A stretch of 64,000 nt of DNA from Fimbriosthenelais zetlandica. Taxonomy: Eukaryota. The notes under the pieces are model-generated. The model did no database searches. It saw only the letters and a program-made list of their open reading frames with translations, and was not told where the DNA came from. Positions 1-64,000 of the stretch are shown here, one piece after another. The translations under genes were made by a program, and so were the position numbers. Each line of letters opens with the position of its first letter. Within the stretch, counting starts at the first letter, position 1. The stretch is taken from assembly GCA_977030845.1 (NCBI GenBank), contig OZ365113.1, positions 26,412,001 through 26,476,000 on the forward strand, read 5' to 3'.

Positions 1-597
1 TCTGCCAGATTCTTCGCCCCCTCTCTTTTCCTATTCTCATTTTACCTTGCCCTCCCACATTAGAACAAGTGATGGAGAAGGTTCTCACGGTATTATTTCT
101 TGTTCATAAATCACAGAAAGCGTGGAAGGGAAGTTCTGAGAGAGAGAAAGAGGAAAATAATTCTTCCGAAATTCTTCTCAAAGTGAGCCATCTCGTAGGG
201 TGATAAAATTAAAGATCTAAAAATGATTTAATATTACCAAAATAAATGTTAACTTCTCAATACTTATCTCTATGAATATAAATAATATAATGAAAGCGCT
301 TTGTATTGCGACTTTCTTAGTACAGGTCTATATATATTTAACTTGATGTCTCCAACGTAATTCCAATCACAATTGTCCAGTATCTTGCAATTATAATTAA
401 GATTACCAAGACTATGGTGAAAACCAAGTATATAAGAACCATCGCTAGAAATTAAGAATAATAAATGGTTCTCTTACTAAAATAGCTGAGAAATACCTGA
501 CTGAACTTTAAGCCACTACATTCACTGACACTGGAGCAGGGCAAAGACAATTACAGTTCATTAAGATTAATTTGTCAATTATTTTGCTATTTTCCAG

Positions 598-3500
598 GCT
601 GACAAAGAGAACCACATACTTCACGTTATTGACACCGGTGTCGGTATGACTAAAGACGAGCTGGTGAATAACCTCGGAACTATAGCCAAGTCAGGAACCA
701 GCGAGTTCCTCCAGAAGGCGGGACAGACCTCTACCGAGTCTGAGACCAGCGACCTCATCGGCCAGTTTGGAGTGGGCTTCTACTCTACTTTCTTGAGTAA
801 GTGAAATCTAAAATGATTTAAAAAAAAAATAAGGCTCAGATCCCTTAGATTGCTTGGTGCTTTTTGCACTCAAATCTGTAAGCCCACAAAAAACTTTTGG
901 CCCCTCTGGACGTTAGCAGCCTTGTATCTGTAATTTCTCTTTAATACTGGCATATTCAGCGTATATTGACAAACTTAATGAGGCAATAATGTTGTCTTTC
1001 AGTTGCTGACCGTGTGATTGTTTCCTCTAAGCACAATGATGACGACCAGTATATCTGGGAGTCGGACGCGGACTCTTTCTCTGTTACCCGTGACCCCCGT
1101 GGTAACACTCTTGGACGTGGTACTCAGATCAGGTAAATTTATTTCCAAGTTTTTGAACTAAAAGGATGGGAATAAATTATTTCTTAGGGAATAGGAAATA
1201 TTGTGATTCGTTTTCATTGAACTCCCATTTATCTATCCCTTTAAAACTTACTTTTAGGAAATAATTTGCATGTATTTTCCCTGTGAAATGTGTTGTAGCA
1301 ACCGATTTTAACGCAGCATTTTGACTCAAACCTGATCTTGTTTTTTTTCAGTTTGCACTTGAAGGAAGAAGCTCACGACTATCTGGAGCAGAACACCATC
1401 AAGGACCTGATCAAGAAGTACTCGCAGTTCATCAATTTCAACATTTATCTGTGGGACAGCAAGGTATGTTTTCAGTTACTTACTCCTGCGGCTTTGTATA
1501 GAAATCTATATAAAAATCGCGTCGTTATATTAGCCGCAGGCCCCGATTTTTTTTGAAAAAGTCCCGGCTTATACACCGGCAAGTACGGTAATGCATTCCA
1601 CCTTCAACTTAACATTAATTTATTTGTATTTAACATATATTTCTAATTTTGTCGTGTGTAGACGGAGCAGGTAGAAGAGCCCATTGAGGACGAGGAAGCC
1701 ACAGACGAGCCTGAGACGGAGGACGAGGAGGAGGAGGAAGACGAGGCTAAGGTGGAGGAGGAAGAGGACAAGCCTAAAACAAAGACAGTAGACCGGACCA
1801 CCTGGGACTGGGTACTCGTCAACGACAACAAACCCATCTGGACGCGCAAGTAAGTATAAATTTATGATTTTTTTGTTTGATAAAATCTTAGCGACTTTTA
1901 TTGAGTTAATATAACTTTAAAATAATCCAAAACTTAGTCTGTGTCAACCCTTAGTATTTCTATGCTAGGGTCATTTAAAGTTTCTTGAAAAAAGTTACAT
2001 TATCCGTGGCACATACTTACGGATCCCCCACCATTTTCTCTGTCTCCAGGCATAGTGAAATCACTGACGACGAGTACAATGAATTCTACAAGAGCTTCGC
2101 GCACGATTCTAATGAGCCCCTGGCTCATACCCACTTTGTGGCCGAGGGAGAGGTGACCTTCCGCTCCATCCTTTATGTGCCTGACGCCTCCCCTAGCGAC
2201 ATGTTCCAGAGTTACGGTAAGAAGTACGACTTCATCAAGATGTACGTGCGCCGAGTGTTCATCACGGATAACTTTGAGGACATGATGCCCAAGTATCTGT
2301 CATTCGTCAAGGGAGTGGTGGACTCTGATGATCTGCCTCTCAACGTGTCACGTGAGACTCTACAGCAGCACAAGCTGCTCAAGGTGATCAAGAAGAAGCT
2401 GGTGAGGAAGACGCTGGATATGATCAAGAAGATTGGCAAGGAAGATTACGAGAAGTTCTGGAAGGAATACAGCACAAAGTAAGTCCCAAGTTCTTATGCA
2501 TGGTAGTCCGATAGGAAAATTTTTGGGTGTCGAACCCTGAATCCTTTATATTCGTATGTTTATTCGATCTTATTACCATATCAGATGGAATAAGTCACTT
2601 TCCATTTGATTTGCCATTGACCTAGACTCCTGTAATGTTCTAGAAAAAATCTAAAAGAAAAAAAATCTTCTACAGTGTACTGGAATACCTGTTATACTCC
2701 TGGAAATGTCCTAGAAATATGATGAAAATGATTGTCCTGTTACCATTGACCGAAAAGATAACTTTTTAGGATAAAATCGAGTAAACTTTCACATCGCTAG
2801 ACTTGCTCATATTCACCTTTGCCTGGTTCTCCATTACAGCATCAAACTTGGTGTGATTGAGGACCATTCTAACCGAACACGTCTTGCCAAGCTTCTGCGC
2901 TTCTACTCGTCTAACTCTGACACCGACCAGACCTCTCTGGCCGACTATGTGGAGCGCATGAAGGAGAAACAGGAGCACATTTACTTGATGGCCGGCAGCT
3001 CACGTGACGAGGTGGAGAAGTCGCCATTTGTAGAACGCCTGCTGAAGAAGGGCTACGAGGTGCTCTTCCTCATAGAACCCGTCGACGAATACTGTATCCA
3101 GGTGCGTACATAAATAAACTTTGCTTTAGCAGGGCTCAAAATATTGGCAAATTATTGTACGGAATTGTTCCGGAATAAATGCACATAGAAAGAGCCCCCA
3201 GCTGAAAATCATACGAGAAACTTGAGTAATCAAGAGTGTGAGCTGGCATTCACCCATAACAAGCTCTATACAAATTCTAACTAACAAAAATAAAAAAAAT
3301 AAGTAGAGCATACTTCAGGAATTTGGGATCACTTAAAAAAATCCAGTACTTCTCCTGTTAACTGTTACACGGATATTTTACACTCGGTGAGATTAACAGA
3401 TTATTCTAATAACAACTTTTTCCATCTCAGGCTCTACCAGAGTACGAATCCAAAAAGTTCCAGAACGTGGCCAAGGAAGGTCTGAAGCTGGACCAGTCAG

Positions 3501-6060
3501 AGAAGGCCAAGGAGCACAAGGAACAGCTGGAGAAGGACTTTGAGCCACTGACTAACTGGCTGAAGGACGAGGCACTGAAGGAGAAGATAGAGAAGGCGGT
3601 GGTTTCTGAGCGCCTGTCTAGCTCACCCTGTGCCCTCGTGGCCTCGTCGTACGGGTGGTCGGGTAACATGGAGAGGATCATGAGGGCTCAGGCCTACCAG
3701 AAACAACAGGACCCTTCACAAAAGTACGTCCATTTACTGTATTTACAGAAATAACAAAAACTGATTTTACCAGCAGATACTTAGTGTCGCTTAGTGCTAC
3801 CAGGTACCATTAAAAAGTTGGCACAGGTTTTTCAAGAAAATCAAAAGCCAGCCATGTATCCCTGGATCTGGATCTGGAATGTTAGTTGGTAAATTCCCAT
3901 ATTAAATTATATGTTGGGATGTCACGCCTGGGATATCCCCACTGAGATCCATGAAAATGAACTATTGCTGATATTCGAGAGCTGATATTTTGTGCCGACC
4001 CCCGCTCCCAATATTGTGAAACGACCCCTTTATCATACTTGATTTTTGTCCATTTCAGTTACTACGCGAACCAGAAGAAAACCCTGGAGATCAACCCCCG
4101 CCATCCTCTGATCAAGGAGTTACGTAACCGTGTAGAGAAGGATAAGGAGGACCAGACGACCGTCGACCTGGCCACCGTCCTGTTTGAGACAGCCACACTC
4201 CGCTCTGGTTATAACATCAAGGACTCGGCCACCTACGCCGACCGCATCGAGAGGATGCTACGTCTCTCCATGGACGTCGCCCTCGATGAACAAGTGAGTT
4301 CTTTTGGCTCTATGTACTTTAGTTTTGGCTCACTGGATGTTTGTTTTGGCTCAAAGAAGCTTAGTTTTGGCTCAAAGTAGCTTAGTTTTGGCTCAAAGAA
4401 GCTTAGTGTTGGCTCAAAGAAGCTTAGTTTTGGCTCAAAGAATATTATCTTTGGCTCAAGGAATATCGTTTTTGTCTCAAAGAAGCTTGGTTTGGGCTCA
4501 ATGGAATTCAGTTGTGGCCTAAAGAAAATGTTAGGTTCAGTGGAGCTTAAGTTTGTCCCAATGTATTACATAAAACTCCCTCAAACTGTTCATATTCCCT
4601 TCCATAATTATACTTCAACCTTAGAAAAATGCTTAACGTTATCATAAGCAATGCAGGGCCCCTGACTCCCTGAACATGTTGAATTTTACAAATTGCGACA
4701 TTTCCGTCTGCAGGTGGAGGAGGATCCATTTGAGGTTGAAGAAGAAGCGGAGGAGGACGAGGAAGGAGAGGAGGAAGAGGTAGATGCTGAAGAGGGGGAA
4801 GAGGATGAACCTGCTGGAGAAGATTCTACTGAAGATGAAGCAGCCAAGGTAAGAGCTGATGATAATATGATGTACACAACCCAAATATATCGACATTTGC
4901 TAATCGTGTGGGTGTGCGTGCAAGGCATAATATTTATTACCTACATCATAACAATTATTATAACATTTGATCTCAAGGACACATTTTTTTAAAAGTTTTA
5001 ACCATTTTAAGATCAACCATTTTCATTTTAGAACCGCTTATCCACCAAAAATTTTATGGAATTTTGAATTTATATTTTATCCTAAGTAGATCTACCAGAA
5101 ATTTTTAATTTCAAAACTATAAAGTACAACGAAGTAAGACTTTAGATAATTTTCTCGTTCTTTATTGCTGCTGTAGATCTTTAACGCAATATTATAGATT
5201 CGTTAGTCCTTTGGAGTATTTTGACTAAATTAATTCATCAAAGCTGTCAATGACACCTAAAAAACATACAAAGACAATAATTCTCTAATCGCATGGTTTG
5301 ATAGTTACTGCTGAAGAGTTGTGGATTTAATTTTTGTTGTTCTTGAGACACCGTGCCTCTCGCGCGGTAAGATCTCACATTTTCTTGTTTGCTGAATGAC
5401 GTTTGACCAGAACCAATACCCGATATCAGCTTCCTATGCCTCTCAAAGTTGGCTCTCCAAGGATCCTCAGAGCTTTCCCATGTTGCCTATTTCAACTTTT
5501 AAAATTTATTATTTTAAGAATAAAGATGATCATCTTCAAGTAACTGAAGGGTTTTTTGAAGATTTAGAAAAAATGAGTTCTCAAAGTTAGGACAGGCAAG
5601 GGTGCTTTGCGAAGCGTTATAGTGCATGTGTGCATTCACTTTAGCCCTGCAAAACTAGAGGCGGTGCGAGGATGAAAAACTATCCTCAAAATCCTAGTAG
5701 CAGCGTCCGTAACTCTGAAAGAAACCATAATAATTTATGAATCAATCTTTCACAGTTATTTTTTCAAGCTGCACCCAGTTACTTTGAGAATGCCTTTCTT
5801 TGAGAACTTAATCATAAAGTATTAAGCATTTTTCTTGCAAGTTACTAACAAATTCCCCGTTCCCCTGTTTGTGAGCATTTGACTTGTGAGGTCATTGGAA
5901 GAAAGCAATAGGAGCAATAGCGCCACTTGTGACAGGTAAGGGAAGCTGGTCTTCAGGTAGAGGAAATGGTCAACTATATGAGAGGATAAAAAACACATAC
6001 TTACAGAAGTGCCTGGGTTGTTTTTGTTTGCAGAAGGAGGAAGATCATGATGAGTTGTGA
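598..6060 (+). CDS. HSP90B1: Endoplasmin / GRP94 (ER HSP90 paralogue), 5'-partial, 10 exons in window
   Basis: Hand-spliced GT-AG exons 598-796, 1003-1132, 1352-1463, 1662-1849, 2050-2478, 2840-3101, 3431-3723, 4059-4293, 4714-4848, 6034-6060 keep one frame (661 codons plus the terminal exon). HSP90 signatures: [28 protein letters not shown], acidic linker, [25 protein letters not shown]. The C-terminal HDEL marks the ER paralogue. Upstream exons lie outside the window. Confidence 0.97.
3190..3300 (-). repeat. Dispersed repeat family A, copy 1 (HSP90B1 intron)
   Basis: agagcccccagctgaaaatc...caagagtgtgagctgg(c/t)attcacccataaca(a/g)gctctata recurs at about 49620-49712 in the same orientation and inverted at about 47545-47640. 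Confidence 0.8.
4300..4520. repeat. 21-bp minisatellite (aagaagcttagttttggctca), about 10-11 degenerate copies, in HSP90B1 intron
   Basis: Directly visible tandem units, most homogeneous in the centre. Explains the shadow ORF 4304-4522 (LAQRSLV repeats). Confidence 0.9.
6034..6060 (+). CDS. HSP90B1: Canonical terminal micro-exon of endoplasmin (KEEDHDEL*)
   Basis: Acceptor tttttgtttgcag at 6021-6033, then AAG GAG GAA GAT CAT GAT GAG TTG TGA. Phase 0 matches the donor at 4848. AATAAA hexamers follow near 6970 and 7039. Confidence 0.93.
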   Translation, partial: KEEDHDEL

Positions 6061-8265
6061 TGACGTACATATGATGACGTACCTATATCACCATGACAGC
6101 GTGGACTTTGATACGACTGTCATGTCACGTCGAGAATGAATGTGGTCTTAAGGACGAAGCGATCCGAAGAATTTGCATCCCAAAGTAGTTGATCTGCACA
6201 TGCACAGAGAAAATATCATTGACATTACTCTAGAGTCTGGACATTGTTCCAAAAAATAATCTGTGATGTGCTCACGATAGTCTGGTCCTATAGGCTTTGT
6301 ATGTCTATGTATAGGCCTTCATGCTATCAGTTTGAAACATGGTTTCAAGGTTCAACATCTGAAACCCGATCATTACATTCCCTGTGGAAATTCTCCGGGA
6401 TCACTCACAAATATTATGTAAAAAAAAAAAAAAAAAGAAATGTATATTATTTATCACTGAGCCTCACAGTCTGTGTAGGTGTCAGTTATTCCATTCCATA
6501 GAAGGGAAGCTGTCGTGGCACGTTTTGTGTAGTGACTCTGTATTCACAGCGTGGATGGCTTGTTTAGGCGTGTGAGATAGAGGGTGGGTCTGCTTAAAAT
6601 TTAAACAGTCCTTATGACCACCATTCAGCTTTAAAAGAAAATCAGTCCATTTTTCTTGTTACGTGTGGGGGAATTTAGAGTGTGGGGGGGAAGGGTAGCT
6701 CACAGAGGGAGAGACGCGCTGGTTTACTTGTGATTTGACACAAGATAACTTAATGCAGTCTCATCCAAAATATGAAGGGGAAAAAAATTAGGGAAACATT
6801 CCAGTTGTGAATGAGGTATGTTGCTTTGGTTTGTTTGTTTTTTTGTTTCAAGAATATTGATAAAAAAAAATCAGTTATGTCTGGAGAAATTGACGTTTGG
6901 ATGAATGAGATTTCATATCGCTTAATGTGCAGAAAAGGTACGAAAGAAATTCATTGCATCGTTCTCAGAAATAAATTACATATATGGTCAGAAGGAAGAA
7001 GCGCTGGCGATAGAAACTCGTGTAGGTATGAAAGTGAAAATAAAGAATGTTTCTATTTATATTAAATTGGTCTTTTTAATGACTTGTTACTACATTTTAT
7101 GGCCTAAAGCAGGCGGAGAAAAACGTGTGTAAAAAAACAAAAAGAAATGGAATACCCCGAAAATTGTGGAAATTGCCAGCTTGAGTTGGATGTTGGTTTT
7201 CACGTGATTATAGAGAAAAAAATGGCTTTATTCGAAATTGTTTGGAGGGGTTTCAGTCTTTGAACTTTAAGTTTTCTTAATTTCCAACCCAAAGCAATAT
7301 CAATATAACAATTTATTCTGGGTTTGCACGATAATTAAATATCTATTCATTTCTATGGGTGCAAAAATACAATAACAAGTGACCGTACCTCGGGCAGGTG
7401 TGGGTAGGTGGTATGGCCCAAGGTCTGAGGGTACATGGAAAGATGTCCAGAAGGCAAGGGACATCCGTCCACCCTCAGTCAGAGGGCTATACCACCTACC
7501 CAGACCTGCCCGATGTCAGTTCTAAATGCTATGCATATTCCTACCGTTCATAGTAATCTGCCGAAGGCTGTATCAAATGCAAAACTAAAGATAAAGAGAG
7601 TAGTGAGGGAGAAAGTCAGTTTGGACAGGAGACACAAGTCCACATGGAGACAGATGTTGATAAATGACAGTATACAAGTGTAGACATAAAGATGGTACAA
7701 CACAATGTGACAAGACAGATAGTAGGGAGAGTGCTCGGGGAGAGAATTCCAGCACGATGCTGTGGAGTAGCATGGGGCTCAGTGATTAGGCACAGGGGTT
7801 TAACTAATTCTCTTGTGCTTGATGGATCATACATGTAGAGTTAGGTTTTCCGTCGGCGAGCGGGGAAATATTGAGACTATTGAGGAGGAGATAGGGCCTA
7901 AAAATGAGCTGCTCTTATGCCATGAATGCCAGCTGCTCGCCATGAGGTTCAGGTAACGTAACTTATTACTCATGGATTTATAGCGTGTTATAGAACTGAT
8001 AAATGAAGGTAATAGAAGAGCGCGGCCAAAGGAAACGTTAAATTAGACAGTCAAAAACTATCTGAATTCACAAAAAGTGAAGGTAAGGAATTAAAATATG
8101 CATGGAGTTGATATTGCTACTGTTTCACATTGTGTGAGTTTAATTACCTAGTATCCTATCCTACTATTAATGTATGAATATAAAAATCACATGTCATGAA
8201 GTCTCAGTCAGTTTTTAAACAATGGTGCACAAAATTATTAATCTAATGTTTAATATTCTATCCAG

Positions 8266-11200
8266 GAAACCTGTTCTTGGTGTAGAAGAAAGCTAATGGC
8301 AGCTCCCGAAGAAACAAGAAAGAAACCCAACACTGTATTGAAACAAAGTCATCATAAAAGAGGCAAGGTTCCAGCAGGGGCAGACCCGCGAGTTGACATA
8401 GACAAAGACGGACTTCCTGACTTCATGGATGAAGATGATGATGGCGACGGCATTCCAGACTACCTAGATGAAGATGCTGACGACAATGGACTCTTGGATA
8501 AATACGAGGACGATGATGGAGATGGTATTCCAGATTACCTAGATATTGATGATGATGGGGATGGCATTCCAGATGATAAAGACAAAATACATGACGTTCC
8601 TGGATTTGGGCCTGTAGATGACATCAAAGACACAGATGGTGATGGCATACCAGATCACCATGACGACGATGACGATGGGGACGGTATTCCTGATTCCATG
8701 GAGGTAGATACAGATGGAGATGGTATCCCTGACTACCTAGATGATGACGATGATGGAGACGGTATTCCAGATCACCTTGACAACGATGATGATGGTGATG
8801 GTATTCCTGATGATCAGGAAGATAAAGATGGGGATGGCATCCCAGACCATCTAGATGATGATGACGATGGGGATGGTATTCCAGATGATGCTGAAATCGA
8901 CACAGATGGAGATGGTATCCCTGACTACTTGGATGATGACGATGATGGAGATGGTATTCCAGATCACCTTGACAACGATGATGATGGTGATGGAATTCCT
9001 GATGATCAGGAAGACAAAGATGGGGATGGCATCCCAGACCATCTAGATGATGATGACGATGGAGATGGTATTCCAGATGACCATGAAATCGACACAGATG
9101 GAGATGGTATCCCTGACTACCTAGATGATGACGATGATGGAGACGGTATTCCAGATCACCTTGACAACGATGATGATGGTGATGGTATTCCAGATGATCA
9201 GGAAGACAAAGATGGGGATGGCATCCCAGACCATCTAGATGATGATGACGATGGGGATGGTATTCCAGATGATGCTGAAATCGACACAGATGGAGATGGT
9301 ATCCCTGACTACTTGGATGATGACGACGATGGAGATGGTATTCCAGATCACCTTGACAACGATGATGATGGTGATGGTATTCCTGATGACCAAGAAGATG
9401 AAGATGGGGATGGCATCCCAGACCATCTAGATGATGATGACGATGGGGATGGTATTCCAGATGACCATGAAATCGACACAGATGGAGATGGTATCCCTGA
9501 CTACTTGGATGATGACGATGATGGCGATGGTATTCCAGATCACCTTGACAACGATGATGATGGTGATGGAATTCCAGATGATCAGGAAGACAAAGATGGG
9601 GATGGCATCCCAGACCATCTAGATGATGATGACGATGGGGATGGTATTCCAGATGATGCTGAAATTGACACAGATGGAGACGGTATCCCTGACTACTTAG
9701 ATGATGACGATGATGGAGATGGTATTCCAGATCACCTTGACAACGATGATGATGGTGATGGTATTCCTGACGACCAAGAAGATGAAGATGGGGATGGCAT
9801 CCCAGACCATCTAGATGATGATGACGATGGTGATGGTATTCCAGATGACCATGAAATCGACACAGATGGAGATGGTATCCCTGACTTCTTGGATGACGAC
9901 GATGATGGAGATGGTATTCCAGATCACCTTGACAACGATGATGATGGTGATGGTATTCCAGATGACAAGGAAGACAAAGATGGGGATGGTATCCCTGACC
10001 ATCTAGATGATGATGACGATGGTGATGGTATTCCAGATGATGCTGAAATCGACACAGATGGAGATGGTATCCCTGACTACTTGGATGATGACGATGATGG
10101 AGATGGTATTCCAGATCACGTTGACAACGATGATGATGGTGATGGTATTCCAGACGATCAGGAAGATGAAGATGGGGATGGTATCCCTGACCATCTAGAT
10201 GATGATGACGATGGAGATGGTATTCCAGATGACCATGAAATCGATACAGATGGAGATGGTATCCCTGACTACTTGGATGATGACGATGATGGAGATGGTA
10301 TTCCAGATCACCTTGACAACGATGATGATGGTGATGGTATTCCTGATGATCAGGAAGATAAAGATGGGGATGGCATCCCAGACCATCTAGATGATGATGA
10401 CGATGGAGATGGTATTCCAGATGACCATGAAATCGACACAGATGGAGATGGTATCCCTGACTACCTAGATGATGACGATGATGGAGACGGTATTCCAGAT
10501 CACCTTGACAACGATGATGATGGTGATGGTATTCCTGATGATCAGGAAGACAAAGATGGGGATGGCATCCCAGACCATCTAGATGATGATGACGATGGAG
10601 ATGGTATTCCAGATGACCATGAAATCGACACAGATGGAGATGGTATCCCTGACTACCTAGATGATGACGATGATGGAGACGGTATTCCAGATCACCTTGA
10701 CAACGATGATGATGGTGATGGTATTCCAGATGATCAGGAAGACAAAGATGGGGATGGCATCCCAGACCATCTAGATGATGATGACGATGGGGATGGTATT
10801 CCAGATGATGCTGAAATCGACACAGATGGAGATGGTATCCCTGACTACTTGGATGATGACGATGATGGAGATGGTATTCCAGATCACCTTGACAACGATG
10901 ATGATGGTGATGGTATTCCAGACGATCAGGAAGATGAAGATGGGGATGGCATCCCAGACCATCTAGATGATGATGACGATGGGGATGGCATTCCAGATGA
11001 CCATGAAATCGATACAGATGGAGATGGTATACCTGACTACTTGGATGATGACGATGATGGAGATGGTATTCCAGATCACCTTGACAACGATGATGATGGT
11101 GATGGTATTCCAGATGATCAGGAAGACAAAGATGGGGATGGCATCCCAGACCATCTAGATGATGATGACGATGGGGATGGTATTCCAGATGATACTGAAA

Positions 11201-14200
11201 TCGACACAGATGGAGATGGTATCCCTGACTACTTGGATGATGACGATGATGGAGATGGTATTCCAGATCACCTTGACAACGATGATGATGGTGATGGTAT
11301 TCCAGACGATCAGGAAGATGAAGATGGGGATGGCATCCCAGACCATCTAGATGATGATGACGATGGAGATGGTATTCCAGATGACCATGAAATCGATACA
11401 GATGGAGATGGTATCCCTGACTACTTGGATGATGACGATGATGGAGATGGTATTCCAGATCACCTTGACAACGATGATGATGGTGATGGTATTCCAGATG
11501 ATCAGGAAGACAAAGATGGGGATGGTATCCCAGACCATCTAGATGATGATGACGATGGGGATGGTATTCCAGATGATGCTGAAATTGACACAGATGGAGA
11601 TGGTATCCCTGACTACTTGGATGATGACGATGATGGAGATGGTATTCCAGATCACCTTGACAACGATGATGATGGTGATGGTATTCCAGACGATCAGGAA
11701 GATGAAGATGGGGATGGCATCCCAGACCATCTAGATGATGATGACGATGGGGATGGCATTCCAGATGACCATGAAATCGATACAGATGGAGATGGTATCC
11801 CTGACTACTTGGATGATGACGATGATGGAGATGGTATTCCAGATCACCTTGACAACGATGATGATGGTGATGGTATTCCAGATGATCAGGAAGACAAAGA
11901 TGGGGATGGTATCCCTGACCATCTTGATGATGATGACGATGGGGATGGTATTCCAGATGATGCTGAAATCGACACAGATGGAGATGGTATCCCTGACTAC
12001 TTGGATGATGACGATGATGGAGATGGTATTCCAGATCACCTTGACAACGATGATGATGGTGATGGTATTCCAGACGATCAAGAAGATGAAGATGGGGATG
12101 GCATCCCAGACCATCTAGATGATGATGACGATGGGGATGGTATTCCAGATGACCATGAAATCGATACAGATGGAGATGGTATCCCTGACTACTTGGATGA
12201 TGACGATGATGGAGATGGTATTCCAGATCACCTTGACAACGATGATGATGGTGATGGTATTCCAGACGACAAGGAAGACAAAGATGGGGATGGTATCCCA
12301 GACCATCTAGATGATGATGACGATGGGGATGGTATTCCAGATGATGCTGAAATTGACACAGATGGAGATGGTATCCCTGACTACTTGGATGATGACGATG
12401 ATGGAGATGGTATTCCAGATCACCTTGACAACGATGATGATGGTGATGGTATTCCTGATGACCAAGAAGATGAAGATGGGGATGGCATCCCAGACCATCT
12501 AGATGATGATGACGATGGAGATGGTATTCCAGATGACCATGAAATCGACACAGATGGAGATGGTATCCCTGACTACTTGGATGATGACGATGATGGAGAT
12601 GGTATTCCAGATCACCTTGACAACGATGATGATGGTGATGGTATTCCAGATGATCAGGAAGACAAAGATGGGGATGGCATCCCAGACCATCTAGATGATG
12701 ATGACGATGGGGATGGTATTCCAGATGATGCTGAAATTGACACAGATGGAGATGGTATCCCTGACTACTTGGATGATGACGATGATGGAGATGGTATTCC
12801 AGATCACCTTGACAACGATGATGATGGTGATGGTATTCCTGATGACCAAGAAGATGAAGATGGGGATGGCATCCCAGACCATCTAGATGATGATGACGAT
12901 GGGGATGGTATTCCAGATGACCATGAAATCGACACAGATGGAGATGGTATCCCTGACTACTTGGATGACGACGATGATGGAGATGGTATTCCAGATCACC
13001 TTGACAACGATGATGATGGTGATGGTATTCCAGATGATCAGGAAGACAAAGATGGGGATGGCATCCCAGACCATCTAGATGATGATGACGATGGGGATGG
13101 TATTCCAGATGACCATGAAATCGACACAGATGGAGATGGTATCCCTGACTACCTAGATGATGACGATGATGGAGACGGTATTCCAGATCACCTTGACAAC
13201 GATGATGATGGTGATGGTATTCCAGACGATCAGGAAGATGAAGATGGGGATGGCATCCCAGACCATCTAGATGATGATGACGATGGGGATGGTATTCCAG
13301 ATGACCATGAAATCGATACAGATGGAGATGGTATCCCTGACTACTTGGATGATGACGATGATGGAGATGGTATTCCAGATCACCTTGACAACGATGATGA
13401 TGGTGATGGTATTCCAGATGATCAGGAAGACAAAGATGGGGATGGCATCCCAGACCATCTAGATGATGATGACGATGGGGATGGTATTCCAGATGATGCT
13501 GAAATCGACACAGATGGAGATGGTATCCCTGACTACTTAGATGATGACGATGATGGAGATGGTATTCCAGATCACCTTGACAACGATGATGATGGTGATG
13601 GTATTCCAGACGATCAAGAAGATGAAGATGGGGATGGCATCCCAGACCATCTTGACAATGATGATGATGGGGATGGTATTCCAGATGACCATGAAATCGA
13701 CACAGATGGAGATGGTATCCCTGACTACTTGGATGAAGACGATGATGGAGATGGTATTCCAGATCACCTTGACAACGATGATGATGGTGATGGTATTCCA
13801 GATGATCAGGAAGACAAAGATGGGGATGGTATCCCAGACCATCTAGATGATGATGACGATGGGGATGGTATTCCAGATGACCATGAAATCGACACAGATG
13901 GAGATGGTATCCCTGACTACTTGGATGATGACGATGATGGAGATGGTATTCCAGATCACCTTGACAACGATGATGATGGTGATGGAATTCCAGATGATCA
14001 GGAAGACGAAGATGGGGATGGCATCCCAGACCATCTAGATGATGATGACGATGGGGATGGTATTCCAGATGACCATGAAATCGATACAGATGGAGATGGT
14101 ATCCCTGACTATTTGGATGATGACGATGATGGAGATGGTATTCCAGATCACCTTGACAACGATGATGATGGTGATGGTATTCCTGATGACAAGGAAGACA

Positions 14201-17200
14201 AAGATGGGGATGGTATCCCAGACCATCTAGATGATGATGACGATGGTGATGGTATTCCAGATGACGCTGAAATCGACACAGATGGAGATGGTATCCCTGA
14301 CTACCTAGATGATGACGATGATGGTGATGGTATTCCAGATCACCTTGACAACGATGATGATGGTGATGGAATTCCAGATGATCAGGAAGACGAAGATGGG
14401 GATGGCATCCCAGACCATCTAGATGATGATGACGATGGAGATGGTATTCCAGATGACCAAGAAATTGACACAGATGGAGATGGTATCCCTGACTACTTGG
14501 ATGATGACGACGATGGAGATGGTATTCCTGATCACCTTGACAACGATGATGATGGTGATGGTATTCCAGATGATGCTGAAATCGACACAGATGGAGATGG
14601 TATCCCCGATCATTTAGATGATGACGATGATGGAGACGGTATTCCAGATCACCTTGACAACGATGATGATGGTGATGGTATTCCAGATGATCAGGAAGAC
14701 AAAGATGGGGATGGCATCCCAGACCATCTAGATGATGATGACGATGGGGATGGTATTCCAGATGACCAAGAAATTGACACAGATGGAGATGGTATCCCTG
14801 ACTACTTGGATGATGACGACGATGGAGATGGTATTCCAGATCACCTTGACAACGATGATGATGGTGATGGTATTCCTGATGACCAAGAAGATGAAGATGG
14901 GGATGGTATCCCAGACCATCTAGATGATGATGACGATGGGGATGGTATTCCAGATGACCATGAAATCGACACAGATGGAGATGGTATCCCTGACTACTTG
15001 GATGATGACGATGATGGAGATGGTATTCCAGATCACCTTGACAACGATGATGATGGTGATGGTATTCCTGATGACAAGGAAGACAAAGATGGGGATGGCA
15101 TCCCAGACCATCTAGATGATGATGACGATGGGGATGGTATTCCAGATGACCAAGAAATTGACACAGATGGAGATGGTATCCCTGACTACTTGGATGATGA
15201 CGATGATGGAGATGGTATTCCAGATCACCTTGACAACGATGATGATGGTGATGGTATTCCTGATGACCAAGAAGATGAAGATGGGGATGGCATCCCAGAC
15301 CACCTAGATGATGATGACGATGGGGATGGTATTCCAGATGACCATGAAATCGACACAGATGGAGATGGTATCCCTGACTACTTGGATGATGACGATGATG
15401 GCGATGGTATTCCAGATCACCTTGACAACGATGATGATGGTGATGGAATTCCAGATGATCAGGAAGACAAAGATGGGGATGGCATCCCAGACCATCTTGA
15501 TGATGACGATGATGGCGATGGTATTCCAGATGATGCTGAAATTGACACAGATGGAGATGGTATCCCTGACTACTTGGATGATGACGATGATGGAGATGGT
15601 ATTCCAGATCACCTTGACAACGATGATGACGGTGATGGTATTCCTGATGACCAAGAAGATGAAGATGGGGATGGCATTCCAGACCATCTAGATGATGATG
15701 ACGATGGGGATGGTATTCCAGATGACCAAGAAATTGACACAGATGGAGATGGTATCCCTGACTACTTGGATGATGACGATGATGGAGATGGTATTCCAGA
15801 TCACCTTGACAACGATGATGATGGTGATGGAATTCCAGATGACCAAGAAGATGAAGACGGGGATGGCATCCCAGACCATCTTGACAATGATGACGATGGG
15901 GATGGTATTCCAGACGATCAAGAAATTGACACGGATGGAGATGGTATCCCTGACTACTTGGATGATGACGATGATGGAGATGGTATTCCAGATCACCTTG
16001 ACAACGATGATGATGGTGATGGTATTCCTGATGACAAGGAAGACAAAGATGGGGATGGCATCCCAGACCATCTAGATGATGATGACGATGGGGATGGTAT
16101 TCCAGATGACCAAGAAATTGACACAGATGGAGACGGTATCCCTGACTACTTGGATGATGACGATGATGGAGATGGTATTCCAGATCACCTTGACAACGAT
16201 GATGATGGTGATGGTATTCCTGATGACCAAGAAGACAAAGATGGGGATGGCATCCCAGACCATCTTGACAATGATGACGATGGGGATGGTATTCCAGATG
16301 ACCAAGAAATCGACACAGATGGAGATGGTATCCCTGACTACTTGGATGATGACGATGATGGAGATGGTATTCCAGATCACCTTGACAACGATGATGATGG
16401 TGATGGTATTCCAGATGACAAGGAAGACAAAGATGGGGATGGCATCCCTGACCATCTAGATGATGACGACGATGGGGATGGTATTCCAGATGACCAAGAA
16501 ATTGACTCAGATGGTGATGGCATTCCTGATCATTTAGATAATGACGATGATGGAGATGGTATTCCAGATCACCTTGACGATGATGATGATGGTGATGGTA
16601 TTCCTGACGACAAAGAAGACAAAGATGGGGATGGTATCCCAGACCGTTTTGACAACGATGACGATGGGGATGGTATTCCAGACGATCAAGAAATTGACAC
16701 AGATGGAGATGGTATCCCTGACTACTTGGATAATGACGATGATGGAGATGGTATTCCAGATCACCTTGACAATGATGATGATGGTGATGGTATTCCTGAC
16801 GACAAAGAAGACAAAGATGGGGATGGCATCCCAGACCATCTTGATGATGACGATGATGGAGATGGTATTCCAGATGACCAGGAAATCGATTCAGATGGTG
16901 ATGGTATCCCTGATCATTTAGATAATGACGATGATGGAGATGGTATTCCAGATCACCTTGACAAAGATGATGATGGTGATGGTATTCCAGATGACAAAGA
17001 AGACAAAGATGGGGATGGTATCCCTGATCATATTGATCATGATGATGACGGGGATGGTATTCCTGATGACATGTCCATCACAGATTTTCCACCACAATTG
17101 AATAAGGATGCAGACCATGATGGTATTCCTGATTATCTTGATGACGATGATGACAACGATGGCATTCCTGACTACCTTGATGAGGACGATGATAACGATG

Positions 17201-17964
17201 GAGTTCTTGACATTGATGAAAAATACTGGAAGGACTTCGACGGGGATGGAATTCCTGACTGGGAAGATGACGATGATGATAATGATGGAATTCCAGACGA
17301 TGAAGATAGTGACGATGATAATGATGGAATACCTGACCACCTGGAATCTTTGGGACCTGACGCTTGTTTAATAGCGAAATGTGAGGAAGAGGAACCTGCA
17401 GAATCCCTTGTAAGCAGGGTAATTAAATCACTTAAAAGTATGATTTACCTTGACGATGATGAAGAGTTTGAGCCAGAGCCCGAACCCGAAGAGGATTTAG
17501 ATCTTTGGGAAATGATCACATCTTTCATTTTGGGAGATGATGACAAGGTAGGAGAATCAGACTCTTCTAGTAGTAATGCTAATCGCGAATCAGAAGGACA
17601 CACATATAAAGCCACAAAGCGGAAGCTCCTCAGCATCAGTTTAGATCAAAATAATAACAAAGCTAAAAATATCAAAGACACTGTGATTCCAAAACAGAAA
17701 CCAGCAGGGAAGGGGGACTCAAAAAATTTAAAACAAAAACAAATTAAGTCTACTGTGAAACAGACCTCAAAAGTGGAACAAAATGATGAGGATGCAACTG
17801 TGGAGGTAGAGGAAGATTCAGAGACAGTCACAGCTGCAGAGGAAGAGTCGAAGACAAATATTCCAGCTCTTATAAGATATTACATAGACCAAACAAAGGA
17901 GCATCTTCATCACATATTCCATAAAATAATTAATCATATTGGCTTCGAGGAGGAGACTCGGTGA
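8266..17964 (+). CDS. Giant Asp-rich protein or exon (about 3,230 aa) of TSP type-3-like DGDGIPD Ca2+-binding repeats; candidate alternative last exon of HSP90B1
   Basis: Uninterrupted 9.7-kb ORF (first ATG at 8296). The frame is open back to the acceptor ttctatccag|G at 8265/8266, with branch-point-like CTAAT at 8243-8247 and an in-frame TAA at 8251-8253. Variation between repeat units is mostly synonymous (gat/gac, ggt/gga/ggg/ggc, cca/cct), which indicates selection on the protein. Coding status is well supported, but its attachment to HSP90B1 is inferred. Confidence 0.85.
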   Translation, partial: ETCSWCRRKLMAAPEETRKKPNTVLKQSHHKRGKVPAGADPRVDIDKDGLPDFMDEDDDGDGIPDYLDEDADDNGLLDKYEDDDGDGIPDYLDIDDDGDGIPDDKDKIHDVPGFGPVDDIKDTDGDGIPDHHDDDDDGDGIPDSMEVDTDGDGIPDYLDDDDDGDGIPDHLDNDDDGDGIPDDQEDKDGDGIPDHLDDDDDGDGIPDDAEIDTDGDGIPDYLDDDDDGDGIPDHLDNDDDGDGIPDDQEDKDGDGIPDHLDDDDDGDGIPDDHEIDTDGDGIPDYLDDDDDGDGIPDHLDNDDDGDGIPDDQEDKDGDGIPDHLDDDDDGDGIPDDAEIDTDGDGIPDYLDDDDDGDGIPDHLDNDDDGDGIPDDQEDEDGDGIPDHLDDDDDGDGIPDDHEIDTDGDGIPDYLDDDDDGDGIPDHLDNDDDGDGIPDDQEDKDGDGIPDHLDDDDDGDGIPDDAEIDTDGDGIPDYLDDDDDGDGIPDHLDNDDDGDGIPDDQEDEDGDGIPDHLDDDDDGDGIPDDHEIDTDGDGIPDFLDDDDDGDGIPDHLDNDDDGDGIPDDKEDKDGDGIPDHLDDDDDGDGIPDDAEIDTDGDGIPDYLDDDDDGDGIPDHVDNDDDGDGIPDDQEDEDGDGIPDHLDDDDDGDGIPDDHEIDTDGDGIPDYLDDDDDGDGIPDHLDNDDDGDGIPDDQEDKDGDGIPDHLDDDDDGDGIPDDHEIDTDGDGIPDYLDDDDDGDGIPDHLDNDDDGDGIPDDQEDKDGDGIPDHLDDDDDGDGIPDDHEIDTDGDGIPDYLDDDDDGDGIPDHLDNDDDGDGIPDDQEDKDGDGIPDHLDDDDDGDGIPDDAEIDTDGDGIPDYLDDDDDGDGIPDHLDNDDDGDGIPDDQEDEDGDGIPDHLDDDDDGDGIPDDHEIDTDGDGIPDYLDDDDDGDGIPDHLDNDDDGDGIPDDQEDKDGDGIPDHLDDDDDGDGIPDDTEIDTDGDGIPDYLDDDDDGDGIPDHLDNDDDGDGIPDDQEDEDGDGIPDHLDDDDDGDGIPDDHEIDTDGDGIPDYLDDDDDGDGIPDHLDNDDDGDGIPDDQEDKDGDGIPDHLDDDDDGDGIPDDAEIDTDGDGIPDYLDDDDDGDGIPDHLDNDDDGDGIPDDQEDEDGDGIPDHLDDDDDGDGIPDDHEIDTDGDGIPDYLDDDDDGDGIPDHLDNDDDGDGIPDDQEDKDGDGIPDHLDDDDDGDGIPDDAEIDTDGDGIPDYLDDDDDGDGIPDHLDNDDDGDGIPDDQEDEDGDGIPDHLDDDDDGDGIPDDHEIDTDGDGIPDYLDDDDDGDGIPDHLDNDDDGDGIPDDKEDKDGDGIPDHLDDDDDGDGIPDDAEIDTDGDGIPDYLDDDDDGDGIPDHLDNDDDGDGIPDDQEDEDGDGIPDHLDDDDDGDGIPDDHEIDTDGDGIPDYLDDDDDGDGIPDHLDNDDDGDGIPDDQEDKDGDGIPDHLDDDDDGDGIPDDAEIDTDGDGIPDYLDDDDDGDGIPDHLDNDDDGDGIPDDQEDEDGDGIPDHLDDDDDGDGIPDDHEIDTDGDGIPDYLDDDDDGDGIPDHLDNDDDGDGIPDDQEDKDGDGIPDHLDDDDDGDGIPDDHEIDTDGDGIPDYLDDDDDGDGIPDHLDNDDDGDGIPDDQEDEDGDGIPDHLDDDDDGDGIPDDHEIDTDGDGIPDYLDDDDDGDGIPDHLDNDDDGDGIPDDQEDKDGDGIPDHLDDDDDGDGIPDDAEIDTDGDGIPDYLDDDDDGDGIPDHLDNDDDGDGIPDDQEDEDGDGIPDHLDNDDDGDGIPDDHEIDTDGDGIPDYLDEDDDGDGIPDHLDNDDDGDGIPDDQEDKDGDGIPDHLDDDDDGDGIPDDHEIDTDGDGIPDYLDDDDDGDGIPDHLDNDDDGDGIPDDQEDEDGDGIPDHLDDDDDGDGIPDDHEIDTDGDGIPDYLDDDDDGDGIPDHLDNDDDGDGIPDDKEDKDGDGIPDHLDDDDDGDGIPDDAEIDTDGDGIPDYLDDDDDGDGIPDHLDNDDDGDGIPDDQEDEDGDGIPDHLDDDDDGDGIPDDQEIDTDGDGIPDYLDDDDDGDGIPDHLDNDDDGDGIPDDAEIDTDGDGIPDHLDDDDDGDGIPDHLDNDDDGDGIPDDQEDKDGDGIPDHLDDDDDGDGIPDDQEIDTDGDGIPDYLDDDDDGDGIPDHLDNDDDGDGIPDDQEDEDGDGIPDHLDDDDDGDGIPDDHEIDTDGDGIPDYLDDDDDGDGIPDHLDNDDDGDGIPDDKEDKDGDGIPDHLDDDDDGDGIPDDQEIDTDGDGIPDYLDDDDDGDGIPDHLDNDDDGDGIPDDQEDEDGDGIPDHLDDDDDGDGIPDDHEIDTDGDGIPDYLDDDDDGDGIPDHLDNDDDGDGIPDDQEDKDGDGIPDHLDDDDDGDGIPDDAEIDTDGDGIPDYLDDDDDGDGIPDHLDNDDDGDGIPDDQEDEDGDGIPDHLDDDDDGDGIPDDQEIDTDGDGIPDYLDDDDDGDGIPDHLDNDDDGDGIPDDQEDEDGDGIPDHLDNDDDGDGIPDDQEIDTDGDGIPDYLDDDDDGDGIPDHLDNDDDGDGIPDDKEDKDGDGIPDHLDDDDDGDGIPDDQEIDTDGDGIPDYLDDDDDGDGIPDHLDNDDDGDGIPDDQEDKDGDGIPDHLDNDDDGDGIPDDQEIDTDGDGIPDYLDDDDDGDGIPDHLDNDDDGDGIPDDKEDKDGDGIPDHLDDDDDGDGIPDDQEIDSDGDGIPDHLDNDDDGDGIPDHLDDDDDGDGIPDDKEDKDGDGIPDRFDNDDDGDGIPDDQEIDTDGDGIPDYLDNDDDGDGIPDHLDNDDDGDGIPDDKEDKDGDGIPDHLDDDDDGDGIPDDQEIDSDGDGIPDHLDNDDDGDGIPDHLDKDDDGDGIPDDKEDKDGDGIPDHIDHDDDGDGIPDDMSITDFPPQLNKDADHDGIPDYLDDDDDNDGIPDYLDEDDDNDGVLDIDEKYWKDFDGDGIPDWEDDDDDNDGIPDDEDSDDDNDGIPDHLESLGPDACLIAKCEEEEPAESLVSRVIKSLKSMIYLDDDEEFEPEPEPEEDLDLWEMITSFILGDDDKVGESDSSSSNANRESEGHTYKATKRKLLSISLDQNNNKAKNIKDTVIPKQKPAGKGDSKNLKQKQIKSTVKQTSKVEQNDEDATVEVEEDSETVTAAEEESKTNIPALIRYYIDQTKEHLHHIFHKIINHIGFEEETR
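8660..17050 (+). repeat. Coding tandem array, 192-bp unit (64 aa), about 43 full units plus one 117-bp short unit, with a 384-bp super-period in parts
   Basis: Unit = DGDGIPDYLDDDD / DGDGIPDHLDNDD / DGDGIPDDQED[K/E] / DGDGIPDHLDDDD / DGDGIPDD[A/H/Q]EIDT. Shadow ORFs in the track recur every 192 bp, with one 309-bp step (14423 to 14732). Confidence 0.97.
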
Positions 17965-19628
17965 GAGTTATGGATGCAGAATAGAATTACTGAATAATTG
18001 CTCATTACATGAATTTTTCCAATGGATGATCATTAGGAAAATGTGGACCATTCCCAGTGTATGAATGTTCATATCACTCTTCACGCTTTCTAAGTGGCGT
18101 TTCCAGGATAAAGAGTATATGACAAGAGTCGTATTTGGTCCTCTAAGTTGCTACATCTGTTAAAATTGGTCATTTAAAAAAAATCGGGGTATGAATTCAT
18201 CCTCCCTCCATAAGAAGATTATAGGGAGAAGAATATGTCAGAGAATTTGCATGGTCCAAAGGGACTATTTCTGGAGGTAGAGAAAAGTTGCAAGGATGAG
18301 AGTTGCAACTATAAGGAAGCATTATAAGATTCATCAACCGTATTTCAATGCATATATAGAGCTTGGTCATTTGAATCGGATATGCCAGGTCTATTCTGTC
18401 TGAATGGAAGAAAGGGATGTGCACTCGAGCGGATACTAGTGGTTATATAATGTCTTTAAGGAATGATTGGTACCTATGTTCAATAATTATCCCAAAGAGT
18501 TAACTAACGGGATCCTCGGGAATGATTCTTGACGGCTAAAGTGTACCTATGCGGGCCCATTCTCATCGGTTAGACATCATGAATCGTAGAAATGTCATGA
18601 CCATTTCTCCCATTAGAGGTAACGAAACCAAGCTAAGTGTGAAGCAAGACGTCCCCGCCTGAGAACGGGTCCATGGCTTAGTGGTTCTTTTTTCCTGACT
18701 TCCACCAACACACCAACACTGCAGAACCAGCCTCGTTATTAAGAACCTCGCTAAGCAGCTACAAAGGCCACTCTAATTGTCAGAATCATTTTAACTAAGA
18801 GACTTTTTATTTAATTGTTGGCACATTTTTAAAGGTCCATATATTGTACATCGACCCAAGAAAATGGGTTAAGTGCATGATGTAATGAATAACAATCATG
18901 GCCCAATAATCATGAAATAACTATGGTTTGTTATACTCAGGAAACAAGTGTAAAATCTTGGGACGAAGAGATGTATAACGTAAATGATTAAGTTACTTTT
19001 AAAAGTGATGTTTTTCGTCTTGATTATTCGTGACACTTAAAGTCATGTTTTACTTAAATGATAATCTATTAAATCTATTAAAAAGAAACGTCAAACATGT
19101 GCCTGTAGAAATAATCCCCTTGAGCATGGTGCTGCTTCTATTTGTATATATAGTATTATGACACATGCAATGTATGATCCTGCAGATTTTTGTATGGGAT
19201 GAAAATCATGAGTTGTTACTATGGCACGTGATTTTAATTAAATGTTTTTGTGAGCGAGAGCGGGAGAGAGCGTGAGAGAGACGGATGGAGACAAAACTTA
19301 TACCGTACCTGTCATGTTACATGTTGATGGATCAGGTGTCACTGAAATTTCCATTCAGGAAATCAGTGCAAGTCAAGATTTGGATGTTTGCCAGACAGGA
19401 AATCTCAATAAAAATTGGCAAAAAAAGTACTATACTCCCTACTTCGTTTTTTAAATCTTAATGACGTATGCAAATTATTTTTATTAAATTATTAAATTTT
19501 AAAAATAAAACTTCTAGTACATTAATAGGCCTAAATCATTTTCGTGAAATAGTCCGTATTTGTGTGTGTGGTGGCAGTGAGGGCGGAGTGGAAGTGCTGC
19601 CCCCTGCCCCCCTCTCCCAACCACCGGA

Positions 19629-20295
19629 CTAACGCTCAATGCTAAGTCAATGGAGCGCCGCTCGGAATTTGTAGACGGCATTTGCAGATCTTTGGAAGCA
19701 CCAAAAAGAGCTCAAATTGAAATTCGTCGGTAGATTCTCATGAAGAATTCATCGTATGTAAAAGAACAGTGGTAAGCTGTCTGAAAACCTGTAAACGGCG
19801 AGTGAATGGTAGACGGAGTATCTGTCCCGGTGTAGAGGCTCGCTGGGAGGACGAGGCTTGTTTACAGGCTAAGTGAATGGAAGCAGTGTTGTGAGCGATA
19901 ATAGGGGTTGCGCCCTTGCGCAGCTATACGGTAAGAGGGGGAACTAACGCTCAATGCTATATCAATGGCTACCATTCACTTAGCATTGAGCATTAGTTCC
20001 CGCTTTTGCCGGTGGTGGGGTAGTCGCATGGGGCAGAAAGTTCTCTTATCTTAGTTCCTTCGTTTGCCGTATAGGTGGCGAGGGAGCCTGCTCGTTCTGG
20101 GCCGGGATCTGCCTAAACCCCTATTATCGCTCACTTCTAATTTCTCTCGTCGTTTACAGGTTTACAGGCAGCGTAGCTCTGTTCTTTTGGATGCAATAGA
20201 TTTTCCATGTACATTTACCAACTGATTTCAATTCTGGTTGATTTAGGTGCTTTAATAGATCTACAAACGCCGTCTGAAAATTCCTAGCGACGCCG
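19629..20295. repeat. Nested imperfect inverted repeats (MITE-like cluster)
   Basis: A ~150-bp arm at 19655-19805 is a diverged reverse complement of 20142-20295. gtgagcgataataggggtt (19891-19909) pairs with 20115-20134. There is an inner hairpin gggaactaacgctcaatgcta...tagcattgagcattagttccc (about 19939-20000). A related fragment lies at about 24035-24085. Confidence 0.75.
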
Positions 20296-22954
20296 GCATT
20301 AACCGGCTTGGCTTGGGCGCTCAGCTGAGGGTGGTGACTAGAAACAGTGCTGGCACCTGGTGGTTTACTGCTGAAGTAAAGGCGCGGCGGAGCTCAATTC
20401 ACTCTCGATGCACAAGGTAAACACTAGGTGGCTGCACTATATCATAGCCAGACCAAGGATAATCGACCATCCCTGACCAGACTAGTCCTGAGGCATCGCT
20501 CAGCATTTTAGATTATAGGAAAGCACCAAAATCATCCAGAAATCTTTCGGACTGAATGATTATCTTAGAATTTTTAATAGGGCCTATAGCATAATTAACC
20601 TTATAGTATATATAAACAATGAGAGAGAAGACAAATTTTCAATTATCTTTTTAAATCAGCCGAGTCTCGCTTAGTCGGGACCCGCCTAATAGATAGTATT
20701 AATAAAGTACATGTAGGCCTATGATAAAGTAGGCCTATTCTAATCTTTCCGGACGCTCGCCATTCCAAACCACTAACGTATTAGGGTCAACCCATTAGTT
20801 ACTTGGTCTAAAAGGACTGATTATGCTTTACAGAGAAACAAAAAAAAAGGAGTAATTTTTACAATTTCGGTAGGCTATATTCAACATATTTTGAATAAAA
20901 TCGAAAATAAAAAGCAGCAAAAATATTGTTCAATTTGCAAATAAACTTAATGTGCATTACGGTGATTATAATTTGCTTCCAGCTTATTAATATTAATAAT
21001 AATATTATATTGAGGTCCCCCATGGGTTAATTAATTTATTAACCATATTATATCGATTTTGAAATGTACCTTGCATAGTAAAGCTACTACCTGGAATTCA
21101 TTTTCCAAGAGAAATGCATTCTTTGACCTTCAGTTAACCTCATAAGTTGAACTCGGTCAGTGCAAAGCTGAGCCTGAGTTGATTAGAATGAACTCTATAG
21201 AGGTTCCCTCCTATGGATTAATTCCTGTAACCAGCTGACTGCTTTCAACCAAGCCAGCCTCCAAACTGGCATGAACCGGTATGAACCAGGCGCACGTGGA
21301 TCTAACCAGTCCACAACACCTCCACTACGCATGCTCCATGAGGCACTGAAAGGAGATTCTCCATACTAACCTACTCTATCTCCATGCAGTTTTCAAAACA
21401 TTAAATGCATATTCCGTCAATGGAATGAAGATGAACTATACAAAGATTTCCAAGGTTCATTAAAACAGTCGATTTTTTCACCTGGGGTCATTTATTGGCT
21501 TGGAATCGGTTGAAACATTGTGAACTTCCGCTTGGGTGGAGGCTGGGGGCTCCCGATGGGTGGGTTTGTTTTCTTTATGCAGCTGTCGTCATCTCTGAAG
21601 GAGCAAAACGACAATACACGGCTTTCCAACACGATATATTCATCAAATTATTGAAATATCGACACCAATGATAGGAATACGTCGATAGTTGAGCCAATAT
21701 CACTGTCAAAGCTTTGAGATTGCTGCAGACGATCTACAGCGTTCGAACGTTAGAGAATTCTCGTCTGGAAATTAGAATTACAGCGATCCCTGTCAACTAG
21801 AGAGGTGCAAGGCTACAATTTAACAAAACTTATTGTTTATTGAAGACAAGGGGCCAATGTCTATACATCGCCATCCGATTGTTCAAGTCAAAATACAGGT
21901 AGATACGGTAAGAGGCTTTCCATTTTTGATTTACTCGTTGGTTTAGTGTCGATTTCAAAGGCAGACGACATTGGCCCAACCGGCGTTCCTCTGCTTAGGG
22001 CGCGGCTGCCATGATGGTTTCTCTTGCTACTACGTAGGCCTACTGCTACAGTATTAGGATTTCAATCTAGGTCTAGATGGCCTGAACTATGTTCGAATCC
22101 TATAATTGTCTCTTTGTTTTGAAAGAATGAAATAATGCAAAGCATCATTTAGTAAATCCATTACAAAAGTAATTAATCTTCCATTTTAATTTAATATTTT
22201 GTTTTCATATTTATTTTTATGCATGCATAACAGGGTCTGTTCTTATCTTAAAATGCTATGAAATTAATATATGACCTATGGGGGATCAGTTTTGTCACCT
22301 AGAATGCTAGATATAATAAAGATAGATGCCGTTCTTATATATTTGAAAGAAAATATCTTTTGAATGTTTCCTTTGAACATGATGTTCATTCTGGTGGTAG
22401 GCCTACACTAGGCCTACGTCATTCTCCTTCTAAATATTCCAAAATATTGTGAGGTAGGCTAGGCCTACACTAGGCCTACGTTTGATACGCTACGTCTGAT
22501 CATTAAGTGATATAGCACGTGTGATTGGCATCATTTCATCTTGGAGTAAAATTTTACTCTAAGATTCCATTATCAAAATTTATAAGGACACAACTTGTAC
22601 CCAAACACCATGGCCTAATACATATTAGGCCTATGTATAAATGTAACATATTAGGCCTATGTATAAATGTAACAAAATCCCTATATTATCTAAAAGTTAT
22701 GTTTAGGCCTAATTGTTCTCATTTATCCCCAATAATTTGTTCTCTACTGCTGAAGGCAAATGGTGATCAAGAAGAGGTCAATTATAGAAACTTTGGCCCT
22801 TGCTTTTCAGAGAGAACTGCTTTTCTCAGGCCCTTTCTGGTTGGACAACCTTCAAGCAGCTGACGTTCGCTACCACATGAGATTTGTCTACGACAGTGGT
22901 CCACACCAAACCTGACGCCCCCCACACTACCTAATCATAGACAGAGACTAGGCC

Positions 22955-22962
22955 TATATAAA
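22955..22962 (+). promoter_or_regulatory. TATA box of the intronless 2-TM gene
   Basis: TATATAAA about 50 bp upstream of an ATG in good Kozak context (gccaagATGA at 23010). Confidence 0.55.
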
Positions 22963-23009
22963 GCAAAAACTGTGATTTTCAATACAATTACTCGAACATA
23001 ACTGCCAAG

Positions 23010-34256: not shown

Positions 34257-37200
34257 ATGCGGACTAAGTGGGCCGTGGAGGCTCGTAAGGAGATCAGTGA
34301 GAAGCTAGAGCAGATCAGGAAGAACTGTGCAGCAGCCAGACGAGCTCTTCATGAGCTGGAGAAGTACAGAGCTGAACGCCTGGAGGAGGTGAGTGATAGA
34401 ATGTCGGAGGTACCGGGTCTGATCTGTTGGTGACTAAATTAAGTTAATACAATGTAGATAAGAGCCCTCTCTTGGTCAAGGCCAAGCCTTTCTATACTGA
34501 ATCGAAATTATAAACACGATAAAGAGTTTTTATGATGCATAAGCCATATTGTGCTGTTTGATACCTAAATCAAAATGTAGGCAAATATCGTCATAATTCG
34601 TGTATATAAGTTTTACTTCAATGTTTTGTTTCGTGTAGGCTGAAGAACTTGCCAAACAGTTCATCCGTGAGAAGAATCCTCATAGACGTGATTTCGCACG
34701 GACCACTACTCAACTGGAAGCGGTAAATACGGCCGTATTCCTCTTAAACAGTCGCCTTCAAGACGGTATGTTACAAAATATGTACTCCAGGGCCATGTTG
34801 GGAACACCGGGGAAAACCTTGAATTAAAAAGACTGAAAATTTTGGGCAAGATCCTGGAGAAGTCTTGGAAACATGTACTAGATTTAAAAAATAATTGATT
34901 TCACTTGTTCCAATATAATTTATGTTCTCTATATGTATAGTGAAAACATTTTTATATAGTCATAACAGGGGTTCCTACTGAGTCATGAAAAGTCGTGAAA
35001 TCCGCATTTTGACTAGTACTTGTTATTTTGAGACAGTTCGACATGGAAGTTCGTCTGTTCCCCCTCGTTCAAGTGATCATGAAATTCCTAATTTTTGTCA
35101 CGGAAAGTCATGGTAAAATAATAAAATTTCAAACTAGAGATTTTATGGAAACCTTGGCTAAACCTTTCTGGGTTCTTATTGTCGAAAATAACACATTGAG
35201 TTCTGTTTCTGGACTGTACTCTATTAATAATTCTAAAATTTTGATCTGAATATTTCTTTTTCCGCACCCAGCTGAAGCTGATGAATCTGATAGCTGTAGT
35301 GAATCAGATGTGGAGAATCACGAGAAAGAACAGAATACAGAAGTAGGTGCTTGCTCTGGGGGCCCCCCTCCCCTCAACATCAAAGAAGAACCAGGAACCT
35401 CAGTAGACAAATCTCCACCTGGATATGTATCCCAGGGAGAAAGTCCCCCAGAAGAAGCCCGCAGCCCTCCTAATATACCAGCGGAGAGTCTGATACTTCA
35501 GCCCAGTGTACAGGCCCCCCCACCGACCATTGACAATCCTGGACATGCCCCTGAAGCTCCCGGGAAAGACAAAGACACCATTAACCATATAGACTCTGAG
35601 CTGCGAAGAGAATCTCTGGAAAGATCTGAAAAAAGAAGCAACCCTGATAGAGCAACTGCCGCAAGTAGCCCGGGGAAAGAGCTCAACGTAGTCTCTCCAG
35701 AGCCCCAGTGTATCGGTGAAGCTTCTTGTCCAAGTCCAGAGCCTCCACTTGTGAATAAACACAAAGCCAAGAGTAAGGATATTATTCCTGAAATGGAGGA
35801 GAATAAAGAAATGACCCAACCCACTACTACGGGAGGTGCGGGTGGGGAAGAGGCTGTGGATATGGGCCCGGTAGTCGACAAGCTTGAACTGGATCCGGGA
35901 AAGAACTACGAAGTGATAGTCCAGCATATGACTTCCCCCTGGCTGCTGTGGGTGCAGCCTGGTTCCAGCTCTGAATTAGACGACCTAATTGATAGCATGG
36001 AGTAAATAGAACTTTACTTTATTTCTTAAGCATAATTCAATGTGGCACTGTCACATATCAGTTACTCAGTATGCGTCAGAAACCCTGTTTTAGCACAAAA
36101 TTGTGCATTGGTTACCGGTAGTTAACACAAATTTGTCCAGTTTAGTGTTTTGTTAATTTAATTAACCGTTACCCTCGTCCTTTATATAGGTACCACTATA
36201 AAGCTCTAGAAGAGCAGCCACCTCCCGAACATCTCACTGTTGGTATGACAGTTGCTGCCTGCTCCTCAGTCTACAATCTATGGTATCGAGGTCGAGTGAC
36301 CGCCTGTTATGGTAAGACAAATTGAAATCTTTGAACTGAAAAATTTCGGAGTTTTGAAAACATGTTTACTATTTTGGAGTTGTTCCTTATTAGATTAAGA
36401 GAGAGTACTGTATTAGAAACCCTCAGAGCTCGGGACCATGAAGAAGTCTTCACTGTTCTGAGATGTTCCTTAATACTTAAGGTGTTCATTAATAAAGTTT
36501 TTACTGTATTTTCACATAGAATTGAACGAGAAGAAGTTGGCTCGAATCTTCTTCATCGACGTTGGAAATTTAGAGTTGGTAGAATACCAAAATATCCGTC
36601 CATTGGAAGCTAAATTTTCCCAACTGCCGGCTCATGCCATCCCCTGTGCCTTGGACGGGGTAAGTTATCATTTTAGTATCTTTCACATGTTCGATTTCTT
36701 GGAAGAATTCTCCGACTGAGAGAAAGAATTCAGGTTTTCCCCATATACTTCCGTTGTCAGTTCCGTTTTCATTTCCCTGTGCTGATAATTTATATTATAT
36801 TTTGTGATTCGTTCAACACCCATTTATCATTTTAAAGCTGATTTTTGTTCACTTTTTGCAGATTTGCCCTCCAAACCGGAGCCCAACATGGCCCGAATCC
36901 AGCTCCAAATACTTACTGCTGATCATCCACAATAGCCAGGGGACCACATTCGATGTTTCTTTTACTCAAGTTCCAGACTGCCCAGTCTGGTTCACGGGGC
37001 TACATGTCCAGCAGACTCCACCGCACATTCCCGTCCAATCCCGGAGCGGACCTGTGGCCACTGAACTCCTCCACATCAACAAGGTGGGACTTGTATTTTT
37101 TGAGGGTGGGCAATTGTTTTAAGGTACATATTTTTACTCTAAATGAAAGTAATATTCAAAATATCGCAGTAAAACTTGTTGTATTTTATAGAAGAGAAAA

Positions 37201-40200
37201 ACAATTTTTTGTTAAAATTTCTGAATGAAGACTCTGATAAAAGCTGCCTGAAAATACATTGTAAAATGTAATTGGTATAAATAAAAAGCTTTCAAACTTC
37301 AAAGGTGATGACAGACCATCAAAAGGCCCAACGCATGCGCCGTGAAGACATAGCCCGAGCCATCACCCCAGAAAGCCTGGGCATCGAGGAACCGAAACTG
37401 AAACCAGGGACCGTGCTAGTGTCTCATGTGATGGACTTTATGGATATATTGAGGAGCCAGTCCCCGCGTCAGATCGGCCTTAACGTTCCCAATACTCCTG
37501 ATAATACTGCTAACAAATCATGCCCCGAGCCAAAGAAAGTTTGGGAGAGGGTCCTCAATCATTATTTACCCAGTGATAGTAAACCACCCCGTCAGAAAAC
37601 TTCAAAGGTGAAGAAAGAGACTGCGAGTTCACCCGTATCAAATCCTTCAGGGAAGAGCATTAACATAGAAACTGCTGGGCAGAAGGGACCGGGAGATCCT
37701 AGCCATTCTAAAACAGAGAAATCTAAGAAACGCTCCGGTCAGTCTGGAGAACATGCCAAAGAACAGAAACCAAAAATTCCTCAGCCATCCACTCCCACTC
37801 CATCTAAATCCTCATCATCTAAGTCATCAAAAACCCCAAAGGCATTGACCAGCTACCAGAGTATGCGCTTCCCACCGCAGGTGGTGGAACTGGAGGAGAT
37901 ACGCTTCGGGTTTCTTATAAGCTACACTGTTTCCCCATTTGATTTCTTCATTCATATTGTGGATGAACAAACTTCCAACTGGTACAACTGGCTGTTTCGC
38001 CGCCTCAAAAACTATGCCCAGGAGTGTAACCTACCTGCCCTCCAGAATTTGGTCAAGTTGCCCCTCGAAGTTCATGATGCCTGCGTCGCAAAGTACATCG
38101 AAAATGACGAGGTCGGATATTACCGCGCTGAAATCCTCGAAGTATTAAAACCCGCCAAACAAACTGCATCGGCCGCGTCAGAGAGTCATTGCCGGTTCAA
38201 GGTTCATTACGTTGACTTTGGCAACCAAGCCGTAGTGAAGCAGGAAGATGTTTTCCCGCTTCAGCCAAAAATTGCTGGAATCCCAGCTCAGGCTGTGAGG
38301 TGTAAACTGGCTGGGATCAAACCTAAAGAGCTGAAGATGGAGGGTGTGGACCGGAGTGATGAGAAGAACATTTCTGATTGGTCGACAAATCCTGACCAGG
38401 AATTCTATGGCTACATACATGACTATATCCCAGGCACTACTCTAAGGTAATTCATTTTACTTAAGACTTTATGTCACACCAGATATTTGGATTAAAGCTC
38501 TGATTTTGTTCGCGATACTACTGCAACAAAGGTGATGCTTATAATTGTGGTTGAAATGATGTGTCCAAGACATTAAGACCATACTGGTTCATTTTTCAAA
38601 TTAGTTGACATAAAAATTAGTTGACATAAAAATTAAACCTTTACATATTTTATTCTTTTACATATATTCTCCCCAAAAGAGGTGTTTACAAAATCTGTTT
38701 CCCTCTTAAATCTTTTAATCGCGACATTGATCGGTTCCGGTATTGTTTCAGACCGTCGCTGTCAGAACCTCTAGAGTTGGTTGTGTTCATGTGGGATGGA
38801 GTTGAAGAGGTGAACATTAATATGGAGATGGTTAAACAAGGCCTGGCTCAACTGTCAGGAGATGTTCTCACATCTATGGGTGCGGATGCTGGCCAAACGA
38901 CTGCAGGTTAGTATTTCATTTTGAAAGTCATCCTCCACTTCGACCACAATTTACTTTTTATTGCTACGATATTGTTATTAATTCCAACAAATTTGAAGTA
39001 AAACCAGCCGTTTTCCACTTCAATGGTGAATTTCCAGAGAAAAACCCTTGGTTTTATAATTAATGGTAAATTTCAAGAAGAAAATACCTGAGTAAACCAA
39101 CGTATAGTGAACACTTTGGCATATGAGAAAAAGTGTTCACATCATACCTCAGAAAAGTTGTTCACTGTAAGTCAAAGATCTTCCCTAATGGAGGTTGCTT
39201 TCTGTATTTATTTAGAGATATTTTATTTTATCTTTTACATACCTTATCATGATGAAATGAATTTTTTGTTTAATGTAGTAAAATGTGTTTTTGTGTGAAT
39301 GCAGTTGCTAGTGAACCAGTCGCGAGTGGGTCAGTCGCCACTGGAGCAGTCGCCAGTGGACCAGTCGCCAGTGGACCAGTCGCCGGTGGACCAGTCGCCG
39401 GTGGACCAGTCGCCGGTGGACCAGTCGCTGGTGGAGCAGTGGACCAGACCGGTGACAAAGAAAAGATAGCTAAGTGGGACCCAATGATGGACGATTACTT
39501 CTCTATCAGGAACAACTATGACGTGGATGTGCACGATGCAGGCGTGGCTCTCACTGGCTACAGTAAGTCATAATTATCACACTACTTTTATTACCACATG
39601 TTCAATATACGGGGCCGAGTCGTAGTGCAGGCTGTAGAGTGTAGTGCGATTTCATTATCTTAACGGTCTCTGACTCTCATCAGATCAAATTGAAGTAAGA
39701 TTAAAAATCGGCATAAAGTGTATGAAGATAAGATCATGATCGGGATGATTCTCTCATAGATCTGTGCATGTCAGATCTTAAAACTGATCAGATCATTTTG
39801 AGAGAAGAGTAGGACATTATGTCCCGACAGCACGTTTCCTCTCGTCGATAGCTGGAAAATGCTGACTGGACGTTAAACAATATACAAACAAGAGATCATA
39901 TGACAAACAAACAAAATGCATTCAAATACAGTAAAAAACTATAATGAATATTAATATGAAACACAATCGGAGGGTGTCTGATAGGTTCCCTCAAGAACTC
40001 GGGACTCTGTTGCAGATTTTTATCTTTTACTTTTAGTAATTATTTTTCACAGGTCGCCCCGAGCGCCCTCTTTGTTTTCTCAATGAATTCCTTTGCAGAT
40101 GGTTAGGGGTTAACAACTTGTCTAATAAACAAAATACATTGTATAGGCTACAAGAAAGAAAATGTAAAATTTTTACAACTTATATAGAATGCAGGCCAAA

Positions 40201-43200
40201 TATATTGACATGCTCTAGGTATATGAACATGCTAAGAGACAAAGTGTTATAACTGTTGATTTAGTGGATGTCGAAAAAGTCGAGGTTCTGGCGAGGTTCG
40301 AACTCGCGACCTTCTGCGTGTAAAGCAGACGTGATAACCACTACACCACAGAACCTCTTGCTACTGTTGCTTGGCGATATTAGAGTTTACTCGTAACTCT
40401 GGTTGTATGCACCTCTCTGAGTCTCAGCGCAATCTGGCGCATTGAGTAGATACCAAAAATATGGCTAAATGATGATTGATAACTTCTATATGGAGGTGTA
40501 TTCGGACGTCCAGGGTCTCACGCCCCTGGATGCCCCCCCTATCCCCCCACCCCCCTCATCACTGGAGGCGAGGGGCGTGTCGTTATGCGGACACGACTGG
40601 CCGCCCCTTCATTATTACGTCTCATCAGAACCTAACATAGCTCCACAACCAGCAACTTTTAACTACCGATAAAATCAATCTAAATCCATTCCCCTTGTAT
40701 TAGTCACAACGGAGGAACGGAAAACCTCTTTGTCCTTTTTTGCAGTTCCATGCAACCCTCCTCCCCTGTACTTTTAATGTTAAATCATTTGCCTGCTATT
40801 GTGTACAAAAGAATTATTGCTTGATGGAAATTAGATTTAATTTTGAGATTAATTTAATATCTGAGGTGTCCAGGTATTTTAAAACCACTGAGTGGAGCTC
40901 CAAGAAGTGGTTGTTTTGTTGAATTCTACAACTGTTAAAGTCTATGTCTTAAATAATATCTTAATAATTTTTCGGGAACAAAGCATTAATATAAAGTTTA
41001 AAATTTGGATGTATATAAAATGTATGTATGATCAACTGTCTAATGGCTGTGCATACTCATCCAAGCTAAGGCCATTTCCTTTTTTGTTCCATTGATTATG
41101 TGGCTATTTTTAGTTCTGTCTCTGTCGGGAGTTAGTATCGAAGGTTGCCACGCCCTGTTAGAACTTTACATCTTTGTGAGGAAAGGCAAGACGAACAGAA
41201 ATCCTTGAAATTCTCTCATTTTCTCTCCTTTCCTTCCTCACTCTCCTCATCTCCTGTCTGCGTCTTTTATCTCTCTGTCTAACTCTCCCCTCTCTCTTTG
41301 TCTCATTATATATCTCTCCCCTCTCTGTCTTTCACTCTGTCTATCTCATAGCTTGTGGTTTGCCTTTCCCTTTTTTAAGAATACATACACGAAAAGATAA
41401 CTCCCCGGAATCAATATAATATGAATCAGGAAAAATCCCAGCTGGTCTCAGAGTATACGTATATGAACTCTATATTAAAAGGTCACACTAGCTCAGTTGC
41501 TTCGATTGACAGATCATTGAAAGGTTTACAATCGATCACAAGGTTTATAGTTCAATCCCCCGAGCTGTCCGAGGTATTTTCACTGCCTCCCTCTTGATTA
41601 GGATATTGCAATGTGTATATATATTATCTACGATAATATCTGCATTTGGGAAATGTGTATTGCACAGAAGCCAATCGATACTTTCCCCTGGAATGATACA
41701 AAATTATGATCATTCTAAATAAAATGCCTTTCAGATAAATGCCTTGATAAATTCGCATGTCAAGATGGTCTTAGAAAATAAGCATGGCACCTTAATAATG
41801 CATCAATGCTTAGTAAGTTTTAAGACTGATCTATCTTTTATCAAGCCATTATATGATGACTTAATTTAAAACACCTGTAACTTTTTAATGACTTAGAGTG
41901 ACTTTGATACATCGTTATCACATCCTGGCACTGCCTGTTAAGCATACAGGGATGTTTCTCACATACAAAGTCTTGGTTACCTTCTTTAATCATAAATGCT
42001 TAGAACTAGAGCTTTAAGCGACCCGGTGCCTGCAAGATGGACATGAAAAGGTGGACATGCAAAGAAGAACTGTCAGTGGTAATGGATGGTTCCCTGAGAA
42101 TGAATCCGGCACTCATGTATCAGCGACATGAATGAAGAATTGCTGATTCATGGTGTGAAATTGACAGGGAGCAGAAATGCCGAGGATCCTAAATTAATTA
42201 TCTTTGGATAGTCAGAATTTGCATTTAACGATTCTGACTATATCCTACAGAAAAAATACACAATTTCCATTATTCAAAAAAAAAACGAAAGCCTGATAAA
42301 AAAATTGGTTTCTCAACTTAGGACAGATAGTAAATTCGTGGAAGAAAATAGTAATTTCATAAAAGAAATACCATATATATATATACTGAGTCTTTACTTA
42401 CTACTGCTACTTAATGAAAAGACTACTTGCTTTTGATTTTCACGATTTATTTTATGGAAAAGCAAAGGTTTTGATACTATAGTAGTAATTTAGATCTAGT
42501 GACAAATCCCCATATGGAATGTATTGTTCATGAATGACATTCATTGACATCATGACTTGTGGGTGTCTGCTGGCACGTGTACAATCACTTCAGACTGGAG
42601 AACGTTTCCCTTTGACATTCTCCACTTTTCATATTCAGTGTCTAAACGTCTAGCAGACAAAATGTCCATGTTTTCATTCTGGATCGTACTTTTCTTGCCC
42701 GTTTTTGGTGTGTCCGGTCTCTGAATATCGTCAAACTGTGTGACCAGTGGGGACTTGGCCCACAGAAGGCGTTTATTAGGTGAAGCTTGATTACCGTTAT
42801 GCAATCTTTGTGTTGGATTGACATTACCCTGTGCCGCGGTCTTGTTATGTTTTGGGGTGTTGGGCGCCCGCTTTGGTATCTCCCCCACCCAGTATGGACC
42901 CAGCACCCATGAGTTGGTCTCACTCTTTGGACTTTTCAATGTGGTAGTCACTCCGTTTTGATTAGCTCCTGGTTTGGGGAGATTTTTCTGTTTGGGGAAG
43001 GGACTTATACCATTACTGCTTCCCCCAGACGTGCTGCCCACTGTGGAGGCCAGGGTTATATCAGATGTGCTCCACGACTGTGCGGAGGACATGGCCGGGG
43101 AGAGGTCTTCCCCCGGCGACGTTTGTTCCACCCCTCCCGTCTCCTCGACAATGGTGGGTTGACTCGTGCTGAACCCGTACCCAGTGGGATGAGTTCCCCC

Positions 43201-46200
43201 AACCACCACTTTATTCCGGTTTGGCACAACTCGTGGATTTTGACTGGACTGTTTATGGGGAACAGGAAGCACTTTGTGGGGTCGGTCCTTATCAAATGGT
43301 CGCATTGAAGCACGACGGACTGAAGGGCGTGCGGGCCTTATGGTGACCCGCGACCCCATCTTGACCAGGACATGGTGTTTAATGATTTTGAAACAGTAAT
43401 AGATAATATCACGCATTTGATCTGTTCTTTTAAAGTGAAGAGCAGTACTGAAAGTAGCCCTGACTATCATTAATGGAAGCAGGGCGCTGAGGTTGTCATT
43501 GGCAACATCCTGATCAGCCACATAGGCACAGGAATCACAGTTCAAAAATATATACAATGCACCGGGCAGATAACAAGTCAACTGCAGTACTATGTCCACA
43601 CGCGTGGCAAAGATGACGGGTGATGTCAATTCTAGTAATGAAGGCTCTGGGATTTTGTTCCTAAAAATTAATACTTGGACACCGATATGTACAACTAGCA
43701 GCCACACAATGCTCAGACTGATGATGGCAGTGACTAGGCCTAGGTAGTCCAGGGTAACATACCTCAAGAACAAACATTTCCTATTGACAGAATTCCACCC
43801 CATCTCGTCTTCTGAATTCCACCCCATGTGCGGAACGAAGCCTATCACAAAGGATCCGTTCCAGAGGAATGTCATGCTGAATATGGTTCGGTGTTTGTCT
43901 TGTTTTCGATCGAATCGCACCATGTCCTTGAGCATGGAGAAACACATGGTAGATAGCATAACATGGGTTAGATTAGAGGCTATAGTGGCCGTGAAGAGAA
44001 CGCTCTCAGGCAGGAAGCAATTGACCCATTCCCAGGTCATGGCTGGAATAAATTGCGTCATTTTAATCACCCCGAAGATGCCGACTAATGCGTCGGCCAC
44101 ACACAAACTCCTGAGGAATATCATCATGGGAGTCCTGCCCCCGCTGACAAATTTAGAAGCCACTAGGAGGCCCACATTGATGAGGAACACTATAATGCCG
44201 ACACAGCCTGTTGTCACCATCAGTGCATAGACGGTTGTCGGTGACAACCAGGTTAGCTCCGGGCTTTCTTCACCAAGGGACAAAGTGCCATTTTCCTGGC
44301 TCTCTGTCCCTCGTCCCGAGACCCAGATCTCCCCCAGACCGTCGGATTGGTTATCCAGGAGGCCCCTGTCCAAACCAAACGAATGCCCCGAGTCGATCTG
44401 AGTGAAAGTTTCCTCAAATTCCGCCTTTTGAAATATTGCATGTTGTGTCTTGGTTTGTGAATGGATGACAGTTGGAGGTGAAATGCTGTCACTGTCAGTC
44501 ATCATGACTTGACCTGTCACTGTTGGCTGCCACTTGAATGCTTCTTTCGGTGGCATGTCAAAAATAATGGCTCAGTACTTGATTAAGGCATTGCCTGAAA
44601 AAGAGAAAGTATAGGTCAGGATTCAAAAACTTGTAAAATACAAGTACTAAGATATTTGAGAGGACTGAGCATTATGTAAGATAATGAGGTAAAGATAGTG
44701 AATTCAACTAATAGATGGGCTGGGTCGTTTTAATGTAAGAGTGCCACTTTTTTCGTTTATGTAACATTTTCTCAGATGACTTGATGAGTAGGAACATAGT
44801 TGGCGTAAATACATGGAACTCCTATACTCTAGCAGAAGTAGTTCAGTCTGTCTCTAATCAGCCGCAGTCACCTGTCTCCTACACCAAAGGAACCAAATAA
44901 GCACTCACGACCCTGAGTTCATGGCACATCCATTGATTTGAGGCTTTAGTCACTAGTGACCTGCTAAGCTTCAATTATCAAGGAACCGGATATTCACCAT
45001 CGGCGGTGTTGCTTGCCATTAGTTCCATCTTAAGCCCGGATTCCACCGCTGCAGTTTTGCATGTGACACTACTACGACAAGTGTGATGCTTCCGTCCTCC
45101 ACTGCAAAATGTACCAGTGGAGGACGGCCTTAAGGTATTGGACACTTCCACCACAAGCGTGAAGTTATACATTTGGTTCCGACACAACATCACCTTTGTC
45201 GCAGTAATGTCACAAACAAAATAGCAGCAGTGGTGTCCTAGCTTGAGACGGAACCTGACTTTAGTATGCTGTACTTTTGGCCTAACTTCAATGATAGATT
45301 TAGTGAATCTTAGTGAAAAGACGGCTTGGGATTTAAACCCAGACTACTTTTTTTTGCTTTGTAGCAGGCCATCAAATGAGCTGGTATTTACATTTGATGG
45401 TCTTTTATTCCCTTATCATTAGCGGGAATAACTGATGTTGCTTTCTCATCTAGGGCCTGAATTATTTCACTTGTCATTGCTTCTGGCTTTGTCTGTGATT
45501 CAGTATGAGAAGCAGCGGTACCTAATGTGTAAGTTATAACTGGCTATGATTTAATGCCAGGTGAGAGATGGGTCTGTATATTATATTAAGGCGTGGCACT
45601 ATATCAGAACCTTGAGAAACACAGCTCTCTGATGTTTGTAAACATATACTTTAATTGAAGAGGTCGATTGTTTATGGTTCCATACACGCCCTTTAAAATA
45701 ATTAGTCTCAGTATCGTCAATGATGGATATTTTGGATATGATGGATTATCCAGGATATTTTTTCAGTATTAGTCAGTATTTTTCATGGAAGAACCATGGA
45801 TTCCAGGAAGATTCTAATAGATTTGAATGATTGTATATATGAAATGTTGGCCATTTAATAACAGGATTCCACTGCTGGGATTCTGCTTGGAGGTATACTA
45901 AGGGCAGGGGTAGTGGGCAACACTCGGCAAATTGAGAAAAGAAACTGTTGTGGATGGGAGGGGAGAGGGTGTGGGAGGATGGAAGTAGTGAAGGAGGTAT
46001 GTGTGAGAAAGCTAGGGGAGTCCCCCTGGGGCTTGGGGGTCAGCTAAATGTGTAAACCTATCACCAACCACTATGTGTTTTTGCAAAAAAATTGGTTATG
46101 TGTACATTAGCTCTCGATAAAAAAAAATCGGCCCTGACCACAGTAAACCGCGAGGTCCCCCATCGCGCCAAAAGTCAGCACCGATCACCCGGTTCTGACC

Positions 46201-49200
46201 ATCATACGCTCGATTATTTGAACCAATTTTTGATAAGTTCCCGATTGCCTCTGATCGCAAAATCGGGATGAAGACCTGGCCAGTGGACTCCAGGGTTAAT
46301 ACTCTGTTTATGGCAATAAAGTGATAATGCTAAATGCTAAATATTGCTTGGACAAAAACAAAATTTGAGTATTTCCTCTTATAGAGGTAATCTAGAGGCG
46401 CTTACTCACATATAAGGTAACTTTTCACTCTCCTGTTACTGATTCAAATTTTGGTTTAGTGTGGAGCCTACAGAATAAGATCCTAGTACTTACCCTATAG
46501 TTTATCCTACCTGAATTATTGAAAAGTAAAGTGTGCCATATTATACTAACCTTGACAGCTTTGGAATCTAGCCATACGTCCATCTGAACTCAACTATATA
46601 TTGTGATCCGTCCTTTTATCCACGAGCGGGCCTAAAGTCGGACTGCCTTGTCAAGCTCCCTCCTCCTCCACCCGGCATTCTCTCTTCTGCTTAGTAGTTC
46701 TCCAAAGGTAAAATGGGAGTAATTTCCATCACCCAGTCACCCACAAACAATCAGTGGTCCTACCCTGCATTGTGATTCATCCCTACCTCCACACCACTAT
46801 AGAGTATGTCCTGGTCGGCCTGCTCAATTTAACTAAATGACATCAGTCGATACTCGTAATAATGACTGAATGGCATGGATCGTTGATATTTAGCTCAACG
46901 CTCCAATCCGAGTGCCTCACCACTTGTTGACAATTGGCTCCCGCATCGATAGAATATTAATCTCGGGTGCTACCACCACCACCACCACCACCACCCACAC
47001 CTTCAACCTGACAACGTGGGTGGGCCCTTTACAAACCATAAGGTTAATAGGTTAGTTATTGGATTAATCGAAGACAGTTTCCAAGCTGCCGTGTTAAAGC
47101 TGTCCATGGCAGTTAATGAATGTCATGGTTTTATCTAAGAATACCTTCATTTAGTGATGGTACCTCCAGTGAACAACTGGAGTCAGACTGGTTCAAACAC
47201 GTGTCCGTATAGCGTGGGGGCCAGTTGGTCGGGATCTTTGCGTTACCTGCTTGTGAGGACGGTCTGGTTGTGTCTGTGGCAGTAACTGATGGCACCGTTT
47301 TCAGACATTGCAACCCTTCTGCTCATCCCCTGCGCTGCTACAGGTGCATTCACGTGGTTCATCTTGCAGACTATAACTTAAATAATTGGCTTTCAAAGTA
47401 GTATTGTAACTAAAAAAAAATCACACATAGAGGTGATGGGTGGGTATTAAGTGGCACTTTTTGGAAGGTAATGGCCGCCTTCATAGATGATATAATTATA
47501 AGGGTTCATTACAAATCATTGAATACGCTTCTGCTTATTTATACTTTTTTTTAGTTAGAATTTTTATAGAGCCTGTTATAGGTGAATACCAGCTCACACT
47601 CTTGATTACTCAAGTAAGTTTCTCGCATGATTTTCAGCTGTGTTTTGCAGTCTAGTGTGTTGCTCTCATCAAGGCAATGAATGGTAATAGAGGTAATAGA
47701 ATGGCAATTGAGGCGTACCGTTTTCAGATCGTCTCATCTTGTCACTGAGACGACGGTCCTTACCTCTTTATTTTGCAGAGAGTTTACGTTAGCCAATAAA
47801 ACTAATGAATGTTACTAAAAAGCCTACAAAGCCTTCCCTAAAAGTTGAGGCATTGTTCGCTGAATCATATTTCAACCAGTATGGGGTAATTTCATAAACA
47901 GTCTTGTGATGGCATCATAGGCATCATAGACACCTGGACATTCCTTGAAAATCAGAAAAGGGTTTCAGTGGTGGAAAGTCAAAGAAAATCAGACCTGGAG
48001 AAATATTTTCTGACAAAATAACCCAGGCTTGCTTAGTCTGAATAATTTTGAATAAATGCAGTTTTATATCTAAAGCTTAAGAATGCCGATATATTAAGCG
48101 AGAATGTGCTATGGAACTGCGTATAATGCATGAAGATGGCGTATAATGCATGAAGATGGCGTATAATGCATGAAGATGCATTATAAGAGGCAGATAGTCA
48201 GTCCGCTCACCTGTTGTGTAAGGAAGTTGAGATCATCTAATTAGAGTCCTTGCTTCCTCTCTTATTCTCTTATTCCTGACGTGCGAGCGTCTGGTTTACA
48301 GGCTGGGAGGAGTTAGGTGGATCCTCTAGGGACTTGAACCTTGAAGGGTGTCAACAGGTTCAGTCTTTACCAAGAAAAGTATAGCCAACCAAAGCTCATC
48401 GACTTCATATTAGTGCCTGCCCTAATAGTCCCCTCTGTCAATACTGTCTCTCGTCTCAGGGCTTAACGCAATCTAGTTTGACCCTGGCTAGACTGACTGG
48501 AGAAGAATCATTAGTATATTTATATATATTATTATAAAAACTGGCCTTTTTATGGCACAATATCTAATCATGCCACTGCCATAGAAATGAATGGGTACAC
48601 CTAGTATGCCAGTACAAATAGCCCAGCTCAAAAAATACTGAATAATTATGCAGTGCATCACACAAAAATACAGGAGTGTGATTCTTTGCTAAGGAACGCT
48701 ATCAATGCATCTTCAATGGTAATTTTAAAAATGAGAGCTAATTCGAATTTTCGTATAGCTTAAATTCAGTTTCCTGATTGTGTGGAACCAAAGGAAGAAA
48801 TACATCAGATCAAAGCTTTATATTTCTTATTAACAGAAATCTTGTCTTTGATTTTATATTTTAACATCGTTATCCTACATTTTGGAATAGTTCTCTCTTC
48901 GGTTTGGGCTTGGACTCCCAACTGATCCAGTTTCTGATCTATATGTAGAAATATTAAACTCTAGTCTTATCTGGATGTGACATATCTCGACTCCATTGCT
49001 GCGGTTTTGCTTGTGACACTGCTGCGACAAATGATGTTTGTGTCCCATTGAAAAATGTACTAGTGGTGGAACGCCTTGTACACTTCAAATACAATTTCTG
49101 TCGCAGAAGCGTCACAAGCTAAATGGCAGTGCCAGCTTTAGTATTGCAATATTATCAATGTCCCTGTGAGTAATACACTCATTAAATATTACATAATGGT

Positions 49201-52200
49201 CATGTATATATAATACAGCTCTATAACGGTAATTATAATAGGTAATGCATTCCCTGCGCCATAGACAATGTACTTCCAGGGAGACTGAATACCCTCACTC
49301 CAATCTATTAAATCTGGAAATACGGCGGAACCTCACTTTCTGGCCGTTATGTGAGGTGGCCGCTTTAGTGAAAATGGAACCATGTATAACATGGTTGTTA
49401 TTTGAGGGGGCCGCTGTAGTGAGGTTAAAGTTATCAATAGACCCTGGAAAAAAAGGCACCGAGTCCCAGTTTCTGAACCTGACATATGCACATGACAACC
49501 ACACCCCATACTGAGTGGACATTATTAAGGCACTCATCCTGTGGTCCCATGTATCTTGCAACACAACACATGCACCTAGAAATATCCATTGCACAGAAGG
49601 CAGTGTAATAATGCACTTAAAAAGAGCCCCCAGCTGAAAATCGTACGAGTAAATCAAGAGTGTGAGCTGGTATTCACCCATAACAGGCTCTATATAAATT
49701 CTAACTAAAAAAAAGTGTGACAACGCCGGCGCATGTGTTGCAAGGACAAACCTGCGACAAAGTGATGCTTGTGTCGCAATGAAAATATTTCCATTGGATG
49801 ACGGCCTTAAGGTCATGGACACTTCAACTATATATACAATTGATAAATTTTATTGTGACACAAGCATCACCTTTGTCGCTAGTATCGCAAGTATCGCTAG
49901 TATCGCAAGCAAAATCGCAGCTTTACTCTCATCTTGTCTCACTCCTACCCCCAACCCCCACCCCCACCCCCCACCACTAAAGTGGTGAGTGAGAACCATA
50001 TTGTCTCGCTGGTCAACCTCCCACCTTTATTCCAATCAAAATAGCCGGCCACTCGGGTCATAAATATTGTGTCCGGGCTTCGATCCGTCGATTGCTTGGT
50101 CTGTCGCTTGGTCGCTTTCATCACTTGTGATGACGCGTTGCCACATGGGCCCGGATGTTGGGAGATAAAACCAAAAGCTGTCAGCTTCCATTAGGAGAAA
50201 GCTTTATGGCCTCCCGCGCGGCTTTGTCTCATTCATCCATTGCCGGACTCTTACATGGCAGAACATAGTAAATCGATCTCTCACTTTGACAGCAAATTGT
50301 GAAGCAATTGTCATATACTGGTTATGTAAGGTGCATGTATAATGGTAGGTAATACTGGGTAAGTGAGAGACAGAGATGCCAGGTTTTCAGTCTTTAAATA
50401 ATTTCTTTAATTAAATTTCATCACAATGATTATAGTCACTAGAGTCTTTAAGATACTTTTTAAATGCCTATTCATGGCCACTCTGGAGAGGGGATGTACT
50501 TCTGGGTGCCTTTCCCTCTTGCATTCCATTTAGGGATGTCCTCTCATTTGAATAGTCAGTAGTAGGCCTACTTTTACTAACTCACAGATGGTTGAAAACT
50601 GCTTTGTTGTTACCACGGCTGGAACGAACTGGGAGATATGGGAGATACTTACTATCCTAACTAGTAATGAGCAAAGTTGGAAACCAGCACTATGTTTATG
50701 TCCAGTAATATTATCTAAACGACATTTCATGGAAGGCTTAATTAATGGATTCGTTTAAAGGCGAGTTAAGCATAGTTAATGATGTACCTGTCACATAATA
50801 ATAATTGACATTTAACTGTCCTTGATATGTAAAATACTGGTTGCTTGTTTTGACCAGAGCTGATAGACATATTCATCTCTGTCAATATGTACGCATCAAA
50901 AACTTATTTGGAGTGACAAGTAACTAGCTACATGGCTCTTGCATCAAAATTATAGTTCTCTTGTTTGTCGAGCAGGGATAGCAATTTCGTCTCTTCAACT
51001 TATAGAGATTGCATCTTCCTTAAAGTCTTTTGTTAAGGTCAATTATCTGAAGAAATTTGTCGCTAGAATTAGCCCAGCTTTTACCTCTATACTATCAATG
51101 TATTGCACATAGCATAGGATGTGAAACCGTGCAACTAATTCCAACAATAGATTCAAGAAATCTTAATATTTTTTATCAAATTAACTATATATGTGATGTC
51201 TAGTTATATCACTCCCTTTTCCCTTTAGTGGTGACAGTGCATAAGGGTGAGTGTTACCTGCTTGTTGACTCAGATAGGGATCGATCCTATAGGAATAGTT
51301 TGGAAGCAGCTCCTATTGAAGACCAATAGAGCTTTATTTGTACTAGACGGCCAATAAAAGCCTGTGGTGGATGGGGGGGAAAACAGGAAAAACAGAAAAC
51401 GCTGCTGAAGGATTTATTGGTCAGGATGTTAATTCTTGGGCCAGATAACACGAATTCTCCCTCACTTTTGCTTTAGATTTTTCCTACTTTTTCCACCAAA
51501 ATGTGCAGAAAGCCACTCAGAGATAGGTAGTCAGTTCAGAGAAGAAACTTAATTAAGTCTGCAGCTGCTTTTGATTAACTTTCGATTTAAGTCGGTTCAA
51601 TTGAAGTTTACTATGGTTTTCCGGACTTCTCGGATGGCGCAGGTGCTTAGTGATGTAAAGGGCCAGCGATGTCTCCCACTGTCTGTAGTGAGAGGCATGT
51701 TGAAGGCCAGCCATGTCTCTCACTCTCTGCTGAGAGGCATGTTGAAGGCCAGCCATGTCTCTCACCCTCTGCTGAGAGGCATGTTGAAGGCCAGCCATGT
51801 CTCTTACCCTCTGCTGAGAGGCATATAGAAGCCAGCGATGTCTCCCACTGTGTGTAGTGAGAGGCCTGGAGACGGAGTCGGACAGCCATGTCTCCCACTG
51901 TCTGTAGTGAGAGGCATGTATCTAGAAGACCAGCACTTGATGTTTTCTGCTGTCTGATGCTTCCTTATTTGTGCCGTGACCCTGGCCTTTTTGCGATGTT
52001 AAATCCTATGCAACCATGTCTAACAGAACACATGTTTCAACAACCATCCTCTCGCACCTCACTTTAGTAGCAGCAGTGCAGATTTTATTGGTTCTATCAA
52101 CAATTAAACAATAAATCTCTGTAGTCCTCATTATTGGCTTGCTTGTGTGGCTTCCATCAATAGCGGGTTACCAAGCACGAAAGTTACATGTTCAGAACAA

Positions 52201-55200
52201 CCATAGTCAGGACATGGTGGACCGTAAAGCAAAGTGGATATCCATACTTTTATGAAGATGCTTTACCTATCCAAAGTCTGGTAGCTCATGGAAAACCAGA
52301 TAAATCAGTATGGCGTAGTCTCAGACTCAATTTTGTGAGCGTTGTGAAAATATCTATGTCCTGTATAATTTGCATATTTTGGGAAAAAGTCACTGCTGAT
52401 TCACCCGGAAAATACGGTAATAGTTTTTTCTATTTATAGACGTGACTGTACATATAATGATGGAACGTGGGGTGAATGGAGCATGCCAGTAGGCCTAGTT
52501 AATGCAGTGAATTGTTTGCATTGTCCCCACCTTGGCTCATATTGGCATACTTTGCGTCACTTTATCAAATGGAAAGCCAACTGCTGAATCATGAATGTGC
52601 TGCAAATGGACAAAAATAGTATTTTAAACCTGACAAGGCATCATGATGTTCTGGACATTATTTAATGTTGTAATGTCTGTAACTTTAAAATATCCAAACT
52701 AATATTTATTTATAAATGAAAATTTATGATTCCCGCTAGTATATTAGAAATCTTTGCGCAATTTGGATGTTTGTACCGGTAACTCCAGACTTATGGGACT
52801 GTATGTTTGGTATACTGTTGGGTAGTATTTTATCCTTACAAGAGGTATACTTTTCGGTCAACATTCGGACACTTGGGTGGCACACCCCCGTCCACTCCCC
52901 CCCCCCCCCCCCCCACACACACACACAAAAAGGGTAGGGTACCCTAGGGTAAGTGTGTATTTTTTGCGATGTCTTTCGCCATCAAGCCATAGAAATACAT
53001 ATATGCTTTGGTCTAATTTTGGCTAGCAGAAATTCGCGAGCGATGGGAGCGAACAGATTTTGTTCCTGCAAGGCAATTTCTGATTCTGCAACGCCCGCAT
53101 TCTTGGCTTCATGTGGACATCTTCAGCAGAATATATCACAACCTGTCTTATAGTGCAGTACCAGCCAACGCCTGACAATTACAGGGGAATTGTCCGCCGC
53201 TACTCACTTAATTGAGCTACCATAAAGTGCCGGTTATATCTCCAGTCTAGCAGTTACCTCTAACTGTTAACTGACATCTTGGTATATAACAATAGTGGGT
53301 GGGGTCCCTGCCTGTCTCCTGCTCCAACCAAACACTTTCTTTATAACTCAGGGCGTGGTGGCCAATTCACCATCTCCTCTAGATTATATATACTGGTGTT
53401 CTTTCTCTTTTCTTTTCTAAATATAACTTTTATATAAGAGTTTTGTGGAATTTGAAACAAATACATTTAAGCCAGAAATTTTCCATACCCTTGTCAACGT
53501 TGGGGAATGTTCAGTAGTATGTTCATGATAGCATTTAAGGTGAAACATCTTAAAAATATTTTGTCCTGAATTCCAATTTTTCTGACTTCAACCAGAAAGT
53601 TGTACCGCGTTTGTTCCTTGAATGACATCATGAACTTTACTCAACTTTGACATTGGTATGAATAATGTCGGCCTTTGTGAATTTATATATATTTCTTCGG
53701 TTACATCTCCTTTTTGGCAACACTACGTGCGGTTTCTTGAAATACATTTACAAATATGGTCTTTCTACCACCTTTCGATCTGCAGAGTGTCGATTGGATA
53801 TGTCTTAAAATAGATTCCGATGTATTTCTGTGGCGGAAACTGGCATGTTTTACAGTCTTATATTTATAGGACCATAGAGAATATTGAGCAAAAAGTGGTT
53901 ATTATAAGTCACAAGTCGGGCTAGCTTAACAGGACAGGCAGACATGCAGGCAGACCGGACAACCAAATCAAATCCGAATACCAGACTAAAAATAGAAATA
54001 CTCAGCTCAGGTGTGACATCACTTGGGTAAATAATGCAGGAAAGTTTGGGTGGGGAGGAAATGAGTGAGGAAGAAGAGGCAGAGTGGGCGGGACTGTATA
54101 TAGGACGGGTCCCATTAATGATGACGTTTATATTCACCAGCTCTGTCAGGTGAGCTTTGTCTCAAGTCAATAAGGTGAGGAGATTGATGACGTAGACATT
54201 GTCAAACTCTCCATGTATGTCAACAACTGAACATTGTTTGCTATAAGTCATACCTTCTCACCACGCTCTATAGCTCTTCATTACTGGACGCACCGCGGCG
54301 CCAGGTATTTATCAATATTAATCTTTAAGAAAAACGGTGTGCATGGCATGTCCGCTGTTCTTCTTCCGTGTTCTTTATGTAAGTAATTGATTAATGTAGG
54401 CGTCCCATGCATAAAGCTGAAATCTGAAGCGAAAAGAAGGGAGAAAAAGTCATAGATTGTCCATATCATCTTCGTGGAGATGGTTATTAACTCAAGTCCA
54501 CCTGTTTGTACCTTGATTTCTTCCATATTCGATAATACGTATACATGTACGTATATATATACATTTTTAATGTCACTTCTGTCCCGGGCGACATTTCGCA
54601 TTGTCAAAATGTCCTTCAGTCATGTTGGTACAGAAATCATATGTATAAACTTCGACATTGATTATTTATGGGTCTATACCATACTTATCTTTGCTGCCAG
54701 GGATCCAGGGATGCGGCTTATCACAACTAGCGGCCTGTACAACTATGTATTTTATATAATGGTCTTTACCTGAAGTACCAAGGATGCTGCTTAGAGTTAG
54801 CCAAAAGTCGCAGGCCAGCAGGCCATTGGCTAGATTTTTGGCTAATTTGTCGCCGTTTTGTTCAAATTCACCAACCAATTTTGGCGGTGAAGTAACTTAG
54901 TGAAAATTGTCAATTGCCCAGGAAAGAGGCCTGCGATTTGCCCTAAAATGGCAGCCACATTGGTTAGTAATCGACAAAAACTTTTGGCGGAGACTGAGCT
55001 TATACAATGTATAGCGGCTTATACATGTATGTATCAGCTAATACGGTAGATTTGTGGCTCCGTTTAATCCTCAATCATCATGTGTTTCCTATTAAATCAT
55101 GACTCGATGCTCATGTGCCTGTGACCAGATCAGTTTTTCTGATATAACTGAAAAATTGTTGAAAGTTACATTACAACCATACAATACATTACCGTCACCA

Positions 55201-58200
55201 TATACAAATATTGTACAAACTCCTCCCAACCAGGCCCGTCCGGCAAAGTCCTAACCCATCCATAGTCTGAGGCTATAAATAGTTCATAGTGGACAATTGA
55301 TTCTTAAGTGTTTGGCACTCTTGTCAACTCAGGCAAAACCCCAATCGTAGAGTCGGTCCGGGTACCTGTATCTCCTGATACTGATACTCATGTGCTGTGT
55401 GTTTTTGAACTATTGCTCTTCAAAATTTTCTCTGTAATATCTGTCCCACTTGTGTCAACCTCTTCCACTTTGATTTTGTGAGATTGTCGAAGGCTTTTGA
55501 ACATTTACTTTGTCATATTTTTGTAGTAAGATTACTAAATATAGGTGAGGCCTAAAGATCAAATCAAACGAAATGGTGTTCCCGAGTGAGGATCACCAGC
55601 CTCGATTTTTTTATTGCATAATCACGAGTGAAGCGAATGAATATGCCAGAAAAAACACTCGGGTAGTGATCCACCACTCGGGAACACCATCTCGTTTGAT
55701 TTGATCATGGTAATATTATTAACAGGGAATGAACAACATTTCCCAATGGGCCTAGAAAGTTTTGTTTGCAAAATAAAAGCTGACAACCATAAACCTCATG
55801 AATTATTCCCGTGGCAACACAGACTGGAGGAGAAGCAAGGATTTTGTTTTTGAAGCAAGCATACACGGCGAGGGAAGGCAAACAATGAGCCGGTGCGAGG
55901 TGTGTGGGGAATAGGGAGCTACTCGATTGAACAAGCGGAGGTGGGAAGACAATACACCAGCGCCCCTGTTGTCTGTTTCATGGGAAACACAAACCGGTGT
56001 GGCGTGCCAGGTGGGCCAAGGGGCCCGTCCTTCAGGCCATCAAGTGGCACGTGCTCGAAATTTCATACCCAACTTTGTTTTTTTTGGTTCTGTTATTGGG
56101 ATTGCATAAGGTTTGGGTAAGTTAAGGTTATGGTTATGTTATGTTATGCCAAACCTATACCAGATGTAACCCAAAGAGGGACAGTTCTTAGACAGCAAAT
56201 GGCAATGTGATGCACCAAGGCGGAAATTAGCAGAACATGAATTGTGGGTTCTGGTGAATATTAAGTGGATAGAACCCGCTCTTGGCCAAGGCCGAGCCCT
56301 TCTATGGGTCTGGTGTAGGAAACATTGACCATATACCTCACGTTGAAAGGCGAAGTTTGTAGCAGGGACGCAAGATACAAAAAGAACCTTCTAGGACAAG
56401 ACAAATAACTTGTTTGTAAGTGGAAATGTATGCTACATTTTAGACATCCGGATTTATGACTAATATAAAAAGGGTCCATTATCAGAGTTTTGTTATGCTA
56501 ACATTTTCTGAATCATTTTTACTTGAATGATTAATTACCTAAGTAAAGTACATTGTTAGCGTATTATAGGCGTTGGGTTTGCTACCGGATATTTATATAC
56601 TATCGTGTTTTTATTCCATCCGCAGTTAAATTTGAATTATTTAATGCTTTTCAATAATACTATAGAACCTTATCAGATCCTATCTTAATTGAATTCTGTT
56701 ATTTGTCGTCATTGAGAGCGCCACCACGCCTACAGGATTTCCATGTTTTCTTCTTTTTTTTCTGTGATCCACGAGTGACAGTTTTCCCATTACTTGTGGC
56801 CTTCAGCCCATTCCTTTTTATGGTCTATGAGTATTGCTAAGGATAGTAGACGACTATCTTTGATATTGCTCCATTCTATATTGACTTCAGTTTTTCTAAA
56901 TTCATTCTATTCAATTGTATCTAAAATTATTTGGAAAAATCTATAAATGAAGAAGCCCTGTTGATTTTAGGAAACAAAATCTGTGGGAAAATTACAATTT
57001 CTTGTCCCCATCCTTTGAATTGTTTTTAAATTAAAAACAGTTTTATAGTCTGTCTTTATGAAACAAAAAAGCTTATTGATTTAGAAAAAAAACAGATGGG
57101 TAAAGTAAAGAAAATTGTCCCTTTCCCTTCTTTTGTAGGCTGTAATGGTATGGGAAGACTGTCACAAGATGAGTCCACCAGCCATCCGCATCTCTTGCGT
57201 TGTTCTCTAGATTTCCTCTCTAGCACAAGAGCTGAGACATTGGAGAAGCAAGACGAAGACGAAGAGCAGCAGCTCAACGCCCCAAAGGTGCAAGAGTCCA
57301 TTGATACCCTCCCCGAGAAACACGCAGATTTAAGACCGATCAAGTCCGAGGAAAAGCAGGAAGAAGTAAAATGCGACAGTGAAAAGCAAGACGGCCAGAA
57401 TGTCATTATTGCGATGGACGGTACTCCTGGGAGTCCAATCAATTCTACCAACGTAGCCCCGATAAGCCCCTCCTCTCTCCAAGACAGCTGTCCCTCCTCT
57501 CTGGTCCCAAACAAGCCAGAAACTCCTAGTCCAACTCAGTTGAACCCGAATGACCTGGAAACTGCTCCTGTGCCTGCCACAAACCCTAAGAAGTGTAAAG
57601 ACGCCACTTTGGTTTTCGATTGGATAACAAAGGAATTAGAAGCTGTTCAAAGTGAGCTCGATTCCAAAGCCAAAGATGTTATTAACCCAGGTGTTCCTGT
57701 AACAATCCTAACCACAGACACCCCTGAACATGGATCCATCATTGAACCCGTGATTGCTACATCTCAAGTCAGGTCTGAATCTCAAAATGTCGAGACCTCT
57801 AACCAGCCTACATACCAAAGCTCCACCCCGTTTGTCAATGGAGGAGGAGGGACTCAGGTCGACCTTACCCAATTGCAGAGTCCCTCCCAGACTATAGTCC
57901 CCCTGCTTCCTGACGCTCCTCCCCCTATTCATGCTCCTCCCCTCCATGCTCCTCCCCTCTATGCTCCTCCCCCTATTCATGCTCCTCCCCCTCCTCTCTA
58001 TGCCCCACCTTCTTATCCCCATCCTCCGCCCTTCCCCATGTTTCGTCAGCCAATCTATCCGAAAGATATCCCTTTTGAATTCATCCGACAAATGGTGATC
58101 CATAGCGTTGGATCAGAGGGTCAAATGTCTCCGTATTGGTTCATGGCACCAATGTATGCTCCTGAAGTTATCCAACGACCCCGACCCTAGAAACCAACGT

Positions 58201-61200
58201 ATGCCAACAAATACCGACTATGTACCTCGCGAAATTCTCCCCCATGAACCTACCCATCTTCCTCTTCCTACCCCGCTTCTTACATGACAAAAACAGGGGT
58301 TTTCAAACCAAGTACAGGAGCCTCGTCATTTTGTTTGGTTTTATAAAACCGAAATGGGTAGTAAGTCCAAAGGACAAGGAAAATAAGTGCCAAAGAAGCT
58401 AGAACTTGCCTGTAGCTGTGTCTATGAGGCCTATTTACTTTTCTAAGTTTCACCTCTATGAAATTTGAAGAATTTTCCCATTGGAATTCTGTGATCTAAC
58501 TGCCAGAAACCCCATGTAATTTCGGGTTTAGTGACGTTTCTCAGACTCTGGTATACGTTGGACAAAAGGGAATTGATTAATACCAACATGTTTTTTTTTG
58601 TCTAGAATCCAAGGGACTTTTCTGTCAATTATTTACTTGGGTTTAAATGTTACTGCATAGAGAAGAATGCTGCAAATGCATTATGTTAAGAGAGATAGAT
58701 ATAACTTTGTGTAATTTTGTCTATTATTATGTACCTGCTATTATGACCAATTTGCGGTCAGGATTTCCCGTTTTTGTTCTTAATACTATAATTTATTTTT
58801 TTATTTGTTCCGAAAGGAAGTTAAAGAAGCATTTTTCTTGATTTGTGAAGGCCAGTTCATGTCCGCCTCCACATGTCGATGTCTCGTGCTGTTGACTCTG
58901 TCTGGCCATTTGTCATTGTTTATTGTGGGAGATAAGATTATTATTATTTTTTTCCAGAACCAGTAGATTAAGAATAAGGTATCTGATACGGCACTTGACA
59001 AGGGGCCATTAGTCGATTATTTCTGACTTCTCGTGTCTAGATCAGTTTCAGTGTTTGATCTTTTTTTTTACTCCCTGTGAAAATACAAGTGTCAAAATGA
59101 TTTATGGGGTTTTATTTTTTACACATAGAGAATGCCCCTTTATCTATTTACATGTTGATCACTCATCCAAATATTGATATATTTTCTTGTTTGTTCTTGT
59201 TCACATAAAAAAGGAAAAACAACCACAGGAGTGACTATTGTGTTATTAGTAAATATATTCAATCGATTTGTCCTAAACACATTTTTTAAATAATAGTTGA
59301 GCCGATCTAGAAGTCTATAGTCCTGTACCACTCTGTGGACCAGTGAGAACATACCGTGATATTTATTTCATGCCGCAGTAATACAGAAGAAGAGTGTTCA
59401 TGAACTAGCTGGAACAAGCTATTCCAGATACATGTACAAAAATACAAAATGTTGTCGTTCCAAAGCTCATGGTCTTGGTTTACTCATTTAGCGTATAAGC
59501 TGGGTAAATAAAGGAAATCTTCTGATGTCCACACTCACACCTTTAGATCTACATCACATAAATCTGAATAATTTATTTCTTAGGAAATCTTGTCCACGTT
59601 TTCTAATATTTTTCTCTTGTTTTGTACAGAATCAGTGGGAGATGAATCGATCTGCAGATTTTTCTCAGCGGGGAAAGTCTGCTGGAAGGCAGAGCACTGT
59701 CCCTACAAACACATCAAACCAGGTAAAAGATGTATACTCTTTAATATTGGAATTCAAGAACTTTCGCCAAATCATATAAATTCTTCGATGGCAAATCACA
59801 AAATATTGTGCAAGCAAAATTATTTTCGCAATGTTATTCCCGATCGAATCACATAACCGAATCCTGATTAATGGCATATTTGTGATCAGATCTTTCTGCA
59901 ACTCCCGCATAATTATGCATCGCTCATAGCAAACCTCTGCTATTGCAGAACTTACCCTACTATGGCTAGTACACTACTTACACACGATAAACATTCACTC
60001 ATAACATAAAAAATGTATTTTAATAGGAACAGACATGACAGAGAAGCGGTCCATTGTATGTGCGACTCACGGGGAGAATCGCCTGCTACTGCCCACAGAG
60101 GGCGATATGGTGATGCTGGAGGTGGTGTCCATGATCACTCCGGCTCATTTCTACGTCCACTTCCCATATGGCCCCACAGAGAATCTAGCAGAGATTCAGA
60201 GCCCCGCTAGTAAGGAATTAAGATTTATTCTTGCTTTAAATTAAAATCGAATGGAATCAAAGATAGTAATATTATATTAGTATCTTTGATTGAATTGAGT
60301 ACAGAACCTCGATAGTGAGGTCAGTTATGGTATAAACTTTGTTGATTTTGTACCATAAATGCAGCCTTGGAAACTCAAAAAGCATTTCCATGGCAATAAG
60401 TTTCATATATTATATGAACCCGTCTAAATTAAAAGGTATCATTCTCGGCTATGCTGATACCAAATTTTGTGATTTGTACAAAAAAATATTGCATTTTTCG
60501 CGTAACTGACTCCACTATAAATTCTTTTTTACTTCTCCACAGGTCCTGCTCCTTTACAGGAACTTAAACGTCTACGATTTGAGATGACGTATGTATCCTC
60601 TTTTTCTTTCTTTTTTTTAAATCCCCCCAAAAGCTGTCACACTTTGATAACCAGAATCCTCTGAGCTAAGATCTCCCTACGATATCCCTGCGATCTACTT
60701 GAACATGCTCAAAATAAGTGTTCTGATCAATGAAGAACACACAGGAACATGATCATAAGTTCATGCCACATACGTTTGTAGGGAGATCGTAGCATATAAC
60801 CAGCATCACAATTTATGACACAATTGATGAAGCATGTTGCAAAACACATTGGGATGTTTTCTGATTCTAAATATGTAAACATTTATTGGATATATAAAGG
60901 AAAATAATCATTTTCGGAAGTATAATTTATGTACAAAAGAAAATTTCAATATGTTCTTTGTTTTCAGGAATTACTATGAAGAGCACCTTTTTGAGCACCA
61001 GGACTTGACGGTGTATGCCAAGAGTGAGATGGTGGCCATTAAGTGTGATAAAGACGGGTATTGGTATAGAGCCTGCGTCCTCCAGCCATACCCCGATCGT
61101 CAAGAGATCAAAGTAAGACAGTTTTTTGGTAAAAAATAAAAATCAAACAGGTTCACAGAACATTCTGTCCTATTGCTGTTCCTCCAAATAAAACAAATCG

Positions 61201-61947
61201 ATATTTGTAGATGTATCGAGACATTCTTTGATCCTCTTTGAGGTCGTTTCTAAATATTTTTTTTATTTTTATATTTTATTAAATGTTGGAATAATAGTAT
61301 AACAGTGCACTACTTCACCCTGCCTTTTTCAGTGTAAGCTTGTTGACTATGGAGTTAATGATGTTGTTCATGAAAGGAAGGTCAAACAACTTCTGGAGCG
61401 TTTTGTACAGCTACCTTTCCAAGTGGTCGAGTGTTTCCTCAGTATGGAACCCATCGATGGCTATTGGACCAAAGAATCCTTGTAAGTAGATTTTATCATG
61501 ATTTATTGCATGTTTCTGGGAATGGGTTTTTAAAATAAATCGACAAGAGTCAAGTACCGGTATTTAATTCTGTCACATTTTTTTCAGCCTTCGCTTCAAG
61601 AAGTATGTAAATGGAAGACAACTAATGGCCAAGGTTCTCTACAGGTTTGTACAAAACAAAGGCGTTGAGTCATCTTCTTAAAATGTCGTTAAAATTAAGA
61701 TACATTTTATTTAATAATTTGGGCTTACTGGTAAATTAATTACATTGACCAGTGATTAAAAGTTAATGATGAATTTAAAGTTGTTTTATTTGTTTACAGG
61801 AACATGGTAGGGACCTTACATGTGGATATCTACAGTGACGAAGTCTCTGTCACCGACAGTTTCATTGAAGATGGCTTAGCGAGGCGAGCTGAAATATACC
61901 AGGTCATTCCAACGCAGGACCAAAAAGTCTTAATGGGCCCGGGTTAA
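34257..61947 (+). CDS. Multi-Tudor plus CCCH zinc-finger protein (about 1,280 aa; N-terminal coiled coil, eTud1, eTud2, CCCH, eTud3); probable piRNA-pathway scaffold
   Basis: Hand-spliced exons 34257-34388, 34639-34765, 35272-36001, 36190-36311, 36520-36659, 36862-37083, 37305-38446, 38752-38906, 39305-39562, 59630-59722, 60027-60209, 60543-60588, 60968-61112, 61333-61481, 61588-61644, 61800-61947 sum to 3849 nt in frame. Tudor motifs: WYRGRV..FFIDVGN, YYRAEI..HYVDFGN, WYRACV..LVDYG. Zinc finger C-x8-C-x5-C-x3-H (CRFFSAGKVCWKAEHCPYKH). The 37083/37305 junction is the weakest. Confidence 0.85.
39318..39440 (+). repeat. Coding 15-bp repeat (PVASG/PVAGG, about 8 copies) in a Tudor-gene exon
   Basis: ccagtcgccggtgga-type tandem units inside exon 39305-39562. 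Confidence 0.9.
40283..40355 (-). tRNA. trnV-UAC: tRNA-Val (anticodon TAC)
   Basis: GGTTCTGTGGTGTAGTGGTTATCACGTCTGCTTTACACGCAGAAGGTCGCGAGTTCGAACCTCGCCAGAACCT. Perfect 7-bp acceptor stem, anticodon arm TCTGC-TTTACAC-GCAGA, T-arm GCGAG-TTCGAAC-CTCGC, A and B boxes, and a T5 terminator a few bases downstream. Confidence 0.95.
41484..41570 (+). mobile_element. Degenerate tRNA-derived (SINE-like) head
   Basis: A-box-like TAGCTCAGTTG and B-box-like AGTTCAATCCC about 60 bp apart, with no cloverleaf. Confidence 0.35.
42550..44556 (-). CDS. Rhodopsin-class (class A) orphan GPCR, 668 aa, single coding exon, nested antisense in the Tudor-gene intron
   Basis: Seven hydrophobic segments. TM2 SLCVAD, TM3 Cys (NCFLP), TM4 W plus FVPHMGWN, ECL2 Cys (RKCLF), TM6 CYLP, N-glycosylation sequons NQS and NGT in the N-terminus, and a long disordered C-tail. 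A splice acceptor at about 44595-44610 implies a 5'-UTR intron. Confidence 0.9.
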   Translation of the reverse strand: MPPKEAFKWQPTVTGQVMMTDSDSISPPTVIHSQTKTQHAIFQKAEFEETFTQIDSGHSFGLDRGLLDNQSDGLGEIWVSGRGTESQENGTLSLGEESPELTWLSPTTVYALMVTTGCVGIIVFLINVGLLVASKFVSGGRTPMMIFLRSLCVADALVGIFGVIKMTQFIPAMTWEWVNCFLPESVLFTATIASNLTHVMLSTMCFSMLKDMVRFDRKQDKHRTIFSMTFLWNGSFVIGFVPHMGWNSEDEMGWNSVNRKCLFLRYVTLDYLGLVTAIISLSIVWLLVVHIGVQVLIFRNKIPEPSLLELTSPVIFATRVDIVLQLTCYLPGALYIFLNCDSCAYVADQDVANDNLSALLPLMIVRATFSTALHFKRTDQMRDIIYYCFKIIKHHVLVKMGSRVTIRPARPSVRRASMRPFDKDRPHKVLPVPHKQSSQNPRVVPNRNKVVVGGTHPTGYGFSTSQPTIVEETGGVEQTSPGEDLSPAMSSAQSWSTSDITLASTVGSTSGGSSNGISPFPKQKNLPKPGANQNGVTTTLKSPKSETNSWVLGPYWVGEIPKRAPNTPKHNKTAAQGNVNPTQRLHNGNQASPNKRLLWAKSPLVTQFDDIQRPDTPKTGKKSTIQNENMDILSARRLDTEYEKWRMSKGNVLQSEVIVHVPADTHKS
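45040..45235. mobile_element. MITE-like family B, copy 1
   Basis: Ends gcagttttgcatgtgacactactacgacaa ... tttgtcgcagtaatgtcacaaacaaaatagc are imperfect inverted repeats. The core gacggccttaaggt..tggacacttc is shared with the copy at about 49710-49925. Confidence 0.65.
47545..47640 (+). repeat. Dispersed repeat family A, copy 2 (inverted)
   Basis: Reverse complement of the 3190-3300 and 49620-49712 copies (gagcctgttataggtgaataccagctcacactcttgatt...ttttcagctg). Confidence 0.8.
48121..48178. repeat. 20-bp tandem repeat, 3 copies (gtataatgcatgaagatggc)
   Basis: Directly visible. Confidence 0.95.
48985..49135. mobile_element. MITE-like family B, copy 2
   Basis: gcggttttgcttgtgacactgctgcgaca ... 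tgtcgcagaagcgtcacaagctaaatggc terminal inverted repeats. Confidence 0.65.
49620..49925. mobile_element. Family A copy 3 (49620-49712) abutting MITE-like family B copy 3 (about 49710-49925)
   Basis: Similarity to the copies above, with internal inverted gcgacaaagtgatgcttgtgtc ... gacacaagcatcacctttgtcgc. Confidence 0.65.
51657..51920. repeat. 42-bp minisatellite, about 6 units
   Basis: gaaggccagccatgtctctcaccctctgctgagaggcatgtt repeated at 42-bp spacing (51702, 51744, 51786). Explains the overlapping shadow ORFs. Confidence 0.92.
52897..52927. repeat. Poly-C followed by (CA)n microsatellite
   Basis: Directly visible. Confidence 0.9.
55557..55706. mobile_element. 150-bp MITE-like element with 32-bp terminal inverted repeats
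   Basis: gatcaaatcaaacgaaatggtgttcccgagtg ... cactcgggaacaccatctcgtttgatttgatc (one mismatch). Confidence 0.8.
57139..58190 (+). CDS. Low-complexity E/K/S/P-rich coding exon with a (APPPIH/APPLY)n tail; probable alternative exon of the Tudor gene or a nested gene
   Basis: 1.1-kb stop-free GC-elevated frame (ORF 57096-58190). Strong acceptor ccctttcccttcttttgtag| at 57138 in phase 1, matching the Tudor donor at 39562. Confidence 0.6.
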
Positions 61948-64000
61948 GCTATAGCTATAGCTACATGTACGGTACCCCAGTAGGCCCTAGCTATGAACTG
62001 AAATCCCGACTTTAACCAAACTGTGATTTTTATTTAAATGTGAGGATGATGGTATCCTGATAAATACCCCTGCTTTTTTTAACGTGTGAAGTGAAAACGT
62101 TTAAAATATATTTCTTAGGTCTTTAATTACCGGTATAATTGTATGGTACTGGTACCCAGTACTGGTAATTCTGACTTTTTAAAGAAATATTTAGCCTACT
62201 TGATTTATGCCTACCCAGTGTACCCGTGTACCGTATGGTAGGACTATTATCAATATCTGCAGGGTGAACTAAGCCTATAGGCCTATGAATATATGTCATG
62301 AGTTGGGAGATATTTTTATTTTCCCTCACGACGAGCCCCATATCTGCTATAGCCTAGTCTGATATTGATAACAGTAGACCCCTACCGGTATTGAGTAGAC
62401 CATCTATAGGGCCTGCCTAGTATTTTGTGGGCCCAGGCCTCAGGTAGGCCGGTAGGCCCCTTGGCATATAATGCCTAGGCCTTCATTTTTATACGGAAAT
62501 ATTTTTTTTTAGTAAATAGGCCTACTGTTCACCGGTGATGGTTAACTCTGGCAGGCCTATAGGACTCATTTAAACCCGGGGGGGCATTTAATCTGTTATC
62601 ACTCTTTGTTTTGAAACTTAGATGTAGCCTAGTGTACACTTTGACACGTTCATTTAGCCTGAATATAAAAATACCACTTGGATATCCTGCCTACTTTTCT
62701 CTTTTAGGTCAGGCCTAATAAAAGAAAAATGTTTAAAAAAAATAAGTTGTCCCCTTCATTTCGTGATTCAGCCAATCATTTAGACAGAGCATCGCCTGGG
62801 TGGGGTGGGGTGGGGGTGGGGGGAGGGGGGGATGAGGCTTGGATGTCGGGCTACCATTCATCGGCTCCCCCCTAGCGGGATGGTGGCGGGGCTCCCCCTA
62901 GCTGCTCTCCATCGTACGGGTAGTTTCTGGTTTTCCCACAAGAGGGCGAACGGGTGCTGTAAGGGTAATGGCGCCTTGACTTTTTAACCACTGAAATCAT
63001 TACTTTAATGAATTGCCTCCATTTAATACTTTAATCCCAAATAGATATTACATATATCTAACCTATAAACAGGGTAATTACAAATATATGTCCGAAAAAC
63101 GTCAATTATTAATCAAAAATGCCTGAAGTAGGGCATTGTCGTCAATGGGTTCGAAGCATTGAATTGCGACATTATATATTACAGTGAATATGTGCTAGAA
63201 AGTAATAAAACTCTCATATGAATGTATAACTAGCTTCTCTCCTAAGAAATACATGGAAATCTAGAAACATAATGGAGAAATCACTCGGTAATGATTGTCG
63301 TAAATCCGTGACGGAACACGGCACTGTAGCTGAAGGCCATCGCACGGTCAGCACATGTCGACTTAATTTTGCCTAAATTTCCCCTTAACTTGCATCATGT
63401 TCCTGTCACGATTACAACGGATTGCCTGCTGCTGCAGAAGCAAATATTTTACATCGTACGATTTTCAGATCAACTCTAAATTTGTTGGTAAGTGTCGACG
63501 ATACGCCTTGGTTTTGATACACATCATGTCATCATGATTTCTTGTTGACACATTTCTCTTGAATAGCCTAGCAATACTGTGCCTATGGCCCGGTCGGGAC
63601 ACCGAGGCAGAGATTAACATTACTAATATGGAGACTATCTCCACGATACCAAAATTAATCTGATACCTAGGCTTGGGGGTGGGGTTAGTCATACCCCCCG
63701 CCCCGCAGTTATATGTGTCGGCTCTGGGTAGATTGAACTAAATCAATGCAGGTACCCCTACCGGTAGGCCCTATAGGCTATACATTTAGTAAATTTGTAC
63801 CGGTACATGATTATAATAAGATGACAATTCATCATTTGGGCTATATTATTCTTATTGACTACGACTACGTGTAGTGTAGTGTAGGCAATAGGGGTAAGCC
63901 TACCATTATGAATGCAAAATGTCTGCCAAGAACAGATGACGCAAATTCCAAAATATATATCACTAATAGTCTAAATAACATTATGACACTGTAATGTATG

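Follow-up and report, generated by a model that had tools for sequence, protein, structure and literature searches.

A probable second ending of the HSP90B1 gene of Fimbriosthenelais zetlandica that would replace the ER-retention signal by an aspartate-rich, putatively calcium-binding tail of 3,200 residues

The analysed window, a 64,000-nt stretch of contig OZ365113.1 of Fimbriosthenelais zetlandica, carries exons of an HSP90B1 (GRP94, endoplasmin) gene followed, on the same strand, by a 9.7-kb exon with an aspartate-rich open reading frame (ORF). Features of the locus and of its counterparts in relatives are summarized in Table 1. A tblastn comparison of Schistosoma mansoni endoplasmin (P0331) with the window yielded eight blocks of 40-71% identity, spanning residues 136-744. 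The best matches to one exon of the upstream gene were PDB endoplasmin chains (E 3.5e-63; other HSP90s 5e-46 or weaker), which identifies this gene as the ER paralogue. Its middle and C-terminal domains are nearest to that paralogue, and a C-terminal acidic stretch (4714-4848) is followed by a KDEL-type retrieval signal (6034-6060). The N-terminal exons, with the signal peptide and the first roughly 135 residues, are positioned upstream of the window. In fluke endoplasmin orthologues the N-terminus is hydrophobic.

Table 1. Positions of features at the HSP90B1 locus in the window and in relatives
Sequence	Feature	Position	Strand	Basis or remark
Window	HSP90B1/GRP94 (endoplasmin) internal and C-terminal-domain exons	592..4296	+	tblastn and PDB endoplasmin top match
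Window	Penultimate acidic exon	4714..4848	+	acceptor gcag/GTG 4713/4714; 135 nt = 45 codons
Window	Proximal terminal exon, KEEDHDEL-stop, 27 nt	6034..6060	+	gcag/AAG GAG GAA GAT CAT GAT GAG TTG TGA
Window	3′ UTR of the HDEL exon	6061..7080	+	poly(A) signals AATAAA 6970, AATAAA 7039, ATTAAA 7061
Window	Spacer, intronic in the long form if used	7081..8242	+	without a conserved exon or an ATG-started phase-0 signal-peptide exon
Window	Distal acceptor region: branch-point-like CTAAT (8243-8247), pyrimidine tract, AG	8243..8265	+	read from sequence
Window	Ten coding codons ETCSWCRRKL before ATG 8296	8266..8295	+	CxxC(R/H)R(K/L)L motif, kept at exon start in all relatives
Window	Remainder of distal terminal exon, 3222 codons and stop	8296..17964	+	ORF reading
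Window	About 220 DxDxDGIPDxxD units, each of thirteen residues, arrayed in 64-residue super-units	8627..17067	+	Tandem Repeats Finder
Window	Non-repeat tail	17338..17961	+	aligned with relatives P0136, P0140; C-termini compared with flukes
L004 (second invertebrate)	HSP90; HDEL; acceptor	1-104; 1969-1995; 9971		
Paragonimus westermani L001	Acidic exon; xDEL mini-exon; polyanion exon	5659; 5751; 20961		
S. mansoni L005	Acidic exon; xDEL mini-exon; polyanion exons	4136; 4220; 12682 and 17224		

The acidic exon ends in a phase-0 donor (GCC AAG/gtaaga at 4848/4849) that would serve two endings. The proximal one, the KEEDHDEL exon, is predicted to give the canonical ER-retained form. The acceptor of the distal exon (ttctatccag/GAA at 8265/8266) is canonical and in frame with the ATG at 8296, and an in-frame TAA (8251-8253) lies 15 nt upstream of it. 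Pyrimidine content at -20..-3 is the same (67%) for the acceptors of the HDEL and distal exons, both of which are canonical. The locus has the makings of an alternative-last-exon gene: a donor available to both endings, a proximal terminal exon that includes poly(A) signals, and a distal acceptor of the same phase leading into an exon of internal type, which is coding from its acceptor and has no start of its own. All coordinates given by an earlier, sequence-only reading of this DNA (4848, 6034, 8266 and 8296, together with the phases, the CTAAT and the upstream stop) proved correct on direct reading.

The ORF of the distal exon encodes 3222 aa, of which 43% are Asp, with 229 DG(I/V)(P/L)D motifs and 2 Cys; the pattern D.D.DG matches 230 times. 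Tandem Repeats Finder resolved a 39-nt unit repeated 219 times and a 192-nt super-unit repeated 43 times, the latter with 92% identity and zero indels. Differences between neighbouring 192-nt units fall on the three codon positions in the numbers 180/104/434, and this dominance of the third position indicates that the array is under protein-level constraint. The non-repeat tail contains a Cx4C pair, an ES..RVI..LKS...EEDLDLWE..TS.ILG block, an RKLLSI motif and, C-terminally, an amphipathic stretch; it lacks xDEL. Exact look-up of the 3222-aa ORF in protein records returned no entry, and the best score of an ESM Atlas search with the tail (0.59) was meaningless.

In solved thrombospondin structures, each type 3 motif binds about two Ca2+. 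A Pfam search of the window tail and a fluke tail found TSP3_bac only (35-38 bits on the tail versus a cut-off of 25), with no TSP_C or other domain in the window tail, while phmmer matched the tail to the type 3 repeats of COMP (3fby, 4.7e-11) and TSP-2 (1yo8, 4.6e-7). The DxDxDGxxDxxD calcium-binding motif is thus common to the tail and the thrombospondins, but the cysteines of each repeat, the EGF domains and the C-terminal lectin-like domain are missing, the motifs number about 229 versus 13, and the array is attached to a chaperone gene; classification of the tail as a thrombospondin was rejected. Bacterial TSP3 repeat proteins (PF18884; OmpA-, T9SS- and gliding-motility-associated giants), the sole matching Pfam family, also have long cysteine-free arrays of DGIPD type, but they are surface proteins with other anchoring domains, and a match of so short a motif is no proof of common descent. 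Since the bacterial matches concern the motif only and the array belongs to an animal gene with introns, near which lie further animal genes (Kazal, Tudor, GPCR), a bacterial origin was also rejected.

A tBLASTn search of other genomes with the non-repeat ends, proposed in the sequence-only reading, was positive: in a second invertebrate contig (L004), in Paragonimus and in S. mansoni, endoplasmin is followed on its own strand by the tail exon. When the window, L004, P. westermani and S. mansoni were compared at the DNA level, the order of acidic exon with phase-0 donor, xDEL mini-exon and polyanion exon on a single strand was found at all four loci, which represent three lineages. The acidic exon of L004 (416-564) also ends in phase 0 (GAA AAG/gtatgt) and its HDEL peptide is identical to that of the window, while the mini-exon encodes VSKPSDAKDEL in P. 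westermani and ENQSSSPKDEL in S. mansoni. That the layout is common to the window animal and to parasitic flukes argues that it is old and not accidental.

All fluke proteins found with the tail (from five Paragonimus species, Opisthorchis, Clonorchis, nine Schistosoma species, Trichobilharzia and Calicophoron) also carry an HSP90 domain (PF00183) ahead of the sequence CPTCRRLL, although gene predictors attach start-less exons to the upstream gene and these models are not independent transcript evidence. The set includes 'Endoplasmin' and 'variant 2' of Clonorchis, XP_018651354 of S. mansoni and 'Endoplasmin isoform 1/2' of S. japonicum; exact look-up of the S. bovis model returned no entry. 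The digenean giants (Smp_030300 = Smp_340630, XP_018651354; C. sinensis KAG5444747; P. westermani KAA3676735) have in common with the window the HSP90B1 body, the acidic linker, the xDEL mini-exon between donor and tail, the CxxCRRxL exon start, hundreds of DxDxDG(I/V)PD motifs and, at the C-terminus, an amphipathic motif with G(V/F)E at its end. Their tails differ in being spread over 15-25 exons and 60-80 kb, versus one 9.7-kb exon in the window, and in having long basic or Ser/Thr-rich spacers and cysteine-bearing repeats, to which schistosomes add one 43-residue exon; the window tail is nearly cysteine-free and its array far more regular. The cysteines of the fluke repeats are paired, like those of true type 3 repeats, which fits an oxidising, secretory compartment, and the sole signal peptide available for entry is that of GRP94.

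The sequence-only reading refers to the ATG at 8296 as the ORF's own. That the ORF starts there is probably wrong, as the ten preceding codons are coding. The window reads ETCSWCRRKL-MAAPEE, and L004 reads ETCTWCHRKL-MAVPEK directly after the acceptor tctcttctag, the AG of which makes an in-frame TAG (sequence at the position of window 8243-8265: ctctaatctcttctag). Substitutions between the two are mainly synonymous or at third positions, with codon-like changes over the ten codons (TGT>TGC twice, AGA>CGC, CTA>CTT). In the flukes, CPTCRRLL lies 2-4 codons past a canonical acceptor; the brief open stretch upstream lacks an ATG, and downstream there is no Met close by. At five loci in total, ETCxWC(R/H)RKL or CPTCRRLL stands right after the acceptor and the frame is closed 0-10 codons upstream, an ATG being absent from that interval. 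As the codons following the acceptor are conserved as protein, coding appears to begin at the acceptor, which calls for an upstream coding exon.

The intervening DNA offers little in the way of another start. The only block between the two endings that aligns with L004 is 7036-7077 (2863-2904, 74% identity, E 0.007), and from the HDEL poly(A) region to the acceptor the window and L004 have no alignable sequence. Among ATG-started phase-0 candidates in the gap, a first-exon scan found a usable donor for MPAARHEVQ and MK only, neither of them conserved or a signal peptide. No conserved private first exon for the tail was found in the window or in L004.

These observations bear on the reading of the polyanion as a separate neighbour gene, transcribed from a promoter within the 1.2-kb gap and translated from ATG 8296, which would yield a cytosolic or nuclear polyanion and reduce the linkage with HSP90B1 to conserved gene order. 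The Met after the CxxC motif is kept in the window and L004, which leaves room for an internal start, and 1.2 kb past the poly(A) signals is roomy enough for a promoter. However, protein-level conservation reaches from the ATG back to the exact canonical acceptor in L004, and the corresponding conserved codons of the flukes belong to exons without such an ATG. Moreover, the Kozak context of ATG 8296 is weak (C at -3), the 400 nt before it contain 15 upstream ATGs, and the gap is devoid of a conserved block. The type-3-like sites and the fluke cysteine pairs would also be more in keeping with a luminal or extracellular location than with the cytosol. We regard a separate gene as unlikely.

Internal acceptors behind long introns are often trans-spliced in S. 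mansoni (PMC5832876), and the AUG of the spliced leader acts as an initiator according to Cheng et al. (2006), as cited there. The tail exon might thus have another 5′ partner, namely a spliced leader with a 3′-terminal AUG in flukes and a small unrecognised first exon in the window animal, with GRP94 not included. Smp_030300 is among the genes trapped by the spliced leader (mean 1988.5, a gene-level count without site positions; PMC5832876), and a phase-0 acceptor would set the leader AUG in frame. Yet the leader may have been trapped at the 5′ end of the chaperone portion, the annotated fluke isoforms found all have HSP90 before CPTCRRLL, the window and L004 lack a conserved candidate first exon, and the resulting product would have no signal peptide. 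In molluscs, trans-splicing of a leader is not known to occur. Such a partner seems to us distinctly improbable.

Records of transcripts and proteins give a mixed picture. The S. japonicum cDNA SJCHGC05256 lies wholly within the tail, short of the junction, and indicates that the tail is transcribed in this species. A search for short protein fragments spanning the junction (query P0001:690-900) matched nothing but an S. japonicum cDNA fragment of the canonical KDEL form. The Logan assemblies that belong to the fluke clusters were genomic read-throughs or the 796-aa KDEL form (49 contigs for the latter), with zero members across the junction, which suggests that the long form is rare or poorly assembled. 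A proteomic study (PMC4723143) has two S. mansoni isoforms in its database, Smp_030300.3 and.4 (1743 and 2126 aa, 'putative thrombospondin'); its miracidium supplement lists the giant isoforms without peptide sequences, six peptides predicted from the tail did not turn up in it, and its 'unique = 1' column is not isoform-specific. A literature search for the fluke chaperone-tail fusion found no paper, and the fusion is known from annotation only. That 4848>8266 is an occasional, functionless read-through (a conjoined transcript), the tail being expressed mostly otherwise or not at all, would agree with the prevalence of the KDEL form and the lack of a junction-spanning match in the fragment search, but it is very hard to reconcile with a 9.7-kb open frame, third-position-biased unit divergence and conserved N- and C-terminal non-repeat parts, which mark the tail as a selected protein, with the want of a start upstream of its conserved coding sequence, and with a same-strand adjacency retained between the window animal and flukes.

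The best explanation is that HSP90B1 probably has a second ending, in which the ER-retention signal is exchanged for the Asp-rich tail. Exon anatomy, phase, coding from the acceptor onward and conserved order strengthen the earlier proposal of one donor with two alternative last exons; that the 4848>8266 junction is used in F. zetlandica is what we infer from them. Most transcripts would join the 4848 donor to the HDEL exon and be cleaved near 7040-7080, giving ER-retained GRP94. A second class would skip this exon and its poly(A) site and splice 4848 to 8266. Its predicted product begins as GRP94 does, with signal peptide, ATPase, client-binding and dimerisation domains and acidic linker; ETCSWCRRKL then leads into roughly 3,200 residues with some 229 thrombospondin-type-3-like motifs, and HDEL is absent.

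Calcitonin/CGRP, membrane versus secreted IgM and ASPH/junctate likewise have a single donor that serves a proximal terminal exon, which bears a poly(A) site, and a second, distal one, and ASPH/junctate is an ER gene yielding an acidic luminal calcium-binding form. HSP90B1 of the window would differ from these genes in losing an ER-retrieval signal and gaining a tail four times as large as the chaperone itself. The motif type, and the fact that the GRP94 signal peptide is the only one on offer, suggest the ER lumen or the secretory pathway as the location of the tail; each chain there may bind as many as a few hundred Ca2+. The long form would either stay in the ER as a dimer with HDEL-bearing GRP94 or be secreted. 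The sequence-only reading put forward two candidate roles, an ER/SR calcium store and a secreted mineralisation matrix protein. Calsequestrin, the calreticulin C-domain and HRC are also strongly acidic, with presumed low-affinity, high-capacity luminal binding, and GRP94 is itself a luminal calcium binder; the window tail, whose luminal location is a predicted one, is unrelated to them in sequence and has ordered motif sites versus their diffuse acidic runs.

Calcium concretions occur in calcium cells or shell in molluscs and as calcareous corpuscles in flatworms. We tentatively suggest, as a possibility that we consider rather unlikely, an ancient two-product HSP90B1 locus common to the window animal and flukes, in which the chaperone, with its signal peptide and its capacity to dimerise, carries a giant calcium polyanion of type 3 repeats that seeds or buffers intracellular calcium concretions. 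In this reading, the RR(K/L)L sequence, invariant at the joint, might act in processing or sorting, by which the tail would be set free or given its destination.

GRP94 is among the most studied ER chaperones and is regarded as the product of a single-product gene with a KDEL end. The two-ending reading accounts for the fluke annotations of 2,000-3,300-residue 'endoplasmin' or 'thrombospondin', which have seemingly never been discussed in print. With a junction, a diagnostic peptide (ETCSWCR) and an expected product size above 400 kDa now defined, the question is directly testable. If the two-ending reading is true, a conserved second ending of GRP94 loses retention and gains hundreds of ordered predicted calcium sites, which would unexpectedly tie protein folding to ER calcium storage and, possibly, to the formation of mineral in spiralians. 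If the chaperone is also the carrier of the polyanion, this would be an undescribed arm of ER calcium handling and biomineralisation, and a new function of GRP94.

The + strand of the window contains the 3′ two-thirds of an endoplasmin gene (HSP90B1), one 142-residue exon of which matched endoplasmin in the PDB at 3.5e-63, compared with 5e-46 for any other HSP90. Features of this gene and of the Asp-rich ORF beyond it are summarized in the table; the coordinates of the sequence-only reading were all confirmed by direct reading of the window. On sequence grounds we consider it probable that HSP90B1 has two endings, i.e. that the HDEL exon and the exon encoding the Asp-rich tail serve as alternative last exons.

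Features of the endoplasmin-tail locus in the window, in a related non-fluke invertebrate (DNA piece L004; P0136, tail protein of the same contig), in Paragonimus westermani (locus L001) and in Schistosoma mansoni (locus L005); slashes within nucleotide sequences mark exon boundaries
Source	Feature	Position	Strand	Details
Window	Endoplasmin exon blocks (8, collinear)	592-4296	+	tblastn, S. mansoni endoplasmin query
Window	Acidic exon, 45 codons	4714-4848	+	ends GCC AAG/gtaaga, phase 0
Window	HDEL exon	6034-6060	+	AAG GAG GAA GAT CAT GAT GAG TTG TGA; direct reading
Window	Poly(A) signals	6970, 7039, 7061	+	sequence
Window	Distal acceptor	8265/8266	+	ttctatccag/GAA, CTAAT before; sequence
Window; L004	CxxC pair	8266-8295; 9971-10000		very start of exon
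Window; P0136	Cx4C pair	17370-17390; residues ~167-172		start of non-repeat tail (CLIAKC / CDQENC)
L004	HSP90 exon	1-104		related invertebrate contig
L004	Acidic exon			ends GAA AAG/gtatgt, phase 0
L004	KEEDHDEL-stop exon	1969-1995		
L004	Tail acceptor	9971		
P. westermani	Endoplasmin exons, compact	L001 5659		end AAG GAT/GTAAGT
P. westermani	Mini-exon VSKPSDAKDEL-stop	L001 5751		AATAAA nearby
S. mansoni	Donor	L005 4136		GAT/GTAAGT
S. mansoni	Mini-exon ENQSSSPKDEL	L005 4220		
S. mansoni	Tail exons	L005 12682, 17224		second begins ITSDCPTCRR

The frame is closed by a TAA 15 nt before the distal acceptor; from the acceptor onward it stays open, passing ATG 8296, as far as the stop codon (17962-17964). 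The tail ORF (3222 residues, 43% Asp, only two cysteines) contains 229 DG(I/V)(P/L)D motifs and ends in 208 non-repeat residues without xDEL. Tandem Repeats Finder distinguished a 39-nt unit (~219 copies) and a 192-nt super-unit (43 copies, 92% identity, no indels). Adjacent super-units show 180, 104 and 434 differences at codon positions 1, 2 and 3, respectively, so the array is maintained at the protein level. In Pfam the tail matches TSP3_bac alone (above the cut-off), and by sequence the array matches type 3 calcium-binding repeats, those of COMP (3fby, 4.7e-11) and thrombospondin-2 (1yo8, 4.6e-7). Two cysteine pairs, candidates for interchain disulfides or metal binding, are kept in both invertebrate species, the 3,200-residue protein being otherwise cysteine-free. 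The many ORFs of 101-127 aa on both strands of 11731-16839 are not genes; they arise from the composition of the repeat, rich in GAT/GAC (Ser/Ile-rich in antisense frames).

Elsewhere in the window we identified an ORF with two Kazal-type protease-inhibitor domains (28500-29004, - strand; Pfam Kazal_2, 3e-17), exons of a Tudor-domain protein preceded by a Pro/Ser-rich exon (35310-38450, +; Pfam TUDOR, 2.8e-13), a single-exon rhodopsin-type GPCR of 668 aa with a long C-terminal tail (42550-44556, -; 7tm_1 at 27 bits, slightly under the Pfam cut-off), and a 364-aa ORF without a Pfam match, ending in a proline-rich PPP(I/L)(H/Y)APP repeat (57096-58190, +).

As to whether the tail lies 3′ of HSP90B1 in other genomes, the same layout, with the exons in the same order on one strand, was found in L004, P. 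westermani and S. mansoni. The HDEL-to-tail spacing is 2.2 kb in the window and 8 kb in L004 owing to an RVT_1 (reverse-transcriptase) insertion between the two exons (5437-8288), with the layout undisturbed. At L004 19147-19443 (9705-10001 of L002, another piece of this contig) a frame change within the repeats splits the tail ORF into 3048 and 347 aa; an assembly error in the repeat, a short intron or a genuine frameshift could account for it. The P. westermani tail exon begins 15.3 kb beyond the mini-exon (gaaacag/ACG AAC CAG TCT TGC CCT ACA TGT CGC CGG CTG CTC). Between the KDEL and CPTCRRLL exons, schistosomes carry one more coding exon, of 43 residues (IHGVTEFYDNENNW..., L005 12682-12810); it is conserved in S. 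japonicum, but neither the Paragonimus model nor the window has it. The Digenea comprise two main branches, with Paragonimus on one and Schistosoma on the other. Since window and fluke endoplasmins are only about 55-60% identical, the shared layout reflects deep conservation, not recent transfer. An RKLL(S/A)(I/V) motif also supports orthology of the tails, as does, more loosely, a C-terminal stretch (VNRVLRWIExxVGVE in flukes, IFHKIINHIGFEEE in the window). The basic-Leu-Leu motif RKLL(S/A)(I/V), akin to RR(K/L)L(M/L) at the start of the exon, recurs at window ~17590-17610 (KRKLLSIS) and in the fluke proteins P0003 (1105), P0009 (830) and P0286 (~908); in the window it lies in the C-terminal tail, in flukes close to the tail's N-terminus.

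With the conserved fluke tail region as query, an HSP90 domain was present in every eukaryotic match (Paragonimus, Opisthorchis, Clonorchis, nine Schistosoma species, Trichobilharzia and Calicophoron). For the canonical KDEL protein of 796 aa there are cDNA AAF66929 and 49 Logan contigs, and the KDEL and tail forms diverge exactly after ...SSQID. The S. japonicum tail is transcribed, since cDNA SJCHGC05256 falls within it; a search for short junction-spanning protein fragments returned the KDEL form only. The fluke models constitute agreement, not proof, because predictors join start-less exons to the upstream gene. Published work lists the S. mansoni gene as Smp_030300, named 'endoplasmin' or 'putative thrombospondin', its isoforms being 1743 and 2126 residues long (PMC4723143 supplement), and later as Smp_340630 (PMC9559072); no discussion of the endoplasmin-tail fusion was found in the literature searched. 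The tail exon might instead be joined to another 5′ partner, e.g. a spliced leader (SL) in flatworms: Smp_030300 is among the S. mansoni SL-trapped genes (mean 1988.5 reads), and, according to the same paper and its reference 16, the AUG at the end of the flatworm leader is able to start translation (PMC5832876). However, the SL site within Smp_030300 is not stated there, and an SL-started product would lack a signal peptide, yet cysteine pairs are present in the fluke repeats.

An independent gene with its translation start at ATG 8296, which the sequence-only reading took as the ORF start, fits less well. In the window, the 30 nt from the acceptor to this ATG read ETCSWCRRKL. With the N-terminal region as query, fluke proteins of 2,800-3,300 residues with HATPase_c and HSP90 domains outranked all bacterial repeat proteins, each having an acidic endoplasmin end followed by ..CPTCRRLL... 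The tail search also led to P0136, on a 352-kb ENA contig of the non-fluke relative, where tctcttctag/GAAACCTGCACATGGTGCCACCGCAAGCTTATGGCA reads ETCTWCHRKL-MAVPEK and the acceptor AG is part of an in-frame TAG. The changes between window and relative at this point [TGT>TGC twice, AGA>CGC, CTA>CTT, TCT>ACA (Ser>Thr) and AGA>CAC (Arg>His)] form a codon-like pattern. In alignment A1, spanning the exon start in the window, the relative and flukes, R and L are invariant and both cysteines occur in 8/9 sequences. At all five loci inspected, reading back from the acceptor, the frame closes within 0-10 codons and before any ATG is reached; coding thus begins at the acceptor rather than at the ATG, and the tail exon is of the internal coding type, requiring another coding exon upstream whose end is in phase 0. 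Translation from ATG 8296 (C at -3 of the Kozak context; 15 ATGs in the preceding 400 nt) leaves the conserved coding sequence ahead of it unexplained, and flukes lack that ATG.

When window 4000-8700 was compared with L004 1-10400, repeats set aside, only five blocks aligned: the endoplasmin, acidic and HDEL exons, a 42-nt poly(A)-signal block (7036-7077), and the acceptor with the first 20 tail codons. Every phase-0, GT/GC-ended segment starting at an ATG within 6061-8262 was considered as a candidate first exon. A donor score of at least 3 was found for MPAARHEVQ and MK only; no candidate with a usable donor encoded a signal peptide, and none was conserved. Functionless read-through fits poorly with a protein of 3,200 residues that is under selection but lacks its own start.

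If HSP90B1 has two endings, the switch would set the proximal 3′ splice site and its poly(A) site against the distal acceptor. The long product would retain the signal peptide of GRP94 together with its dimerisation domain and could thus pair with HDEL-bearing GRP94, forming an ER-held calcium buffer of very high capacity; alternatively, its homodimer, without HDEL, could exit the ER. The invariant RR(K/L)L might act as a signal for processing or sorting.

In its mode of working the locus would resemble a classical alternative-last-exon switch, and the tail would work like thrombospondin type 3 repeats, but it is not a thrombospondin, since the repeat cysteines and C-terminal domain are missing. 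The nearest relatives are the giant, unexplained 'endoplasmin' models of flukes, which the two-ending finding carries to a second animal group and supplies with a gene-structure logic.

What the first reader, a model, noticed from the sequence alone, without database searches (positions are those of the whole stretch)
8660..17050. About 220 cysteine-free TSP type-3-like DGDGIPD motifs in a 13/64/128-aa hierarchy
Seen: five DGDGIPD motifs per 64 aa (13+13+12+13+13), 30 of 64 residues Asp, no Cys. Over long stretches the units alternate QEDK..DDA with QEDE..DDH, giving a 128-aa super-repeat. His recurs at fixed positions. Established: DxDxDGxxD motifs in thrombospondin/COMP type-3 repeats wrap Ca2+, but animal TSPs have only a few such repeats and they are disulfide-stabilised. 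Cys-free tandem versions are more familiar from bacterial surface proteins. Inference: a Ca2+-folded linear 'wire' with a capacity of hundreds of ions per chain, and the periodic His could add Zn or pH sensitivity.
Basis: partly seen in the sequence, partly recalled or inferred. Interest (0 to 1): 0.75.

Follow-up and report, generated by a model that had tools for sequence, protein, structure and literature searches.

The report
Giant calcium-binding tail exon of endoplasmin
A single 9.7-kb exon just downstream of the ER chaperone gene endoplasmin (GRP94) encodes a 3,232-residue, 43% aspartate chain of 224 calcium-binding motifs. It has the same layout as in liver and blood flukes, where gene models join it to endoplasmin in place of the ER-retention tail, so it is probably a huge calcium-storing form of the chaperone.

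Summary
One open frame holds 224 exact DGDGIPD motifs spaced 13/13/13/13/12, giving 64-aa units. A 128-aa super-repeat is also visible in the DNA. There is no Cys in the array, and repeat copies show strong purifying selection (pN/pS 0.08).

The motif is the thrombospondin type-3 Ca2+-binding motif in its Cys-free "bacterial" flavour. Pfam TSP3_bac passes its cut-off and animal TSP_3 does not. The AF2 model's best PDB matches are COMP and TSP type-3 repeats.

The new point is context. The exon starts at a splice acceptor (8265|8266), not at the ATG. The ten codons before the ATG read ETCSWCRRKL. The exon lies 2.2 kb downstream of the HDEL exon of endoplasmin, in the same phase. Gene models from about 15 trematode species fuse endoplasmin to a homologous Asp-rich TSP3 region that begins with CPTCRRLL. 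Paragonimus and Clonorchis DNA shows the same layout: penultimate exon, KDEL mini-exon, then the CxxC exon.

My best reading (about 0.58) is an alternative last exon that replaces HDEL with a polyanion binding hundreds of Ca2+. No RNA run was listed for this genome, so the splice is inferred.

The scan had already noted the alternative-last-exon idea on this same stretch (s1-228805). I found no paper that describes it.

The parts
595..4296 (+). Endoplasmin (HSP90B1/GRP94) middle and C-terminal exons. The first exons lie upstream of the window, including a signal-peptide exon MARKFLFLGLLALLVIS|gtgagt about 9.9 kb upstream.
   Evidence: tblastn with Clonorchis endoplasmin residues 137-745 gives 43-64% identity, exon by exon. 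Signal-peptide exon at L014:102-152.
4714..4848 (+). Penultimate endoplasmin coding exon (acidic tail, VEEDPFEV...EDEAAK). Its donor is AAG|gtaaga, phase 0.
   Evidence: Sequence read directly.
6034..6060 (+). Canonical last coding exon, KEEDHDEL-stop (ER-retention signal), behind a strong acceptor (gtttttgtttgcag). Its 3'UTR follows, with AATAAA at 6970 and 7039.
8264..8265 (+). Candidate 3' splice site: AG, with a CTAAT branch-point-like site about 25 nt upstream. It is phase 0 and in frame with the giant ORF. An in-frame TAA at 8251-8253 blocks any contiguous upstream extension.
8266..17964 (+). Giant terminal exon: 3,232 codons plus TGA, 346 kDa, pI about 4, 1,542 acidic against 83 basic residues.
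8272..8295 (+). CSWCRRKL, a conserved CxxC(R)(R)x(L) motif that lies upstream of the first ATG (8296).
   Evidence: The pattern occurs once in all six frames of the window. The same motif stands at the start of the homologous exon in trematodes (CPTCRRLL/F) and in a third species (ESCEICEIKL).
8401..8814 (+). Irregular N-terminal TSP3-like motifs.
8815..16995 (+). Regular array of 42 units of 64 aa (192 nt), each with five DGDGIPD motifs. It has a 128-aa super-repeat and a 39-aa insert at 14575-14691.
16996..17337 (+). Degenerate terminal motifs, including the aromatic-bearing ...YWKDFDGDGIPDWEDDDDDNDGIPD, which is conserved in orthologues.
17338..17964 (+). Non-repeat tail. It contains a Cys pair (17365-17382), a helix at 17401-17448, the EEDLDLWEMITSFILG helix (17488-17535), RKLLSISL plus a Lys-rich stretch (17620 onward), an acidic patch, and a C-terminal amphipathic helix (17860-17946).
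   Evidence: AF2 gives pLDDT 53, three helices and otherwise disorder. The motifs are shared with P0031, P0003 and the trematode C-termini.

Best explanation
The DGDGIPD array is the body of a 9.7-kb terminal exon (8266-17964). I think this exon is an alternative last exon of the endoplasmin (GRP94/HSP90B1) gene.

Splicing the phase-0 donor at 4848 to the acceptor at 8265|8266, instead of to the HDEL mini-exon at 6034, would give a protein of about 4,000 residues. That protein would have the endoplasmin signal peptide and chaperone body, then a CxxC junction, then about 230 Cys-free TSP type-3 Ca2+-binding motifs, then a short helical tail, and no HDEL.

Shown:
- The exon is coding and under purifying selection.
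- It starts at an acceptor, not at the ATG.
- Its layout relative to endoplasmin is the same as in trematodes, whose gene models are fused.

Inferred:
- The splice itself.
- ER-lumen targeting.
- Binding of roughly one to two Ca2+ per motif, so a few hundred per chain. This would make the isoform a calsequestrin-like, low-affinity, high-capacity Ca2+ store or buffer tied to the chaperone.
- Retention without HDEL. Possible routes are dimerisation with the HDEL isoform through the GRP94 C-terminal dimer interface, Ca2+-driven condensation, or the conserved cysteines.
For: Coding:
- The frame is open for 3,232 codons.
- Among 42 repeat copies pS is 0.216 and pN 0.018, a ratio of 0.084. 38 of 64 third positions vary, against 3 of 64 second positions.

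The exon starts upstream of the ATG:
- ETCSWCRRKL lies between an AG acceptor and the ATG, with a stop just upstream.
- This CxxCRRxL pattern occurs once in 128,000 six-frame codons of the window.
- It is the first conserved element of the homologous exon in P. westermani (aaacag|TNQSCPTCRRLL), in C. sinensis (tacttcag|DEHHCPTCRRLF) and in a third species, which has no ATG there.

Link to endoplasmin:
- The top homologues of the N-terminal 175 residues are trematode proteins carrying HATPase_c and HSP90 domains plus about 2,000 aa of Asp-rich TSP3-like repeats.
- Every endoplasmin longer than 1,575 aa in the database that carries an Asp-rich extension is from a trematode: Schistosoma (8 species), Paragonimus, Clonorchis, Opisthorchis, Calicophoron. 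Every one I checked has the CxxC junction except the Calicophoron model (cluster names).
- Genomic DNA of Paragonimus and Clonorchis shows a phase-0 donor, a 91-nt intron, a KDEL mini-exon, and then the CxxC exon 15-18 kb on. That is the window's layout.
- The C-terminal helices match: KIINHIGFEEE here against LKRIENIFGVEDD in Schistosoma.
- No phase-0 first exon with a signal peptide was found between the HDEL exon and the acceptor.

Translation in relatives:
- S. mansoni Smp_030300 isoforms .3 and .4 (197 and 239.5 kDa) were found in the miracidium proteome with 20 peptides each and 1 unique peptide each (PMC4723143).
- A DDDDDGDGIPDSK peptide was found in an earthworm hydrolysate (PMC11547318).

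Ca2+ motif:
- Pfam TSP3_bac passes its cut-off.
- COMP is hit at E 1.2e-7.
- The AF2 model of one 128-aa unit has pLDDT 82.7, and its best PDB matches are COMP, TSP-2, TSP-1 and a Capnocytophaga OmpA TSP3 region.
Against: - No RNA run was listed for this genome, so neither transcription nor the 4848-to-8266 junction was seen.
- The trematode fusions are gene models. I did not see a transcript spanning the junction, and the Logan members of the S. bovis cluster are genomic pieces.
- In a third species with a homologous exon (L009), no endoplasmin exon lies within about 36 kb upstream.
- No annelid or mollusc fusion model turned up.
- The acceptor's pyrimidine tract is weaker than that of the HDEL exon.
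- Ca2+ binding, ER location and retention are all inferred.
Confidence: 0.58

Rival explanations
1. It is a separate gene kept next to endoplasmin. The giant exon would be spliced to its own, still unrecognised, upstream exon or exons under a separate promoter, and the trematode fusions would be gene-prediction artefacts that joined two phase-compatible neighbours.
For:
- In the L009 species no endoplasmin exon lies within 36 kb upstream.
- The 15-18 kb gaps in trematodes leave room for hidden first exons.
- The earthworm peptide was assigned to an Owenia protein whose name (Ofus.G011730 protein) suggests no recognised HSP90 domain.
Against: - Adjacency, strand, order and phase are the same in an annelid-like genome and in flukes, which is unusual for unrelated neighbours.
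- Fused models come from many independent annotations, some with named isoforms: Endoplasmin variant 2, Endoplasmin isoform 1, and Smp_030300.3/.4.
- No plausible first exon with a start codon, a signal peptide and a phase-0 donor lies in the 2.2 kb between the HDEL exon and the acceptor.
Confidence: 0.27
2. Same gene structure, different role. Because the long form lacks HDEL, it would be secreted and act outside the cell as a Ca2+-binding matrix, mucus, cement or mineral-controlling polyanion, rather than as an ER store.
For: - The HDEL/KDEL exon is skipped in the long form.
- The S. mansoni protein is listed among the predicted secreted proteins of miracidia.
- Bacterial TSP3 proteins are surface or periplasmic.
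- Extracellular Ca2+ (millimolar) would saturate such motifs.
Against: - That listing rests on a signal-peptide prediction, not on secretion being shown.
- Calsequestrin shows that luminal Ca2+ stores can be retained without KDEL (established knowledge, from memory).
- GRP94 is a dimer, so a heterodimer with the HDEL form could be retained.
- Nothing in the sequence indicates matrix-binding domains.
Confidence: 0.25
3. It is a non-functional expansion: a coding-looking minisatellite in the 3' flank of endoplasmin that is not translated.
For: - Very high copy similarity (94% mean nucleotide identity).
- No RNA evidence.
Against: - pN/pS is 0.084 and the frame is unbroken over 9.7 kb despite about 6% nucleotide divergence between copies.
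- The non-repeat head and tail motifs are conserved across phyla.
- A relative has an orthologous 3,048 + 347 aa ORF pair.
- Peptides were detected in relatives.
Confidence: 0.03

Closest known systems
Trematode 'endoplasmin' long gene models (S. mansoni Smp_030300/Smp_340630 at 1,743 and 2,126 aa; C. sinensis Endoplasmin at 2,863 aa and variant 2; P. westermani 'heat shock protein 90kDa beta' at 3,259 aa)
   Same: - CxxCRRxL at the start of the extension.
- Asp-rich DxDGDGIPD repeats.
- The RKLL motif followed by a Lys-rich stretch.
- The C-terminal amphipathic helix.
- The genomic order: penultimate exon, xDEL mini-exon, CxxC exon, all in phase 0.
   Different: - In flukes the extension is split into about 20 exons over 60-80 kb. 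It has 6-48 dispersed, degenerate motifs, about 18% Asp and 15-19 Cys.
- Here it is one exon with 224 near-identical motifs, 43% Asp, and no Cys in the array.
- The order of the Lys-rich module and the repeats differs.
- The fused form is annotated in flukes. It is only inferred here.
Thrombospondin/COMP type-3 repeats (PDB 3fby, 1yo8, 1ux6)
   Same: - The DxDxDGxxDxxD Ca2+-wrapping motif.
- An irregular, helix-poor predicted fold.
- These are the best sequence and fold matches.
   Different: - TSP/COMP have only about 13 motifs.
- They are stabilised by disulfides and packed on a C-terminal lectin-like domain.
- The array here fails the Pfam TSP_3 cut-off.
- The genome has three canonical TSP_3 loci elsewhere.
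Bacterial TSP3 repeats (Pfam PF18884; OmpA-like, T9SS and gliding-motility giant surface proteins; PDB 5wtl, 9n2d)
   Same: - Cys-free tandem DTDGDGIPDYLD-type motifs.
- The Pfam model passes its cut-off.
- 45-55% identity over repeats.
   Different: - The bacterial proteins are prokaryotic surface or periplasmic proteins in which the repeats are linkers among Ig-like, OmpA or CHU_C domains.
- Here the array is an intron-bounded exon in an animal genome beside endoplasmin, and far longer and more regular.
Calsequestrin / histidine-rich Ca-binding protein (functional analogues, named from memory)
   Same: Very acidic, high-capacity luminal Ca2+ buffers that lack KDEL. HRC also has periodic His in acidic repeats.
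   Different: There is no homology. Calsequestrin is three thioredoxin-like domains with 40-80 Ca2+. Here the chain is a linear array of defined Ca2+ loops, presumably attached to a chaperone.

Membership tests
Animal thrombospondin type-3 repeat (Pfam TSP_3, PF02412) | DxDxDGxxDxxD Ca2+-binding motif | tested here: met
   224 exact DGDGIPD motifs preceded by D-x-D. Aligns to COMP repeats.
Animal thrombospondin type-3 repeat (Pfam TSP_3, PF02412) | Score at or above Pfam's gathering cut-off (25 bits) | tested here: not met
   13.8-19.4 bits on three segments. The own-genome search with PF02412 lists three other loci and not this one.
Animal thrombospondin type-3 repeat (Pfam TSP_3, PF02412) | Conserved cysteines forming disulfides within and between repeats | tested here: not met
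   No Cys between residues 1 and 3023 of the ORF.
Animal thrombospondin type-3 repeat (Pfam TSP_3, PF02412) | Followed by the thrombospondin C-terminal lectin-like domain | tested here: not met
   The tail has no Pfam hit apart from a weak TSP_3 match. AF2 gives three isolated helices at pLDDT 53.
Bacterial-type TSP3 repeat (Pfam TSP3_bac, PF18884) | Score at or above the gathering cut-off (25 bits), with a Cys-free tandem arrangement | tested here: met
   35.3 and 59.3 bits. Thousands of bacterial repeat proteins are hit.
Bacterial-type TSP3 repeat (Pfam TSP3_bac, PF18884) | Part of a prokaryotic surface or periplasmic protein | tested here: not met
   The window is eukaryotic. It has few long ORFs, a spliced endoplasmin gene, and belongs to a 447-Mb genome.
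Endoplasmin long form (as modelled in trematodes) | Extension exon lies downstream of the xDEL terminal exon, on the same strand, with phase-0 donor and acceptor | tested here: met
   Window. Paragonimus. Clonorchis.
Endoplasmin long form (as modelled in trematodes) | CxxC(R)(R)x(L) motif within 2-4 residues of the exon start | tested here: met
   ETCSWCRRKL against TNQSCPTCRRLL and DEHHCPTCRRLF. The pattern is unique in the window.
Endoplasmin long form (as modelled in trematodes) | Shared C-terminal module: last aromatic TSP3 motifs, an acidic patch, and an amphipathic helix ending G-(V/F)-E | tested here: met
   Alignment A2 and the C-termini listed. Similarity is short, so this is supportive and not decisive.
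Endoplasmin long form (as modelled in trematodes) | An mRNA that joins the endoplasmin exons to the extension | not testable with these tools
   No sequencing run was listed, so read laying was unusable. The Logan cluster members are genomic.
High-capacity luminal Ca2+ buffer (calsequestrin-like, by function only) | Measured low-affinity, high-capacity Ca2+ binding and an ER/SR location | not testable with these tools
   Only composition (1,542 acidic residues, pI about 4) and motif homology are available.

The most novel reading that the evidence does not exclude
Endoplasmin/GRP94 has an ancient alternative isoform, shared by annelids and flatworms and so predating the split of these spiralian phyla. 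In it the ER-retention tail is exchanged for a Cys-free TSP3 polyanion. That would turn the chaperone into the main Ca2+ store of the secretory pathway, carrying hundreds of ions per chain. It would be retained in trans by dimerising with the HDEL isoform, or through the conserved junction cysteines. In this lineage the module has been expanded by 384-nt unequal crossing-over to 224 motifs.
Probability: 0.4. Interest if true: 0.8.

Novelty: new variant of a known kind. Interest (0 to 1): 0.7.

Why it matters
GRP94 is one of the most studied ER chaperones, and it is already known as a modest Ca2+ buffer. A conserved isoform that swaps its retention signal for a 350-kDa array of defined Ca2+ loops would have four consequences.

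- It would be a new way of building a luminal or secreted Ca2+ store.
- It would link protein folding and Ca2+ handling in a single polypeptide.
- It would be relevant to fluke biology, since the same gene is listed as a drug target in S. mansoni (PMC9559072).
- The 64/128-aa unit would be a compact, disulfide-free, naturally optimised Ca2+-binding module for biophysics and materials work.

If the splice turns out to be wrong, what remains is still the most extreme eukaryotic TSP3-type polyanion I could find. That is a narrower curiosity.

Tried and rejected
- RNA evidence: the look-up of sequencing runs on the tail (rna) and on 3900-8650 (any) listed no run (two attempts found the machine busy). 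Read laying therefore could not be used.
- Tail homologues: the search for homologous proteins on residues 3010-3222 found nothing. The ESM Atlas gave no usable hit.
- Exhaustive HMMER with the last 322 residues found only one protein covering the tail (P0031). The other hits matched the repeat part only and were mostly long multi-domain proteins; the ones I looked up were largely bacterial.
- Endoplasmin upstream in the L009 species: I walked about 36 kb upstream in three steps and found no endoplasmin exon and no xDEL exon. This is inconclusive, not negative.
- S. bovis locus: not on record.
- Logan members of the S. bovis cluster, as possible transcripts: they read into introns (VNK|VS = gtaagt), so they are genomic.
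- Independent first exon between 6062 and 8250: there are only short ATG-to-donor candidates without signal peptides.
- Literature: searches for endoplasmin with thrombospondin type 3, with Clonorchis, for Smp_340630, and for GRP94/calsequestrin/invertebrate found no description of the extension.
- Rejected reading, a true thrombospondin: no Cys, no TSP_C domain, below the Pfam cut-off.
- Rejected reading, bacterial contamination: there is a spliced animal gene on the same strand 2 kb away, inside a 40.7-Mb contig.
- Complex prediction was not used, because no pairwise binding claim rests on it.


Full report
**1. The observation**

The window looks eukaryotic. It has only ten ORFs of 150 aa or more in 64 kb, and it lies in a 447-Mb assembly, on a 40.7-Mb contig.

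ORF 8296-17964 (+) is open for 3,222 codons, while every other frame of the same stretch has 18-718 stops. Its product has 1,397 Asp (43%), 466 Gly, 122 His and two Cys, both outside the array.

There are 224 exact DGDGIPD motifs, or 230 with a looser pattern. They are spaced 13/13/13/13/12, which gives 64-aa units with 30 Asp each. TRF reports a 192-nt period with 43.4 copies at 92% match.

The proposed 128-aa super-repeat is real at the DNA level. In units 1-30, even lags are 96.7% identical and odd lags 94.7%. The alternation of QEDK..DDA with QEDE..DDH fades towards the 3' end, where DDQ variants take over.

The motifs extend a little beyond the stated coordinates, from 8401 to 17337.

**2. 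Is it coding?**

Among the 42 regular units, 38 of 64 third codon positions vary, against 11 first positions and 3 second positions. Pairwise Nei-Gojobori values are pS 0.216 and pN 0.018, a ratio of 0.084.

With about 6% nucleotide divergence between copies, an unbroken 9.7-kb frame and a ratio this low mean selection on the protein. This is not a neutral minisatellite.

A relative carries an orthologous tail protein (P0031, 54% identical, including the non-repeat tail). It is preceded on the same strand by a 3,048-aa ORF.

**3. What kind of motif?**

- Pfam TSP3_bac (PF18884) passes its cut-off at 35-59 bits against 25. The animal TSP_3 model does not, at 14-19 bits against 25.
- A 128-aa unit hits COMP (3fby) at E 1.2e-7 and thrombospondin-1 and -2 weakly.
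- An AF2 model of the unit, built with a 26-row alignment, has pLDDT 82.7 and is almost all loop with short turns.
- Its best PDB matches by Foldseek are COMP, TSP-2 and TSP-1 type-3 repeats and the TSP3-like part of a Capnocytophaga OmpA. Probability is 0.9-1.0. TM-scores are low, as expected for a wire-like repeat.
- The genome has three canonical TSP_3 loci elsewhere.

The array is therefore a Cys-free, "bacterial-flavoured" TSP3-type Ca2+ motif. It is not a thrombospondin.

In solved TSP/COMP structures, 13 motifs hold roughly 22-30 Ca2+ (from memory of the 1ux6, 1yo8 and 3fby papers). By analogy, 224-230 motifs would hold a few hundred ions. This is inference.

**4. Gene context, the main new point**

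Endoplasmin (GRP94/HSP90B1) exons lie upstream on the same strand. A signal-peptide exon lies about 9.9 kb before the window.

The penultimate coding exon (4714-4848) ends ...EDEAAK|gtaaga in phase 0. The canonical last exon (6034-6060) reads KEEDHDEL-stop.

An earlier first-stage note on the same stretch (s1-228805) had suggested two alternative last exons. I tested that idea.

The giant frame is closed by TAA at 8251-8253. An acceptor-like tatccAG ends at 8265. The ten codons from 8266 to the ATG read ETCSWCRRKL. The pattern C-x-x-C-[RKE]-[RKI]-x-[LF] occurs once in all six frames of the window.

**5. Comparative evidence**

The best database matches to the first 175 residues are trematode proteins that carry HATPase_c and HSP90 domains plus about 2,000 residues of Asp-rich TSP3-like repeats.

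A search designed to list every endoplasmin longer than 1,575 aa returned 15 proteins. Thirteen are from trematodes. The other two, from Trichuris and a stick insect, are mixed-domain models that look like obvious mis-fusions. The trematode models include:
- S. mansoni 'putative endoplasmin', 1,743 and 2,126 aa
- S. japonicum 'Endoplasmin isoform 1'
- C. sinensis 'Endoplasmin' and 'Endoplasmin, variant 2'
- four Paragonimus species
- Opisthorchis and Calicophoron

In every trematode model I checked except the Calicophoron one, the endoplasmin acidic tail is followed by CPTCRRL(L/F).

In P. westermani genomic DNA the penultimate exon ends ...PKD|gtaagt. Ninety-one bases later a mini-exon encodes VSKPSDAKDEL-stop. 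The next modelled exon starts 15.3 kb on, at aaacag|TNQSCPTCRRLL.

C. sinensis is the same...PSDE|gtaagt, then VGEPSNAKDEL-stop, then tacttcag|DEHHCPTCRRLF 18 kb on.

The window therefore reproduces, in compact form, the order, strand, phases and junction motif seen in the fluke loci.

The C-termini also correspond. There are last motifs with an aromatic residue, an acidic patch, and an amphipathic helix: KIINHIGFEEE here, LKRIENIFGVEDD in Schistosoma, VNRVLRWIENVVGVEN in Clonorchis. RKLL(S/A)(I/V) followed by a Lys-rich stretch is shared too.

A third species (P0003/L009, GC 33%) has tttcaag|ESCEICEIKL with no ATG. There too the exon cannot begin translation by itself.

**6. What this shows and what it does not**

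Shown:
- The conserved CxxC codons lie upstream of the ATG and directly after an acceptor, so the exon needs an upstream coding exon.
- The nearest phase-compatible donor on the strand is endoplasmin's.
- The 2.2 kb between the HDEL exon and the acceptor contains no ATG-to-donor segment with a signal peptide.

Not shown:
- The splice itself. No sequencing run was listed for this genome.
- I saw no transcript spanning the junction in flukes. Logan pieces in the S. bovis cluster are genomic.

Support from the literature is indirect. In the S. mansoni miracidium proteome, Smp_030300.3 (197 kDa) and .4 (239.5 kDa) each have 20 peptides and one unique peptide. Their database header reads 'Putative thrombospondin' (PMC4723143, main table and supplement). 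The HSP survey that renames the gene Smp_340630 does not mention the extension (PMC9559072).

A peptide DDDDDGDGIPDSK was found by LC-MS/MS in an Eisenia hydrolysate and assigned to an Owenia protein (PMC11547318). Other agents' notes call this genome 'probably annelid', which I did not test.

Against a universal link, in the L009 species no endoplasmin exon lies within about 36 kb upstream.

**7. Mechanism**

My best reading (about 0.58) is that alternative use of the last exon gives two endoplasmins. One is the ordinary HDEL form. The other is a protein of about 4,000 residues in which HDEL is replaced by the polyanion.

With the endoplasmin signal peptide, the long form enters the ER, where millimolar Ca2+ would load the motifs. 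GRP94 is a C-terminal dimer and itself a low-affinity Ca2+ binder (established knowledge, from memory).

The long form could be retained in three ways: by pairing with the HDEL form, by Ca2+-dependent condensation as for calsequestrin, or through the conserved cysteines that bracket the array (CxxC at the junction, Cx4C at 17365-17382). All three are inferences.

The periodic His (2-3 per unit) could tune binding with pH or bind Zn2+. That is untested.

Rivals:
- a separate neighbouring gene whose first exon is unknown (0.27)
- the same protein, but secreted to act outside the cell (0.25; this is a question of function, not exclusive of the gene structure)
- a non-functional expansion (0.03)

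**8. The tail**

AF2 on the last 247 residues gives pLDDT 53. There are three helices (17401-17448, 17488-17535, 17860-17946) in otherwise disordered sequence. No domain was recognised.

**9. Novelty**

The building blocks are known: TSP3 motifs, endoplasmin, and acidic luminal Ca2+ buffers. Fused fluke models already sit in public databases under names such as 'putative endoplasmin' and 'putative thrombospondin'.

I found no paper that describes the extension, its conserved junction or the alternative-exon layout, and nothing for annelids. The extreme, near-perfect 224-motif single-exon array appears specific to this lineage.

I class it as a new variant of a known kind, with fairly high interest. 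The central splice remains to be seen in RNA.

Noticed in passing
L011:4594-4786 and L013:3588-3786: In Paragonimus westermani and Clonorchis sinensis the deposited 'endoplasmin' models skip an intact canonical KDEL mini-exon (VSKPSDAKDEL-stop / VGEPSNAKDEL-stop) that lies 91 nt after the penultimate exon. The ordinary ER-retained form seems to be missing from those annotations.
   Followed up: partly
P0117 (458 aa, MetaClust UPI0006985C84): An unrelated protein with a signal peptide and two similar flanking domains around about ten DGDGIPD-type motifs. The flanks look thioredoxin- or calsequestrin-like to the eye, but this was not tested. It may be a second eukaryotic family of luminal TSP3-type Ca2+ binders.
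   Followed up: no
P0027 and its cluster (Anopheles spp., about 1,137 aa): Mosquito 'Major facilitator superfamily associated domain-containing' proteins carry TSP3-like DGDGIPD motifs inside a membrane protein.
   Followed up: no
window 14575-14691: A 39-aa (three-motif) irregular insert breaks the 64-aa register once, after unit 30. After it the unit variants change from DDA/DDH to DDQ, which suggests two expansion histories within the array.
   Followed up: partly
window 37305-38450 (+) and 42550-44556 (-): A Tudor-domain ORF (50 bits, above the cut-off) and a long single-exon ORF with a sub-threshold 7tm_1 match (27 bits against 30.5).
   Followed up: no
G000:C11:9759377-9759712, C25:7044664-7045889, C1:26540550-26542499: Three canonical TSP_3 loci (Cys-containing thrombospondin-type repeats, above the Pfam cut-off) elsewhere in the genome.
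   Followed up: no
PMC4723143 supplement file 2: The S. mansoni v5 gene Smp_030300 is headed 'Putative thrombospondin' in the protein database, while Blast2GO names it endoplasmin. The naming conflict itself reflects the two-part architecture.
   Followed up: partly
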